From NCBI RefSeq assembly GCF_055900595.2, contig NZ_CM148325.1: a stretch of DNA of 64,000 nt, one strand, 5' to 3'. Of the stretch, positions 1 through 64,000 are shown piece by piece; within the stretch, counting starts at the first letter, position 1, and the number at the start of each line of letters is the position of its first letter. Made by a program: the position numbers and the translations under genes. The notes below the pieces were generated by a model that was given only the letters and a program-made list of their open reading frames with translations, did not search any database and was not told the origin of the DNA.

Positions 1-1513
<1,513 letters not shown>

Positions 1514-1518
1514 GGCGA

Positions 1519-2418
1519 TCACTCCATCATCTTCTCAATCGGCAGGACCAGGATTGAACTGGCACCCAGCGCTTTCAGTTTTTCCATGGTTTCCCAGAAC
1601 AGGGTTTCGCTGCTGACCATGTGCATCGCTACGCGTTGTTGGTCACCCGCCAGCGGCAGAATAGTTGGGCGTTCGGCACCTGGCAGCAGGGCGATGACTT
1701 CATCCAGACGTTCGGTCGGTGCGTGCATCATGATGTATTTTGATTCGCGCGCCTGGATCACACCCTGAATACGGGTCAGCAGTGTGTCGATCAGTTGCTG
1801 TTTGGATTCTTCCATTTCGCCATCGCGTTGTATCAGGCAGGCTTTCGAGCGATAGATAACTTCGACTTCGCGCAGGCCGTTAGCTTCCAGCGTGGCACCG
1901 GTGGAAACCAGATCGCAAATCGCATCCGCCAGTCCGGCACGCGGGGCGACTTCAACAGAACCGTTCAGTAAGCAGGATTTAAAAGAGATACCTTTCTGGT
2001 CGAGATAACGCTTGAGCAGGTGAGGATAAGAGGTGGCGATACGTTTACCGTTTAAGGAGAGCGGGCCATCCCAGGCTTCATCAACCGGCGTTGCCAGTGA
2101 AAGTCGGCAGCCGCCGAAATCCAGACGACGCAGGGTAAAGTAGCGTGGATCTTCACCCTGGGCGCGGCGGTTAAGCAGCTCTTCTTCCAGCACGTTTTCG
2201 CCGATAATCCCAAGGTCTACCACGCCGTCCATTACCAGACCGGGAATGTCGTCGTCACGCACGCGCAGAATATCAATCGGCATGTTTTCTGCCATCGCGA
2301 TCAGGCGCTGGGTGTGAAGATTGATTTTAATGCCACAGCGCGCCAGCAATTCGCGTGAGTCATCACTTAAACGGCCGGATTTCTGCATAGCTATGCGTAA
2401 ACGAGTGTTGTCTGTCAT
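1519..2418 (-). CDS. hisG: ATP phosphoribosyltransferase HisG
   Basis: Translation [25 protein letters not shown]... (299 aa); ORF-track start at 2457 is an upstream extension. Confidence 0.95.
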
Positions 2419-2464
2419 TTTCTTATTCCTCTTTAAACCTGTCTGAACCGTTATCAACCGCGCA

Positions 2465-2503
2465 ATAAAAAAGCCCCCGGAAGGTGATCTTCCGGGGGCT
2501 TTC
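2465..2503 (-). terminator. his attenuator terminator (Rho-independent hairpin plus U-run)
   Basis: Minus strand reads GAAAGCCCCCGGAAGATCACCTTCCGGGGGCTTTTTT between hisL and hisG. Confidence 0.9.
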
Positions 2504-2563
2504 TCATGCGTTCATGCACCACTGGAAGATCTGAATGTCTTCCAGCACACATCGCCTGAAAGA

Positions 2564-2614
2564 CTAGTCAGGATGATGGTGATGATGGTGGTGTTTAAAT
2601 TGAACGCGTGTCAT
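2564..2614 (-). CDS. hisL: his operon leader peptide
   Basis: Minus strand ATGACACGCGTTCAATTTAAACACCACCATCATCACCATCATCCTGACTAG = MTRVQFKHHHHHHHPD, seven consecutive His codons. Confidence 0.95.
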   Translation of the reverse strand: MTRVQFKHHHHHHHPD

Positions 2615-2837
2615 AAAAGTCTCTGTGAATGTTTATTCAACTGATGTCTTTTAACCTAAACCACTTTCACGTTAGAAAGCAAGGGCTTTTTTATATATTT
2701 TATGGCGATGGATTTGTTTAATGAATGAGCGGGGAAAGGAGGGGCCTGGAGTGACTATGTTAGAAAAGTAATCGTGAAAATATGTCTTTAAAATCCTCAA
2801 GAACATTGTGTTCTGTAACTAAAGTGGGCTTTGTTCC

Positions 2838-2935
2838 TGCCGGATGCGGCGTGAATGCCTTATCAGGTCTACAAATGTTGCCTAAATTCAATATATTGAT
2901 GTTTTGTAGGACTGATAAGCGGAGCGCATCAGGCA
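2838..2935. repeat. REP/BIME-type palindromic element pair
   Basis: GCCGGATGCGGCGTGAATGCCTTATCAGGTCTACA and inverted partner TGTAGGACTGATAAGCGGAGCGCATCAGGC. Confidence 0.7.
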
Positions 2936-3038
2936 ATGGTATATTTGCTAACAGTTTCGATTTCATTCATAGAATGAATTGTCAGTTTTGATACGCTAGC
3001 GTAGCCTTATAGATCTAAGGTGTATCAGGAGATAACGG

Positions 3039-3863
3039 ATGAAAAAGGTCGCAATTGTCGGGTTAGGGTGGTTAGGCATGCCGCTGGCGATGTCACTTTC
3101 AGCGCGAGGCTGGCAAGTCACCGGGAGTAAAACCACACAAGATGGTGTCGAAGCGGCCCGAATGAGTGGCATTGATAGCTATCTGCTTCGCATGGAGCCT
3201 GAGTTAGTTTGCGATTCTGACGATCTGGATGCCCTGATGGATGCCGACGCGCTGGTCATTACGCTTCCGGCACGTCGTAGCGGCCCCGGCGATGAGTTCT
3301 ATTTACAAGCGGTACAAGAGTTAGTGGATAGCGCGCTGGCCCATCGTATTCCCCGAATTATTTTTACCAGCTCAACGTCTGTCTATGGCGACGCGCAAGG
3401 CACGGTGAAAGAAACCACCCCGCGTAATCCGGTAACCAACAGTGGACGAGTATTAGAAGAACTCGAAGACTGGCTGCACAATTTACCCGGTACTTCGGTC
3501 GATATTCTGCGTCTTGCGGGGCTGGTCGGACCGGGACGTCATCCCGGACGCTTCTTTGCCGGAAAAACCGCGCCTGATGGTGAACATGGTGTTAATTTAG
3601 TCCATTTAGAAGATGTTATTGGCGCTATCACTCTGTTGTTACAGGCACCTAAAGGCGGACACATCTATAATATATGTGCGCCAGCTCACCCTGCGCGTAA
3701 TGTTTTCTATCCGCAGATGGCCCGTTTACTGGGGCTGGAACCTCCGCAGTTCAGAAATAGTCTGGACAGCGGCAAAGGTAAGATTATTGATGGCAGTCGG
3801 ATTTGTAATGAACTGGGGTTTGAATACCAGTATCCCGATCCGCTGGTAATGCCGCTGGAGTAA
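3039..3863 (+). CDS. yeeZ: NAD-dependent epimerase/dehydratase-family protein YeeZ
   Basis: 274-aa ORF MKKVAIVGLGWLGMPLAMSL... with Rossmann GxGxxG N-terminus. Confidence 0.9.
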   Translation: MKKVAIVGLGWLGMPLAMSLSARGWQVTGSKTTQDGVEAARMSGIDSYLLRMEPELVCDSDDLDALMDADALVITLPARRSGPGDEFYLQAVQELVDSALAHRIPRIIFTSSTSVYGDAQGTVKETTPRNPVTNSGRVLEELEDWLHNLPGTSVDILRLAGLVGPGRHPGRFFAGKTAPDGEHGVNLVHLEDVIGAITLLLQAPKGGHIYNICAPAHPARNVFYPQMARLLGLEPPQFRNSLDSGKGKIIDGSRICNELGFEYQYPDPLVMPLE

Positions 3864-3908
3864 ACGATCACGCCAGCAGGACGCCGCATGCACTGCAAGG
3901 GGGCGTGT

Positions 3909-4838
3909 ATGAAACCACTGCTGGATGTGTTGATGATCCTCGATGCCTTAGAAAAAGAAGGCAGTTTTGCGGCGGCGTCAGCCAAACTCTACAAGACGCC
4001 GTCCGCTCTGAGTTACACCGTTCACAAGCTGGAAAGCGACCTTAATATTCAATTGCTTGATCGTAGCGGTCACCGCGCTAAATTCACCCGCACCGGAAAA
4101 ATGTTATTAGAGAAAGGGCGGGAAGTTCTGCATACCGTGCGGGAACTGGAAAAGCAGGCGATCAAACTGCATGAAGGCTGGGAAAACGAGCTGGTGATTG
4201 GCGTGGACGACACGTTTCCTTTTTCTCTGCTTGCGCCACTGATTGAAGCTTTTTATCAACATCATAGCGTGACGCGCCTGAAGTTTATCAATGGCGTACT
4301 CGGTGGTTCCTGGGATGCCCTGACTCAGGGGCGAGCGGATATTATTGTTGGCGCGATGCATGAGCCACCATCTTCCAGTGAGTTTGGTTTCTCGCGGTTG
4401 GGCGATCTGGAACAAGTCTTTGCGGTAGCGCCTCATCATCCGTTAGCCCTGGAAGAAGAACCGTTAAACCGTCGTATCATTAAGCGATATCGGGCGATTG
4501 TGGTGGGGGACACTGCGCAGGCCGGCGCTTCTACGGCCTCACAACTTCTCGACGAACAAGAAGCCATTACCGTCTTCGATTTTAAAACCAAGCTAGAGCT
4601 GCAAATTAGCGGCCTCGGCTGCGGCTATTTACCCCGTTATCTGGCGCAACGTTTTCTCGATAGTGGCGCGTTAATCGAGAAGAAAGTGGTCGCCCAAACT
4701 CTCTTTGAATCCGTCTGGATTGGCTGGAACGAACAGACCGCAGGGCTTGCCAGCGGCTGGTGGCGAGATGAAATTTTAGCAAATAGTGCGATCGCCGGTG
4801 TTTATGCAAAATCTGATGACGAAAAATCAGCCATTTAA
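3909..4838 (+). CDS. yeeY: LysR-family transcriptional regulator YeeY
   Basis: Translation MKPLLDVLMILDALEKEGSFAAASAKLYKTPSALSYTVHKLE... (HTH then LysR substrate domain); ORF-track start at 3888 is an extension. Confidence 0.9.
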   Translation: MKPLLDVLMILDALEKEGSFAAASAKLYKTPSALSYTVHKLESDLNIQLLDRSGHRAKFTRTGKMLLEKGREVLHTVRELEKQAIKLHEGWENELVIGVDDTFPFSLLAPLIEAFYQHHSVTRLKFINGVLGGSWDALTQGRADIIVGAMHEPPSSSEFGFSRLGDLEQVFAVAPHHPLALEEEPLNRRIIKRYRAIVVGDTAQAGASTASQLLDEQEAITVFDFKTKLELQISGLGCGYLPRYLAQRFLDSGALIEKKVVAQTLFESVWIGWNEQTAGLASGWWRDEILANSAIAGVYAKSDDEKSAI

Positions 4839-5104
4839 AGAAAAATTATTATGACAAGCCTCTCATTCTCTTGTCATTTCCCCCCCATTTAGGCACAATG
4901 CGCCGCTGTCAAAAAATGACTAAAAACCGACGTTTCATCAGCGTCGGTTATTTTTTGCTTCAAACCAATCATTCATACCAAGAGGCCGGGCTTCGTACCG
5001 GATAGATATTTACTAAAAATCGACAGTTGTTGTCGCTGAGGAATCCAAAAAAATGGGGCAATTTTTTGCTTACGCGACGGTTATCACCGTAAAGGAGAAT
5101 GACC

Positions 5105-6463
5105 ATGTCGCATAACGTTACTCCAAACACCTCTCGCGTGGAATTGCGTAAAACGCTTACGTTAGTTCCGGTTGTAATGATGGGTCTTGCCTATATGCAG
5201 CCGATGACGCTGTTTGATACTTTTGGTATCGTTTCAGGCCTCACGGATGGTCATGTGCCGACAGCCTATGCGTTCGCATTGATTGCGATCCTGTTTACGG
5301 CTCTGAGCTACGGGAAGCTGGTTCGCCGCTATCCTTCTGCTGGCTCTGCATATACTTACGCCCAGAAATCCATTAGCCCGACTGTCGGCTTTATGGTGGG
5401 TTGGTCTTCTCTGCTCGACTATCTGTTCGCGCCGATGATCAACATTCTGCTGGCGAAAATCTATTTTGAAGCTCTGGTGCCTTCCATCCCATCGTGGATG
5501 TTTGTGGTGGCGCTGGTGGCCTTTATGACCGCCTTTAACCTGCGTAGTCTGAAATCCGTAGCGAACTTCAACACTGTAATCGTCGTGTTGCAGGTAGTGC
5601 TGATCGCGGTGATTCTGGGCATGGTTGTTTATGGCGTATTTGAAGGTGAAGGCGCTGGTACGCTGGCGAGCACTCGTCCGTTCTGGTCTGGCGATGCGCA
5701 TGTTATCCCGATGATTACCGGGGCGACAATCCTGTGCTTCTCCTTTACCGGCTTTGACGGCATCAGCAACCTGTCGGAAGAAACCAAAGATGCAGAGCGC
5801 GTGATCCCGCGTGCGATTTTCCTGACCGCGCTGATTGGCGGCATGATCTTCATCTTTGCAACTTACTTCCTGCAGCTGTACTTCCCGGATATCTCTCGCT
5901 TTAAAGATCCGGATGCGTCACAGCCTGAAATCATGCTGTACGTGGCAGGTAAAGCATTCCAGGTTGGTGCGCTGATCTTCTCCACCATTACCGTACTGGC
6001 GTCCGGTATGGCGGCGCACGCAGGTGTTGCGCGTCTGATGTACGTAATGGGTCGTGACGGCGTGTTCCCGAAAAGCTTCTTCGGTTATGTACACCCGAAA
6101 TGGCGTACTCCGGCGATGAACATCATCCTGGTTGGCGCGATTGCCCTGCTGGCAATCAACTTCGACCTGGTAATGGCTACGGCGCTGATTAACTTTGGTG
6201 CGTTGGTGGCGTTCACCTTCGTTAACCTGTCGGTCATCTCGCAGTTCTGGATCCGTGAGAAGCGTAACAAGACGCTGAAAGATCACTTCCAGTATCTGTT
6301 CCTGCCGATGTGTGGTGCGCTGACCGTTGGTGCGCTGTGGGTTAACCTGGAAGAAAGCTCAATGGTTCTGGGTCTGATCTGGGCGGCTATCGGTCTGATT
6401 TACCTGGCTTGCGTCACCAAGAGTTTCCGTAACCCGGTTCCGCAGTACGAAGACGTAGCGTAA
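5105..6463 (+). CDS. plaP: Putrescine importer PlaP (APC-family permease)
   Basis: 452-aa multi-[39 protein letters not shown]... Confidence 0.9.
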
Positions 6464-6482
6464 TCATCTTTTGTAATAATAA

Positions 6483-6517
6483 ACCGGAGTCGAATGAATA
6501 TTTGGCTCCGGTTTTTT
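6483..6517 (+). terminator. Rho-independent terminator after plaP
   Basis: AACCGGAGTCGAATGAATATTTGGCTCCGG followed by TTTTTTTATT. Confidence 0.75.
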
Positions 6518-6641
6518 TATTCTTTTTTATCGACATCCTCATTAATAACCATTTGTTCTAATTTAGAGAATTTGGTTATTGGTCTGCATTCCACCAGTCA
6601 TGAATAATTTCCCTATTAACATTCATCTGGTTAATTAATTT

Positions 6642-7700
6642 ATGTTTTCAATGATATTAAGCGGGCTAATTTGTGGTGCTCTGCTGGGATTTGTCATGCA
6701 GCGTGGGCGTTTTTGCCTGACAGGTGGTTTTCGCGATATGTATCTCGCGAAAAATAATCGCATGTTTTACGCCTTGCTGATTGCAATTTCGGTACAAAGT
6801 GTGGGGGTTTTTGCGTTAATTCAGGCGGGCCTACTGACTTACGAAGCCGGGGCGTTCCCGTGGCTTGGTACTGTTATAGGTGGGTATATCTTCGGGCTGG
6901 GAATTGTTCTGGCGGGTGGATGTGCCACCGGGACCTGGTATCGCGCGGGTGAGGGATTGATCGGCAGTTGGATCGCGCTTTTCACTTATATGGTGATGAG
7001 TGCGGTGATGCGTTCTCCACATGCCAGTGGTTTAAATCAAACCTTGCAGCACTACAGTACTGAACATAACTCTATTGCTGAGACTTTTAATTTGTCTGTG
7101 TGGCCGTTGGTTGCCGTTTTGCTGGTGATAACGCTCTGGGTGGTGATGAAAGAGTTGAAGAAGCCAAAACTCAAAGTCGCGACCTTACCGCCGCGCCGAA
7201 CCGGGATCGCTCATATTCTGTTTGAAAAACGCTGGCATCCCTTTGTCACTGCTGTACTCATCGGTTTGATTGCGCTTTTAGCCTGGCCCCTGAGTGAAGC
7301 AACCGGACGCATGTTTGGGTTAGGAATCACTTCCCCAACGGCCAATATTCTGCAATTTCTGGTCGCGGGTGACGTGAAATACATTAACTGGGGCGTTTTC
7401 CTGGTGTTAGGGATCTTCGTGGGGTCATTTATTGCAGCCAAAGCGAGCCGTGAGTTCCGCGTTCGCGCAGCTGATGCACAAACAACATTACGTAGCGGGT
7501 TAGGTGGTGTACTGATGGGCTTCGGTGCCAGTATTGCAGGTGGTTGCTCTATCGGTAATGGACTGGTTATGACTGCAATGATGACCTGGCAGGGCTGGAT
7601 TGGCCTTGTATTTATGATTCTCGGAGTCTGGACTGCGTCCTGGCTTGTGTATGTTCGACCGCAGCGTAAGGCGCGACTGGCAACTGCTGCGGCAAATTAA
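6642..7700 (+). CDS. yeeE: Thiosulfate transporter YeeE/TsuA
   Basis: 352-aa polytopic membrane ORF with paired Cys-containing repeats; immediately followed by yeeD. Confidence 0.9.
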   Translation: MFSMILSGLICGALLGFVMQRGRFCLTGGFRDMYLAKNNRMFYALLIAISVQSVGVFALIQAGLLTYEAGAFPWLGTVIGGYIFGLGIVLAGGCATGTWYRAGEGLIGSWIALFTYMVMSAVMRSPHASGLNQTLQHYSTEHNSIAETFNLSVWPLVAVLLVITLWVVMKELKKPKLKVATLPPRRTGIAHILFEKRWHPFVTAVLIGLIALLAWPLSEATGRMFGLGITSPTANILQFLVAGDVKYINWGVFLVLGIFVGSFIAAKASREFRVRAADAQTTLRSGLGGVLMGFGASIAGGCSIGNGLVMTAMMTWQGWIGLVFMILGVWTASWLVYVRPQRKARLATAAAN

Positions 7701-7713
7701 GTAAGGTGTAAAG

Positions 7714-7941
7714 ATGGCGATTAAAAAGCTGGATGTGGTGACGCAGGTCTGTCCGTTTCCACTCATAGAAGCAAAAGCAGCACTGGCAGAAATGGCCAGC
7801 GGCGATGAGTTGGTAATTGAGTTTGATTGCACCCAGGCAACTGAAGCAATCCCACAGTGGGCGGCAGAAGAAGGACATGCCATCACCGATTATCAGCAGA
7901 TTGGCGATGCAGCGTGGAGCATCACCGTTCAAAAAGCCTGA
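7714..7941 (+). CDS. yeeD: TusA-like sulfurtransferase YeeD/TsuB
   Basis: 75-aa ORF with the TusA CPxP motif (VCPFPLIEAK). Confidence 0.9.
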   Translation: MAIKKLDVVTQVCPFPLIEAKAALAEMASGDELVIEFDCTQATEAIPQWAAEEGHAITDYQQIGDAAWSITVQKA

Positions 7942-7952
7942 CTCAACATTGT

Positions 7953-7976
7953 CCTCCGCCGTACCAGCGGCGGAGG
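7953..7976. terminator. Bidirectional hairpin between convergent yeeD and sbcB
   Basis: CCTCCGCCGTACCAGCGGCGGAGG perfect stem-loop. Confidence 0.6.
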
Positions 7977-7983
7977 CTTCAAA

Positions 7984-9411
7984 TTAGACGATCTCTTCCG
8001 CGTACTGCCAAAGCGCTTTTAACAGTGCCACTTTCTCTTTGTCATCGGCATATTGTTGTGCCAGCATCTGCAATTCATCTGCATAACCCTGTAAAAACTC
8101 TGGCGTGAAGACCTGGCGGCGGTGCTCCAGCCAGCGTTGCTGCTCGGCATAATCCAGCGTCCCCGGGAAGTTGCGCGCCCGATAATTGAACAACAGCTTT
8201 TCAATCCGTTTATCGACAAAAGTGATATCCAGTGCCGGTAAATTACGCGGCTCGGTTTCCAGCACAATTTTCATTGCTGCACGATCGGCGTCACTGAAAA
8301 AGCCGTTATAAAGCTGTGCATCCACGTTATCTGAAGGCGTAAACGGTTCGGCTTCCGCGAATATCGCCACCACTTTTTCGCGCACTTGCGGATTTTCACG
8401 CAGAATTTTCAGGTTATTGAGGCAATGCTGACGATTAATTCCCAGTCGGTCGGCATCTTCCGGGCGTAGCGTATTCGCCTGGGCCAGCACCGGACATTTA
8501 TTGATATGCACCAGCTTAACCGGAACGGCGGCGTTATCGCCAAGATCGGTTTTTGCGGTATATAAACGCTCGCGCAATGTGTCGCTATCCAGTTCCAGTA
8601 ATGGCGAAATGTCTCCTGCCAAATCCACCATAATTACGGCATTGCGATTTTCAGGATGCCACGCCAGCGGTGCCACCCAGCTGGTATTGCCGCGCCATGC
8701 CCCAAACATTCCGGAAACGTGCACCAGGGGTTTCATCTGCGGAACATCAATCAACGCCATCAGTTTGTGTTTATTACGATGGGTAAAGAGATATTCAAAC
8801 AGGCGTGGCTGACGCGTTTTTACCAGTTTCGCCATCGCAATAGTGGCGTACACATCAGCCATCGCATCGTGGGCGTTGCTATGTTCAATTCCATTCGCTT
8901 TGGTTAAATGCTCAAGGCGAAAGCTCGGTAGACCGTCATCATTTTCAGGCCAGTTTATTCCTTCCGGGCGCAGGGCATAACAGGCACGCATAACATCCAG
9001 TAAATCCCAGCGCGAGTTATCATGCTGCCAGCTCCAGGCGTAAGGATCGTAGAAATTACGATAAAAAACGTTGCGTGTGACTTCGTCGTCGAAACGCACA
9101 TTGTTGTAGCCCAGAATACAGGTCTTCGGTACGTTAAAAAGCGAGTGAATACGGGCGGCAAACGCGGCTTCGTTTTCTCCTTTCGCCCGTGCTTCCTGCG
9201 GGGTAATACCGGTAATTAATACTGCTCCAGGCTGGGGCAAATAGTCATCCGCGGGCTTGCAGTAAAAGACTTCGGGTTCGCCGATGACATTGAATTCGCT
9301 ATCGGTGCGAATGGCTGCGAACTGTGCAGGGCGATCTAACGCGGGGTGCGTGCCAAAGGTTTCGTAATCGTGAAACAAAAAGGTAGATTGTTGCTTACCG
9401 TCATTCATCAT
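7984..9411 (-). CDS. sbcB: Exodeoxyribonuclease I
   Basis: Translation MMNDGKQQSTFLFHDYETFGTHPALDRPAQFAAIRTD... (475 aa, DEDDh exonuclease); ORF-track start at 9483 is an extension. Confidence 0.95.
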   Translation of the reverse strand: MMNDGKQQSTFLFHDYETFGTHPALDRPAQFAAIRTDSEFNVIGEPEVFYCKPADDYLPQPGAVLITGITPQEARAKGENEAAFAARIHSLFNVPKTCILGYNNVRFDDEVTRNVFYRNFYDPYAWSWQHDNSRWDLLDVMRACYALRPEGINWPENDDGLPSFRLEHLTKANGIEHSNAHDAMADVYATIAMAKLVKTRQPRLFEYLFTHRNKHKLMALIDVPQMKPLVHVSGMFGAWRGNTSWVAPLAWHPENRNAVIMVDLAGDISPLLELDSDTLRERLYTAKTDLGDNAAVPVKLVHINKCPVLAQANTLRPEDADRLGINRQHCLNNLKILRENPQVREKVVAIFAEAEPFTPSDNVDAQLYNGFFSDADRAAMKIVLETEPRNLPALDITFVDKRIEKLLFNYRARNFPGTLDYAEQQRWLEHRRQVFTPEFLQGYADELQMLAQQYADDKEKVALLKALWQYAEEIV

Positions 9412-9613
9412 TAGGTTAAATCCGTTATTTCTGCTGTCTGCCAGAGTATCAAATATCACCGTGCTAATCAGCTTTAGCGCCACAATTTGGCAGCTAGTGG
9501 CAACAGATCATGTCAGATAAAAATGAGAGGGTAGTCACATTTTCTTGCACTTTATTCCAGCCAGTTCATAAGTATTTCCGTAAAAAGAACAGCTATTTGA
9601 AACTCCTGAGGGT

Positions 9614-10786
9614 TTGCTGTTGAAACGCCGTCTTATTATTGCTGCTTCTTTGTTCGTTTTTAACTTATCGTCTGGTTTTGCGGCGGAAAACATTCCTTTT
9701 TCACCTCAGCCTCCAGAGATTCATGCCGGGTCCTGGGTACTGATGGATTACACCACCGGACAGATCCTCACCGCGGGTAATGAGCATCAACAGCGCAATC
9801 CCGCCAGCCTGACAAAGCTGATGACGGGCTATGTCGTGGATCGCGCTATCGATAGTCATCGCATTACGCCAGACGATATTGTCACCGTAGGGCGCGATGC
9901 GTGGGCGAAAGATAATCCGGTGTTTGTCGGTTCTTCACTGATGTTTTTGAAAGAGGGCGATCGCGTATCGGTACGTGATTTAAGCCGTGGTTTAATTGTG
10001 GATTCCGGAAATGACGCTTGTGTTGCTCTGGCTGACTATATTGCCGGTGGGCAACGGCAGTTTGTTGAAATGATGAACAACTATGCCGAGAAGCTGCATC
10101 TCAAGGATACGCATTTTGAAACAGTGCATGGTCTGGATGCACCTGGCCAGCATAGCTCGGCTTATGATTTAGCTGTGCTTTCTCGCGCTATCATCCACGG
10201 CGAGCCCGAGTTTTATCATATGTACAGTGAGAAAAGTCTCACCTGGAACGGTATCACCCAGCAAAACCGTAACGGATTATTGTGGGATAAAACCATGAAT
10301 GTTGACGGCCTGAAAACGGGTCATACTTCTGGTGCCGGGTTTAATCTCATTGCTTCGGCTGTAGATGGGCAGCATCGTCTCATTGCAGTGATAATGGGGG
10401 CTGACAGTGCAAAAGGTCGTGAGGAAGAGGCAAGAAAATTACTGCGTTGGGGGCAACAAAACTTTACTACGGTGCAAATTTTGCACCGTGGGAAAAAGGT
10501 CGGAACGGAACGCATCTGGTATGGCGATAAAGAAAATATCGACCTGGGAACGGAACAAGAGTTCTGGATGGTGCTACCGAAAGCCGAAATTCCACATATC
10601 AAAGCCAAATATACCCTTGATGGTAAAGAACTCACCGCGCCAATTAGCGCCCATCAGCGGGTAGGGGAAATTGAACTTTACGACCGTGATAAACAGGTGG
10701 CGCACTGGCCGCTGGTTACCCTGGAATCTGTCGGGGAAGGCAGCATGTTTTCTCGCCTGAGTGATTATTTCCACCATAAGGCCTGA
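9614..10786 (+). CDS. dacD: D-alanyl-D-alanine carboxypeptidase DacD (PBP6b)
   Basis: Signal peptide then SLTK (SxxK) active-site motif and SGN; start codon choice uncertain by a few codons. Confidence 0.9.
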   Translation: MLLKRRLIIAASLFVFNLSSGFAAENIPFSPQPPEIHAGSWVLMDYTTGQILTAGNEHQQRNPASLTKLMTGYVVDRAIDSHRITPDDIVTVGRDAWAKDNPVFVGSSLMFLKEGDRVSVRDLSRGLIVDSGNDACVALADYIAGGQRQFVEMMNNYAEKLHLKDTHFETVHGLDAPGQHSSAYDLAVLSRAIIHGEPEFYHMYSEKSLTWNGITQQNRNGLLWDKTMNVDGLKTGHTSGAGFNLIASAVDGQHRLIAVIMGADSAKGREEEARKLLRWGQQNFTTVQILHRGKKVGTERIWYGDKENIDLGTEQEFWMVLPKAEIPHIKAKYTLDGKELTAPISAHQRVGEIELYDRDKQVAHWPLVTLESVGEGSMFSRLSDYFHHKA

Positions 10787-10872
10787 CCTTTCTTTTGCAG
10801 CAGACTGGCAGGAGTGCGAGTCTGCTCGCATAATCAACACTCATTCCTTGTGGTTTTAATATTGCAACTATA

Positions 10873-10888
10873 CTGTATATAAAAACAG
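10873..10888 (+). promoter_or_regulatory. LexA (SOS) box upstream of sbmC
   Basis: CTGTATATAAAAACAG matches CTGT-N8-ACAG about 20 bp upstream of the sbmC start. Confidence 0.8.
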
Positions 10889-10904
10889 TAATAATGGAGG
10901 CGTC

Positions 10905-11378
10905 ATGAACTACGAGATTAAGCAGGAAGATAAACGTACCGTTGCAGGTTTCCATCTCGTTGGCCCGTGGGAACAGACGGTAAAGAAAGGTTTTGAGCAG
11001 TTGATGATGTGGGTAGATAGCAAAAATATTGTGCCGAAGGAGTGGGTTGCTGTCTATTACGACAATCCGGATGAAACACCCGCCGAAAAATTACGCTGCG
11101 ACACCGTCGTGACGGTACCGAATAACTTTACGCTCCCCGAAAACAGTGAGGGCGTCATTCTGACAGAAATTTCAGGTGGTCAATATGCGGTGGCGGTGGC
11201 TCGTGTAGTCGGTGATGATTTTGCTAAACCCTGGTATCAGTTCTTTAATAGCCTCTTGCAGGACAGTGCTTATGAAATGTTACCAAAGCCCTGCTTCGAG
11301 GTTTACTTGAACAATGGCGCGGAAGATGGGTACTGGGATATCGAAATGTATGTTGCGGTGCAGCCAAAACATCACTAA
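10905..11378 (+). CDS. sbmC: DNA gyrase inhibitor SbmC/GyrI
   Basis: 157-aa [36 protein letters not shown]... Confidence 0.92.
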
Positions 11379-11575
11379 TTCATCTCAGGGCGGTGTGTTG
11401 ACGCGAAGACCACTCTTTTTTTGAAAGCGAAAAGAGTAAGATGCGCCTTTCAATTTTTTCGCTCCTGCCGGGAAATTACACTGTTCCCGGTTTGTCCGTC
11501 GGATAATTCAGAGGCGCGCCTTCTGGCCGACAGATGAGTTATGAGCGCTTTTAATCTTCATTACGGAGTTTCTGC

Positions 11576-12634
11576 GTGCGTGCCGATAAGTCATTAAGCC
11601 CGTTTGAAATCCGGGTATACCGCCATTACCGCATTGTGCATGGTACTCGGGTCGCGCTGGCATTCCTGCTCACTTTTCTCATTATCCGCCTGTTTACTAT
11701 CCCGGAAAGCACCTGGCCGCTGGTCACCATGGTGGTGATTATGGGGCCAATCTCGTTCTGGGGGAACGTTGTCCCTCGCGCATTCGAACGTATTGGCGGT
11801 ACGGTGTTGGGGTCGATTTTAGGTCTTATCGCTCTGCAACTGGAGTTAATCTCGTTACCGCTGATGTTAGTCTGGTGCGCGGCGGCTATGTTTCTTTGCG
11901 GTTGGCTGGCGCTGGGCAAGAAACCGTATCAAGGTTTATTGATTGGGGTGACGCTGGCAATTGTTGTTGGTTCCCCGACAGGTGAAATTAATACGGCGTT
12001 ATGGCGAAGCGGCGATGTGATCCTCGGCTCTTTACTGGCAATGTTGTTTACCGGTATCTGGCCACAACGGGCGTTCATCCACTGGCGCATTCAACTGGCA
12101 AAAAGTCTGACCGAGTATAATCGGGTCTATCAATCTGCATTCTCACCGAACTTACTCGAACGCCCGCGTCTGGAAAGCCATCTACAAAAACTCCTGACCG
12201 ATGCCGTGAAAATGCGTGGGCTGATTGCGCCCGCCAGCAAAGAAACCCGTATTCCAAAATCGATATATGAAGGTATCCAGACCATTAATCGCAATCTGGT
12301 TTGTATGCTGGAGTTGCAAATCAATGCGTACTGGGCCACGCGCCCCAGCCATTTCGTGTTATTGAACGCGCAAAAACTTCGTGATACCCAGCATATGATG
12401 CAGCAAATACTGCTGAGCCTTGTTCATGCGCTGTACGAAGGTAATCCGCAGCCGGTTTTTGCCAATACGGAAAAATTGAACGATGCTGTGGAAGAGCTGC
12501 GTCAGTTGCTGAATAACCACCATGACCTGAAGGTTGTGGAAACACCAATCTATGGTTATGTGTGGCTGAACATGGAAACGGCACATCAGCTTGAGTTGCT
12601 ATCGAATCTGATTTGCCGGGCCTTGCGCAAATAA
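11576..12634 (+). CDS. yeeA: Inner-membrane protein YeeA (FUSC-like)
   Basis: 352-aa ORF with N-terminal TM helices; conserved position between sbmC and yeeX. Confidence 0.85.
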   Translation: MRADKSLSPFEIRVYRHYRIVHGTRVALAFLLTFLIIRLFTIPESTWPLVTMVVIMGPISFWGNVVPRAFERIGGTVLGSILGLIALQLELISLPLMLVWCAAAMFLCGWLALGKKPYQGLLIGVTLAIVVGSPTGEINTALWRSGDVILGSLLAMLFTGIWPQRAFIHWRIQLAKSLTEYNRVYQSAFSPNLLERPRLESHLQKLLTDAVKMRGLIAPASKETRIPKSIYEGIQTINRNLVCMLELQINAYWATRPSHFVLLNAQKLRDTQHMMQQILLSLVHALYEGNPQPVFANTEKLNDAVEELRQLLNNHHDLKVVETPIYGYVWLNMETAHQLELLSNLICRALRK

Positions 12635-12805
12635 TTCCTGAACTTCAGAATCATCTTGCTGCTGCTTCGATTCAGCAAGGATAAAGGGTATGATAGTGAA
12701 AAGGGATAAAAGCATTGTCATCTGCGGCAGCTATGAGTAATGTTGGCCCTAACGAATAGCGGTTGCTTAAACGAATCCGACTCTCACATTATCAGGGGTA
12801 TAAAA

Positions 12806-13135
12806 ATGGAAACTACCAAGCCTTCATTCCAGGACGTACTGGAATTTGTTCGTCTGTTCCGTCGTAAGAACAAACTGCAACGTGAAATTCAGGACGTTGA
12901 GAAAAAGATCCGTGACAACCAGAAGCGCGTCCTGTTGCTGGACAACCTGAGCGATTACATCAAGCCAGGGATGAGCGTTGAAGCAATCCAGGGCATCATC
13001 GCCAGCATGAAAGGTGACTATGAAGATCGCGTTGACGATTACATCATCAAAAATGCCGAGCTCTCCAAAGAACGCCGCGATATCTCCAAAAAGCTGAAAG
13101 CTATGGGCGAAATGAAAAACGGCGAAGCGAAGTAA
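12806..13135 (+). CDS. yeeX: YeeX (UPF0265/DUF496) protein
   Basis: Translation [55 protein letters not shown]... (109 aa); ORF-track start at 12740 is an extension. Confidence 0.9.
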
Positions 13136-13148
13136 TTCCCGTTTTATT

Positions 13149-13177
13149 CAATGAGGGTTGCTCGGCAACCCTCATTG
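13149..13177 (+). terminator. Hairpin after yeeX
   Basis: CAATGAGGGTTGC-TCG-GCAACCCTCATTG perfect 13-bp stem. Confidence 0.6.
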
Positions 13178-13235
13178 CTCATTGATTCTTATCTGTGTAT
13201 CACCGTCATCATTCTCATCTGAGAACCAATCGAAA

Positions 13236-13440
13236 TTAACAACAGCCTTCTTCTGTATGCAGCAAGGCAAAAAGTTCTGTAACTCCATTGTTATTAACTG
13301 CACTGGTTACTAACACGTTGTGCGCTCCAGCTTCCCGTAACCAACTTTTCACCAAAGATATTTGTTCCATGCTGGCTAAATCTGCTTTGGTTACTACTCC
13401 AATGACCGGGTGATTCATGGCCCGGTAGGGCGTTTTTACC
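13236..13440 (-). pseudogene. C-terminal remnant of a small GTPase (EutP/PduV-like), truncated upstream by the IS66 remnant
   Basis: Minus-strand tail ...NHPVIGVVTKADLASMEQISLVKSWLREAGAHNVLVTSAVNNNGVTELFALLH; no P-loop region remains. Confidence 0.4.
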
Positions 13441-13484
13441 TCTAATTCCTGCTTCAGCGCTGAGATTCCTGCTTGTTGCCGGAA

Positions 13485-13649
13485 AAGCAGGCACCTGCCG
13501 TCTGAACGGTATCGATCCGGAAGCGTATCTGCGCCATATTCTGAGCATACTGCCGGAATGGCCCTCCAACCGTGTTGACGAACTCCTGCCATGGAACGTA
13601 GTTCTCACCAATAAATAAGCGTCAATACGGTGCTCCGTTGACGCTTACT
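13485..13649 (+). mobile_element. IS66-family remnant: 3' end of tnpC plus terminal inverted repeat
   Basis: Plus frame AGTCRLNGIDPEAYLRHILSILPEWPSNRVDELLPWNVVLTNK* parallels the C-terminus of the intact IS66 TnpC at 24160-25731; ends in ...CGCTTAC, the complement of the GTAAGCG IR. Confidence 0.7.
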
Positions 13650-13846
13650 TTAATCCGTTTTCTGAGCTTAGATTTTTCTGTTCCTACCCAGACCGTGGAT
13701 TTGGAATTCATTTTTTGTCAGGTCAATGCTAATCGTTAAAACGGCCATAACGCACCTCCACTGGAAGGTTTATCAGTAATATCCTACCGTTGCTTCATGG
13801 TCGGGGCGTCCATTCCATTATTATCGGTTTTCCTTTCTGTTTATAA

Positions 13847-13878
13847 ATGAAAACGCCAGCTGTATTCAGGCTGGCGTC
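13847..13878 (-). terminator. Rho-independent terminator downstream of yeeW
   Basis: Minus strand GCCAGCCTGAATACAGCTGGC followed by GTTTTCATTT. Confidence 0.5.
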
Positions 13879-14032
13879 AGGGGAAATGAAGCCTGTTGAG
13901 TGAGATTCACCGCTTCTGGTGCAGAAGCTGCAGATGGCGCAGGGTAAGGACATCTTCTCTTGCCTGCTTAATACAGGACAACAGTGCTGTTTCTGTGGTT
14001 AATGGCACTATACCCTGCATCACTGCATTGTC

Positions 14033-14227
14033 TTACAGCAACTGGTGAGGGCTGGCATAAGTTGCCGGTGTTTCGGTAGAGTCACGGTCATCCACCACGC
14101 GGAGTGAATAACCTTTTTCAGCGGCCTTATTAATCAGTTCAGTGATATTAACACCATCAATGTCAACGACAATGTGCCCCATATCCAGCGCCTGTACGTT
14201 AACGCTGTCGGCTTCCAGTGTCATCAT
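14033..14227 (-). CDS. yeeW: CP4-44-type prophage protein YeeW
   Basis: 64-aa ORF MMTLEADSVNVQALDMGHIVVDIDGVNITELINKAAEKGYSLRVVDD...; its start overlaps the cbtA stop. Confidence 0.8.
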   Translation of the reverse strand: MMTLEADSVNVQALDMGHIVVDIDGVNITELINKAAEKGYSLRVVDDRDSTETPATYASPHQLL

Positions 14228-14597
14228 TTCGCCTCCGGATACTTACCCAGGGTAATGTTATTTACCGTTCTGTAATTGTCGCGGGTCATCAGGCCGGTCG
14301 CCCTGCGAGCCCGGAGGATATCGATGCTGTTTATTAACTGAGAGCGGGTACAGGCGCTGAATCCCGGCTGGTCGGTAGCACCAGCGCGTATTTTTCCACG
14401 AGAAAGTTCACCGCATCACACAGTGAAATGCCTGCCTCAATATGCTGCTCAATCACACGTTCATCGGCAAAAGGTGTGTCATTCAGTGTGAGGCCATAGT
14501 GCTGGTCCAGCAGTCGGGACAGCAGTATCTGCCAGATTTCAACAGGAGACGGGCGAGAACTGGTCGCCTGCCCGGGTAATACAGGTAATGTTTTCAT
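14224..14597 (-). pseudogene. cbtA: Type IV toxin CbtA (YeeV), frameshifted
   Basis: N-terminus [36 protein letters not shown]... intact to ...VEKYALV, then frame is lost near 14395; the C-terminus ...NSIDILRARRATGLMTRDNYRTVNNITLGKYPEAK reads in an adjacent frame. Confidence 0.8.
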
Positions 14598-14685
14598 ACT
14601 GAAGATTTTCCTGATATGCAGATATAAAAATGGAAAAGTGGCGTGGTGAAAACACCAGGCCGTAGCAGAAGGCTATTCTGGAGAG

Positions 14686-15054
14686 TTAATTTTTCATTTC
14701 GGGCGTCGGATAAACAGCCAGATAAACGTAACCACAACTGCTGAGGGTATCGGCTTTGCAGGTCAGCCCTTTTGCATACAGCGTGACGGTATGCTGATGG
14801 CGGGGATTCAGTTCACCGCTGGTGAGCATGAGTTCCAGTTGTTTCATCAGCAGCGGAAAGGCCTGGTCCAGGTGGTACGCATCTGCATCGCTGAACAGGC
14901 CTCTGATACCGGCGCGGTCGGCAAGGTAATGCAACCGGTTACCCTCCTGCACCAGACGTGCCCCGAAACAGGGCGTCACGGTGCAGGGCAGCCCCCACCA
15001 GGGGCGGTCGTGATTGTCGTCGGGAAGTGTTGTCCCGGGGAGTGTGTCTGACAC
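14686..15054 (-). CDS. cbeA: Antitoxin CbeA (YeeU)
   Basis: 122-aa ORF MSDTLPGTTLPDDNHDRPWWGLPCTVTPCFGARLVQEGNRLHYLADRAGI... Confidence 0.9.
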   Translation of the reverse strand: MSDTLPGTTLPDDNHDRPWWGLPCTVTPCFGARLVQEGNRLHYLADRAGIRGLFSDADAYHLDQAFPLLMKQLELMLTSGELNPRHQHTVTLYAKGLTCKADTLSSCGYVYLAVYPTPEMKN

Positions 15055-15127
15055 GATAAAATCCTTACAGAAAATCGGCTAAGAATGGTCCGGTAGTGGC
15101 GATAATTCTGCTCATCAGAATTCCCAC

Positions 15128-15349
15128 TCAGTTCAGGGTGACGCTCATCAGCCGGACATACGGACCAAAACTGTCCTTACGGCGTTCAGCAAACACGGCC
15201 AGCACACCGGGAATATCCTGCACTTCACGACCGGTATACGCTTCAGCACTGCCGTGCCAGCGGTATTTACCGGTACAGAACGGAAAAAGACGGGATGTCG
15301 GATGTTGTTGGTGAATACGCATGGCTTCACCACGGGTGATAATTTTCAT
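15128..15349 (-). CDS. yeeT: YeeT (DUF987) prophage protein
   Basis: 73-aa ORF MKIITRGEAMRIHQQHPTSRLFPFCTGKYRWHGSAEAYTGREVQDIPGVL... Confidence 0.85.
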   Translation of the reverse strand: MKIITRGEAMRIHQQHPTSRLFPFCTGKYRWHGSAEAYTGREVQDIPGVLAVFAERRKDSFGPYVRLMSVTLN

Positions 15350-15411
15350 AATGGGATACCTCTGAAGACAGAAGATAAAAGTGAAAACAGGTGTGATGTG
15401 GTTGTGAAGGG

Positions 15412-15903
15412 TTAAAGCAGACCATGTTCGGCAAAGGAGAAAACCTGGTTGCCACCGACTATCAGATGGTCCGGCACCCGGATATCCACCAGGCCCAGTG
15501 CCTGTACCAGACGTTCCGTGATAAGGCGGTCTGCCTTACTGGGTGTGACTTCACCGGAGGGGTGATTGTGTGCCAGCACCACGGCAGCGGCATTGTGGTA
15601 CAGGGCGCGTTTAATCACTTCCCGGGGATGGACTTCCGTGCGGTTGATGGTGCCGGTAAAGAGGGTTTCACCGGCAATCAGTTGATTCTGGTTATTCAGA
15701 TACAGCACCCGGAATTCTTCACGCTCCAGTCCCGCCATGTTCAGAATCAGCCATTCCCGTGCTGCACGGGTGGAGGTGAAGGCCACGCCGGGTTCATGAA
15801 GATGGCGGTCCAGGGTTTTCAGGGCCCGTTGAATGAGGCTGCGCTCGCCGGGCGTCATCTCTCCGGGCAGAAAGGAAAGTTGTTGCATTGTGCTTCTCTC
15901 CAT
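15412..15903 (-). CDS. yeeS: RadC-like JAB-domain protein YeeS
   Basis: JAMM motif HNHPSGEVTPSKADRLIT; exact start (15903 or a downstream Met) uncertain. Confidence 0.85.
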   Translation of the reverse strand: MERSTMQQLSFLPGEMTPGERSLIQRALKTLDRHLHEPGVAFTSTRAAREWLILNMAGLEREEFRVLYLNNQNQLIAGETLFTGTINRTEVHPREVIKRALYHNAAAVVLAHNHPSGEVTPSKADRLITERLVQALGLVDIRVPDHLIVGGNQVFSFAEHGLL

Positions 15904-16383
15904 TCAGTCGATGATGCGCATAATGGCGCTGCATTCCGGATGCTGCAGGGCGTAATCCCGCAACCGGTAATAATGGACCGTCATGGCATAATTCTCCGTA
16001 CGACAGGCATGATGACTGTACGTCATCAGACAGGCGGCAATACCGGCGGCTTCCGGGCTCATTTCTGCGCGGTTACCGTTCATGGCATTGAACAGTACCC
16101 ATGTTTCGTCATCATCGTCATCCGGTTCGGGTGCCATAAATGCCCCGCCGTTGTTCAGGGTGTACAGATTCCAGATACCACCGCAGTAGTCTTCGCACAG
16201 ACGGTCCATCCAGCCGAAGACACGGGGCTCCAGGGTCACCCACTGTGGAATGAGGCCAAAATGCTGCGGCCAGAAGCTGATGCGCTGTTCATCAGGGACG
16301 AGGCTGGCAACCAACTGAGGCGGATTATTCTCTGGTGTTGTAGCTGAATAAATTGTGGGGGTATTCTGAGAAACGGTTTTCAT
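15904..16383 (-). CDS. Antirestriction protein, KlcA/ArdB family (YfjX-like)
   Basis: 159-aa ORF ...NPPQLVASLVPDEQRISFWPQHFGLIPQWV...EPDDDDDETWVLFNAMNGNRAEMS... Confidence 0.85.
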   Translation of the reverse strand: MKTVSQNTPTIYSATTPENNPPQLVASLVPDEQRISFWPQHFGLIPQWVTLEPRVFGWMDRLCEDYCGGIWNLYTLNNGGAFMAPEPDDDDDETWVLFNAMNGNRAEMSPEAAGIAACLMTYSHHACRTENYAMTVHYYRLRDYALQHPECSAIMRIID

Positions 16384-16464
16384 GAGATAACTCTTTAAAT
16401 AACAAATAAATGTGTGTTTTTCAGGAACGAAAGCTGAATGATTCCCTCACTCAGGGAAACGGCA

Positions 16465-17286
16465 TCAGCGCAGGCTCTCCAGCATCGTTTCTGCCATCAC
16501 CCACAATGCGCGATTGAGCTTAATGTCGGTATCAATGCTGTGAATGGCCCGGGTATGGATACGTTTTCCTTTTGCACTGCGACCGGAAATCCCGCCTTTC
16601 AGCATATTCTCCTGGATGGTCTGATATGCGCTCCACAGGTCCTTACCGTAATCCTCCCGGCGTCGCGGCGTCAGAATGTCGGCGGTGGTGACGGGCTGAT
16701 GTTCGTCACCATAACGGTAAGTCAGTGCCGCCTGTGCCAGCGCCTGGCGTGCCGGTGGCGGCAGGACCAGAGACTGCATGGCATCACGCTTCTCCTCTAT
16801 CCGGTCAAACACGCCCACCACCTCGTAAGCCCCTTCGATAACTTTCTCCACTACATTTCCCCGGTGTGGAACACGCACTTCCCCCAGAGACTGGCCACAG
16901 ACGCACCCGTTCTGGCAGACGAACCTGAAGTAACCCGGCAGCATCTGGTAGCTGGAGGTACCGTCATGAGAGTTGAGCAGAATAATTTCAGGGACATGTT
17001 CTCCGTTTATCTCTCCGGCCCGCCGCAGACGCAGCATGTGTTTTGTGTATCCCCGGCGGCCCGGGTCGCGCACACGGGTCTGGCAGGCGAAGAACGGCTG
17101 AAAGCCTTCCCGCTGCAGATTTTCCAGGACGGTAATGGTGGGAATGTACGCATACCGTTCACTGCGGGAGGTGTGCCGGTCTTCCCCAAAAATACTGGGT
17201 ACATGGCGTATCAGTTCTTCATGTGTCAGCGGACGGTCACGGCGTATCTGGTTTGCAGCATAACCAAAACGACTTGCTAATCGCAT
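16465..17286 (-). CDS. YfjQ/YafZ-like island backbone protein (DUF932-type)
   Basis: 273-aa ORF MRLASRFGYAANQIRRDRPLTHEELIRHVPSIFGEDRHTSRSERYAYIPT...; same position relative to the antirestriction gene as yfjQ in CP4-57. Confidence 0.7.
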   Translation of the reverse strand: MRLASRFGYAANQIRRDRPLTHEELIRHVPSIFGEDRHTSRSERYAYIPTITVLENLQREGFQPFFACQTRVRDPGRRGYTKHMLRLRRAGEINGEHVPEIILLNSHDGTSSYQMLPGYFRFVCQNGCVCGQSLGEVRVPHRGNVVEKVIEGAYEVVGVFDRIEEKRDAMQSLVLPPPARQALAQAALTYRYGDEHQPVTTADILTPRRREDYGKDLWSAYQTIQENMLKGGISGRSAKGKRIHTRAIHSIDTDIKLNRALWVMAETMLESLR

Positions 17287-17506
17287 ACTTTGCTCCTTAT
17301 CGGTGGTTAAGATTTACTGGTGCAATAAATGAAAAAAGCCGCGTCTCCCGGAGAAGACGCGGCCTGACGGGTGAAATGAATAAGGTTTATTGTCTGAGAG
17401 GCCTTTCACTGGCGAGCCACGCATTAAGCGGCTTTCCGGTAACAATGGCTGGGGCTGTATTTACCTTTGATATTAATAATGTGCAGAGAAACGCATGGTT
17501 TACTCC

Positions 17507-17917
17507 TTAGATTTTAAGTTTGTCCTGGGCTACAACGACAGGTTTTCCGGATGTGTCGATGACTCCTACCGTCGGTACGCCATTTTTGATTTCGAAGAAC
17601 GGTTTGTTGCTACCTGAGCACAGTTGATTGTCCCCGTATTCAATCATTTGTGCTTTCCCGGTTTTCAGGTTAACTACCGAGACAGTGTAGTCGTAGCACC
17701 AGGCACCACCACGTTCAAGCACGAAAACATAGCTGTTATCTTTATAGTTGAACTGATTCTTTGTCTGGCAATTCATACCGTCAATTTCGGTACAGGAAAA
17801 CGCTTCTGTAGTATTAACGTATTTGATGTTATTTGGCAGTTTTACTTGTTTCGCAGTAGCGAAGACAGAGAACAGAATAGTTACAGCAACGAGTAAAGTT
17901 TTGATAAAAGTTTTCAT
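17507..17917 (-). CDS. Small secreted protein, unknown function (signal peptide, 4 Cys)
   Basis: 136-aa ORF MKTFIKTLLVAVTILFSVFATAKQ...; AT-rich relative to neighbours; plausible RBS. Confidence 0.6.
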   Translation of the reverse strand: MKTFIKTLLVAVTILFSVFATAKQVKLPNNIKYVNTTEAFSCTEIDGMNCQTKNQFNYKDNSYVFVLERGGAWCYDYTVSVVNLKTGKAQMIEYGDNQLCSGSNKPFFEIKNGVPTVGVIDTSGKPVVVAQDKLKI

Positions 17918-17932
17918 GATAGACTCCTTAAA

Positions 17933-18421
17933 TTAGTTAACCGCAGCTACGTAGTTTTTCACCAGATACGCGAATTCATGCACGCCAATTTCACCGAACC
18001 AAACCAGGTAGGCCGGGTCATCTAAACCAAAGTAACGGTAGCCAACAACTTCATGGGTTTTTGGGTTATAGAGTGTTACGATAAAGTCCCAGCCGCAGGT
18101 ATTGGCTTTGCAACCGTCGCCCTGGAACCAGACTGTACCGTTAATGTTTACTGGCGTGATACCTCCACCAGGGCCATCCATATAGCCGCCTTTACCGAAC
18201 ATGCCGCTCAGTCCGACCGGTTTTAATGCTTTGTCGATAGCGGCTTTGTAGGTAGCGTCACCTTCGTACAACTCGTACGTTGATGGACACGCTCCAGGTT
18301 GTTCAGCCCAGGCTTCCGGGTTACAACTAAGAGCTTGTTTTACGGTAGCCGCTTCTGCGTTAAAGTTAAAGCCCGTGAACAGAACCGCCAGAAATAACAT
18401 AAGGGTATGTAAACGTTTCAT
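17933..18421 (-). CDS. Secreted protein with an Ivy-like C-K-x3-C loop (possible periplasmic lysozyme-inhibitor-like protein)
   Basis: From internal Met: MKRLHTLMLFLAVLFTGFNFNAEA... with GDGCKANTCGWDFIV; ORF-track start at 18724 is an implausible 100-aa extension. Confidence 0.55.
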   Translation of the reverse strand: MKRLHTLMLFLAVLFTGFNFNAEAATVKQALSCNPEAWAEQPGACPSTYELYEGDATYKAAIDKALKPVGLSGMFGKGGYMDGPGGGITPVNINGTVWFQGDGCKANTCGWDFIVTLYNPKTHEVVGYRYFGLDDPAYLVWFGEIGVHEFAYLVKNYVAAVN

Positions 18422-18718
18422 TGTAAATATTCTTCCGTTGTAAATGGCGCTGGAAAATTTCTCATCAGTGAAACCTTCCGGAAGTTTCCCCCCCTTGTAT
18501 GATGTATATCGCCAGTATTTTATTTCATCCCGGCTGTAATTTTTATATTCCCCGGCACGTGCAATAACGCTGACCAGAGATATAAGGCTCATTAATAACT
18601 TTACAGGTAATTTCATAATTAAATTTCCAGTGAGTGAATTGACAGGTGAGGGGTAAAACTTTCTCTCAGGTAATATATATCTGAAAATATTTTCAATAAC
18701 ACCAGACAGGAAAAACAC

Positions 18719-18748
18719 CACCACAGGCGGTGGCGTTTCTTTGGGGCG
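18719..18748 (-). terminator. Rho-independent terminator downstream of the patatin gene
   Basis: Minus strand CGCCACCGCCTGTGGTGGTG followed by TTTTTCC, directly after the stop at 18752. Confidence 0.6.
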
Positions 18749-18751
18749 TCT

Positions 18752-19822
18752 TTATTTAATCCGGGCCATCGCGTTTCTCAGTGCCAAATCTGCCTCTTCC
18801 GTTATATCCAGGCTTTTCTGCAATACCGCCTCTGACCGGGTCAGTGCCTGACGTGCTGCCAGCGGTTTCCGGATATGCTCCATCGCCAGCATCGTGTCTT
18901 CATAGCCCTGCTGACGCCAGGCGTCGGTATGTGCCGATGTAAAACTGAGCAGACCGCCGCTGTTGCCACCATCACCTGCATATTTCAGCCTTTTCCGGGG
19001 ACGGATCTCAAGGATTGTGGTGTCCGGAAAAGCCTGGCGATCCCATAAAGAACCGTCACTCAGATGCGTCACAATCACCATATTGCATCCGGCATCGACC
19101 AGAGGTGTCACAGGGGTATTTCCCTGCATATTTCGCCATCCTCCCATACCACCATCACCGAACATTGTCCCCTGAACCTCACGGGGACGGAACAGCAGGG
19201 GCAGCGCGGCTGACGCAAGCAGAGCCTCTTTCTGCTGTCCGCGGGGCAGGCTCTGGATATGCTGAAAAACGGCGTTTTTCGTGGTTCCGACACCCAGTTC
19301 AGCACGAATGCAGTCAATAATATCCTGCATGCCCCCTTCTGTGGGGTACAGCGACACATACAGCGGTAGCCCGTCTGCCAGAGCATCAGTATCAAGATAA
19401 TGATCCATCAGCGCTGTCAGGGGTTCATCTGACAACAACGGCTGAGCCATCAGATTGTCAAACCCGTTGATTGTCGATATATGGCGAAGAAGCGTCGTAA
19501 GCAGTGCTCCTGCACGTCCGGGGATCTGGCAGAGGTTCATTGCCTGGAACAATTTTTTCAGCAATGAAAAGTAAACCAATCTGTTTACCGACAGCACCTG
19601 ATTATTCCCCAGATGATCCCAGAGCGCCTCCAGGCGTACGGCAGCTTCTGACAGATCGGGAGAGGCCACGATAATGGCACCATTGAATGCGCCAATGCTG
19701 GCCCCTGAAACCATGCTGATCTGTGTACCACACTCTGCCAGTGCCTTAACCACTCCCGCCTGATAAGCGCCCACCGCCCCGCCACCGGACAGCACCAGCC
19801 CCGTTTTCATTTCTGTACTCAT
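18752..19822 (-). CDS. Patatin-like phospholipase
   Basis: Oxyanion-hole LSGGGAVGAYQAG, nucleophile elbow GASIG (GxSxG) and catalytic DGG (FGDGGMGG); start overlaps upstream stop (ATGA). Confidence 0.85.
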   Translation of the reverse strand: MSTEMKTGLVLSGGGAVGAYQAGVVKALAECGTQISMVSGASIGAFNGAIIVASPDLSEAAVRLEALWDHLGNNQVLSVNRLVYFSLLKKLFQAMNLCQIPGRAGALLTTLLRHISTINGFDNLMAQPLLSDEPLTALMDHYLDTDALADGLPLYVSLYPTEGGMQDIIDCIRAELGVGTTKNAVFQHIQSLPRGQQKEALLASAALPLLFRPREVQGTMFGDGGMGGWRNMQGNTPVTPLVDAGCNMVIVTHLSDGSLWDRQAFPDTTILEIRPRKRLKYAGDGGNSGGLLSFTSAHTDAWRQQGYEDTMLAMEHIRKPLAARQALTRSEAVLQKSLDITEEADLALRNAMARIK

Positions 19823-20724
19823 GCAGCCCCCTTCTGAAATATTTCATCGACCATACTTTCAGAGAGGCGTTCTGCAGAGCAGAGGCGAGGCATGCGAACC
19901 GGTAAGTGTTCTGCAGCCTGCGTGGTTGACCAGATCACCGGATGCTGCTCTTCACTGCACCAGTCTCCCAGCCAGTTAATCGCGTCATGCCACTCGTTAT
20001 CTGCCTGCTCCCGGCCCTGACCACCAAGCCAGTCCAGAGTGTTCAGACGCACGGTTGCACTACCGCCACTCTCCTGTGCCATCTGCGTTAATGCTTTATG
20101 TCTGAGAATATCCAGTAGCTGGTTAACCTGGCCTGTTTCGCTCTGACGTATCACATCACCAAACGCGCCCCAGCGAAGCTCTTCAAGTGCCACATAACAA
20201 CGTCCGGCAGGGGAAAATGACGCATATCGCCCGGCGCTCCACCATGAGAATATCTGCTCAAGATGTAACTGCGCCCGCTGAACCTGGTCAACACGGTGGA
20301 GTTTTTCTTCAAGATGATTCAGTTTATGGTGAACCTGATCGGCCAGGGTGAGTAACTGCTCCCGCGTATCTGCGGAATAATGCGCCAGCCTGGCTGTATC
20401 ACTGACCAGTGAACTGACCCTGTCGTTTACCCGGGTAATCGCGTAGTTTGTGGTGGCAAGTGACGTTGTCATCTCCGTCAGCCAGCGCAGGGACGCCTCA
20501 ACGCCCTGTGCAAGCGACGCATTGATGGCATTCTGCCGTGCAGCGCCTTCGCCGGTCAGCCCCTCTTTTAAACGCCGGAAGAACGTGCGCTCTCCGGCCG
20601 TGCGGATATGCTCCTGTGCAACATCGATTCCGTTTGCGAAATCAACCACAAATTTTTCAGGAAGACAGGTGAGTACCTGACATACCCGGTTATCAGCAAT
20701 TTGTTGAATAAATGGTGAAGTCAC
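19819..20724 (-). CDS. Hypothetical 301-aa protein, translationally coupled between the dynamin-like and patatin genes
   Basis: ORF MTSPFIQQIADNRVCQVLTCLPEKF...; no motif recognised; 4-nt ATGA overlaps at both ends. Confidence 0.7.
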   Translation of the reverse strand: MTSPFIQQIADNRVCQVLTCLPEKFVVDFANGIDVAQEHIRTAGERTFFRRLKEGLTGEGAARQNAINASLAQGVEASLRWLTEMTTSLATTNYAITRVNDRVSSLVSDTARLAHYSADTREQLLTLADQVHHKLNHLEEKLHRVDQVQRAQLHLEQIFSWWSAGRYASFSPAGRCYVALEELRWGAFGDVIRQSETGQVNQLLDILRHKALTQMAQESGGSATVRLNTLDWLGGQGREQADNEWHDAINWLGDWCSEEQHPVIWSTTQAAEHLPVRMPRLCSAERLSESMVDEIFQKGAA

Positions 20725-23117
20725 AGCATTGTCTCCAGCTCTTCCCTCAGCGCCTTACTGTCAGTAATGAGCTCAGGAACCCTTTCATTTAATGCCTGAA
20801 GTCGCCCGGTAAGTCGTTCCTGCGCCTGCTGATCGCGTTTATGATCTTCAGAGCTCTGAATCAGCGTGTTACGCAGTTGTTCAACTTTCTCCCTGAATGC
20901 GCAGAAAAAGGCATCGATTTCCTGGCGGACGGGCTGGTTAATATCCTGCTCAATGGATGCCTGCAGCTCCCCGAAATATGCCCGGGTCAGTGACATAACT
21001 TCCTCTCTGACCTTGTTGATATTGATCACGCTGCGACTCACATCCTCGTCATAGTTTTCCCAGCCCAGGTCACTGGTGCCAAACCATCGACAAACGGTTC
21101 CCCATACGCCACTCTGCCGACGGCGACGGGTGACGGTCTCCGTTCTTTCCTCCATAAGCGCACTCAGATTTATTTTTACCGCGAGCCGGGTCTGTAACTG
21201 GCTGACTGCCGGAAAACTGATTTTTACGGTAAAGCCCTCATCCTCCAGGCGGGCATTGATGCGACCGGCAATGTTTTCTGTGGCGTACAGGGCCGTGCCA
21301 CGAAAACCTGTTTCAATCCCGCTGACGATTTTCTCCAGCTCAGGCCGGAACTGTGCTTCAGCCTCACGGTGCAGGCTGGTCACGGTCGATTCGATTTGCG
21401 TCATCAGTTCAAGGGCTTCCCTGCGATCACTGAATTTTATTTCGGGGCTGTCCGGGGCAAAATCTCGTTTCCTGTAATCCTCCCGGCCCTGGTTGTTGAT
21501 ACCGGACCATTGAGAAATTTTCCCCCATAATCCGGACTGAGACCTTCGTTGTTCTGCGTCTTCTTCCTCCAGCATTTGCTGTTCTTTGCGTTTACCGCTT
21601 CTGAAATAGTCATTCAGCTCCTCTTCCAGTGAGGTGCAGACCCCCGTCAGTAATTCCCGGGTTTTAGTATCGATCTCCTCCATGGCCATTCTGACATCAG
21701 TGGTCATCTGCTCCTGACAGTCCGCGATTTCCCGGATATCCGCAAGCAGGCTGGTGATATGCGACTGCAGTGACTGAATGCTTTGCTGTAGCCCCTGATG
21801 GCGTAACAACAGGTATTCACTGATATTTTCTGCATTCTGCATCAGTTTTGCGGCGGCAGAGTCAACCGCCAGTGCCGCAGCTCTGGAATGTGAGCTCTGT
21901 ATGACTTCCGTTATCAGTTGATCGATAAGTGAGCCTTCCCACAGGTCTGTCGCCCCTTCAGTTGCCAGTTCACTGTCTTTACAGACGTATTCTTTTTTCA
22001 TGCAACCGAAGGCACCTCTGATAAAATCATCGACCCAGGCTTCATCAACAGGAAGGGTTCCGTTTTTCCGTAACTCATGAAGCGCACGGTTAGCCAGGTA
22101 TGCCTGGCGTGAGGATCCGGGATAAACGCGGGAGGCGGGCAGCACATTGCTGTTCAGCATTGCCGGAACTTTCTGGCGTACGGCATCTGCCCCATCGCCA
22201 TTGCGGTCTTTCTCATCAAATTTATTGACCAGTACAAACAGGCGGCCGGCTGATACGTCAGCAATGGCATTAAGCTCTTTACGGACGTCTTCATCCGCTT
22301 TTGAGTTCATCTGTGTGTAATCCATCACAGCCAGAACCGCAGAGGCTTTCTGCAGTTGATCCCGCATCATCACTTCCATCTGCGGTTGTCCGGCCTCATT
22401 AGGGCCGGGGGTATCCAGCAGTGTGAGTGTTCCCTGGCATGCATCCATCCCCACCAGATGGCTGAATTCCACGTCGATCACCGGCAGTTTCTGCACTTCT
22501 GCGTATTCATCAAAAGGAAATTCAGTCCCCATTGCCGCAGCAAGACGAACCAGATCGTTTAACGATGCCAGTCCGGTAAAGATTTCCTCCTCCCCGTGGT
22601 ATTCATTTTTGAGCCAGCCATCATCCGTCAGAATATCCAGCAGTTCGCGGGTATCCCCGGTTTGCTGCAGGGTCTGTGCGACCTGCTGTCCTGCCGGGGT
22701 GGCGAGTTTTTCCTGCAGTGTGATTAATAAATTGCGGACAGGCTGAATATGTTCCAGATGGAGAACCGGCTCAGTTTTTCCGGGAACGTGGCGGATGAGC
22801 GTCGGTACAGAGGTCATGGGGCGGTTACGGTTAGGCAGAATTTCCTGCCCCACAATGGCGTTGATGGTGGTTGATTTGCCTGCTTTCATCGTGCCGACAA
22901 CAGCCAGCACCATCTCCCTGCGGGCGGTTTTGATTTGTTCGCCCTCCAGCTCCTCAATTCTTTTCAGTGCTTTCTGTTTATCAAAAAGCAGTCTGTTTTC
23001 GTTCTTACTGTCAGATAACACATCTGGCTCCTCAACCATTTGCCGGAGCAGATTAATGTTCAGTTGCAAAAGTCGGTCGGCTTCATCACAAAGCAGGGCG
23101 ATGTTCTTTTCGTGCAT
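20721..23117 (-). CDS. Dynamin-like large GTPase (bacterial dynamin-like protein, 798 aa)
   Basis: G1 GTMKAGKST, G3 DTPG, G4 NKFD, followed by a long helical, charge-rich stalk region. Confidence 0.85.
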   Translation of the reverse strand: MHEKNIALLCDEADRLLQLNINLLRQMVEEPDVLSDSKNENRLLFDKQKALKRIEELEGEQIKTARREMVLAVVGTMKAGKSTTINAIVGQEILPNRNRPMTSVPTLIRHVPGKTEPVLHLEHIQPVRNLLITLQEKLATPAGQQVAQTLQQTGDTRELLDILTDDGWLKNEYHGEEEIFTGLASLNDLVRLAAAMGTEFPFDEYAEVQKLPVIDVEFSHLVGMDACQGTLTLLDTPGPNEAGQPQMEVMMRDQLQKASAVLAVMDYTQMNSKADEDVRKELNAIADVSAGRLFVLVNKFDEKDRNGDGADAVRQKVPAMLNSNVLPASRVYPGSSRQAYLANRALHELRKNGTLPVDEAWVDDFIRGAFGCMKKEYVCKDSELATEGATDLWEGSLIDQLITEVIQSSHSRAAALAVDSAAAKLMQNAENISEYLLLRHQGLQQSIQSLQSHITSLLADIREIADCQEQMTTDVRMAMEEIDTKTRELLTGVCTSLEEELNDYFRSGKRKEQQMLEEEDAEQRRSQSGLWGKISQWSGINNQGREDYRKRDFAPDSPEIKFSDRREALELMTQIESTVTSLHREAEAQFRPELEKIVSGIETGFRGTALYATENIAGRINARLEDEGFTVKISFPAVSQLQTRLAVKINLSALMEERTETVTRRRRQSGVWGTVCRWFGTSDLGWENYDEDVSRSVININKVREEVMSLTRAYFGELQASIEQDINQPVRQEIDAFFCAFREKVEQLRNTLIQSSEDHKRDQQAQERLTGRLQALNERVPELITDSKALREELETML

Positions 23118-23169
23118 TATTTAACCTTCCTAAGACGCATTTTCATGACAACCACGGAGGAGGTCATTT

Positions 23170-23250
23170 ACTACAAACGATCGTTTATAACGATCGATAT
23201 GATAGTAACGATCGATGTATTCTATTAACTTGAGAAACACAACGCAAGGG
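23170..23250 (-). promoter_or_regulatory. Putative promoter with three clustered GATC (Dam) sites; candidate phase-variation switch
   Basis: Minus strand TTGCGT-17 bp-TAGAAT, then CGATCG boxes at plus 23179, 23192 and 23210 within imperfect AACGATCG(T/A)T repeats, about 60-100 nt upstream of the dynamin start. Confidence 0.45.
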
Positions 23251-24159
23251 GACAACCCGGGTATGGCTGCGTTTGCATAGTGTTTTCATGGAGTTAAAAA
23301 TCTGTAACAACAGCCTGGTACATCACCACCGGGTTCAGAAGAAAATCCAGTTCCATACCGCGCGGGCAACAGAGACCACCTAGTCACGGACGGCGCGCAG
23401 AACCGTGCGTGCAACAGAGGCAATGCAGACGCTCTCCGCCGTGTCAAATATCCGGTCCACCGCACCGGTAAACTGTTCACGGGCCTGAGACCGGACAGAC
23501 TCCGTGCGCAGCTCGTCCTGCAGGCGGGTCATCAGGGGACTGGCGGCATGGTCGGGAAGTGCTGTCATGAGCGCACTGACCAGCGTATCCAGTTCCCAGC
23601 CGGTGCGGGCCGATACGGCAACAACCCGATGTACGGGCCGGAACAGACGGAATACCGCCTCCGTTTTTTCGCGAATGTTCTGTGCCTGTGCGGGAGAAGG
23701 CTGAATACCGGCCATATCCCATTCATGGCAGGGCTCCGTTTTATCGGCCTGCATCACCACAAACAGTACCCGCTGATGTCCCCGGTGCAGGATGTGTCGC
23801 CAGAAATACTCATCCACAGACAGGGCACGGTCATCGGCTTTAATCAGCCACAGTACCAGGTCCAGTTCGAGCAGAATGTCACGGTACAGGGCTTCATACT
23901 CTGCATCCCTGTCCCGGCTCTCGCCCACCCCGGGCAGGTCAGTGATAACCATGCTGTGACCATGGCCATTCAGACGGAAGCGCTGCACTTCCCGGGGGCC
24001 GGCGTGAACATCACTGACCGGGGTGACCTCCCCCTGAAACAGCGCATTACAGAGTGAGGATTTACCGGCCCCGCTTTTACCCATAATGCCAGGCACGGGT
24101 TCGTGACTGGTGAGTTTGCGCAGATGTTCGTAAGCGACTCGTCAGAACCGTATTGATAT

Positions 24160-25731
24160 TTACTGAGAGCTCAGATCAACTTTCCAGGGCAACAGATCGC
24201 GTACCCGGTTTGCCGGCCAGTCCTGGATATGTTCAATGACGTAACGCAGCCACTTTTCTGGCTCCACATTGTTCAGACGGCATGTGCCGATCAGCGAGTA
24301 CAACACCGCCGCATGTTCACCACCGCTGTCGGAACCCGCGAACATCCAGTTTTTCCGGCCTACGGCCACTCCCCGTAAGGCGTTCTCTGCGATGTTGTTG
24401 TCGATTTCCACCCAGCCATTACTGCAGTACACGTTCAGTGCATCCCACTGTTTCAGCAGGTATGCGAACGCTTTTGCCGTATCTGAGTGACGCGACAGTG
24501 TTTTCATCTGTTGCTGTATCCAGTCATACAGTGACTGCATCAGTGGCGCGGCTCTGGCTTTTCTTGCCGCCAGACGCTGTTCTGCTGAACAGCCCCGGAC
24601 CTCTGCCTCGATGGCATACAGTTCACCGATACGCTGCAGGGCTTCCGTGGTGATGTAGGTGGGCGCTCTTGCATGCACATCGTGGATTTTTCTCCGGGCA
24701 TGAGCCATACACGCGGCTTCCGTTATTCTGCCGGATTCGTATAACGCCCGGTAACCACCGTAAGCATCGGCCTGAAGCACACCGCTGTAACCGGCCAGGT
24801 GATTTTGTGGATGGATACCTTTCCGGTCCGGACTGTACGCGAACCAGACCGCCGGGGGCATCTGTGAACCGGCGTTACGGTCATCACGGACGTAGACCCA
24901 CAGCCGGGCTGTCCGGGTTTTACCGCTGCCCGGCTCCTGGACCGGGACGGGGATATCATCAGCATGGACTTTACCGGGCATCAGCACATACTGGCGCAGG
25001 ACGTCATACAGCGGCTCCAGCAGTTCAGCAACAGCACCTGTCCAGCGCCCCAGTGTGGCACGGCTCAGCTCCACTCCCTGACGACGGTATATTTCTGACT
25101 GGCGGTATAACGGCAGATGGTCTGCATATTTCCCGGTGACAACATGGGCCAGAAGCCCCGCTCCGGCATAACTGCGTGCAATGGGTTTTGAAGGTACTGG
25201 TGCCTGCACGATATGGTCGCACCGGCAACAGGCCTGTTTCGGACGTTGTGTTTCGATAACCTTAAAGGCGCTGCTGATAAGCTCCAGTTGCTCTGACACA
25301 TCACATCCCAGAGAACTGAGTTCACCACCACAGGCAGGACAGCATTCCTCTTCCGGCCGGATAACCCGGGTTTCACGGGGAAGTGAGGCCGGTAACGGTT
25401 TACGGGCTGAAGACTGGCGCAGGGCGGATGGCAGTACCGGGTCATATTGCTCACCCAGCGTTTCCGCCATTTCTTCCTGAAGTGCGCTGATTCGCTCCTG
25501 TGCTTCCTGTATCTGCCGTTCGGTTTTTGCACGAAGTTTTTCTGAGCTTTTACCGAACTGCATACGTTGCAGTTTCGCAACCAGCGCCTTCAGCCGGTTG
25601 ATTTCGGAAGCATAAGCCGCCACCCGCTGTGAGAGCAGGCGGTTGTATTCAGCCATCTGGCGGATGGTGTCCTGTTGCGTCTGCAACAGTGCCCGCAGGC
25701 GGGCGTTCTCATGAGCAAGTGAGGTGTCCAT
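24160..25731 (-). CDS. tnpC: IS66-family transposase TnpC (Orf3)
   Basis: 523-aa ORF with N-terminal coiled coil, zinc-ribbon CPACGG and C-terminal ...[27 protein letters not shown]. Confidence 0.9.
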
Positions 25732-25750
25732 ATCCTCACTTTACAACGGG

Positions 25751-26098
25751 TTATATGCGGATTCCAGCGCGTTCCGTTCGTTTCGGGTGCTTCCAGTTGA
25801 TACCTTCAAGAAGCATGGATAACTGAGCCGGAGTAAGGTGCACCTTGCCGTCACGGGTGACTGGCCAGACGAAGCGGCCCCGCTCCAGGCGTTTGGTGAA
25901 GAGGCACAGTCCGTCACTGTCAGCCCACAACACTTTTATCTGGTCACCCCGGCGTCCGCGGAAGATGAACAGGTGTCCGGAGAACGGGTCATCCTTCAGG
26001 ACGTTCTGAACTTTTGATGCCAGGCCGTTAAAGCCATTTCGCATATCGGTGATACCTGCAACCAGCCAGATACGCGAACCTGCAGGGAGAGATATCAT
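25751..26098 (-). CDS. tnpB: IS66 Orf2 (TnpB)
   Basis: 115-aa ORF MISLPAGSRIWLVAGITDMRNGFNGLASKVQNVL... Confidence 0.9.
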   Translation of the reverse strand: MISLPAGSRIWLVAGITDMRNGFNGLASKVQNVLKDDPFSGHLFIFRGRRGDQIKVLWADSDGLCLFTKRLERGRFVWPVTRDGKVHLTPAQLSMLLEGINWKHPKRTERAGIRI

Positions 26099-26775
26099 CA
26101 GTGGCTGCTCCCTTTTATTTCGCGGATAAGTGTCTGTAATAACGCCGGCGTCAGTTTACCTTTAAGCCTGAGAGTTCCGGCCGGCAGAACCAGCTCACAA
26201 CACAGACTGTCGGACGGTGTATTTATCCGCTCTGGTTCCTGTGCGGGGGCCGGGATTTTATTATCCGGCTCCGGCGTTAACGTCACGGGAAGCAGTGCCG
26301 GCATATTTTTTCCGGAAGGCAGCAGGCCACCTTTCCGGTATTGATGGCGCCAGTTGAAGAGCAGGTTATCGTTGATTCCGTTTTCCCGGGCGATCTGCGC
26401 CACACAGGCTCCGGGCTGCAGTGACTGCTCCACTAAGGCGATTTTAAACTCATAAGGGAAGTTGGGCCGCCGGGGACGTTTTTTTACCACGGGGGCTTCG
26501 GATATAACGGTGCTTTCAGGACGTACGACTGGTACCGTGGAAAATTGTCCGTAAAGGCAGGCATCAAGTTCCTGCTCCGACATGCCTGCGGGCAAAGGCC
26601 ACGAAAGGCCAGCTCTCCGAAAGCGCACGAACATACTACAAACTGTTGATTTTGGTACACCCAGGCGACGCCCGGCCACAACCCGGGGTAAATGTTCTTC
26701 AAAGTGAAGACGTAAAGCTTCAGTGATCCAGGTCCGGTGTTTCATACGATAGTGTCCATTAAAAATGATGGACAT
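26098..26775 (-). CDS. tnpA: IS66 Orf1 (TnpA, HTH protein)
   Basis: C-terminal half matches IS66 Orf1 (FKIALVEQSLQPGACVAQIARENGINDNLLFNWRHQYRKG...); start codon uncertain. Confidence 0.8.
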   Translation of the reverse strand: MSIIFNGHYRMKHRTWITEALRLHFEEHLPRVVAGRRLGVPKSTVCSMFVRFRRAGLSWPLPAGMSEQELDACLYGQFSTVPVVRPESTVISEAPVVKKRPRRPNFPYEFKIALVEQSLQPGACVAQIARENGINDNLLFNWRHQYRKGGLLPSGKNMPALLPVTLTPEPDNKIPAPAQEPERINTPSDSLCCELVLPAGTLRLKGKLTPALLQTLIREIKGSSH

Positions 26776-26997
26776 TATTTTTGTAGAGCCGGAGGAAACA
26801 GACCAGACGGTTTAAATGAGCCGGTTACAGATGTTCCAGGATGTGACGGGAAAGTGAGTAAGGCAGGGAGGAGAGCGGTTTTTCAATTGCCTCAATGGCA
26901 TCAGACGGATTCATACATGTATTCCCGGTGAAAAAAGACAAAACCCCGCGCACCGGAAAGGTGGCGGGGGATTCACGGAAATAATATCTGTCTGAAA

Positions 26998-28161
26998 TTA
27001 TCTGGAATCGATTTGGCTGTTCTGCCTGGTTGCCACCAAATCATGGTACGCCTGCTCAATCATTTCATTCAGCAGTTTTTTTGGGAGGACACCACGACTT
27101 CGGGCAATACTTTCAAGCTGTTTGTGGATTTTTCCGGACAGTTTCAGAGGGACGGAACCATCAGCACGTTCATCACGCCTTTTTTGTTGCTCCCGGGCAC
27201 TTTTCAGCTCATCAAGAAGAATCGCTTTATGCTGAATCCTGGGGGCCTGGAAGGAGACCTGCGTAAACTTCGCTCTGTTCCGTCTGGGATTACTTTCCAG
27301 TAAAAACTGTACCTGTTGCTCATTCCAGCCCTCCCAGTTATCAAACGTGGCGCAGGCAAACCAGTATTTCTGCTCCGGGGTAAGGGGATTCAGCGGGGTT
27401 CCCACACACCGGACCTGCATGGCGTTCCATAACCAGTCACACTGTTCACTGTCCCTGCTGTCCACCCACGAAAAGGGGGAGGGGTAATCATTGTTTATGC
27501 TGGCCCATTCAGAGAATACTGAGTTGATAATCGTCCTCGTAGCCTCTGGTCCGGATTTCAGCAGGTAACTGGAGCAGAACCATATAATTTCACGGTAGAT
27601 TTTATCCGGATGCACGGTGCGCATCGGCTTTTCTCTGGGACCGGCAATCTTCGGTTGCGATGGAAACCCCGTGGCAAACCGCAGATGTTCCGGGGGCATT
27701 CCTGAACGTTTTTCAGGAATGGGTGTGAGTCCTGCGTTTCTGGTCTTTTCCGCTTGTCCGGTATTGCCTCCGGCCGGAGTGTTGTCGGGAGTATCTTCCG
27801 GAGGCGAGGTGTTTTCATTAGTTGGGGGAACAACAGCAGAACTGTCCATCTCCGGAATGGGTTGAGGGGCATAATCACTGTGGTAGCCAGGGGAAAGCGT
27901 TAAGTCCCGAAGGGTGACATCAGGTTCCGGGCAGTGAGTGCCACCGGGAGTGAACGGGAGTTGTTGCTTTTGGGAGAAAAATGTATTGTGAATGCGGGTA
28001 TACAGCTGGAACAGAAAAAAATAAGATGCCCGTGGTTCTTTTTTTAACCACTGTGTATATTCCTCTATGGCACCGAGCTGTTGTTTGTGCCGTTTTACAG
28101 CATCGATATACGGACAGCTGGTGCAGATATCATCCAGTTCCTTTCCCACAATACACCTCAC
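26998..28161 (-). CDS. Hypothetical island protein (387 aa; Pro/Thr-rich linker, basic C-terminus)
   Basis: Long ORF upstream of the yeeP-like gene; no motif recognised; start uncertain. Confidence 0.5.
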   Translation of the reverse strand: MRCIVGKELDDICTSCPYIDAVKRHKQQLGAIEEYTQWLKKEPRASYFFLFQLYTRIHNTFFSQKQQLPFTPGGTHCPEPDVTLRDLTLSPGYHSDYAPQPIPEMDSSAVVPPTNENTSPPEDTPDNTPAGGNTGQAEKTRNAGLTPIPEKRSGMPPEHLRFATGFPSQPKIAGPREKPMRTVHPDKIYREIIWFCSSYLLKSGPEATRTIINSVFSEWASINNDYPSPFSWVDSRDSEQCDWLWNAMQVRCVGTPLNPLTPEQKYWFACATFDNWEGWNEQQVQFLLESNPRRNRAKFTQVSFQAPRIQHKAILLDELKSAREQQKRRDERADGSVPLKLSGKIHKQLESIARSRGVLPKKLLNEMIEQAYHDLVATRQNSQIDSR

Positions 28162-29680
28162 CTGCTTTTCTCACATTTGCAGATTTTAAAAAAGCAAACA
28201 AAAACCTCCGTACATGATGTACAGAACAATCTACCAGGTAGTGGCGTCAGAAAACCCCCGGGCCGCCTGCACTTTCCGGAATGCGCCGGTTATGAAAAAC
28301 CGGAAATTCAGTCTCTGTTGTAAGATGTACCCTCTGATACTACGTTTTCTCTGTGTATTTAACTCACTGTATTTATTGTCTTTTTAAGCTTGACTGATAT
28401 TCTCCGGTCATAGTGTGCCGGATATACATCCCGTAAACTTCTCATTTTTATATAAAAATACCTGCACTCTCTTCAGCGCATCTGTCTCCTTTAAGTAAAA
28501 AATGTTTTCACGTATTGCTGTAAATTCATTTTAAATCAGTATATTACCTTGATATTGCTGTCTCCTGGTTTGATGCGTAATCGTTCTGCCTTTCTGGATG
28601 ATTCTGGTGCTTCCGGGTGCATTCTCCTCTGCACATGCAACAGTTCGTCATCGCCACGCTCCCAAAAAGCATATAAAAACGAATCGAATTTGATATTTTT
28701 TTCAATCGTTTTTCATAGGAATTTCGTAGGGTATTCTCCGCTATAACCTCCATATTTGCTGCCTTTTTCTCCATAAATCGTATGCAATATAGCCTGTCTG
28801 TCAAGACCTCTTCTCTGCTGTTGAGGAGACGATCTCATTTTTGGTCTTTTCCGGGAGAGAGGCTGTCAGATGAGCGAGCCGGATATACTGTCAGAGGTAC
28901 ACCCCGTAGCAGACCTGTGCTCCCATTTCCGCGATCCGGAACCAACAACACCCTACGGTTAATACCATTTGAAGCGTCAGGTACTGCAGGAAGTTCCCCC
29001 CTGCGCGGACATCGGTTCCTGCCGACATCTCACAATACGGCCAGACTGTCATGCAGTAACACCCGCATGCGGTCTGCGGTTTTAAGCGCACTCTCCCGTT
29101 TTCAGTGCACCGATAATGCGTCATAGTAAGTCTGGGGGAAGTTACGGAATGCCTGTTAAGTGGTGCCGTGGGTGGAGACAGCTTACTTTTCTACAGCAAC
29201 TGCAGTCATTCAGGATGATCAGGAGATATTCTGTCAATGTCACGATCCTGCCATTTTCGTACCCGCTAAGATACTTCCGTTACTGATGCTGTCCGCTTTT
29301 CACCATTTCATCCTCACTGACAGGCGTTGCGTTTTGGGTCATCACCACAGCTTTACGTTTCTCTTTTAACCGGTAACGCTCTCCTTTGATATTCAGCGTG
29401 GTTGAGTGATGCAGCAGTCAATCCAGGAGCGCTGTTGTCCGGCAACCACCATATCAACTTCTTCCCGGGTGTGGCGGAGAGGTGGTATCCTGGCTGAGTT
29501 TCGAAGCGAACCGTTCTTTTTGACGGGCGCATTTTACGTCCGGGCTGAATGTAGTAACGCGGCATGGAACGTCGGCCCGTATACCATTGCCTTAATCTCC
29601 GCAAAGATAACCTCGTCATTCCGGACATTCTCTGCCAGGCATATGTCGATGTAATCCATAAACGATTTCAGCTTACCCCT

Positions 29681-31638
<1,958 letters not shown>

Positions 31639-32500
31639 TTTGTGGCCAGTCTTTCTGGCTGGCGGTTCAGGGGATGTTTTCTGGTTATCGTGTACCACAA
31701 AGCAGGGATATTGCCCCGATAGTCACATTTCAGATTGATCGCGGTCTGAAGATGTGGCACTGAGGTAACGTGCTGGTGTCACTGGTATTGCTGAAGTTAT
31801 GGTTTTTCGGGGTCAGGTGAGCCTGTTGTGTGTATGCTTTTTGTTCAGGTCAGAGGGGGACTGTGTGGACAGCGGCTTTTGTCTCCGGGCATTCACGCCT
31901 GAACGATGAATGCGATTTTCAGCAATATTTGTCTTTGTGACACTCTCTGGTTGAGAAGCTAATGCGCGCCCCTGTTTCCACAGAGAATGAGGCTTGCCAT
32001 CAGCCGAAACATCAGTATTCCACGCCATACAGACGGCGCCTGACCATGTGCTGATGCAGGTAAAATGTTTCACTACAACTGTTCGGGTTGCTATGCAACG
32101 AAACAGCGATTCTCACGATCTTTAACTGCAACGTTTTTCCGCCTGAAAGCTGACTGCCTCCTGCTGAGGTGGGAGGCTATGATTCAGTGCGTTTATAGTC
32201 TCCGGGGTATGCATGTACCGGAGCATACCATTTCTGGTGGATAACAAGCCGGCACATTCAGACTGCAGTGAAGATGGAAGCACCTGGTTGTGAAGAACGT
32301 TTCTGCCCGTGGCTGCTTCGCATCATCAATGGTATTCATACCCGCTCAGAAATGACCGGGTGCTGAAGCCCTCCGTTATCGCGCAGTATAATGACGTATA
32401 TGATCTGTGGACGAGTGAGCGGCGTGCCTGATGTACGCCGCTATTACTGTATTTTACCACAGGGCTGGTTTTCTGCTGCCAGCCCTGTGGTTCTCAGACA

Positions 32501-33118
32501 TCAACTGTGAGCGGCATCAACCGATGTACGGTATGCCATAAGCACGTACTGATCCATCAGATTTGTCAGTGGTTCACTCTGACCCTGACGTGCAATGATC
32601 CATTGCTCCAGATCTTTTTCTGATTTGTGTTTCAGGTTTTTCGTCCAGTCGTCAAGGCTGTTTCCGGTCATTAAGTCAAGCCAGCAGAGCCAGACCAGTT
32701 TGAGACGTAACTCCGTGCCGCCAAACTGACGGAAGAGGCTGATCAGTTTGTTTGCCAGAGAATGTTGCTTCAGGCGCTCACATTCAGACAGCAGGATCCC
32801 TTCCAGCATCGGATGATGAACCAGCAGGTGTTCGCTGGTGCATAAATTCACCACCAGATCATCATCCAGGGACGGGGAGCTCCGTTTGTCCGGACCATAA
32901 ATCAGCCGGTGCAGACTCTGGGGAACGATGGCAATCTCCGGTTTTTCGCCATTGAATGACACCCACCCGGGCGTCAGATTATGGAAATAGTAGATATTCG
33001 GATGACACACGCCCCATGATACGGCGTGCCGGGTGAAGCCGGTCAGCCATTTCTGGTAGTTTTCATGGAGCAGCTCGTAACGGGTCTGATACTGTTGTTT
33101 CATTTTCATATTCCTCAC
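32501..33118 (-). CDS. Hypothetical island protein (205 aa)
   Basis: ORF MRNMKMKQQYQTRYELLHENYQKWLTGF... downstream of alpA-like gene on the same strand. Confidence 0.5.
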   Translation of the reverse strand: MRNMKMKQQYQTRYELLHENYQKWLTGFTRHAVSWGVCHPNIYYFHNLTPGWVSFNGEKPEIAIVPQSLHRLIYGPDKRSSPSLDDDLVVNLCTSEHLLVHHPMLEGILLSECERLKQHSLANKLISLFRQFGGTELRLKLVWLCWLDLMTGNSLDDWTKNLKHKSEKDLEQWIIARQGQSEPLTNLMDQYVLMAYRTSVDAAHS

Positions 33119-33196
33119 GGGGGATAACAGGCAGCAGAGCGCCGCCGGCAGGCCGGAGATTGCGTCTGCTGTGGGCGAAGGGTTAGTGGTTAAAAA

Positions 33197-33403
33197 TTAC
33201 GGACGGGACTGTGCAATACGCGCCTGCAGCCAGGCTTCCACTTCACTTTTCAGCCAGCGGGAGCTGCGCCCCATTTTGATGGGCGCAGGAAAGCCCCCAT
33301 CTTTGATGAGTTTGTCAAACCACTTATCGGTTAGGCCGGTCAGTTGAGTGATAAACGCCATGTCGACCATCTGGTCATCCATCAGCGAAACTGGGGTAGC
33401 CAT
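33197..33403 (-). CDS. alpA: AlpA-family prophage transcriptional regulator
   Basis: 68-aa core MATPVSLMDDQMVDMAFITQLTGLTDKWFDKLIKDGGFPAPIKMGRSSRWLKSEVEAWL; ORF-track start at 33604 is an extension. Confidence 0.75.
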   Translation of the reverse strand: MATPVSLMDDQMVDMAFITQLTGLTDKWFDKLIKDGGFPAPIKMGRSSRWLKSEVEAWLQARIAQSRP

Positions 33404-34529
33404 GAGAATGTTCCTCCGGATGTTGTTAAACCAGCCGGTGTGGTCATGAAAACAGCGCGCCACCTTCACCGGCATAACAACCGGGGAGAAACGTAAAAAA
33501 TAATCGGGAATGCGGCTGTCCGGAGATAAACGGGGGGATTGCGATGGCAGAGCCGTAGCGGAATCCCGGAGGGGGGGGTTGCGAAAAGATGCTTCCGCAC
33601 GCACGCGCGATAAAGAGGGGATAGTTTTCGTGAGGACAGGGAGAGAAGCAGGCGTTCTGATAATTGCAGAGTTGTTTTCGGAGGTGGTTACAGTGAGTCA
33701 GCCCGTTCCTGGCGAGCAGGAGACTGATATCACCGATGGGATAAGGTTGTCTGATTGGTATTATAAATATAAGAAGTCATCAGAGAGTAACGTAAAGGAT
33801 TTGCCAGAATAACCTAAGAGAGTAAATCTCTCCGGTAACAGAGCGCTGTGAAGCATTCTGTATCAGAGTGCAGATACATGAACGCTGATGCGTAAAATCA
33901 GCAGTGACACGCCAGCTCCCCCTATGCCCATTCCTGTATAAGACATGAACTGAGTGTATTAATGCTTCTGCCCTGAGACTGAGCCGGTGAGTGAGGGGCT
34001 GAGAAATCCCTCTTGACACAGCTCTAACCAGAAATACTTCCCCGGTTGTTGCGGTGCGTCCGGATCCCCGATAACGGAACACTAAGGCTGTATTGCGGGA
34101 CACCGGGTAAGTAGCAGCCCGTAAGGCGTTCTGTCAACGCCAGAAAAAATGATTTCCCACACGCGTTATAGACTCACTCCTGTGGACCTGGAAGCCCGTA
34201 ACTCTGCGTTTGCCCACTGACTGACGGAACTGACCGCAAATTTTACGAGTGCGTGCTGGGCTTCAGTCTGGTCACCTGAGCGTTCGGTAACGGAGGCGCG
34301 GGCGGTAATAGGCTGATTTTCAGGTATTACCGGCTTACAGCGTGTGGTTGATATTGAGGGGCTGTGAGTTTCGCGTATTTGTCAGAAACCCAGACGAGTT
34401 TTCCTGTATGGGACGAAATAAGGCAGCGGCAATACCTGGAAAAATTTAATATGGTATGAAGGAGAACCTGTCGGTTACGCTTAATATACCCGGTACACTG
34501 TCAGCTCAGGGGATACATGAACCGTTATC

Positions 34530-34733
34530 TCACCAGCTACACAGTATATACACACTGACGCTGACAGTAGTCAGCAGGACCACAATAATCAGTGCCAGCA
34601 GTATGGTAACGATACGGTCTGTATTCCGGTAATAGCCGAAGGGGTCGACAGAACCACAATACGGGCAACACACTGTATTATGAGTAATCGCGTTTCCACA
34701 GTCCCTGCACTTCTTTTTGCGTATCACCATCAC
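34530..34733 (-). CDS. Small zinc-ribbon protein with C-terminal TM anchor (67 aa)
   Basis: CRDCGNAITHNTVCCPYCGS followed by hydrophobic IVTILLALIIVVLLTTVSVSVYIL. Confidence 0.45.
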   Translation of the reverse strand: MMVIRKKKCRDCGNAITHNTVCCPYCGSVDPFGYYRNTDRIVTILLALIIVVLLTTVSVSVYILCSW

Positions 34734-34893
34734 TCCCTCCTCACAGCCTTACCCGTAACCGGTTTTTTACATTAAAAAACCAACGCTGAAAATTCAACCG
34801 TCAGTCCGGAGACGACCGTTCGGGTTATCACAGAGTGCCTGAGACAGTGTCCTGCCGGAGGTCACTTCAGGGACTCTGCGCATTTTTTACGAC

Positions 34894-35499
34894 GTGGCTA
34901 TTCCGTATGAACCATACGGAGATTTAACCATGACCTACAAATACAACCCCTTCTGGCAGCAACGTATTCGTGAGACGGTGCGGCACGCACTGAATGTTCA
35001 TCCCCGCCTGACGGCATTGCGGGTTGACCTGCGTTTCCCGGATGTACCGGCAGCAACGGACGCAGCTGTGATATCCCGCTTCATCAATGCCCTGAAAGCC
35101 CGAATCGACGCTTACCAGAAACGTAAGCATCGGGAAGGTAAACGCGTGCATCCCACAACCCTGCATTACGTCTGGGCCCGGGAGTTTGGGGAGTGCAAAG
35201 GTAAAAAACACTATCACCTGATGCTGCTGGTTAACCGGGATACCTGGTGTCGTGCCGGTGATTACCGTGCTCCGGGATCACTGGCCGGGATGATTAAACA
35301 GGCGTGGTGCAGTGCCCTGGGAGTGGATGTCGGGTGCCATGCCACACTGGTGCATTTTCCGGCCTGGCCGGCGGTGTGGCTGGAACGCGATGATGACACT
35401 GGCTTTCAGCAGGTGCTGGAACGTGCTGACTATCTGGCGAAGGAACATACCAAAGCTCACTGCACCGGTGAGCGCAATTTTGGCTGTAGCCGGAGTTGA
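34894..35499 (+). CDS. YagK/YfjJ-family (inovirus Gp2-like) protein
   Basis: 201-aa ORF ...MTYKYNPFWQQRIRETVRHALNVHPRLTALRVDLRFPDV...HYHLMLLVNRD... Confidence 0.6.
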   Translation: MAIPYEPYGDLTMTYKYNPFWQQRIRETVRHALNVHPRLTALRVDLRFPDVPAATDAAVISRFINALKARIDAYQKRKHREGKRVHPTTLHYVWAREFGECKGKKHYHLMLLVNRDTWCRAGDYRAPGSLAGMIKQAWCSALGVDVGCHATLVHFPAWPAVWLERDDDTGFQQVLERADYLAKEHTKAHCTGERNFGCSRS

Positions 35500-35752
35500 G
35501 CACGACTGGCGCGCCAATACCCGGCAAACCAAAAGTATGGGTTGTTGTCTGGCGGCAACGATGTATCCACTCGCCCACTGACTGTTTTTTACGTCAGTGT
35601 TCCATTGTGTGACAACCACAGTGCTGTAACAGCAACCAGCCTGCTTTACCCAAACTCCAGTCCAGATTTTAACTGAACCGCCATTCACACCCTGACCACG
35701 CTGCCCGTACCGGGACGGCTGTTGCCTGCGTGTCGTCTGGCGGCTGAGGAAT

Positions 35753-36160
35753 ATGACTATGTACGCAAAATCCTTTATCGCTCTTGATGGCAACGGACGT
35801 CTGACGGGCGCCCGTACTGCACAGGCCGCACCTTATGCTAACTACACCTGCCACTTGTGTGGCAGTGCACTCAGATACCATCCGCAATACGACACTGAAC
35901 TTCCCTGGTTTGAACACACTGACGACAGGCTGACAGAGCACGGTCAACAGTGCCCTTATGTCAGGCCGGAGCGCAGAGAAATACAGTTGATTAAACGTCT
36001 GCAGCAATTCGTACCGGATGCCTTACCCGTGGTGCGTAAAGCCAGCTGGCACTGCAGACAATGTCACCACGATTATTATGGGGAGCGGTACTGCACACAC
36101 TGCCAGACCGGAGGATTCAGTATTCCCCGGACAACTCAGGAGGAAATATGCGAATTCTGA
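35753..36160 (+). CDS. Zinc-ribbon protein (paralog 1)
   Basis: CHLCGS...PWFEH...QCPY and C-terminal CRQCHHDYYGERYCTHC. Confidence 0.55.
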   Translation: MTMYAKSFIALDGNGRLTGARTAQAAPYANYTCHLCGSALRYHPQYDTELPWFEHTDDRLTEHGQQCPYVRPERREIQLIKRLQQFVPDALPVVRKASWHCRQCHHDYYGERYCTHCQTGGFSIPRTTQEEICEF

Positions 36161-36555
36161 ACTGTTATATGGCGAATGACAGCAAAGGCCATTTTGTTAC
36201 GGCGAAAGAAGCAGCGAAGCACAACCGCCAGGACGTTTTGTGCTGTGTGTCCTGTGGATGCCCGTTAACACTTCAGCGGGGCAATGACGGACAACCACCG
36301 TGGTTTGAACATGACCAGATGACTGTCGCTGAGAAAATCCTGCTGCGATGCACCTGGCTTGACCCGGCAGAGAAAGAGGCCCGTCGTTTGCATCTGCAGG
36401 GTATGACGGTTCCGGATTATACGGTGAAGGTGAGAAAGTGGTTTTGTGTGATGTGTGACGAAAATTATGAGGGGGAAAAGTGCTGCCCGAGTTGTGGTAC
36501 CGGGGTATACAGCAGGGAGGGGGGGCAGGAGGGCAACTGGAAGGATAGGAACTGA
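36148..36555 (+). CDS. Zinc-ribbon protein (paralog 2)
   Basis: Same architecture: CVSCGC...PWFEH...CVMCDENYEGEKCCPSC; start overlaps the stop of paralog 1. Confidence 0.55.
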   Translation: MRILNCYMANDSKGHFVTAKEAAKHNRQDVLCCVSCGCPLTLQRGNDGQPPWFEHDQMTVAEKILLRCTWLDPAEKEARRLHLQGMTVPDYTVKVRKWFCVMCDENYEGEKCCPSCGTGVYSREGGQEGNWKDRN

Positions 36556-36838
36556 GCGGTTCAGTCGCGGAAATCAGTTGCAGAGCTGTAATGATATCTC
36601 CGGGAGTGCTGCGTTGGTAGGGGCATCCCGGGATAGAGAAATTTTAGCACTTTGCCCTGAATGATTGTAGACGTCCCGAGTACTCGTACCGGTCTGAGTT
36701 ATTACAGTTAGATATTCACTTTTTCTCCCGCATACTTCACATCTGTCAACGACGGATGAAAAGTGGTTCTTCCGCAACCTGGGTGGAAGAAAATGGATGA
36801 AACTTTCTGGCGAACAAGGATCTAAGCTGTTTTAAGTT

Positions 36839-38458
36839 ATGGGCAACGCAATGCACTCTCTTAAGACACTTCTACAGTTACCTTGCGGATGGCGATGCAG
36901 TCGACAAATTATTAGCTCTGACGGTATAACCCTCCATCTCCACGGAAAACGCAAAACAGCACAATGTCCTGAATGCTTTAAGCGTAGCGACTCTGTTCAT
37001 AGTTGTCGTCGGCGCCGGATACAGCATCTACCCTGCTCAGGGCAGACGCTATGGCTTGTATTTTCCGTCCGCCACTGGTACTGCCGTAACCCGGCTTGTT
37101 CACGTAAAATTTTTGCCGAGTCGCTTGCTCCCTTCGCCAGTTCACACCAGCAGTCTTCACAGGCGTTACAAAATTAACAACGTCAACTGGGATTAATAGC
37201 TGGAGGTGAGGCTGGAAAACGGGCTGCAACGGCAGTGGGTCTCCGTTGCAGTGCTGATACTCTTCTTCGCAGGCTTATCAATACCCCGGAGACGAAACAG
37301 TCAGGCGCGCCTCATGTCGGTATTGATGAGTGGGCGTGGCATCGGGGCCACTGCTGCGGTATGTTAATAGTCAATCCTGATACTCACCGTCCCCTCGTCC
37401 TGCTTCCCGGCCGTGATCAGCGTACGCTGGCGACCTGGTTCAGAAAATATCCGGAAATACAGGTTGTCTCGCGTGATCGCAGTGGAGTCTATGCGACAGC
37501 AGCACGTGAAGGTGCACCTCAGGCCAGACAGGTGGCCGATCGATGGCACCTGCTAAAAAATATTGGTGATGAGCCTGAACGAATGATGTACAGATATATG
37601 CCTCTGATACGTCTTGTTGTCAGAGAGTTATCACTGAAGAAATCACCTGAGCCAGAAATATCTGTGCCTGTAGCATCGCTCCGTCGTCTGGAACGCCTTA
37701 AACAGCACATCCGCAAAAAACGGCATCAGCGTTGGACAGAGGTTATGGCCCTGCATAACAAGGGATGTAGTTTCAGGGAAATATCCCGTATTACAGGCCT
37801 GTCGCGAGTGACAGTCAGTCGCTGGGTGGGTTCAGGAACATTCCCTGAAATGTCAACTAGGCCTCCAAAGCGAGGGCTTCTGGACCCATGGAGGGAGTGG
37901 TTAAAAGAGCAACGAGAATGTGGTAATTATAACTCCGGCCGGATATGGCGGGAAATGGTGGCCAGGGGGGTTACAGGCAGTGAAACCATCGTCAGGGATG
38001 CTGTTGCCAAATGGCATAAAGGCTGGATCCCACCGGTTACTACTGCCGCAAGACTTCCTTCAGTGTCCCGGGTAAGCCGCTGGTTGATGCCCTGGAGAAT
38101 AATCAGGGGTGAAGAAAATTATGCTTTCCGATTTATTAGTCTGATGTGTGAAAAAGAACCGGAGTTGAAAATAGCGCAGCAACTGGTACTCGAGTTCTAC
38201 CGTATTCTGAAAACCTAAAATAAATCACAGCTAAGCAGCTGGTTCACTCGGGTCCACGAAAGCGGCTCAGCAGAACTTCGGTGCGTAGCTGCGGGGATGG
38301 AAGCTGATGCTGCGGCTATATGTGAGGCAATCAGCAGTCGCTGGAGTACTGGTGTTGTCGAAGGTCATGTAAATCGCCTGAAGGTGCTGATACGCCAGAT
38401 GTATGGTCGAGCCGGACTTGAACTACTTAGGCGGAGGGTAATGAGTCCACTGGCATGA
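36839..38458 (+). pseudogene. ISL3-family transposase, disrupted by frameshifts (three ORF pieces)
   Basis: N-terminal zinc-finger piece (36839-37177), core (37235-38218) and C-terminal tail ...EGHVNRLKVLIRQMYGRAGLELLRRRVM in a third frame. Confidence 0.75.
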
Positions 38459-38509
38459 AAATCTTCACCTAGGTTGAGGAAGAGCCACTTTTGCACTGTT
38501 CGTGACAGT

Positions 38510-38830
38510 ATGGCCTTTATGTACTCACTTTGTTACCGGTAGCTGAATCATCACTACCGTGCTGCAAATGGTGGTGAACAGCATCAATTGTGGAATGAAT
38601 GTTGCCGAAGCGACCAATGCGCCTCGTTTCCACCATCAGTGGTTGCCGGACGAGCTGCGTGTTGAAAAGGGTTTAGTCCGGATACGCTCAAGCTGCTGGA
38701 AGCAAAAGGTCAGAAAGTGGCGCTGAATGAGGCGATGGGCAGCACGCAAAGCATTATGGTTGGGTCGGATGGTGAGTTGTACGGCGCATCCGACTCGCGC
38801 TTGGTGGATGATTTAACGGCGGGGTATTAA
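38510..38830 (+). pseudogene. ggt: 3' fragment of a gamma-glutamyltranspeptidase (ggt) gene copy
   Basis: Translates ...MVVNSINCGMNVAEATNAPRFHHQWLPDELRVEKGFSPDTLKLLEAKGQKVALNEAMGSTQSIMVGSDGELYGASD...DLTAGY*; preceded by an in-frame stop, no N-terminal part. Confidence 0.7.
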
Positions 38831-38869
38831 TTGACATCCCCCGGCGCAGTGTGCCGGGGGATAATGGTT

Positions 38870-39721
38870 TTATGCGGTCAATAATCGTCCGGGATTATCG
38901 ATACAGAGTTTTTTGAGGATCGTTTTATCGACGCCGCGCTCCGCCAGATAGGCCAGAAAAACATCTGGAACAAATCCCCAGCCATTACCGCCATTTTTAG
39001 CCCACATTTGTTTAAGGAAGACATCGTGGCTGAGAACAAGCTGATCGGCGTATCCCAACTCAATGAGATGAGCGACGGCATCGGCAGTCTCCTGCACCCC
39101 TGGCGCTATTCCCTCTTTCGGGAAGGTAATGTCTAGGCCAATCATGTCGAATTCCAGCCAGACACCCTTATCAAGCATTTTCCGCTGATACGCCACGTCT
39201 TTTCCTGACGGATCCGAGTGTGCGAGAGAGACTTTATTTGGCGAGACGCCCATTTCACCTAACACAATGTCGAGTACTTCATCACCGCGACGAAGCCAGC
39301 CCGGCATGTGAATATTCATCGCCACATGAGGATTGTTAATCTGTGCCAGCGAGGCAGCCCGCAAGCTGTTATGCTCGGCTTCGGTAAATGTCGGTGAGAC
39401 ACCTATTTCACCGATCATTCCGGCACGAATATCCGTATCGCCAATCCCTTGATTCAATTCTTTATCAATCGTTGCCGCCAGTTCATCAACCGTTTTATGA
39501 ATTCTCTGGCTTTCAAATTTTTCCAAGTAGGGACCGGAGGAAGCAACAATATTCAGACCTGTTTTTAATGCGACTTCTCGTAATGCCTGCGCATCTCGTC
39601 CGATAGACTCAGACCCTGTGGCATCAACAATGGTGCGACCACCGAGCGAGATAAAGTTATTAATTTCGAAGATCACATCTTCAATAGGTTTGCGGTCCAT
39701 ATTATCAGCGCAGCAATAAGG
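38870..39721 (-). pseudogene. Phosphotriesterase-family (PHP-like) hydrolase gene, 5'-truncated by IS3
   Basis: 276-aa C-terminal ORF of the amidohydrolase/phosphotriesterase fold; N-terminal HxH region missing; frame stays open up to the IS3 end at 39722. Confidence 0.6.
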
Positions 39722-39777
39722 TGATCTTACCCAGCAATAGTGGACACGCGGCTAAGTGAGTAAACTCTCAGTCAGAG

Positions 39778-40086
39778 GTGACTCACATGACAAAAACAGT
39801 ATCAACCAGTAAAAAACCCCGTAAACAGCATTCGCCTGAATTTCGCAGTGAAGCCCTGAAGCTTGCTGAACGCATCGGTGTTACTGCCGCAGCCCGTGAA
39901 CTCAGCCTGTATGAATCACAGCTCTACAACTGGCGCAGTAAACAGCAAAATCAGCAGACGTCTTCTGAACGTGAACTGGAGATGTCTACCGAGATTGCAC
40001 GTCTCAAACGCCAGCTGGCAGAACGGGATGAAGAGCTGGCTATCCTCCAAAAGGCCGCGACATACTTCGCGAAGCGCCTGAAATGA
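39778..40086 (+). CDS. insE: IS3 OrfA (InsE)
   Basis: 102-aa HTH ORF ...[48 protein letters not shown]... Confidence 0.9.
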
Positions 40087-40905
40087 AGTATGTCTTTATT
40101 GAAAAACATCAGGCTGAGTTCAGCATCAAAGCAATGTGCCGCGTGCTCCGGGTGGCCCGCAGCGGCTGGTATACGTGGTGTCAGCGGCGGACAAGGATAA
40201 GCACGCGTCAGCAGTTCCGCCAACACTGCGACAGCGTTGTCCTCGCGGCTTTTACCCGGTCAAAACAGCGTTACGGTGCCCCACGCCTGACGGATGAACT
40301 GCGTGCTCAGGGTTACCCCTTTAACGTAAAAACCGTGGCGGCAAGCCTGCGCCGTCAGGGACTGAGGGCAAAGGCCTCCCGGAAGTTCAGCCCGGTCAGC
40401 TACCGCGCACACGGCCTGCCTGTGTCAGAAAATCTGTTGGAGCAGGATTTTTACGCCAGTGGCCCGAACCAGAAGTGGGCAGGAGACATCACGTACTTAC
40501 GTACAGATGAAGGCTGGCTGTATCTGGCAGTGGTCATTGACCTGTGGTCACGTGCCGTTATTGGCTGGTCAATGTCGCCACGCATGACGGCGCAACTGGC
40601 CTGCGATGCCCTGCAGATGGCGCTGTGGCGGCGTAAGAGGCCCCGGAACGTTATCGTTCACACGGACCGTGGAGGCCAGTACTGTTCAGCAGATTATCAG
40701 GCGCAACTGAAGCGGCATAATCTGCGTGGAAAGCTTCTTTCATTCGCTGAAAGTGGAATGTATCCATGGAGAACACTTTATCAGCCGGGAAATAATGCGG
40801 GCAACGGTGTTTAATTATATCGAATGTGATTACAATCGGTGGCGGCGGCACAGTTGGTGTGGCGGCCTCAGTCCGGAACAATTTGAAAACCAGAATCTCG
40901 CTTAG
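40083..40905 (+). pseudogene. insF: IS3 OrfB (InsF) transposase, frameshifted by the 44-bp deletion
   Basis: DDE core intact to ...[12 protein letters not shown]-terminal ...[43 protein letters not shown]... continues in another frame. Confidence 0.8.
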
Positions 40906-42393
40906 GCCTGTGTCCATATTACGTGGGTAGGATCACCGCACTCTTGACATAAGAGTGCGGTCCGTGGAAAACGGAGTTGAAAAAATGGTGTCTGAAAGAA
41001 GGTACCATCATTGCGATGACAAACACTTTGGCGTGGATAATGTAATTAATTGCTGAAATTGACCGTATATGCGGTAAGACTCATATCAGTATCAGGTCCG
41101 GTTAATTGCTGATACTGACATAAACTTTTTACAAAAGGATGAATGCAGAAGGTTACTCTAATGGCCAGAGTGATGACAATGATGGTCAGACGTTGACCTG
41201 CAGAAACTGCATTTTAATTGGTCTATAAAGTCTGCAAGAGGAATCAGGGCCAGATCAGTGAGTCTTATCGCGGCCCGAAGCTATGACTGAAAGAAGGCTG
41301 GATACAGAATTGCAACAATTTGGCAATGTCAGAACACAGAAGCTTTGCAAGCAGGTGAAAGGTTATGTCTAGCAAAAGGAGTATATCAGAATACATCTAC
41401 TGATGTATAAAACACAACAATAGCTTCATGATATATAAATACGTGATGACGAGTGGTACTCCGCATGGTTATTTAACTTCTCAGCACCACTAATGATCCT
41501 GAGCAACTTCGTATTTGGGCCATTGCCATGGAGTAGAAAGCTGTGTCTGAGAATGCAGAATTTGAGAAAAGAATTCGCTTTCTTGGAGAGCTTCTGAAAA
41601 TGGCACGCTAACAACGTTTTGTTAAAAAATGTGAATCACTTGCCGAGGCTGCATTTTCTATTCGAGGAGAATGTTGACGTAGATATTACAGAAATCTCAG
41701 CGCATCAGGATAAACTGCTACCTTAGGTCAACCACCAAAAGAAAATACAATACGTCCAGTTTGTATGCCTTTAATAACACATCTTTTAAATGTTGAAGAA
41801 TTATCCCGCCTGCTGAAGAACGTTGCTCTGAGTGTGATAAACCTTTTTATTCTTGATGATGTCAGCGAGAAGATGGAATATATCCCCGACTGGGTCGTGG
41901 TTACCCGGTTAAACATCTGGTGGCGCTAATAAATCTGGCAAGTCACATTCTGTTGAATGCTGTGACAGTGCCTTACCGAGAGAGCGAAATTGTGGTGTTC
42001 TAGTGCATAGTCGCCACCATTCCGGATAATTCTATTGCGTTGTTTTACAAGTTCTTTTACAGCGCAGATCTGTCGTTGACGTTGAATCAATAGCCTGGAT
42101 TTCAGAACACAATGCCCGTTTGCTGGTTGGTCCGGCAGTAGCATTAATTCATTATCTGAATGAAATGTGTCAATCCACAGAAACCGCTGTCAATGACGCA
42201 TTTTGTCGGACGTTAACACGAGGAAGTCTGGCTATTCCACAATGCCATCTTCTTTCGTAATGGATTGAGAATGCTGGATTTTTAATTATATTACGCGCAG
42301 TATTGATCGTGTAAATGTTTTGCGGTCAGCAATGGTGGGGGATCCATTGTTCTGTTCAATGAATACCATCATACAATTGAATCAGGAGTCGGT

Positions 42394-42939
42394 ATGATGA
42401 TTTTGGTGACGGGGGGCGCACGGAGCGGGAAGAGTCGCCACGCAGAGGCGCTTATTGGGGACTCTTCACAGGTTCTGTATATCGCCACCTCGCAAATCCT
42501 TGATGACGAGATGGCTGCACGGATAGAACATCATCGGCAAGGCCGTCCGGCGCACTGGCGCACGGTGGAGCGTTGGCAACATCTTGATGAATTAATTCAT
42601 GCAGACATTAACCCGCATGAAGCTGTGTTGCTGGAATGCGTTACCACAATGGTGACTAATCTGTTGTTTGATTATGGCGGCGATAAAGACCCTGATGAAT
42701 GGGATTATCAGGCGATGGAACAGGCGATTAATGCTGAGATTCAGTCGTTGATTGCTGCCTGCCAACGTTGCCCCGCAAAGGTTGTATTAGTGACTAACGA
42801 AGTGGGAATGGGGATTGTGCCGGAGAGTCGTCTGGCACGACATTTTCGTGATATTGCCGGGCGGGTAAATCAGCAGCTGGCCGCTGCGGCAAATGAAGTA
42901 TGGCTGGTGGTTTCGGGTATTGGAGTAAAAATCAAATGA
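42394..42939 (+). CDS. cobU: Adenosylcobinamide kinase / adenosylcobinamide-phosphate guanylyltransferase CobU
   Basis: 181-aa ORF with P-loop GGARSGKS. Confidence 0.92.
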
Positions 42940-43679
42940 GTAAATTATTTTGGGCGATGCTCTCATTTATTACGCGTCTGCCTGTACCGCGTCGCTGGTC
43001 CCAGGGACTGGATTTCGAGCATTATTCTCGCGGTATTATTACTTTTCCTTTAATTGGATTATTGCTTGGCGCGATTAGCGGGCTGGTCTTCATGGTGCTG
43101 CAGGCATGGTGTGGCGTACCACTGGCGGCACTGTTTAGCGTACTTGTGCTGGCGCTGATGACCGGGGGATTCCACCTAGACGGCCTCGCCGATACCTGTG
43201 ATGGCGTATTTTCTGCACGTAGCCGCGATCGCATGTTGGAAATCATGCGTGATAGCCGTTTAGGTACCCACGGCGGTCTGGCATTGATTTTTGTTGTACT
43301 GGCAAAGATTTTGGTGTTAAGCGAGTTGGCTCTGCGTGGCGAACCGATCCTTGCATCGCTGGCGGCAGCATGTGCGATCAGCCGCGGGACTGCCGCATTA
43401 TTGATGTATCGTCATCGTTATGCCCGGGAAGAAGGGCTTGGCAATGTGTTCATTGGCAAAATTGATGGGCGACAAACCTGCGTCACACTCGGCTTAGCCG
43501 CTATTTTTGCTGCCGTATTATTGCCGGGTATGCATGGTGTGGCTGCTATGGTGGTGACGATGGTGGCGATTTTCATCCTCGGTCAGCTTCTCAAACGTAC
43601 GCTGGGCGGGCAAACCGGCGATACGCTGGGAGCAGCCATAGAGCTTGGTGAACTGGTCTTCCTGCTGGCACTGCTATAA
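42936..43679 (+). CDS. cobS: Cobalamin 5'-phosphate synthase CobS
   Basis: Multi-[23 protein letters not shown]...; start overlaps cobU stop. Confidence 0.9.
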
Positions 43680-43690
43680 AGAGACGTGAC

Positions 43691-44770
43691 ATGCAAACAC
43701 TTGCCAATTTACTGAATACGATCCCTGCCATCGATCCTGCCGCTATGTCGCGTGCACAACGGCATATTGACGGGTTACTCAAACCTGTTGGTAGCCTGGG
43801 AAGGCTGGAGGCGCTTGGCGTACAACTGGCGGGAATGCCGGGGTTGAATGGCATACCGCATGTGGGCAAAAAAGCGGTACTGGTTATGTGTGCCGATCAC
43901 GGCGTCTGGGAGGAAGGGGTCGCTATTTCCCCAAAAGAAGTGACAGCCATTCAGGCTGAAAATATGACCCGCGGAACAACCGGCGTGTGTGTGCTGGCAG
44001 CACAAGCGGGCGCTAACGTCCACGTAATTGATGTTGGTATTGATACTGCTGAGCCTATCCCCGGGCTTATCAACATGCGTGTCGCACGAGGTAGCGGCAA
44101 TATTGCTTCAGCTCCGGCAATGAGTCGCCGTCAGGCTGAAAAGTTACTTTTGGACGTCATATGTTATACGCGGGAGCTGGCAAAAAACGGTGTCACGCTG
44201 TTTGGTGTAGGTGAACTGGGGATGGCAAACACGACACCGGCAGCAGCAATAGTCAGCACAATCACTGGCCGGGATCCTGAAGAAGTGGTTGGGATTGGCG
44301 CAAACCTGCCGACAGATAAACTGGCTAATAAAATTGATGTTGTGCGCCGGGCGATTACGTTGAATCAGCCAAATCCGCAGGATGGCGTTAATGTTCTGGC
44401 AAAAGTGGGTGGATTTGATTTGGTCGGAATGGCTGGCGTGATGTTAGGCGCTGCTTCCTGCGGTTTACCCGTGTTGCTGGATGGATTTCTTTCTTATGCT
44501 GCTGCGCTCGCAGCCTGCCAGATGTCTCCTGCAATCAAACCGTATCTCATTCCTTCTCACCTGTCGGCAGAAAAAGGGGCGCGTATAGCGCTGTCGCATT
44601 TGGGGCTGGAGCCTTTTCTCAATATGGATATGCGTTTAGGTGAGGGGAGTGGCGCAGCTCTGGCGATGCCCATCATCGAAGCTGCTTGTGCGATATACAA
44701 CAACATGGGCGAACTTGCTGCCAGTAAAATTGTTCTACCGGGGAATACGACTTCTGATTTGAACAGTTAA
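43691..44770 (+). CDS. cobT: Nicotinate-nucleotide--dimethylbenzimidazole phosphoribosyltransferase CobT
   Basis: 359-aa [43 protein letters not shown]... Confidence 0.92.
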
Positions 44771-44831
44771 AAACGAAAAGTCTGATAAAAGCTATACTTA
44801 ACCGATAGCTTTCGCGACTTAGGAAAGGGAC

Positions 44832-45767
44832 ATGATGCGTCGTGTAAATATTCTTTGCTCATTTGCTCTGCTTTTTGCCAGCCATACTAGCCTGGCGGTA
44901 ACTTATCCATTACCTCCAGAGGGTAGCCGTTTAGTGGGGCAGTCGCTTACTGTAACTGTTCCTGATCACAATACCCAGCCGCTGGAGACTTTTGCCGCAC
45001 AATACGGGCAAGGGTTAAGTAACATGCTGGAAGCGAATCCGGGCGCTGATGTCTTCTTACCGAAGTCAGGTTCGCAACTCACCATTCCGCAGCAACTGAT
45101 TTTGCCCGCCACTGTTCGTAAAGGGATTGTGGTTAACGTCGCTGAGATGCGTCTTTATTACTACCCACCAGACAGTAATACTGTGGAAGTCTTTCCTATT
45201 GGTATCGGCCAGGCTGGGCGAGAAACCCCGCGTAACTGGGTGACTACCGTTGAACGTAAACAAGAAGCACCAACCTGGACGCCAACGCCGAACACCCGGC
45301 GCGAATATGCGAAACGAGGGGAGAGTTTGCCCGCATTTGTTCCTGCGGGGCCCGATAATCCCATGGGGCTGTACGCGATTTATATTGGCAGGCTATATGC
45401 CATCCACGGTACCAATGCCAATTTTGGTATTGGGCTCCGGGTAAGTCAGGGCTGTATTCGTCTGCGCAATGACGATATCAAATATCTGTTTGATAATGTT
45501 CCTGTAGGTACTCGTGTGCAAATTATTGATCAGCCAGTGAAATACACAACGGAACCGGATGGTTCAAAGTGGCTGGAAGTTCATGAGCCGCTGTCGCGCA
45601 ATCGTGCTGAATATGAGTCTGACCGAAAAGTGCCATTGCCGGTAACCCCATCTTTGCGGGCGTTTATCAACGGGCAAGAAGTTGATGTGAATCGCGCAAA
45701 TGCTGCGTTGCAACGTCGATCGGGAATGCCTGTGCAAATTAGTTCTGGTTCAAGACAGATGTTTTAA
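44832..45767 (+). CDS. ldtA: L,D-transpeptidase LdtA (ErfK)
   Basis: Signal peptide, LysM-like region and YkuD catalytic motif [20 protein letters not shown]. Confidence 0.9.
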
Positions 45768-45792
45768 GAGCGTTGGTAATTAGAAAGCAAAA

Positions 45793-45818
45793 AGCCTGCT
45801 AGAAAGCAGGCTTTTTTG
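45793..45818 (+). terminator. Rho-independent terminator after ldtA
   Basis: AGCCTGCT-AGAA-AGCAGGCT followed by TTTTTTG. Confidence 0.8.
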
Positions 45819-45822
45819 AATT

Positions 45823-45898
45823 TGGCTCCTCTGACTGGACTCGAACCAGTGACATACGGATTAACAGTCCGCCGTTCTACCGACTGAACTACAGAGGA
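45823..45898 (-). tRNA. asnV: tRNA-Asn (GUU)
   Basis: 76-nt minus-strand TCCTCTGTAGTTCAGTCGGTAGAACGGCGGACTGTTAATCCGTATGTCACTGGTTCGAGTCCAGTCAGAGGAGCCA; locus name from position between ldtA and nac. Confidence 0.95.
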
Positions 45899-45916
45899 AT
45901 CGTGTGAACGGGGCGC

Positions 45917-45945
45917 ATATTAATGGCAGTGCATGGTGATGTCAA
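45917..45945 (-). promoter_or_regulatory. asnV sigma70 promoter
   Basis: Minus strand TTGACA-17 bp-TAATAT then GC-rich discriminator upstream of the tRNA. Confidence 0.7.
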
Positions 45946-46152
45946 AGGGTGAAATGCATTTTTTTGTTTGTTTGCTGTCAATTTCAACAAAGTGATGAGA
46001 TTTCAATCTTATTGGTAATGAACCATCGTGGTGCATACCCTCCTTTTATAGGGCAGGGGAACGCGACTGCTGGTGAAAAGAGCCAATGACGAATCTATCA
46101 TAATCTCTTATTTGACAGTTGGTTAGCTTGTACATCAACGCCAAAATAAAAC

Positions 46153-46168
46153 TGGCAAGCATCTTGCA
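46153..46168 (+). promoter_or_regulatory. nac sigma54 (-24/-12) promoter
   Basis: TGGCAAGCATCTTGCA with canonical GG-N10-GC spacing about 55 bp upstream of nac. Confidence 0.75.
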
Positions 46169-46223
46169 ATCTGGTTGTAAGTAATGGCGGCACTTGGGCC
46201 GATTCTCAAAAACCGGAGGCAAC

Positions 46224-47141
46224 ATGAACTTCAGACGCCTGAAATACTTCGTAAAAATTGTAGATATTGGTAGCCTGACTCAGGCTGCTGAAGTATTGCA
46301 TATCGCACAACCAGCGCTCAGCCAGCAGGTTGCCACACTCGAAGGTGAGTTAAATCAACAACTTTTGATTCGCACAAAACGGGGCGTTACGCCAACAGAC
46401 GCCGGAAAAATTCTCTATACCCATGCGCGGGCCATTTTACGTCAGTGTGAGCAGGCCCAACTCGCGGTGCATAACGTTGGTCAGGCATTATCGGGGCAAG
46501 TCTCGATTGGCTTTGCGCCAGGAACCGCTGCGTCATCCATCACCATGCCCTTATTACAGGCGGTTCGCGCTGAATTCCCGGAGGTCGTTATCTATCTTCA
46601 TGAAAATAGCGGTGCAGTGCTTAACGAAAAACTGATAAATCACCAACTCGATATGGCGGTGATTTATGAGCATTCCCCTGTGGCTGGTGTATCCAGTCAG
46701 GCTTTGCTGAAAGAAGATCTTTTCCTGGTAGGAACTCAAGATTGCCCGGGGCAAAGCGTTGATGTTAATGCTATTGCACAAATGAACCTTTTTCTCCCCA
46801 GTGATTACAGCGCTGTTAGACTTCGTGTTGATGAGGCGTTTTCCCTACGGCGGCTCACGGCAAAAGTCATTGGTGAAATTGAGTCTATTGCTACGCTTAC
46901 CGCAGCGATTGCCAGCGGCATGGGCGTTGCAGTATTACCCGAATCGGCCGCGCGTTCGTTATGTGGCGCAGTAAATGGGTGGATGTCACGCATTACCACG
47001 CCTTCCATGAGTCTCTCTTTGTCATTAAATTTACCCGCCAGAGCGAACTTATCGCCACAGGCACAGGCAGTGAAAGAGTTGTTAATGTCAGTGATTAGTT
47101 CTCCAGTGATGGAAAAAAGGCAGTGGCAATTGGTGAGCTAA
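46224..47141 (+). CDS. nac: Nitrogen assimilation control protein Nac (LysR family)
   Basis: Translation MNFRRLKYFVKIVDIGSLTQAAEVLHIAQPALSQQVATLE... (305 aa); ORF-track start at 46194 is an extension. Confidence 0.92.
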   Translation: MNFRRLKYFVKIVDIGSLTQAAEVLHIAQPALSQQVATLEGELNQQLLIRTKRGVTPTDAGKILYTHARAILRQCEQAQLAVHNVGQALSGQVSIGFAPGTAASSITMPLLQAVRAEFPEVVIYLHENSGAVLNEKLINHQLDMAVIYEHSPVAGVSSQALLKEDLFLVGTQDCPGQSVDVNAIAQMNLFLPSDYSAVRLRVDEAFSLRRLTAKVIGEIESIATLTAAIASGMGVAVLPESAARSLCGAVNGWMSRITTPSMSLSLSLNLPARANLSPQAQAVKELLMSVISSPVMEKRQWQLVS

Positions 47142-47242
47142 GCGTTATATCGGGATGGAATAAGATGCGGGTTTTTATTATTTGTTATGCCGGGCGTTAG
47201 ACTTTAACAATAACGGGATATCTGAACTGCCCGGAGTTTACC

Positions 47243-48193
47243 GTGAATTTCCAACAACTAAAGATAATCCGCGAAGCTGCACGTCAGGATTACAACCTGA
47301 CAGAGGTTGCGAATATGCTTTTTACCTCACAGTCAGGCGTCAGCCGTCATATTCGGGAACTGGAGGATGAACTTGGCATCGAAATATTTGTTCGACGAGG
47401 TAAGCGACTGCTGGGCATGACTGAACCGGGCAAAGCATTACTGGTCATTGCAGAACGTATTCTCAATGAAGCCAGTAATGTTCGTCGGCTTGCAGACCTG
47501 TTTACCAACGATACGTCTGGCGTTCTCACTATTGCAACGACGCATACTCAGGCACGTTATAGCTTGCCAGAGGTCATTAAAGCTTTTCGCGAACTTTTCC
47601 CGGAGGTTCGGCTCGAGCTAATCCAGGGGACGCCACAGGAAATTGCGACGTTGTTGCATAATGGTGAAGCTGATATTGGTATCGCCAGCGAGCGTTTGAG
47701 TAATGACCCGCAGCTCGTCGCCTTCCCGTGGTTTCGTTGGCACCATAGTTTGCTTGTTCCACACGATCATCCCTTGACGCAAATTACACCATTGACGCTG
47801 GAATCAATAGCGAAGTGGCCGTTAATCACTTACCGACAGGGGATTACGGGGCGCTCACGTATTGATGACGCATTTGCCCGCAAAGGTTTGCTGGCAGATA
47901 TTATATTAAGTGCGCAGGATTCTGATGTCATTAAAACCTATGTTGCTCTTGGGCTTGGGATCGGATTAGTTGCCGAACAATCCAGCGGTGAACAAGAGGA
48001 AAAGAATTTAATCCGCCTGGATACGCGGCATCTTTTCGATGCTAATACTGTCTGGTTGGGACTGAAGCGAGGACAACTTCAGCGTAACTATGTCTGGCGC
48101 TTTCTGGAACTTTGTAATGCAGGACTTTCAGTTGAGGATATCAAGCGGCAGGTGATGGAAAACAGTGAAGAGGAAATTGATTATCAGATATAG
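47243..48193 (+). CDS. cbl: LysR-family regulator Cbl (sulfonate-sulfur utilisation)
   Basis: 316-aa ORF MNFQQLKIIREAARQDYNLTEVANMLFTSQSGVSRHIRELE... Confidence 0.92.
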   Translation: MNFQQLKIIREAARQDYNLTEVANMLFTSQSGVSRHIRELEDELGIEIFVRRGKRLLGMTEPGKALLVIAERILNEASNVRRLADLFTNDTSGVLTIATTHTQARYSLPEVIKAFRELFPEVRLELIQGTPQEIATLLHNGEADIGIASERLSNDPQLVAFPWFRWHHSLLVPHDHPLTQITPLTLESIAKWPLITYRQGITGRSRIDDAFARKGLLADIILSAQDSDVIKTYVALGLGIGLVAEQSSGEQEEKNLIRLDTRHLFDANTVWLGLKRGQLQRNYVWRFLELCNAGLSVEDIKRQVMENSEEEIDYQI

Positions 48194-48198
48194 CAAAA

Positions 48199-48222
48199 AG
48201 CCCGCTATAAAAGCGGGCTTTT
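48199..48222 (+). terminator. Rho-independent terminator after cbl
   Basis: AAGCCCGCT-ATAAA-AGCGGGCTTTTC. Confidence 0.8.
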
Positions 48223-48230
48223 CAGAAATT

Positions 48231-48306
48231 TGGCTCCTCTGACTGGACTCGAACCAGTGACATACGGATTAACAGTCCGCCGTTCTACCGACTGAACTAC
48301 AGAGGA
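48231..48306 (-). tRNA. asnU: tRNA-Asn (GUU)
   Basis: Identical 76-nt tRNA-Asn sequence on the minus strand; locus name from position between cbl and yeeO. Confidence 0.95.
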
Positions 48307-48322
48307 ATCGCTGTTGAGGCAC

Positions 48323-48350
48323 ATCTTAACGGCGAAAAATCTTTTGTCAA
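48323..48350 (-). promoter_or_regulatory. asnU sigma70 promoter
   Basis: Minus strand TTGACA-16 bp-TAAGAT upstream of the tRNA. Confidence 0.65.
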
Positions 48351-48466
48351 ACCCGATTTTTAATTTTCCCAACTGTTTGCCGTTTCTATCAACAGTTTGT
48401 TGCATTTGCAGACAATTTGATGGCGAAAATCTTTGCAGCTTTGCTGATTCTCCCTCATTATTTGAA

Positions 48467-49954
48467 ATGTGGTTTCACTTTCTGCAATTAAGGTCGGCTT
48501 TGAATATCTCCTCTGCTTTACGCCAGGTTGTTCACGGCACTCGCTGGCACGCTAAACGCAAGAGCTACAAAGTGTTGTTCTGGCGCGAGATAACCCCGCT
48601 TGCTGTTCCTATCTTCATGGAGAATGCCTGTGTCCTGTTGATGGGGGTTCTGAGCACTTTTCTGGTCAGCTGGCTGGGAAAAGATGCGATGGCCGGCGTG
48701 GGATTGGCGGACAGCTTCAATATGGTCATTATGGCTTTTTTTGCAGCTATCGATCTTGGTACTACTGTCGTTGTAGCATTTAGTCTCGGTAAGCGAGATC
48801 GACGACGAGCGAGGGTGGCGACGCGGCAGTCATTGGTGATCATGACGTTGTTTGCCGTACTGTTGGCAACGCTAATTCATCATTTTGGCGAACAAATTAT
48901 TGATTTCGTCGCGGGTGATGCCACGACAGACGTTAAAGCACTGGCGTTGACTTATCTGGAGCTGACCGTACTCAGTTATCCAGCAGCTGCCATCACTCTT
49001 ATTGGTAGCGGGGCACTTCGTGGTGCAGGGAATACGAAAATACCGCTACTGATTAACGGTAGCCTGAATATTCTTAATATTATTATTAGCGGCATATTGA
49101 TTTACGGCCTTTTCTCCTGGCCGGGACTGGGATTTGTCAGGGCTGGGTTGGGTTTAACCATTTCTCGTTATATTGGCGCAGTTGCAATTTTGTGGGTGCT
49201 GGCGATTGGTTTTAATCCTGCGCTAAGGATTTCGTTAAAGAGCTATTTTAAACCGCTGAATTTTAGCATTATCTGGGAAGTCATGGGGATTGGTATTCCA
49301 GCGAGTGTCGAATCAGTGTTATTTACCAGTGGTCGGTTATTAACCCAAATGTTCGTTGCCGGGATGGGGACCAGCGTTATTGCCGGAAATTTTATCGCGT
49401 TCTCAATTGCGGCTCTTATCAACTTACCCGGAAGTGCGCTCGGTTCTGCTTCTACGATCATTACAGGCCGAAGGTTGGGGGTAGGGCAGATAGCGCAAGC
49501 AGAGATTCAGTTGCGGCATGTGTTCTGGCTGTCCACTCTTGGATTAACGGCCATCGCCTGGCTAACGGCTCCCTTTGCCGGGGTTATGGCATCGTTTTAC
49601 ACCCAGGATCCACAGGTTAAACACGTCGTTGTGATTCTGATTTGGCTAAATGCTTTATTTATGCCTATTTGGTCCGCCTCATGGGTGCTACCCGCTGGAT
49701 TTAAAGGTGCTCGTGATGCCCGTTACGCCATGTGGGTTTCGATGTTGAGCATGTGGGGTTGTCGGGTTGTAGTCGGTTATGTGCTGGGAATCATGCTTGG
49801 CTGGGGTGTGGTTGGCGTCTGGATGGGAATGTTTGCCGACTGGGCTGTGCGGGCCGTGCTGTTTTACTGGCGAATGGTTACTGGACGTTGGCTATGGAAA
49901 TACCCTCGATCCGAGCCGCAAAAGTGTGAAAAAAAGCCAGTTGTGTCGGAATAA
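48467..49954 (+). CDS. yeeO: MATE-family efflux transporter YeeO
   Basis: 12-TM MATE-like ORF; start taken at MWFHFLQ (495 aa), while the ORF track extends to 48314; start uncertain. Confidence 0.85.
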   Translation: MWFHFLQLRSALNISSALRQVVHGTRWHAKRKSYKVLFWREITPLAVPIFMENACVLLMGVLSTFLVSWLGKDAMAGVGLADSFNMVIMAFFAAIDLGTTVVVAFSLGKRDRRRARVATRQSLVIMTLFAVLLATLIHHFGEQIIDFVAGDATTDVKALALTYLELTVLSYPAAAITLIGSGALRGAGNTKIPLLINGSLNILNIIISGILIYGLFSWPGLGFVRAGLGLTISRYIGAVAILWVLAIGFNPALRISLKSYFKPLNFSIIWEVMGIGIPASVESVLFTSGRLLTQMFVAGMGTSVIAGNFIAFSIAALINLPGSALGSASTIITGRRLGVGQIAQAEIQLRHVFWLSTLGLTAIAWLTAPFAGVMASFYTQDPQVKHVVVILIWLNALFMPIWSASWVLPAGFKGARDARYAMWVSMLSMWGCRVVVGYVLGIMLGWGVVGVWMGMFADWAVRAVLFYWRMVTGRWLWKYPRSEPQKCEKKPVVSE

Positions 49955-50007
49955 ACGACAAAATGCAGATTATTTCAGCAAACGATTTCAAATTTAAAAA
50001 ACAGGCT

Positions 50008-50036
50008 TTGACATTGTGGGTGGGCATCGCTAATAT
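50008..50036 (+). promoter_or_regulatory. asnW sigma70 promoter
   Basis: TTGACA-17 bp-TAATAT then TCGCCTCG discriminator, 19 bp upstream of the tRNA. Confidence 0.75.
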
Positions 50037-50054
50037 TCGCCTCGTTCTCACGAT

Positions 50055-50130
50055 TCCTCTGTAGTTCAGTCGGTAGAACGGCGGACTGTTAATCCGTATG
50101 TCACTGGTTCGAGTCCAGTCAGAGGAGCCA
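50055..50130 (+). tRNA. asnW: tRNA-Asn (GUU)
   Basis: 76-nt plus-strand tRNA-Asn with GTT anticodon; locus name from position between yeeO and yeeN. Confidence 0.95.
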
Positions 50131-50191
50131 AATTTTAGTTTTGAGATATCTCTATGAGTCTCAGGACAGTTAAAAAATAAAAATTATTTTT

Positions 50192-50228
50192 ACCCGGTCA
50201 CTTTGTAAAAAAGTGGCCGGGTTTTTGA
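50192..50228 (+). terminator. Rho-independent terminator after asnW
   Basis: CCCGGTCACTTTGTAAAAAAGTGGCCGGG followed by TTTTTGATTT. Confidence 0.75.
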
Positions 50229-50583
50229 TTTCTGTGTTTCGTGCGCTTAATCGAGTCTCACGCTTCAGTGAGCAAATTGCCCCTCCCCAACAGACATCAC
50301 GATTCACAAGGTCAAAAATTCTGTTCCATGAAGTACCGTACAAAGATAAAGAGAAAAATGCCTTATGCGGGATGTAGCAGTCGCGTCTTTATCGGGAAAC
50401 TATACGTAATTGCCACTTTGTCTTCGGTAATCAGAAAAAGAAGACCTGCCATTTTAATAAATATTATTTCTCTGGGAACGGGGATTTTTTATAAGCAATA
50501 TGACGAGTTAAACATTATATTTTTATAAGGATTATATGAGATTAAAGAAATCTGCCATAAAGACAGATTTCTTTAACATATAA

Positions 50584-51300
50584 TTAGAGATTTGCGACGT
50601 TATGATAAACTTTTTGTACATCGTCGTCATCTTCAAGGGCATCAACAAGCCCTTCAAAGATTTCTAAATCTTCTGGGGAAAGCTCAACTTCAGATTGAGC
50701 AATCATTTCTAATTCTGTTGTTGAGAACTCAGTGATTCCAGCTGCTTTTAGCGCCGCGATTCCTTTATGAAGGTCAGTAGGTTCAGTATAAATAACAATA
50801 TTACCTTCTTCTTCAGTTACATCACGAACATCAACTTCAGCTTCAAGCAAAATTTCAAAAATATGGTCAGGGTCTGTTCCTTTAAATACAATCACACCCG
50901 TATTGTCAAACATATAGCTGACAGAACCTGCCGCTCCGATATTGCCGCCTTTTTTATTGAAAATTGTGCGAACGTTAGCAATCGTACGGTTAACATTTGA
51001 AGTCAATGTCTCAGCAATAATCATTGAGCCATTAGGACCAAAGCCTTCATAACGTCCCTGTACGAACGTTTCATCTCCACCGCCTTTGGCTTTATCAATT
51101 GCTTTATCAATAACGTGCTTTGGAACTTGTGCCTGCTTTGCACGTTCAATAACGAATTTTAAAGATGTGTTTAATTCTGGATCGGGTTCACCTTGTTTGG
51201 CAGCAGCATAGATTTCTACACCGAATTTTGCATAAATTTTAGACGTTGCACCGTCTTTAGCCGTTTTTTTAGCAACAATATTGGCCCATTTACGTCCCAC
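50584..51300 (-). CDS. yeeN: YebC/PmpR-family transcriptional regulator YeeN
   Basis: 238-aa [47 protein letters not shown]... Confidence 0.92.
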
Positions 51301-51642
51301 TGGAATGATCTCCTCGAAAATTTATTTACATTACTGGTAAATCGTTAACATGTGTTAATTCAGCATATTATATCATAACAGGAAAAATCTCGTCTATTAG
51401 AAATAAAAATATTCTAAAGCCATAATCTTATATTTAATTTTATAAAAGCTAATGTTGTTGGCGGGATTTTTTATAATTGTGTTTTGAAAGCATACTTGCT
51501 TTTAATATGTGGAAATCATTAAGACGATAATAAAACTCGCATCTGCCCAAGGAAGCAAACAGCCCGCGTTTATTGCAGGCTATTTGCCAGATGTCTTACT
51601 TAATCCTTCACATCTATTTCTGATAAGAAGGTTCATAACTTA

Positions 51643-53097
51643 TTATCGGAACGGCGGCTCATTAAAGGTTCGTAATTTACGTGAATGCAGTCGGTCGCCT
51701 TCTGCGCGCAGCAAATCGATCGCCCGAATGCCAATTTGCAGGTGTTCGGAAATAGCGCCTTCATAAAAACGGTTAGCCTGGCCGGGAAGCTTAATCTCAC
51801 CATGTAACGGTTTATCTGAAACACACAGTAGTGTCCCGTATGGCACGCGGAAACGATATCCTTGCGCGGCAATGGTTGCACTTTCCATATCAATTGCTAC
51901 GGCCCGGCTTAAGTTAAAACGAAGTGCAGAAGCTGAGTAACGTAACTCCCAGTTCCTGTCATCTGTGGTTACCACAGTACCTGTACGCAGCCGCTGTTTG
52001 ACTTCCTCACCAGGCCTGCCGCTGACTAACTTGGTAGCGTCATAAAGCGCACGTTGCACTTCAGCAATGCTCGGAATAGGAATATCGGGCGGCAGAACCG
52101 CATCAAGAACGTGGTCATCGCGTAAATAAGCGTGTGCAAGGACATAATCTCCAATGGCCTGGCTTTCACGTAATCCGCCACAGTGACCAATCATCAACCA
52201 GACATCCGGGCGTAGCACTGCCAGATGATCGCAGATGGTTTTAGCATTGGACGGTCCCACGCCAATATTCACCAGAGTAATACCCTGACCATCAGCGGTA
52301 ATTAAATGCCATGCTGGCATCTGGTATTTTTTCCATGCAAGGTCGGAAATGGCTTCTTCTGGCGCTTCGGTTTCGGCAGTGATCCAGTTCCCGCCAGCAC
52401 AAGAAAGGGCAATGTAGGGACTATCAGGATCGAGGATCTGGCTGCATCCCCAACGAACGAATTCATCCACATAACGTGTGTAGTTGGTAAACAAGACGAA
52501 CGGTTGAAAATGTTCTACTGGCGTACCGGTATAATGGCGCAACCGTGCGAGGGAAAAATCAACCCGGCGAGCATCAAAATGCGATAACGGGGAGAATTCC
52601 GTTGGATGATAAATGCCGTCTGCAGTTTCATCGCCGATTTGCGCCAGTTCTGTTGTCGGGAAGTAGCGAGTTAAACCAGCGCTCATTGAGCGATCAAGTG
52701 TCAATTCAGAGCCATCAATGACATAAGGATAAGGGATTTCATGCTGCGAGGGTTGCACAGAGATATGCGCACCATAATCCTGATACAGCAACGTAAGTTG
52801 TTCATTGAGATACGAACGAAAGAGAGTAGGGCGAGTAATCGTGGTGGTGTAGCTGCCTGCGTGAGTAAAACGACCAAATGCGCGCGTTTTGGGGGGATTA
52901 GTTGTGCTACCGTCCCAGGTTACGGTCAGTGATGGATAGACAAAAAGACCTTTTTTGCGGGCGTTTTCATCAGGTAATTCGCCACTTGTAATATATTTGC
53001 CAATGGCGTTGCGTAAAGCAACTACAGATTGCTCATACAGCGCGTCGAGTTTATCCAGTGCCTGAGCTGGGGTCAGACCGGAGCCCTTATTATTCAT
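51643..53097 (-). CDS. amn: AMP nucleosidase
   Basis: Translation MNNKGSGLTPAQALDKLDALYEQSVVALRNAIGKYITSG... (484 aa); ORF-track start at 53253 is an extension into shiA. Confidence 0.92.
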   Translation of the reverse strand: MNNKGSGLTPAQALDKLDALYEQSVVALRNAIGKYITSGELPDENARKKGLFVYPSLTVTWDGSTTNPPKTRAFGRFTHAGSYTTTITRPTLFRSYLNEQLTLLYQDYGAHISVQPSQHEIPYPYVIDGSELTLDRSMSAGLTRYFPTTELAQIGDETADGIYHPTEFSPLSHFDARRVDFSLARLRHYTGTPVEHFQPFVLFTNYTRYVDEFVRWGCSQILDPDSPYIALSCAGGNWITAETEAPEEAISDLAWKKYQMPAWHLITADGQGITLVNIGVGPSNAKTICDHLAVLRPDVWLMIGHCGGLRESQAIGDYVLAHAYLRDDHVLDAVLPPDIPIPSIAEVQRALYDATKLVSGRPGEEVKQRLRTGTVVTTDDRNWELRYSASALRFNLSRAVAIDMESATIAAQGYRFRVPYGTLLCVSDKPLHGEIKLPGQANRFYEGAISEHLQIGIRAIDLLRAEGDRLHSRKLRTFNEPPFR

Positions 53098-53198
53098 GTG
53101 TGTCTCCTGTTCCATACAATTACCGCACATCCGATAGTATGTCACAGGAATGTGAAACAAAAGTATAAGGCGAAGATCGGATGATCTTCGCCAGGCTA

Positions 53199-54515
53199 TC
53201 ACGAGCGTTGATTGTCTTTCATCAATAAAGCGGTCATTGCAGAAATCAGGCATCCAGCCAGCAAATAAATGGCGACGCTATGCCAGTTCCCGGCAAAGTA
53301 AGTGATGAGTGCAGCGGCAATAAAAGGTGTAAATCCACCGCCAACCACACTGGCAACCTGATAACCGACTCCAGCACCACTGTAGCGATAACTGGCACCA
53401 AACATTTCGGTAAACATCGGTTGTTGCACACACACCACCATGTCATGCGCAATGTTTGCCAGCATTATGGAGAAGAAAACTATCCAGAAAATAGATTGTG
53501 CTTCAAGCGCCATAAAGAAAGGAAATGCGCTCAACGTTCCGATCAACGCGCCTGTGATATAAACCCTGCGCCGACCAAAACGATCGGCAAGCCAGGCAAA
53601 ACAGGGAATTGTCAGGCAGCTTAATCCACCTACCAGCAAACCAATATTAAGGAAAAGTTCGCGCGGTAACCCCATATTCTGGGTTGAATAATTAAGTGCA
53701 AAGGCAGTAACAATGTACATCGTCAGCAACTCGCACAGTCGTAGTGCAATAATCTTCAGGAAAGCACCGGGATGTCGTAACAGAGCTTCGATAACCGGGA
53801 TGCGTTTTTTCGCGGCCGCTTGATTATGTTGCTGTTGTTCAAATTCCGCGGACTCCTCCATGCCATTGCGCACCCACAATGCTCCCAGTACCAGTACGAT
53901 GCTAAACAGGAAAGGAATGCGCCAGCCCCAGCTTAAAAACTGTTCGTCAGTCGTCATCATACTGATCAATGAAACCAGTCCGGTTGAAAGCAGTAAACCT
54001 ACTCCGTAGCCAACTTGTACACCGCTACTGTAAAAGGCTTTTTTATTTTTCGGCGCACTTTCAACGGAAAGCAACGCTGCGCCTCCCCATTCGCCGCCGA
54101 CGGCAAATCCCTGAATGGCACGCAGTGTCACCAGCAAAATAGGTGCCCACCACCCAATGGTCGAGAATGAAGGAAGAATACCAATCAAGGCTGTCGCGAT
54201 GCCCATCATCCAGACGGTCAGCATTAACATGCGCTTACGTCCCAGCCGGTCACCAAAGTGACCGAAAATGACACCGCCGAGCGGTCGGAAAAGGAAGCCG
54301 ACACCAAAGGTGGCAAATGCGGCGAGCGTTCCCATCGCCGGGCTTACCTGCGGGAAAAACTCGCGATTAAACACCAGTGCGGCGGTAATGCCATAGAGTA
54401 AAAAATCATACCAGTCGACGACGGCACCAGCGAAACTGCCTAACGCAGCTCGTCGGGCGCGACTTAACGAAAGCGTCCCTTCATCGGGACGAGTGGAGAT
54501 GAGCGTGGAGTCCAT
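53199..54515 (-). CDS. shiA: Shikimate transporter ShiA (MFS)
   Basis: 438-aa 12-TM MFS ORF with GRLGRKRMLM-type loop motif. Confidence 0.92.
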   Translation of the reverse strand: MDSTLISTRPDEGTLSLSRARRAALGSFAGAVVDWYDFLLYGITAALVFNREFFPQVSPAMGTLAAFATFGVGFLFRPLGGVIFGHFGDRLGRKRMLMLTVWMMGIATALIGILPSFSTIGWWAPILLVTLRAIQGFAVGGEWGGAALLSVESAPKNKKAFYSSGVQVGYGVGLLLSTGLVSLISMMTTDEQFLSWGWRIPFLFSIVLVLGALWVRNGMEESAEFEQQQHNQAAAKKRIPVIEALLRHPGAFLKIIALRLCELLTMYIVTAFALNYSTQNMGLPRELFLNIGLLVGGLSCLTIPCFAWLADRFGRRRVYITGALIGTLSAFPFFMALEAQSIFWIVFFSIMLANIAHDMVVCVQQPMFTEMFGASYRYSGAGVGYQVASVVGGGFTPFIAAALITYFAGNWHSVAIYLLAGCLISAMTALLMKDNQRS

Positions 54516-55113
54516 AATGATCCTGTTTGTACTGTCTTTTTATAATTAGTATGGAAAAGGTAACTCACATTGCCGTCGATCTATAAACGAACCTTATGAG
54601 ACTACCTCGACAGAGCGAATCTGCAAATGATTTTATGGCTGATTAACGGCAACATGAAAAATTCGATGGAAGATGAAAGCGCAGGAGTTGCTGGTGTTGT
54701 TTAAGGATTAAGCAGAGGGCCCACAGGTTCGAGATATGAAACATAAAAGTCCGCATATGCACAAAATTGCACCCTGATGATTCTGATAGACTGCATTGCA
54801 TTATAACCAGTAGGGAGGCGAGGTTAGTTATGTTTTTAGTATCATTGTTGAGACGTATTGCATTTAGTTACTACGATTATAAAGCTTATAATTTTAATAT
54901 TGAAAAAACAGACTTTGTTGTCATACATATTCCCGATCAGATTGGCGATGCTATGGCCATCTTTCCTGTTATTCGGGCGCTTGAATTGCATAAAATTAAG
55001 CATCTATTAATTGTTACGTCGACAATTAATTTAGAAGTCTTTAATGCGCTCAAACTTGGGTGATGCTGCCAACTTACTGATTTAGTGTATGATGGTGTTT
55101 TTGAGGTGCTCCA

Positions 55114-55389
55114 GTGGCTTCTGTTTCTATCAGCTGTCCCTCCTGTTCAGCTACTGACGGGGTGGTGCGTAACGGCAAAAGCACCGCCGGACATCAGCGC
55201 TATCTCTGCTCTCACTGCCGTAAAACATGGCAACTGCAGTTCACTTACACCGCTTCTCAACCCGGTACGCACCAGAAAATCATTGATATGGCCATGAATG
55301 GCGTTGGATGCCGGGCAACTGCCCGCATTATGGGCGTTGGCCTCAACACGATTTTACGTCACTTAAAAAACTCAGGCCGCAGTCGGTAA
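55114..55389 (+). CDS. insA: IS1 InsA
   Basis: 91-aa [46 protein letters not shown]... Confidence 0.95.
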
Positions 55390-55811
55390 CCTCGCGCATA
55401 CAGCCGGGCAGTGACGTCATCGTCTGTGCGGAAATGGACGAACAGTGGGGCTATGTCGGGGCTAAATCGCGCCAGCGCTGGCTGTTTTACGCGTATGACA
55501 GGCTCCGGAAGACGGTTGTTGCGCACGTATTCGGTGAACGCACTATGGCGACGCTGGGGCGTCTTATGAGCCTGCTGTCACCCTTTGACGTGGTGATATG
55601 GATGACGGATGGCTGGCCGCTGTATGAATCCCGCCTGAAGGGAAAGCTGCACGTAATCAGCAAGCGATATACGCAGCGAATTGAGCGGCATAACCTGAAT
55701 CTGAGGCAGCACCTGGCACGGCTGGGACGGAAGTCGCTGTCGTTCTCAAAATCGGTGGAGCTGCATGACAAAGTCATCGGGCATTATCTGAACATAAAAC
55801 ACTATCAATAA
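55308..55811 (+). CDS. insB: IS1 InsB reading frame (expressed as InsAB' by -1 frameshift)
   Basis: 167-aa ORF overlapping insA in the -1 frame; ...[46 protein letters not shown]... Confidence 0.9.
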
Positions 55812-56217
55812 GTTGGAGTCATTACCGTCTACCGTTTATCCTTATCACCCTCGATTAAACGTTCAGCAGCAATTATAAAAGATGCTTATATGGCAATAAC
55901 TCCTGACACCTCAATATTACATATGGCAAGCGCCTATAATACCCCTGTTGTTGCAATTTATGCTGATTACAAAACGCGATGGCCCGCAATGGCCGATGTT
56001 TCGGAGTCAGTCGCCGTTGGGCAAAAAATTGACAATATAAGTCTGGATGAATTCGCAAAGGCATTAAAAAGTGTTTTGGCGAGAATTTGAGGCAGTACTT
56101 ATGCATAGTAATGCCGATCTGTTATGAACGGTGGTGCCATCAATACTCTGAGGCTGGTCAATCATCACAGAAAACCAGCCTTTGGATCAAAGCAATACTC
56201 ACCGAAAATGATCATAG

Positions 56218-64000: not shown

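Follow-up and report, generated by a model that had tools for sequence, protein, structure and literature searches.

Overlapping genes for two-domain zinc-ribbon proteins

We show that genes for small zinc-ribbon proteins, represented in the analyzed stretch of an Escherichia coli chromosome by two overlapping paralogs (denoted ZnA and ZnB), are part of a Rep-AlpA-Zn gene order that is fixed across six families of Enterobacterales. The two proteins are perhaps a zinc-dependent nucleic-acid-binding accessory of the operon for island excision and replication, a tentative proposal to which we give somewhat less than an even chance. The window, as used here, is the whole stretch analyzed, 64,000 nt of contig NZ_CM148325.1 (assembly GCF_055900595.2).

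ZnA (positions 35759..36160, plus strand, 133 aa, WP_000270974.1) and its paralog ZnB (36148..36555, plus strand, 135 aa, WP_001221623.1) are both named 'putative zinc ribbon protein' in RefSeq. The original prediction, made from the letters of the DNA, described a tandem, overlapping pair of paralogs on the plus strand with a shared motif layout. The pairwise alignment bears this out, with 31% identity over 118 residues (BLASTP, E 3e-15), well above chance, and the motifs described are the invariant residues of the family. The predicted coordinates of ZnB are the same in the PGAP annotation and the end of ZnA at 36160 is correct, but its predicted start at 35753 is not. The true start is the ATG at 35759, because all orthologs start with MYAKSF, the homology 5' of this ATG is non-coding, a Shine-Dalgarno sequence (GAGGAA/AAGGAG) sits 7-10 nt upstream, and the same start was chosen by PGAP.

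As had been noticed, ZnB begins inside the stop region of ZnA: its ATG lies within the final ZnA codons, which gives a 13-nt overlap (36148..36160, plus strand) reading ATGCGAATTCTGA, with GGAGG 5 nt upstream of the ZnB ATG. The junction ATGCGnnTnCTGA is found in eight other loci, one of them pseudogenised, from Salmonella, Mixta, Hafnia, Tenebrionibacter, Superficieibacter, Siccibacter, an Enterobacteriaceae MAG and a Klebsiella plasmid. The junction is kept across genera and suggests that ZnA and ZnB are translationally coupled via the overlap; we infer both this coupling and a ZnA-ZnB heteromer.

Both proteins consist of the same two domains. DUF7828 (PF25165) matches residues 2-87 of ZnA over model positions 1-87 of 87 (E 2.8e-31) and the corresponding domain of ZnB (E 7.7e-31), and Zn_ribbon_11 (PF11682) matches residues 94-126 of ZnA (E 1.3e-9) and the C-terminal part of ZnB (E 7e-18). 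In a Pfam scan, DUF7828 was matched by 39 of 39 homologs. Out-of-frame remnants of a larger gene had been named as a possible alternative; ZnA and ZnB are intact, and the two-domain layout of about 130 aa is uniform in all 39 diverse full-length homologs, which rules out such an origin. The ribbon motif W-x-C-x2-C-x3-Y-x-G-x3-C-x2-C occurs in every family member and in no other protein of the loci. The residues C31, C34, H53 (the histidine of the PWFEH motif), C99, C102, C112 and C115 (ZnA numbering) are invariant in the family and C65 is nearly so; together they set two putative zinc sites, one of the Cys2-His-Cys type near the N-terminus and the other a Cys4 ribbon near the C-terminus. The non-ligand surface residues W97, Y106, G108, G118 and S121 are strongly conserved as well, and the calculated charge of ZnA and ZnB is close to neutral (pI about 7).

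The AF2 model of the ZnA monomer is confident and shows two domains (pLDDT 87.6, pTM 0.58). A ZnA-(GGGGS)6-ZnB fusion, modeled from a partly paired alignment of 10 true pairs plus anchored unpaired rows, reached a pTM of 0.44, below that of the monomer, so that a rigid ZnA-ZnB heterodimer is unsupported. A Foldseek search of the PDB gave no match at E < 1, and a structure search of AFDB50 returned family members alone.

These protein families are already known, as DUF7828 and Zn_ribbon_11 (formerly DUF3279) in Pfam, as 'putative zinc ribbon protein' in RefSeq, where identical proteins are present, and as 'Ybl85' in UniProt. ZnA and ZnB are full-length members that differ from the catalogued families in nothing. 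NCBIfam has no curated family name for them, and in the literature library searched nothing relevant came up for the Pfam families, for 'Ybl85' or for either RefSeq accession. The Pfam families lack functional annotation, and membership is therefore silent on what the proteins do. The original description of the set as uncharacterised is thus right as regards function, but not in the sense of unrecognised.

That description also placed the pair in a cluster with a third zinc-ribbon protein of 66/67 aa encoded nearby on the minus strand (34530..34733, or 34530-34730 in PGAP; WP_001297900.1). This protein is real and conserved, chiefly within E. coli, Shigella and Salmonella, and combines CxxC-x10-CxxC with a C-terminal hydrophobic anchor. 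It has no family in common with ZnA and ZnB and is missing from the loci of the pair in other genera; the idea of a cluster is not supported.

Association with Rep and AlpA genes in integrating islands

In the window, the first gene of the operon (34930..35499, plus strand) encodes an HUH Rep-like protein of the YagK/YfjJ ('inovirus Gp2') family, with profile matches to YagK_YfjJ_C (E 1e-47) and REP_ORF2-G2P (E 5e-5); its HUH motif HYHLMLL and Y-x-x-K motif YLAK are retained in eight orthologs. The gene for an AlpA-family excision regulator (33197..33403) is on the minus strand of the window; in other loci, alpA is located directly upstream of the zinc-ribbon gene or genes on the same strand. 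Another minus-strand gene, orf205 (32501..33103, about 200 aa, with the ORF running to 33118), is found together with alpA or Gp2 at related loci. It gave no Pfam match in the window, and a relative with 31-47% identity occupies a position on a Klebsiella plasmid annotated as DUF2913 family protein.

Across the loci, the zinc-ribbon genes always come after an HUH Rep-like gene and usually also after alpA; the host elements are tRNA-integrating islands of the CP4-44 / SRL-PAI type. The order Gp2-AlpA-(mini ribbon)-leader-ZnA-ZnB-Gp2b-DUF2913 is shared by Hafnia, Tenebrionibacter, Superficieibacter, Siccibacter and a Klebsiella IncFIB/HI1B plasmid. Proteus, a Pectobacterium/Yersinia-type contig and Edwardsiella have Gp2-AlpA-Zn with one zinc-ribbon gene and then variable cargo, which in the Proteus loci is followed by a P4-type integrase gene. 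The co-occurrence with alpA and yfjJ-like genes that had been proposed as a check is thus found in other islands.

Such islands belong to an independently described class of mobile elements with an integrase, an AlpA-like excisionase, an HUH rolling-circle initiator and a 'moron' module of RadC/ArdB and CbtA/CbeA (PMC12458937), and orf39-45 of the SRL PAI are listed with the same gene layout (PMC6980539). The window shares with CP4-44, the SRL PAI and the elements of PMC12458937 the AlpA gene, the HUH Rep-like gene and the RadC/antirestriction/CbeA-CbtA block, and the slot of the ZnA/ZnB pair corresponds to that of unnamed ORFs 3' of alpA in the SRL PAI. The published accounts leave the zinc-ribbon genes unmentioned. 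No similarity was found between the pair and yeeH, yoeG or yoeH of K-12 CP4-44. An identical E. coli record has yeeS, an antirestriction gene, cbeA, a frameshifted cbtA and yeeW annotated 16-18 kb left of the pair, and three tRNA-Asn genes lie 9-14 kb to its right; no integrase is annotated within the stretch examined.

The island copy in the window is rearranged and truncated. The pair is an orphan here: alpA is inverted, and an ISL3-family transposase pseudogene (36839..38458, plus strand) ends the island about 280 nt past ZnB. IS100 and ISL3 elements flank the ZnA/ZnB segment, and many adjoining genes are pseudogenes.

Distribution and selection

About 70% of complete E. coli genomes carry the genes of the pair, in as many as seven copies, and a 2.3-kb search matched 1032 records at 99% identity or more. 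The original prediction had made conservation in other genomes a point to check; the pair extends across genera with overlap and layout retained. The DUF7828/Zn_ribbon_11 family is small and its named members all come from Enterobacterales. Distant lineages have a single copy, whereas the tandem pair is found in Enterobacteriaceae and Yersinia; ZnB resembles the ancestral single-copy type of the distant lineages. A pseudogenised ZnB is present in Salmonella diarizonae, and degraded copies are present at two loci (L012 and L014). Both genes are under purifying selection, with dN/dS of 0.08-0.22 for ZnA and 0.12-0.32 for ZnB at saturated dS.

The state of the island raises the question of whether this particular pair, as distinct from the family, is a functionless relic retained by recent clonal descent. 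The inverted alpA, the IS100/ISL3 flanks, the pseudogene neighbors, the near-identity of the 1032 records and the pseudogenised or degraded copies elsewhere are all in line with a relic. Against it stand the two intact reading frames in the window, the dN/dS of 0.1-0.3 across the family and the retention of the Shine-Dalgarno sequence, leader and overlap, and we consider a relic unlikely.

A prophage setting, as originally suggested, is not supported. A tblastn search of 50,697 phage records found no relative of ZnA or ZnB and PHROGs contain no matching family, and a prophage gene was rejected on these grounds; the host is a genomic island with integrase, AlpA and HUH Rep genes. On plasmids the family is rare (33 of 72,556 records). 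A search with PADLOC gave no match for ZnA and, for ZnB, nothing more than a hit to the ribbon at E 0.035; a known defence protein was rejected for this lack of a PADLOC match.

These distributions bear on the possibility that ZnA and ZnB, for which the original prediction had suggested regulators or anti-defence factors, are anti-defence or host-takeover factors. As small zinc-stabilised proteins made early after island transfer, like ArdB and RadC, they would bind and block a host or phage protein, for instance one involved in restriction, recombination or the SOS response. The islands do carry antirestriction, RadC-like and CbtA/CbeA genes in a manner reminiscent of plasmid leading regions; the neutral charge and conserved non-ligand surface residues are in keeping with such factors, and a CoiA_N-like domain devoid of a nuclease (see below) could serve as a decoy. 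However, the genes belong to the Rep-AlpA operon, which a divergent promoter region separates from the antirestriction module, they have no PADLOC or PHROG matches, and their absence from phages and rarity on plasmids differ from the pattern of typical anti-defence genes. The probability of such a role appears low.

Comparison with known zinc proteins

The N-terminal domain weakly resembles CoiA_N (PF25164), and the statistical case for kinship, based on profile matches, is weak. Matches range from subthreshold to marginal (ZnB, E 0.35; 7 of 39 homologs at E <= 0.1, best 1.3e-3), and among 10 variants one matched at E 5.2e-4, the window proteins never reaching significance. CoiA is a nuclease that processes DNA, and its N-terminus is described as a putative zinc finger (bioRxiv 10.1101/2024.02.06.579203). 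CoiA_N and ZnA/ZnB are alike in a beta-hairpin, a CxxC, a spacing of about 18 residues and an aromatic-F-x-H motif, and some relatives in the loci carry the CoiA-style HFIH or YFIH. The fourth ligand, however, would be a downstream cysteine in ZnA/ZnB and the first histidine in CoiA, and ZnA/ZnB lack the PD-(D/E)XK nuclease domain and the C-terminal region of CoiA: the nuclease profile PF06054 gave no match, and the 133-135 aa are wholly covered by DUF7828 and Zn_ribbon_11. A word-index search for an N-domain-only relative linking DUF7828 to CoiA returned near-identical proteins alone.

Ogr of phage P2 and Delta of P4 are zinc-finger activators of late genes, Delta being a duplicated Ogr. By analogy, ZnA and ZnB are likewise small, putatively zinc-binding, and belong to P4-type integrating elements with a gene for an AlpA/Vis homolog, with the duplication at the gene level as opposed to the tandem duplication within Delta. 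The two groups are not similar in sequence or profile, the cysteine spacing and layout are different, and ZnA/ZnB reside in a Rep-AlpA operon. Factors of the Rpb9/TFIIS type resemble ZnA/ZnB in having a ribbon, a linker of about 40 residues and a second ribbon with similar spacing, whereas the N-module of ZnA/ZnB would use a histidine and bears additional strands and helices, and Pfam and fold searches lend the likeness no support.

It could be argued from these likenesses that ZnA and ZnB are activators directed at RNA polymerase that would turn on the operons of the island once AlpA had triggered induction. Such activators would be consistent with the linkage to alpA, a homolog of P4 vis, with the small size, predicted zinc dependence and tandem duplication of the proteins, and with a family profile match to RPB9 at E 0.008 with fitting ribbon-linker-ribbon spacing. 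The latter match is borderline and driven by the cysteines, and RPB9 chains received a Foldseek probability of 0.01. Moreover, Ogr_Delta (PF04606), RNA_POL_M_15KD/TFIIS_C and DksA/TraR (zf-dskA_traR) are absent from the Pfam matches listed for ZnA or ZnB at E <= 10 and for family members at E <= 0.1. We regard polymerase-directed activators as improbable.

Conserved leader upstream of ZnA

Directly 5' of ZnA lies a non-coding leader of about 74-77 nt (35672..35748, plus strand) that reaches almost to the Shine-Dalgarno sequence. It is found a single time in each locus, and only in front of ZnA-type genes; the single-copy genes of distant lineages lack it. The leader is conserved at 81-92% identity across loci, compared with about 30% in the adjoining flank, and ZnA synonymous sites in the same loci differ at 65-79% and are saturated.

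The leader can be drawn as an imperfect hairpin, closed by CCGCCA...TGGCGG, with an invariant GGGACGG core. Pairing is retained in 82% of cells across loci, against 27-38% in slid controls, for a structure taken from one of the aligned leader sequences. Covariation amounts to five pairs, a number reached by 82 of 500 shuffles and no better than in these, RNAalifold yields essentially no structure, and the MFE z-scores are -0.8 (sense strand) and -1.95. Given the scant covariation and weak folding z-score, the leader could act as either RNA or DNA. Rfam gave no leader match even at E <= 1, and a scan for sigma-70 promoters and terminators showed no excess over shuffles in the region and none within the leader.

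Com of phage Mu is a zinc-finger translational activator. ZnA and ZnB might, by analogy, be RNA-binding translational regulators that control ribosome access to their own message by binding the leader hairpin. The strong constraint on a 74-nt leader that stops just short of the Shine-Dalgarno sequence, its confinement to ZnA-type genes and the excess of pairing over the slid controls would be expected of such autoregulation. The covariation at the level of shuffles, the derivation of the structure from a sequence of the alignment itself, the sense-strand z-score and the single-copy relatives without a leader speak against it, making a Com-like role very unlikely.

Possible role in island mobility

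For the accessory role that we tentatively favor, we infer zinc binding, heteromer formation, nucleic-acid binding and the link to excision and replication. ZnA and ZnB are the tandem duplicate of one small, presumably non-enzymatic protein with two putative zinc modules, a Cys2-His-Cys finger in DUF7828, distantly CoiA_N-like, joined by a short helical linker to the Cys4 Zn_ribbon_11. In the conserved core operon HUH Rep-like (YagK/YfjJ)-AlpA-Zn this protein takes third place, and the islands are the same kind of element as the carriers of defence-island cargo. Most likely, the overlap of 13 nt would keep ZnA and ZnB in a fixed ratio, and the two, acting jointly, may either recognise DNA of the island, such as its origin, att or operator, or regulate the island operons, with the highly conserved leader as the best candidate for a target or control site. 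The near-neutral pI counts against a DNA-binding accessory, many DNA binders being basic, as do the absence of the leader before single-copy genes, the weak CoiA_N relationship and the fused AF2 model with its lower pTM.

A more far-reaching version, which we consider unlikely although deserving mention, is that DUF7828/Zn_ribbon_11 proteins are an unrecognised third core component of excision and replication beside the HUH Rep-like protein and AlpA, that the leader is their DNA or RNA target, and that duplication gave rise to an Enterobacteriaceae-specific heteromer. The protein might then, for example, recognise the structure of origin or att DNA, or act as a switch.

What is described here is no new kind of system, but a catalogued family of domains of unknown function whose genomic address is now clearer. 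Most E. coli genomes contain islands of this type, frequently more than one, and their cargo includes virulence, antibiotic-resistance and anti-phage defence loci. A zinc-ribbon protein fixed in the Rep-AlpA operon and maintained by purifying selection could plausibly be a missing part of the machinery for excision, replication or spread, and its role, once known, would aid in explaining and predicting the mobility of pathogenicity and defence islands.

Zinc-ribbon paralogs with two conserved sites

The window is chromosomal DNA of E. coli, and nucleotides 34400-36700 of it are 100% identical to a region of strain M160133. PGAP annotation of that region comprises five features: a minus-strand hypothetical protein of 66 aa; an 'inovirus Gp2 family protein' (Gp2, a YagK/YfjJ, HUH Rep-like protein); ZnA, a 'putative zinc ribbon protein' (WP_000270974.1); ZnB, a 'zinc-ribbon domain-containing protein' (WP_001221623.1); and an ISL3 transposase pseudogene. 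Both open reading frames originally predicted from the sequence on the plus strand are real genes. ZnB has the predicted coordinates (36148-36555), and ZnA ends at 36160 as predicted, but its true start is at 35759, two codons further in. This start yields MYAKSF, the N-terminus of all orthologs, coincides with the PGAP start, and is preceded by a conserved non-coding leader with a Shine-Dalgarno sequence at its end. ZnB starts 13 nt within ZnA, with GGAGG ahead of its start.

Pairwise alignment bears out the proposed paralogy of ZnA and ZnB (31% identity over 118 residues, E 3e-15). Both contain Pfam domain DUF7828 (E about 1e-31) and, C-terminal to it, Zn_ribbon_11 (E 1e-9 and 7e-18, respectively). 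Across 39 diverse aligned relatives, C31, C34, H53, C99, C102, C112 and C115 are invariant, and F51, E52, C65, W97, Y106, G108, G118 and S121 nearly so. They outline two predicted sites: a Cys2-His-Cys site at the N-terminus, to which the previously noticed PWFEH motif belongs, and a Cys4 ribbon at the C-terminus. Because both domains are present in 39 of the 39 relatives, ZnA and ZnB are not fragments of a larger gene. A confident AlphaFold2 two-domain model (pLDDT 87.6, pTM 0.58) consists of a small beta/alpha N-domain, a helix (residues 72-84) and a three-stranded ribbon.

Among the comparison loci fetched from other records (numbered with L, with coordinates within each locus), reduced or split variants were observed (L015-L017, 8387-8620; L021, 1394-1642; L023, 4672-5004). 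Some genes in the ZnB position encode the N-domain alone (77-82 aa), with a CoiA-style YFIH or HFIH motif, and one ZnA has lost the C-terminal ribbon; therefore, the two domains act as separable modules. In the type strain of Salmonella enterica subsp. diarizonae (L004, 8408-8806), ZnB is interrupted by an in-frame stop (…WFEHDT*TVARD…), with ZnA and the 13-nt junction still intact.

Resemblance to known proteins

Searches of NCBIfam, PHROGs and PADLOC with ZnA and ZnB returned nothing, and AFDB50 yielded only members of the same family, named 'Ybl85' or DUF3279. The N-domain repeatedly gave weak matches to CoiA_N (E <= 0.1 for 7 of the 39 members; best E 5e-4, among variant relatives), with which it shares the layout of a beta-hairpin, CxxC, about 18 residues and aromatic-F-x-H; the HFIH or YFIH of CoiA_N also occurs in some N-domain-only relatives from the pair loci. 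The CoiA N-terminus is reported to be a putative zinc finger on a D-loop-processing nuclease (bioRxiv 10.1101/2024.02.06.579203), whereas ZnA and ZnB have no nuclease domain. A rival explanation is that these proteins are polymerase-directed activators, similar to Ogr/Delta. RPB9 matched the family profile (E 0.008) with an agreeing ribbon-linker-ribbon spacing, but neither Pfam nor fold searches backed this likeness.

Gene order and the host island

The gene order around the pair is strikingly fixed, and linkage to alpA- and yfjJ-like genes, originally suggested as a check, is borne out by a Gp2/AlpA operon surrounding the pair in multiple genera. The arrangement Gp2, AlpA (excision regulator family), a 44-aa ribbon ORF, leader, ZnA, ZnB and a second Gp2 was found in Hafnia, Tenebrionibacter, Superficieibacter, Siccibacter, an Enterobacteriaceae MAG and a Klebsiella IncFIB/HI1B plasmid, with an identical 13-nt ZnA/ZnB overlap in all six. 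The slot after the second Gp2 encodes a DUF2913 family protein in the annotated Klebsiella plasmid, a homolog of orf205 (a protein of about 200 aa) of the window in Salmonella (L004) and, in Hafnia (L006), an ORF that matches phrog_15786. In Salmonella, Mixta and the window, Gp2 lies immediately 5' of the leader and the pair. The Gp2 proteins 5' of the pair (34930-35499 in the window) retain two rolling-circle initiator motifs, HUH (HYHLMLL) and YxxK (YLAK); the second Gp2, 3' of ZnB (L020, 9900-10466), has lost both (ECKMVLL and VHVK instead) and is probably inactive. A divergent gene of about 290-330 aa lies opposite the operon (L006, 1563-2540; L023, 1719-2714; L025, 4511-5374) and in some loci shows weak similarity to RHH, RepB-RCR_reg or RepA regulators, which would fit a rolling-circle-replicon-like control region.

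Proteus, a Pectobacterium/Yersinia-type contig and Edwardsiella have Gp2, AlpA and a single ZnB-type gene, followed by variable cargo, and Yersinia has a diverged pair without the overlap. The presence of a single ZnB-type gene in the former three and of the pair elsewhere indicates that the duplication is lineage-specific and that ZnB represents the ancestral type. On the other side of the divergent promoter, single-copy loci encode GTPase, DUF932, antirestriction, RadC, CbeA and CbtA proteins.

The cargo includes an OLD-TOPRIM and UvrD pair, an SMEK/CTD10/MC6/DUF2326 set and McrB, with a P4-type integrase beyond it in the Proteus loci (L025, L026). Part of it consists of defence or conflict systems (L025, 8400-11320; L029, 8641-11968; L027, 14251-14489), namely SMEK_N/CTD10 with MC6 and DUF2326, a Gabija-like OLD-TOPRIM ATPase with UvrD helicase, and McrB, which in L027 is preceded by a MarR-family regulator and two dehydrogenase-like genes. 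A preprint independently reports elements of this class, which combine an integrase with an AlpA-like excisionase, an HUH rolling-circle initiator and a 'moron' module (RadC/ArdB plus CbtA/CbeA) and frequently ferry defence islands; it does not mention the zinc-ribbon genes (2025, PMC12458937). The same layout is listed for the SRL pathogenicity island, with unnamed ORFs after the alpA homolog (PMC6980539). An anti-defence or host-takeover binder is among the rival explanations for ZnA and ZnB.

The copy of the pair in the window is orphaned. The alpA and orf205 (32501-33103) genes are inverted, on the minus strand, and the ISL3 pseudogene starts about 280 nt past ZnB. A relic is a rival explanation that applies to this copy only; ZnA and ZnB both show pairwise dN/dS values of 0.08-0.32, and their synonymous sites are close to saturation. 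The segment 32501-38458 looks rearranged, with alpA and orf205 pointing away from Gp2-ZnA-ZnB (in Salmonella and Mixta, all of these genes share one direction); IS100 flanks it on the left, and past ZnB the island is cut by the ISL3 pseudogene. Rfam matches to the His operon leader (2465-2588, minus strand), the sRNA STnc240 (4884-4958, plus strand) and three tRNA genes (45826-45898, 48234-48306 and 50055-50127; tRNA-Asn in the identical E. coli record) place the window in the his - yeeA - CP4-44 - cobUST - asn tRNA region of E. coli.

A constrained leader and other small ribbon proteins

The leader (35672-35748, about 74 nt) is 81-92% identical to loci of other genera; in the same comparisons, 65-79% of ZnA synonymous sites differ, and identity in the adjoining upstream flank is about 30%. 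The leader has an invariant GGGACGG core. Each of the 13 fetched loci with the core form CCGGGACGGCT has it just once, and more diverged ZnA loci have the shorter core only. The leader, found with ZnA-type genes only, is a strongly constrained element for which an operator, an origin-like site or an RNA are candidates. ZnA and ZnB might alternatively be Com-like translational autoregulators acting on it: the leader can fold as an imperfect hairpin closed by CCGCCA/TGGCGG, but covariation was no better than in shuffles, z-scores were weak, and no Rfam family matched.

The 67-aa protein (34530-34733, minus strand), originally grouped with the pair, is the product of a genuine small gene; its CxxC-x10-CxxC ribbon is conserved, and its hydrophobic tail varies. 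It occurs mainly in E. coli, Shigella and Salmonella and matches no Pfam family. Evolutionarily, it does not form a cluster with ZnA and ZnB, and none of the other-genus loci L002-L019 showed it beside the pair. The Zn_ribbon_11 motif also occurs on its own, in an unannotated ORF of about 44 aa (MEKRRRTQP..IP..W.CPRC.RQYCG..PCPVCF) located between alpA and the leader (L006, 7728-7859; L008, 7719-7850; L020, 8729-8860; also L007, L009-L011, L015-L017, L019 and L023), so that these loci encode three consecutive ribbon-bearing proteins. The window lacks this ORF.

Distribution and possible function

When 1.84 billion cluster representatives were searched exhaustively with the family profile, just 239 reached E <= 0.001, and many of these are fragments. 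The named members all belong to Enterobacterales (Escherichia, Salmonella, Citrobacter, Klebsiella, Enterobacter, Serratia, Yersinia, Pectobacterium, Edwardsiella, Hafnia, Budvicia, Erwinia, Proteus and Providencia). The family is represented in 3826 of 5426 complete E. coli genomes (median 2 copies, maximum 7); no copy was found in CP4-44 of K-12. Relatives were detected in 33 of 72,556 plasmids, chiefly large Klebsiella plasmids, in none of 50,697 phage records and in no PHROGs. Contigs labelled Collinsella MAG (L002), Bacillota MAG (L003) and Chryseobacterium sp. (L015) carry this enterobacterial module (ZnA protein identity 96%, 84% and 46%, respectively), and these labels probably reflect mis-binning or contamination.

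Together, the evidence supports non-enzymatic, zinc-stabilised binding proteins, functionally grouped with the Rep-like and AlpA genes of the island. The favoured reading, held at somewhat below an even chance, is that they are nucleic-acid-binding accessory factors or regulators of the excision/replication switch, with both paralogs co-produced via the conserved overlap. We infer nucleic-acid binding and heteromer formation from the conserved Rep/AlpA neighbourhood; the neutral pI of ZnA and ZnB counts against this view, and a linker-fused ZnA-ZnB construct modelled with AlphaFold2 (pTM 0.44) gave no sign of a rigid complex, which counts against a heteromer. Thus, the original observation stands with the ZnA start corrected, and its interpretation is partly supported. 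Given that the family is already catalogued (Pfam DUF7828 and Zn_ribbon_11, RefSeq names) and present in thousands of genomes, no new entity is discovered here. On account of its constant position in the Rep-AlpA operon of a very widespread group of islands, and of the constrained leader, it is a reasonable, though not urgent, target.

Follow-up and report, generated by a model that had tools for sequence, protein, structure and literature searches.

The genomic island at cobU in Escherichia coli and its Hma cargo have been described previously (PMC6315130, PMC7545054), as has the rikA-stm3548-stm3549-stm3550 cluster of Salmonella Typhimurium (PMC13432705). In extraintestinal E. coli such as CFT073, GI/PAI-cobU (c2482-c2528) carries Hma and Fbp and lies directly upstream of cobU, the same chromosomal site as the region studied here. 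The window, i.e. the whole stretch of 64,000 nucleotides analysed from contig NZ_CM148325.1 of assembly GCF_055900595.2, has an inovirus Gp2/zinc-ribbon/CbtA-CbeA backbone in common with GI/PAI-cobU and with CP4-44 of K-12. Sequence comparison revealed that it is 100% identical to the chromosome of E. coli M160133, and RefSeq already annotates the same four pseudogenes in genomes identical to it.

The region upstream of cobU is the decayed edge of this known island (CP4-44 / GI-cobU region). We consider it highly probable that its present state results from a single history in which an enterobacterial module was carried into the island, about 13 kb were replaced by an IS3 copy and 44 bp were subsequently lost from orfB of that copy.

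Decayed elements and gene remnants upstream of cobU

The leftmost component is a full-length ISEc38-like ISL3 element of 1764 bp (36744-38507, plus strand), delimited by alignment to ISEc38 and by both terminal inverted repeats (36743-36785 / 38466-38508). Full length, terminal repeats and a transposase with Pfam matches to Zn_ribbon_ISL3 and DDE_Tnp_ISL3 all place it in the ISL3 family. ISEc38 has the same length, the same ends and a single 540-codon transposase frame with the same two domains, whereas the corresponding frame in the window (36839-38458) is interrupted by two in-frame stops, at 37175-37177 (codon 113) and 38216-38218 (codon 460). Nucleotide identity to ISEc38 is 95.1%, with 86 mismatches and no indels; the first-pass annotation, made from the sequence alone, had described this transposase as frameshifted and let the decayed region begin at 36800, and both readings have to be corrected. 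No 8-bp target duplication borders the element (TTCACATC / GTATGGCC), an absence that is uninformative because three independent plasmid copies of ISEc38 show no obvious one either. Its 5% divergence suggests an ancient, inactive copy, apparently fixed in this position in about one-half of the E. coli genomes.

A 29-bp spacer (38508-38536) separates the last position of ISEc38 homology, 38507, from the beginning of homology to E. coli and Salmonella ggt near 38537. The ggt 3' remnant (38537-38830, plus strand) comprises about 97 codons, corresponding to residues ~484-580 of the 580-amino acid enzyme, in good agreement with the last ~100 codons of a second ggt copy recognised earlier. E. coli Ggt uses residue 391 as its autoprocessing nucleophile, and neither this residue nor the remainder of the complete ~580-amino acid precursor is encoded by the stub. 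Alignment and three-frame translation further disclosed two lesions, a TGA in frame at 38544-38546 and the loss of 1 bp near 38665. The proximity of the stub to the ISL3 element, at 29 bp, does not prove that this element caused the truncation of ggt.

The ggt remnant converges on a 5'-truncated gene of the phosphotriesterase family (38870-39721, minus strand), and the two 3' ends are separated by a GC-rich hairpin with a 12-bp stem (38836-38862), which on inspection is terminator-like and looks like a putative terminator shared by both stubs. This hairpin is the sole exception among predicted promoters and terminators, whose counts are otherwise at chance level; a Rfam scan of 36000-43000 gave no match to an RNA family.

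The phosphotriesterase stub adjoins the left end of IS3 and retains 283 codons, residues 62-344 of 344. It matches Pfam PF02126 with 148 bits (cut-off 22.4) over profile positions 28-297 of 298, and all 283 residues are identical to those of the intact 344-amino acid ST131 protein from residue 62 on. The barrel is incomplete, the absent N-terminal 61 residues including the HxH metal-binding motif (H23 and H25), which is invariant in alignment. The truncation by IS3 noticed in the first-pass annotation is thus real, but the gene is not of the Php type proposed there: it is an orthologue of Salmonella STM3550. A Php/YhfV identity was rejected on scores of 104-108 bits against an equivalog cut-off of 486 for NF007373, those of a paralogous family member.

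To the right of IS3, positions 40936-41119 are collinear with ST131 and K-12 and represent a remnant of the region ~213 bp upstream of the TonB-dependent receptor gene of the island (hma / K-12 yoeA type). The junction with IS3 falls in the centre of a palindromic sequence whose stem measures 15 bp, and the ancestral sequence at this breakpoint reads ...CCACGGA followed, across the break, by CCGCACTCTTGACATAAGAGTGCGGTCCGT. An AT-rich spacer (41120-42393; 41-44% GC), delimited by composition and RefSeq annotation, then extends to cobU, which begins at 42394. RefSeq annotates within it an IS4-family fragment (41902-42090) and a 53-codon 3' remnant of a cobalamin-biosynthesis (cbi) gene (42099-42260); the latter had no match in Pfam or NCBIfam scans. 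The decayed elements do lie upstream of cobU, as noted earlier, but IS3 is not placed exactly at the boundary between island and core: its right flank is the upstream region of an island receptor gene and ~1.2-1.5 kb of AT-rich sequence still stands between IS3 and cobU. Breakpoints of other genomes recur at 41120 and ~41400.

The IS3 copy and the loss of about 13 kb

The IS3 copy (39722-40935, plus strand) is 1214 bp long. When aligned to two intact reference copies of 1258 bp, it showed one 44-bp gap and one substitution, i.e. 99.9% identity outside the deletion to reference IS3 (IS3 family), with the same inverted repeats, the same orfA/orfB layout and matching ends (TGATCTTACCCAG... / ...GGGTAGGATCA). 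The deletion read from the sequence alone is confirmed, the 44 bp being absent in the alignment to full-length IS3, and it falls between two CTGCGTGGAA repeats (10-bp direct repeats), one of which is kept at 40721-40730. While orfA is intact (39787-40086), orfB loses its frame just before the codons of a conserved segment of the reference OrfB translation: the Pfam rve core (40083-40814) and rve_2 tail (40726-40905) are in different frames, as claimed at first reading, and RefSeq marks the gene as a frameshifted pseudogene. The pair of an intact orfA and an intact orfB, from which programmed frameshifting yields a DDE (rve) transposase, is thus no longer complete. The copy keeps both ends but, with 44 bp missing from orfB, is unable to make OrfAB transposase. 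It is also the only IS3-matching place on the identical M160133 chromosome.

The flanks of the copy, ...AATAAGG on the left and CCGCAC... on the right, do not form a 3-bp duplication (AGG vs CCG), as had been seen before, whereas a reference IS3 copy shows a GTT/GTT duplication. A single IS copy with unmatched flanks is a classic footprint of recombination or deletion in which IS copies are involved. The first-pass reading that an IS-mediated deletion had formed this junction is supported by the ST131 isolate NZ_OX637959.1, in which 13,022 bp lie between the two IS3 flanks, a distance from which the length actually deleted could differ, an ST131-like ancestral layout being assumed for the window lineage. 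In this isolate the phosphotriesterase gene runs on in frame beyond the left breakpoint. ST131-type genomes carry at the same site an intact rikA(PfkB)-amidotransferase-DMT-phosphotriesterase operon followed by more cargo, including an hma-type TonB receptor gene.

Of 5,426 complete E. coli genomes, 1,920, roughly one-third, carry the lost operon segment (phosphotriesterase N-terminus, DMT transporter, amidotransferase and PfkB kinase) at this site, which bears out the suspicion that the metabolic fragments derive from an earlier cargo region. The fragment comprising ggt and phosphotriesterase sequence occurs in 2,600 genomes, and the exact 6-kb arrangement of the window in 458; strain 042 is among the ~458 with the same IS3 scar.

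In the window lineage IS3 replaced about 13 kb of DNA, which began at codon 61 of the phosphotriesterase gene and ended 213 bp upstream of the hma-type receptor gene. Lost with this DNA were the receptor, the remainder of the operon, an IS66 fragment, ibrA/ibrB-like genes and a yaiO/yaiP-like cluster. While this outcome is evident from the comparison of genomes, we infer the route, which was most likely homologous recombination between two directly repeated IS3 copies, by way of an intermediate that would have carried the junctions of the IS3 right end with AGGATCGTG and of CACGGACCG with the IS3 left end. With chimeric queries made of each ancestral flank and the matching IS3 end, none of the 5,426 genomes was found to have an IS3 with a target duplication at either breakpoint, or a pair of IS3 copies on both sides of the 13 kb. 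The apparent matches of these queries were rejected as intermediates, being IS3-IS3 pairs or independent insertions inside the receptor gene.

The 13 kb could also have been removed in one step by a single IS3 at one breakpoint, one end of which attacked a nearby target on the same molecule. Such an adjacent deletion, which we hold to be possible though rather unlikely, would leave the same single IS3 with unmatched flanks and would be in keeping with the absence of a two-copy intermediate from the 5,426 genomes; the single-copy intermediate that it calls for, in which IS3 at one or the other site would be bordered by a 3-bp duplication, is however equally absent from them. As known from IS3, IS911 and IS2, elements of the IS3 family move by a copy-out/paste-in pathway through a circular intermediate, and this pathway does not readily yield such deletions. 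Moreover, other lineages have acquired independent IS3 insertions in the same orientation inside the receptor gene, and the repeated occurrence of such copies in the region favours recombination between copies.

The formation of the junction was followed by the last step, directly visible in the alignment, in which the 44-bp deletion between the 10-bp direct repeats in orfB cut the in-frame C-terminus off the transposase. An undeleted IS3 of 1257-1258 bp occupies the identical junction in 27 genomes, and the 44-bp loss is therefore later than the formation of the junction. The loss itself looks like the product of slipped mispairing. In related genomes the region is eroded further, AJ5 being devoid of IS3 along with 17 bp of the hydrolase gene and NCTC86 of the right IS3 end, and other layouts exist: CFSAN061768 joins an IS66 remnant to position 41120 of the window and 65COLEC keeps a partial receptor gene. 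The locus is a clean natural example of short-repeat deletions, three in number, of which one removed the 44 bp inside IS3 and two occurred in related strains.

Origin of the ggt-operon module

A full-length core ggt is the neighbour of the operon in Salmonella bongori, S. enterica and three species of Citrobacter, where the two are arranged tail to tail and the operon is 44-50 bp away from the ggt 3' end. The E. coli module is collinear with that of Salmonella in one alignment of 4.5 kb with 75.7% identity. Based on this anatomy, the oldest step of the history would have been the transfer into the island of a chromosomal piece of about 4.5 kb from an enterobacterium, which had one end within ggt (codon ~484) and included the convergent operon (Salmonella STM3547-3550), by a mechanism that we infer only. 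The ggt stub would accordingly be a hitch-hiker, the flank of the operon as in Salmonella and Citrobacter. Today the module is bordered by the ISL3 element, 29 bp from the ggt end, and by an IS66 remnant at the opposite end; the ISL3 copy later diverged by 5% and gained its two nonsense codons.

The operon and its ggt piece were probably lifted from the yhhX-ggt core locus of an Escherichia-like donor and re-deposited in the cobU island. The first-pass annotation had proposed a search for the intact source locus of the fragments: a counterpart with full-length ggt was indeed recovered in Salmonella and Citrobacter, but the donor itself was not, no species representative being closer than 87-88% protein identity. 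A peptide-based scan of the species representatives retrieved Salmonella and Citrobacter and no Escherichia representative, and a degenerate DNA pattern over the junction of the ggt and phosphotriesterase stop codons, probably too strict, had no match in the species-representative genomes.

The stub is closer in nucleotide sequence to native E. coli ggt (92-93% identity) than to ggt of Salmonella and Citrobacter (82-83.5%), as would be the case if it were a decayed internal duplication of the genome's own ggt rather than DNA that came in with the phosphotriesterase operon. A donor belonging to the genus Escherichia or close to it accounts for the same identity, and three observations make the internal duplication very improbable: stub and phosphotriesterase gene align to Salmonella as a single uninterrupted block with the tail-to-tail spacing of the native locus, the sequence beyond the ggt stop codon of native E. 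coli (yrhB side) is unrelated, and the same ggt tail stands beside an intact operon on a plasmid of E. albertii.

That the stubs are live short genes, e.g. a truncated hydrolase (276-codon ORF from an ATG at 39700) and a small ggt protein, has next to no chance of being true and was rejected, for although the phosphotriesterase fragment is free of internal lesions, identical to the intact protein at 100% of its residues and kept in about 458 genomes, it is devoid of residues 1-61 and hence of the invariant HxH, and has lost its promoter and operon partners, the ggt piece is interrupted by a stop codon as well as a frameshift, and the deletions of AJ5 and NCTC86 extend further into the region. 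With 0-1 nonsynonymous changes among the truncated copies, substitutions are too few for a test of selection on the phosphotriesterase stub, and its identity therefore reflects recency. The decayed region upstream of cobU has no function of its own.

The locus beside known systems

The IS-mediated decay of the known cobU island is ordinary, and the pseudogenes were already known from RefSeq annotation. A single history accounts for all four of them, which beyond bookkeeping matters little. If the proposed origin of the module is true, it would add one small documented example in which an operon of core metabolism was turned into mobile island cargo, later to be lost from some lineages along with the heme receptor gene of the hma type. 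The window lacks both the rikA-type operon and this receptor gene at the cobU site, a loss relevant to the use of hma as a marker or vaccine antigen and to studies on the substrate of rikA-stm3550.

Compared with GI/PAI-cobU, the window version has lost the hma-type receptor gene and neighbouring cargo; the sequence upstream of the receptor gene, common to GI/PAI-cobU and K-12 CP4-44, survives as the right flank of IS3. In CP4-44, unlike the window, two receptor fragments remain, with an IS2 between them. The E. coli module agrees in gene order and in its convergent ggt neighbour with the Salmonella rikA-stm3548-stm3549-stm3550 cluster, whose stm3550-type proteins are 86-88% identical to the truncated hydrolase. 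In contrast to the Salmonella cluster, the E. coli version is located not at the ggt locus but inside the cobU island, accompanied by the ggt tail only, and the window keeps just the last 283 codons of its last gene.

Remnants upstream of cobU

Over the 6 kb around the region, the sequence matches the chromosome of the E. coli urine isolate M160133 at 100% identity and is at least 99.5% identical to many further E. coli, strain 042 among them. Of the complete E. coli genomes, 5,426 in number and the set to which all genome counts refer, 458 contain at least 80% of this stretch in one place. RefSeq annotation of an identical record labels pseudogenes for an ISL3 transposase (internal stop), ggt (frameshifted; missing N-terminus), a phosphotriesterase-related protein (missing N-terminus) and an IS3 transposase (frameshifted), so that the first-pass annotation, correct and careful overall, had recovered from the bare sequence what the annotation already recorded. 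RefSeq also places an IS4 fragment and a cobalamin-biosynthesis fragment at 41902-42260, just upstream of cobU; the latter, a gene remnant of 53 codons, had no match in Pfam or NCBIfam scans, its label being that of RefSeq. The phenomenon is an ordinary one, in which IS elements have eroded a known island at cobU whose pseudogenes were already annotated.

The ISL3 element (36744-38507, 1764 bp) is ISEc38-like, with 95.1% identity to many ISEc38 copies, and its ends agree with a 43-nt imperfect inverted-repeat pair. Its transposase had been described as frameshifted. Alignment to ISEc38 revealed 86 mismatches and 0 indels in the window, the 540-codon frame being interrupted instead by nonsense codons at 37175-37177 and 38216-38218, although frameshifts do exist in some related strains. 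No 8-bp duplication flanks the element; its absence is uninformative, since three independent ISEc38 plasmid copies also lack one.

As first described, about 100 last codons of ggt follow, with homology from ~38537 to the stop codon at 38830; they contain an in-frame TGA (38544-38546) as well as a 1-bp deletion near 38665. Two places on the M160133 chromosome match this stub, consistent with the second being the native ggt elsewhere. The adjacent phosphotriesterase fragment (38870-39721, minus strand) reaches exactly to the left end of IS3. The gene is cut off by IS3, as first read, and belongs clearly to Pfam family PF02126, but it is not the orthologue of Php/YhfV. The fragment covers residues 62-344 of a 344-aa protein and therefore lacks the invariant HxH motif (H23/H25). 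The ggt/phosphotriesterase block occurs in 2,600 genomes, in most of which the hydrolase gene is intact.

The IS3 copy (39722-40935, 1214 bp) differs from two intact 1258-bp copies by a single 44-bp gap and a single substitution, in line with the deletion between direct repeats first proposed. Two CTGCGTGGAA copies bracket the gap in the reference element and one is left in the window, at 40721-40730. Because 44 is not divisible by three, orfB changes frame, as had been claimed: the rve core (40083-40814) is read in one frame and the rve_2 tail (40726-40905) in another, and an orfB segment of 10 residues, which we take to be the site of the third catalytic residue as in IS3-family transposases generally, is now out of frame. 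The reported absence of a 3-bp duplication was likewise confirmed (flanks AGG and CCG); one reference copy has GTT/GTT flanks. No other IS3 match was found on the M160133 chromosome.

A loss of probably ~13 kb within the island

The metabolic fragments had been attributed to a former cargo region, and the intact hydrolase operon indeed occupies the same site in ST131 (NZ_OX637959.1). The order there is ISL3 pseudogene, ggt stub, genes for phosphotriesterase, DMT transporter, glutamine amidotransferase and PfkB kinase, IS66 remnant, yaiO-like, LbetaH, yaiP-like and PIG-L genes, PAPS-reductase/IbrB-like genes, TonB-dependent receptor gene, ~1.2 kb of AT-rich DNA, then IS4 fragment, cbi remnant and cobU. 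The two IS3 flanks of the window map 13,022 bp apart on this record, a distance that presumes an ST131-like ancestor, other layouts being in existence. The left breakpoint falls within the hydrolase gene, between AATAAGG and ATCGTG, and the right one between CCACGGA and CCGCAC, 213 bp upstream of the receptor gene, in a palindrome with a 15-bp stem. In K-12 the same right-flank sequence precedes the yoeA receptor fragments. The missing segment, which extends from the N-terminal part of the hydrolase to a point upstream of the kinase gene, was found in 1,920 genomes, and a full-length receptor gene in 1,361.

Contrary to the first reading, IS3 does not mark the island-core boundary; island sequence continues on its right side. 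GC content falls to 41-44% between ~40.8 and 42.4 kb, other genomes break at 41120 and ~41400, and cobU starts at 42394. At 40936-40965 the right end of IS3 meets the centre-left of a perfect palindrome (15-bp stem, ACGGACCGCACTCTT GACAT AAGAGTGCGGTCCGT), whose ancestral form lies at 9838-9880 of the ST131 locus (L013) and 8986-9030 of the K-12 locus (L014), ~200 bp upstream of the hma/yoeA-type receptor gene. The palindrome might serve as a terminator, an operator or an IS target. Its position identifies the receptor as hma. The gene overlaps with the beginning of PAI-CE10-cobU as published, an interval for which Hma is the stated cargo, and GI-CFT073-cobU is defined as c2482-c2528, c2482 being hma.

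We favour recombination between two same-orientation IS3 copies as the origin of the loss, because IS3-family elements transpose by copy-out/paste-in and because independent same-orientation insertions have hit the receptor gene in other lineages. E308 (L016) and 65COLEC (L017) both carry, at 4959-6121 of their loci, an intact IS3 within that gene, oriented as in the window; the edge of the cobU island is a recurrent IS3 target. An adjacent deletion taking out the 13 kb in one step is a possible alternative. Across the 5,426 genomes, neither breakpoint has an IS3 flanked by a duplication, and no pair of IS3 copies brackets the 13 kb.

The junction most simply formed first and the 44 bp were lost later, since 27 genomes carry an IS3 of 1257-1258 bp at identical junctions; the remaining genomes among the matches listed span 1508 bp, corresponding to the 44-bp-deleted copy. 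Related strains show two further short-repeat deletions at this locus: in AJ5 (L009, 7013-7022) a deletion bounded by two GTCCATATTA repeats, one within the hydrolase gene and the other near the IS3 right end, has removed nearly the whole of IS3, and NCTC86 (L015, 7001-7009) is missing the right end of IS3 together with 43 bp of flank, the overlap there being 9 bp.

Surrounding sequence and a plasmid counterpart

A P22-like prophage late region (DNA stabilization, needle and ejection proteins, tailspike) lies beside dacD at 1-12000, with IS1A at 715-1412. The CP4-44-type backbone (16700-36600) carries yeeW, cbeA, yeeS, antirestriction, DUF932, inovirus Gp2 and zinc-ribbon genes, a frameshifted cbtA (16930-17303), a module of patatin-like phospholipase, RdcB-family and dynamin-family genes (21458-25823) and IS100 (29771-31572). 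None of three tRNA-Asn genes (45823, 48231, 50055) has an island insertion. Downstream are a frameshifted family-9 glycosyltransferase gene (54829-55871) and a different IS3-family element (56749-57962), annotated with an AL1L pseudoknot, which truncates a large Ig-like-domain gene (58016 onward).

The IncF plasmid pARG01 (NZ_CP049937.1; L007, 43-7446) holds the same island segment at 99.7% identity, with hypothetical, AlpA, Gp2 and zinc-ribbon genes, the ISL3 pseudogene, the ggt stub and an intact phosphotriesterase gene. The record reflects either the capture of chromosomal island DNA by a plasmid or an artefact of assembly.

Origin of the ggt-operon module

The four-gene cluster corresponds to Salmonella STM3547-3550, of which the kinase was recently named RikA, the remaining three genes being uncharacterised (PMC13432705). 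An intact operon with the same ggt tail is found on an E. albertii plasmid; species representatives searched for relatives of the module gave none above 87-88% protein identity. The ggt stub is 92-93% identical to E. coli ggt vs 82-83.5% to that of Salmonella or Citrobacter, which suggests that the donor belonged to the genus Escherichia or was close to it.

The cluster is located on the core chromosome in S. bongori, S. enterica and three Citrobacter species, its last gene tail-to-tail with a full-length ggt across a gap of 44-50 bp. The E. coli module and Salmonella form a single collinear alignment (75.7% over 4.5 kb) that starts at the ggt stub and ends upstream of the kinase gene. This collinearity with a ggt-adjacent core cluster suggests that the stub was the operon's original neighbour and would have moved into the island together with the operon segment. 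The sole, modest addition made here is to connect the ggt stub with the ancestral rikA-stm3550 locus beside ggt.
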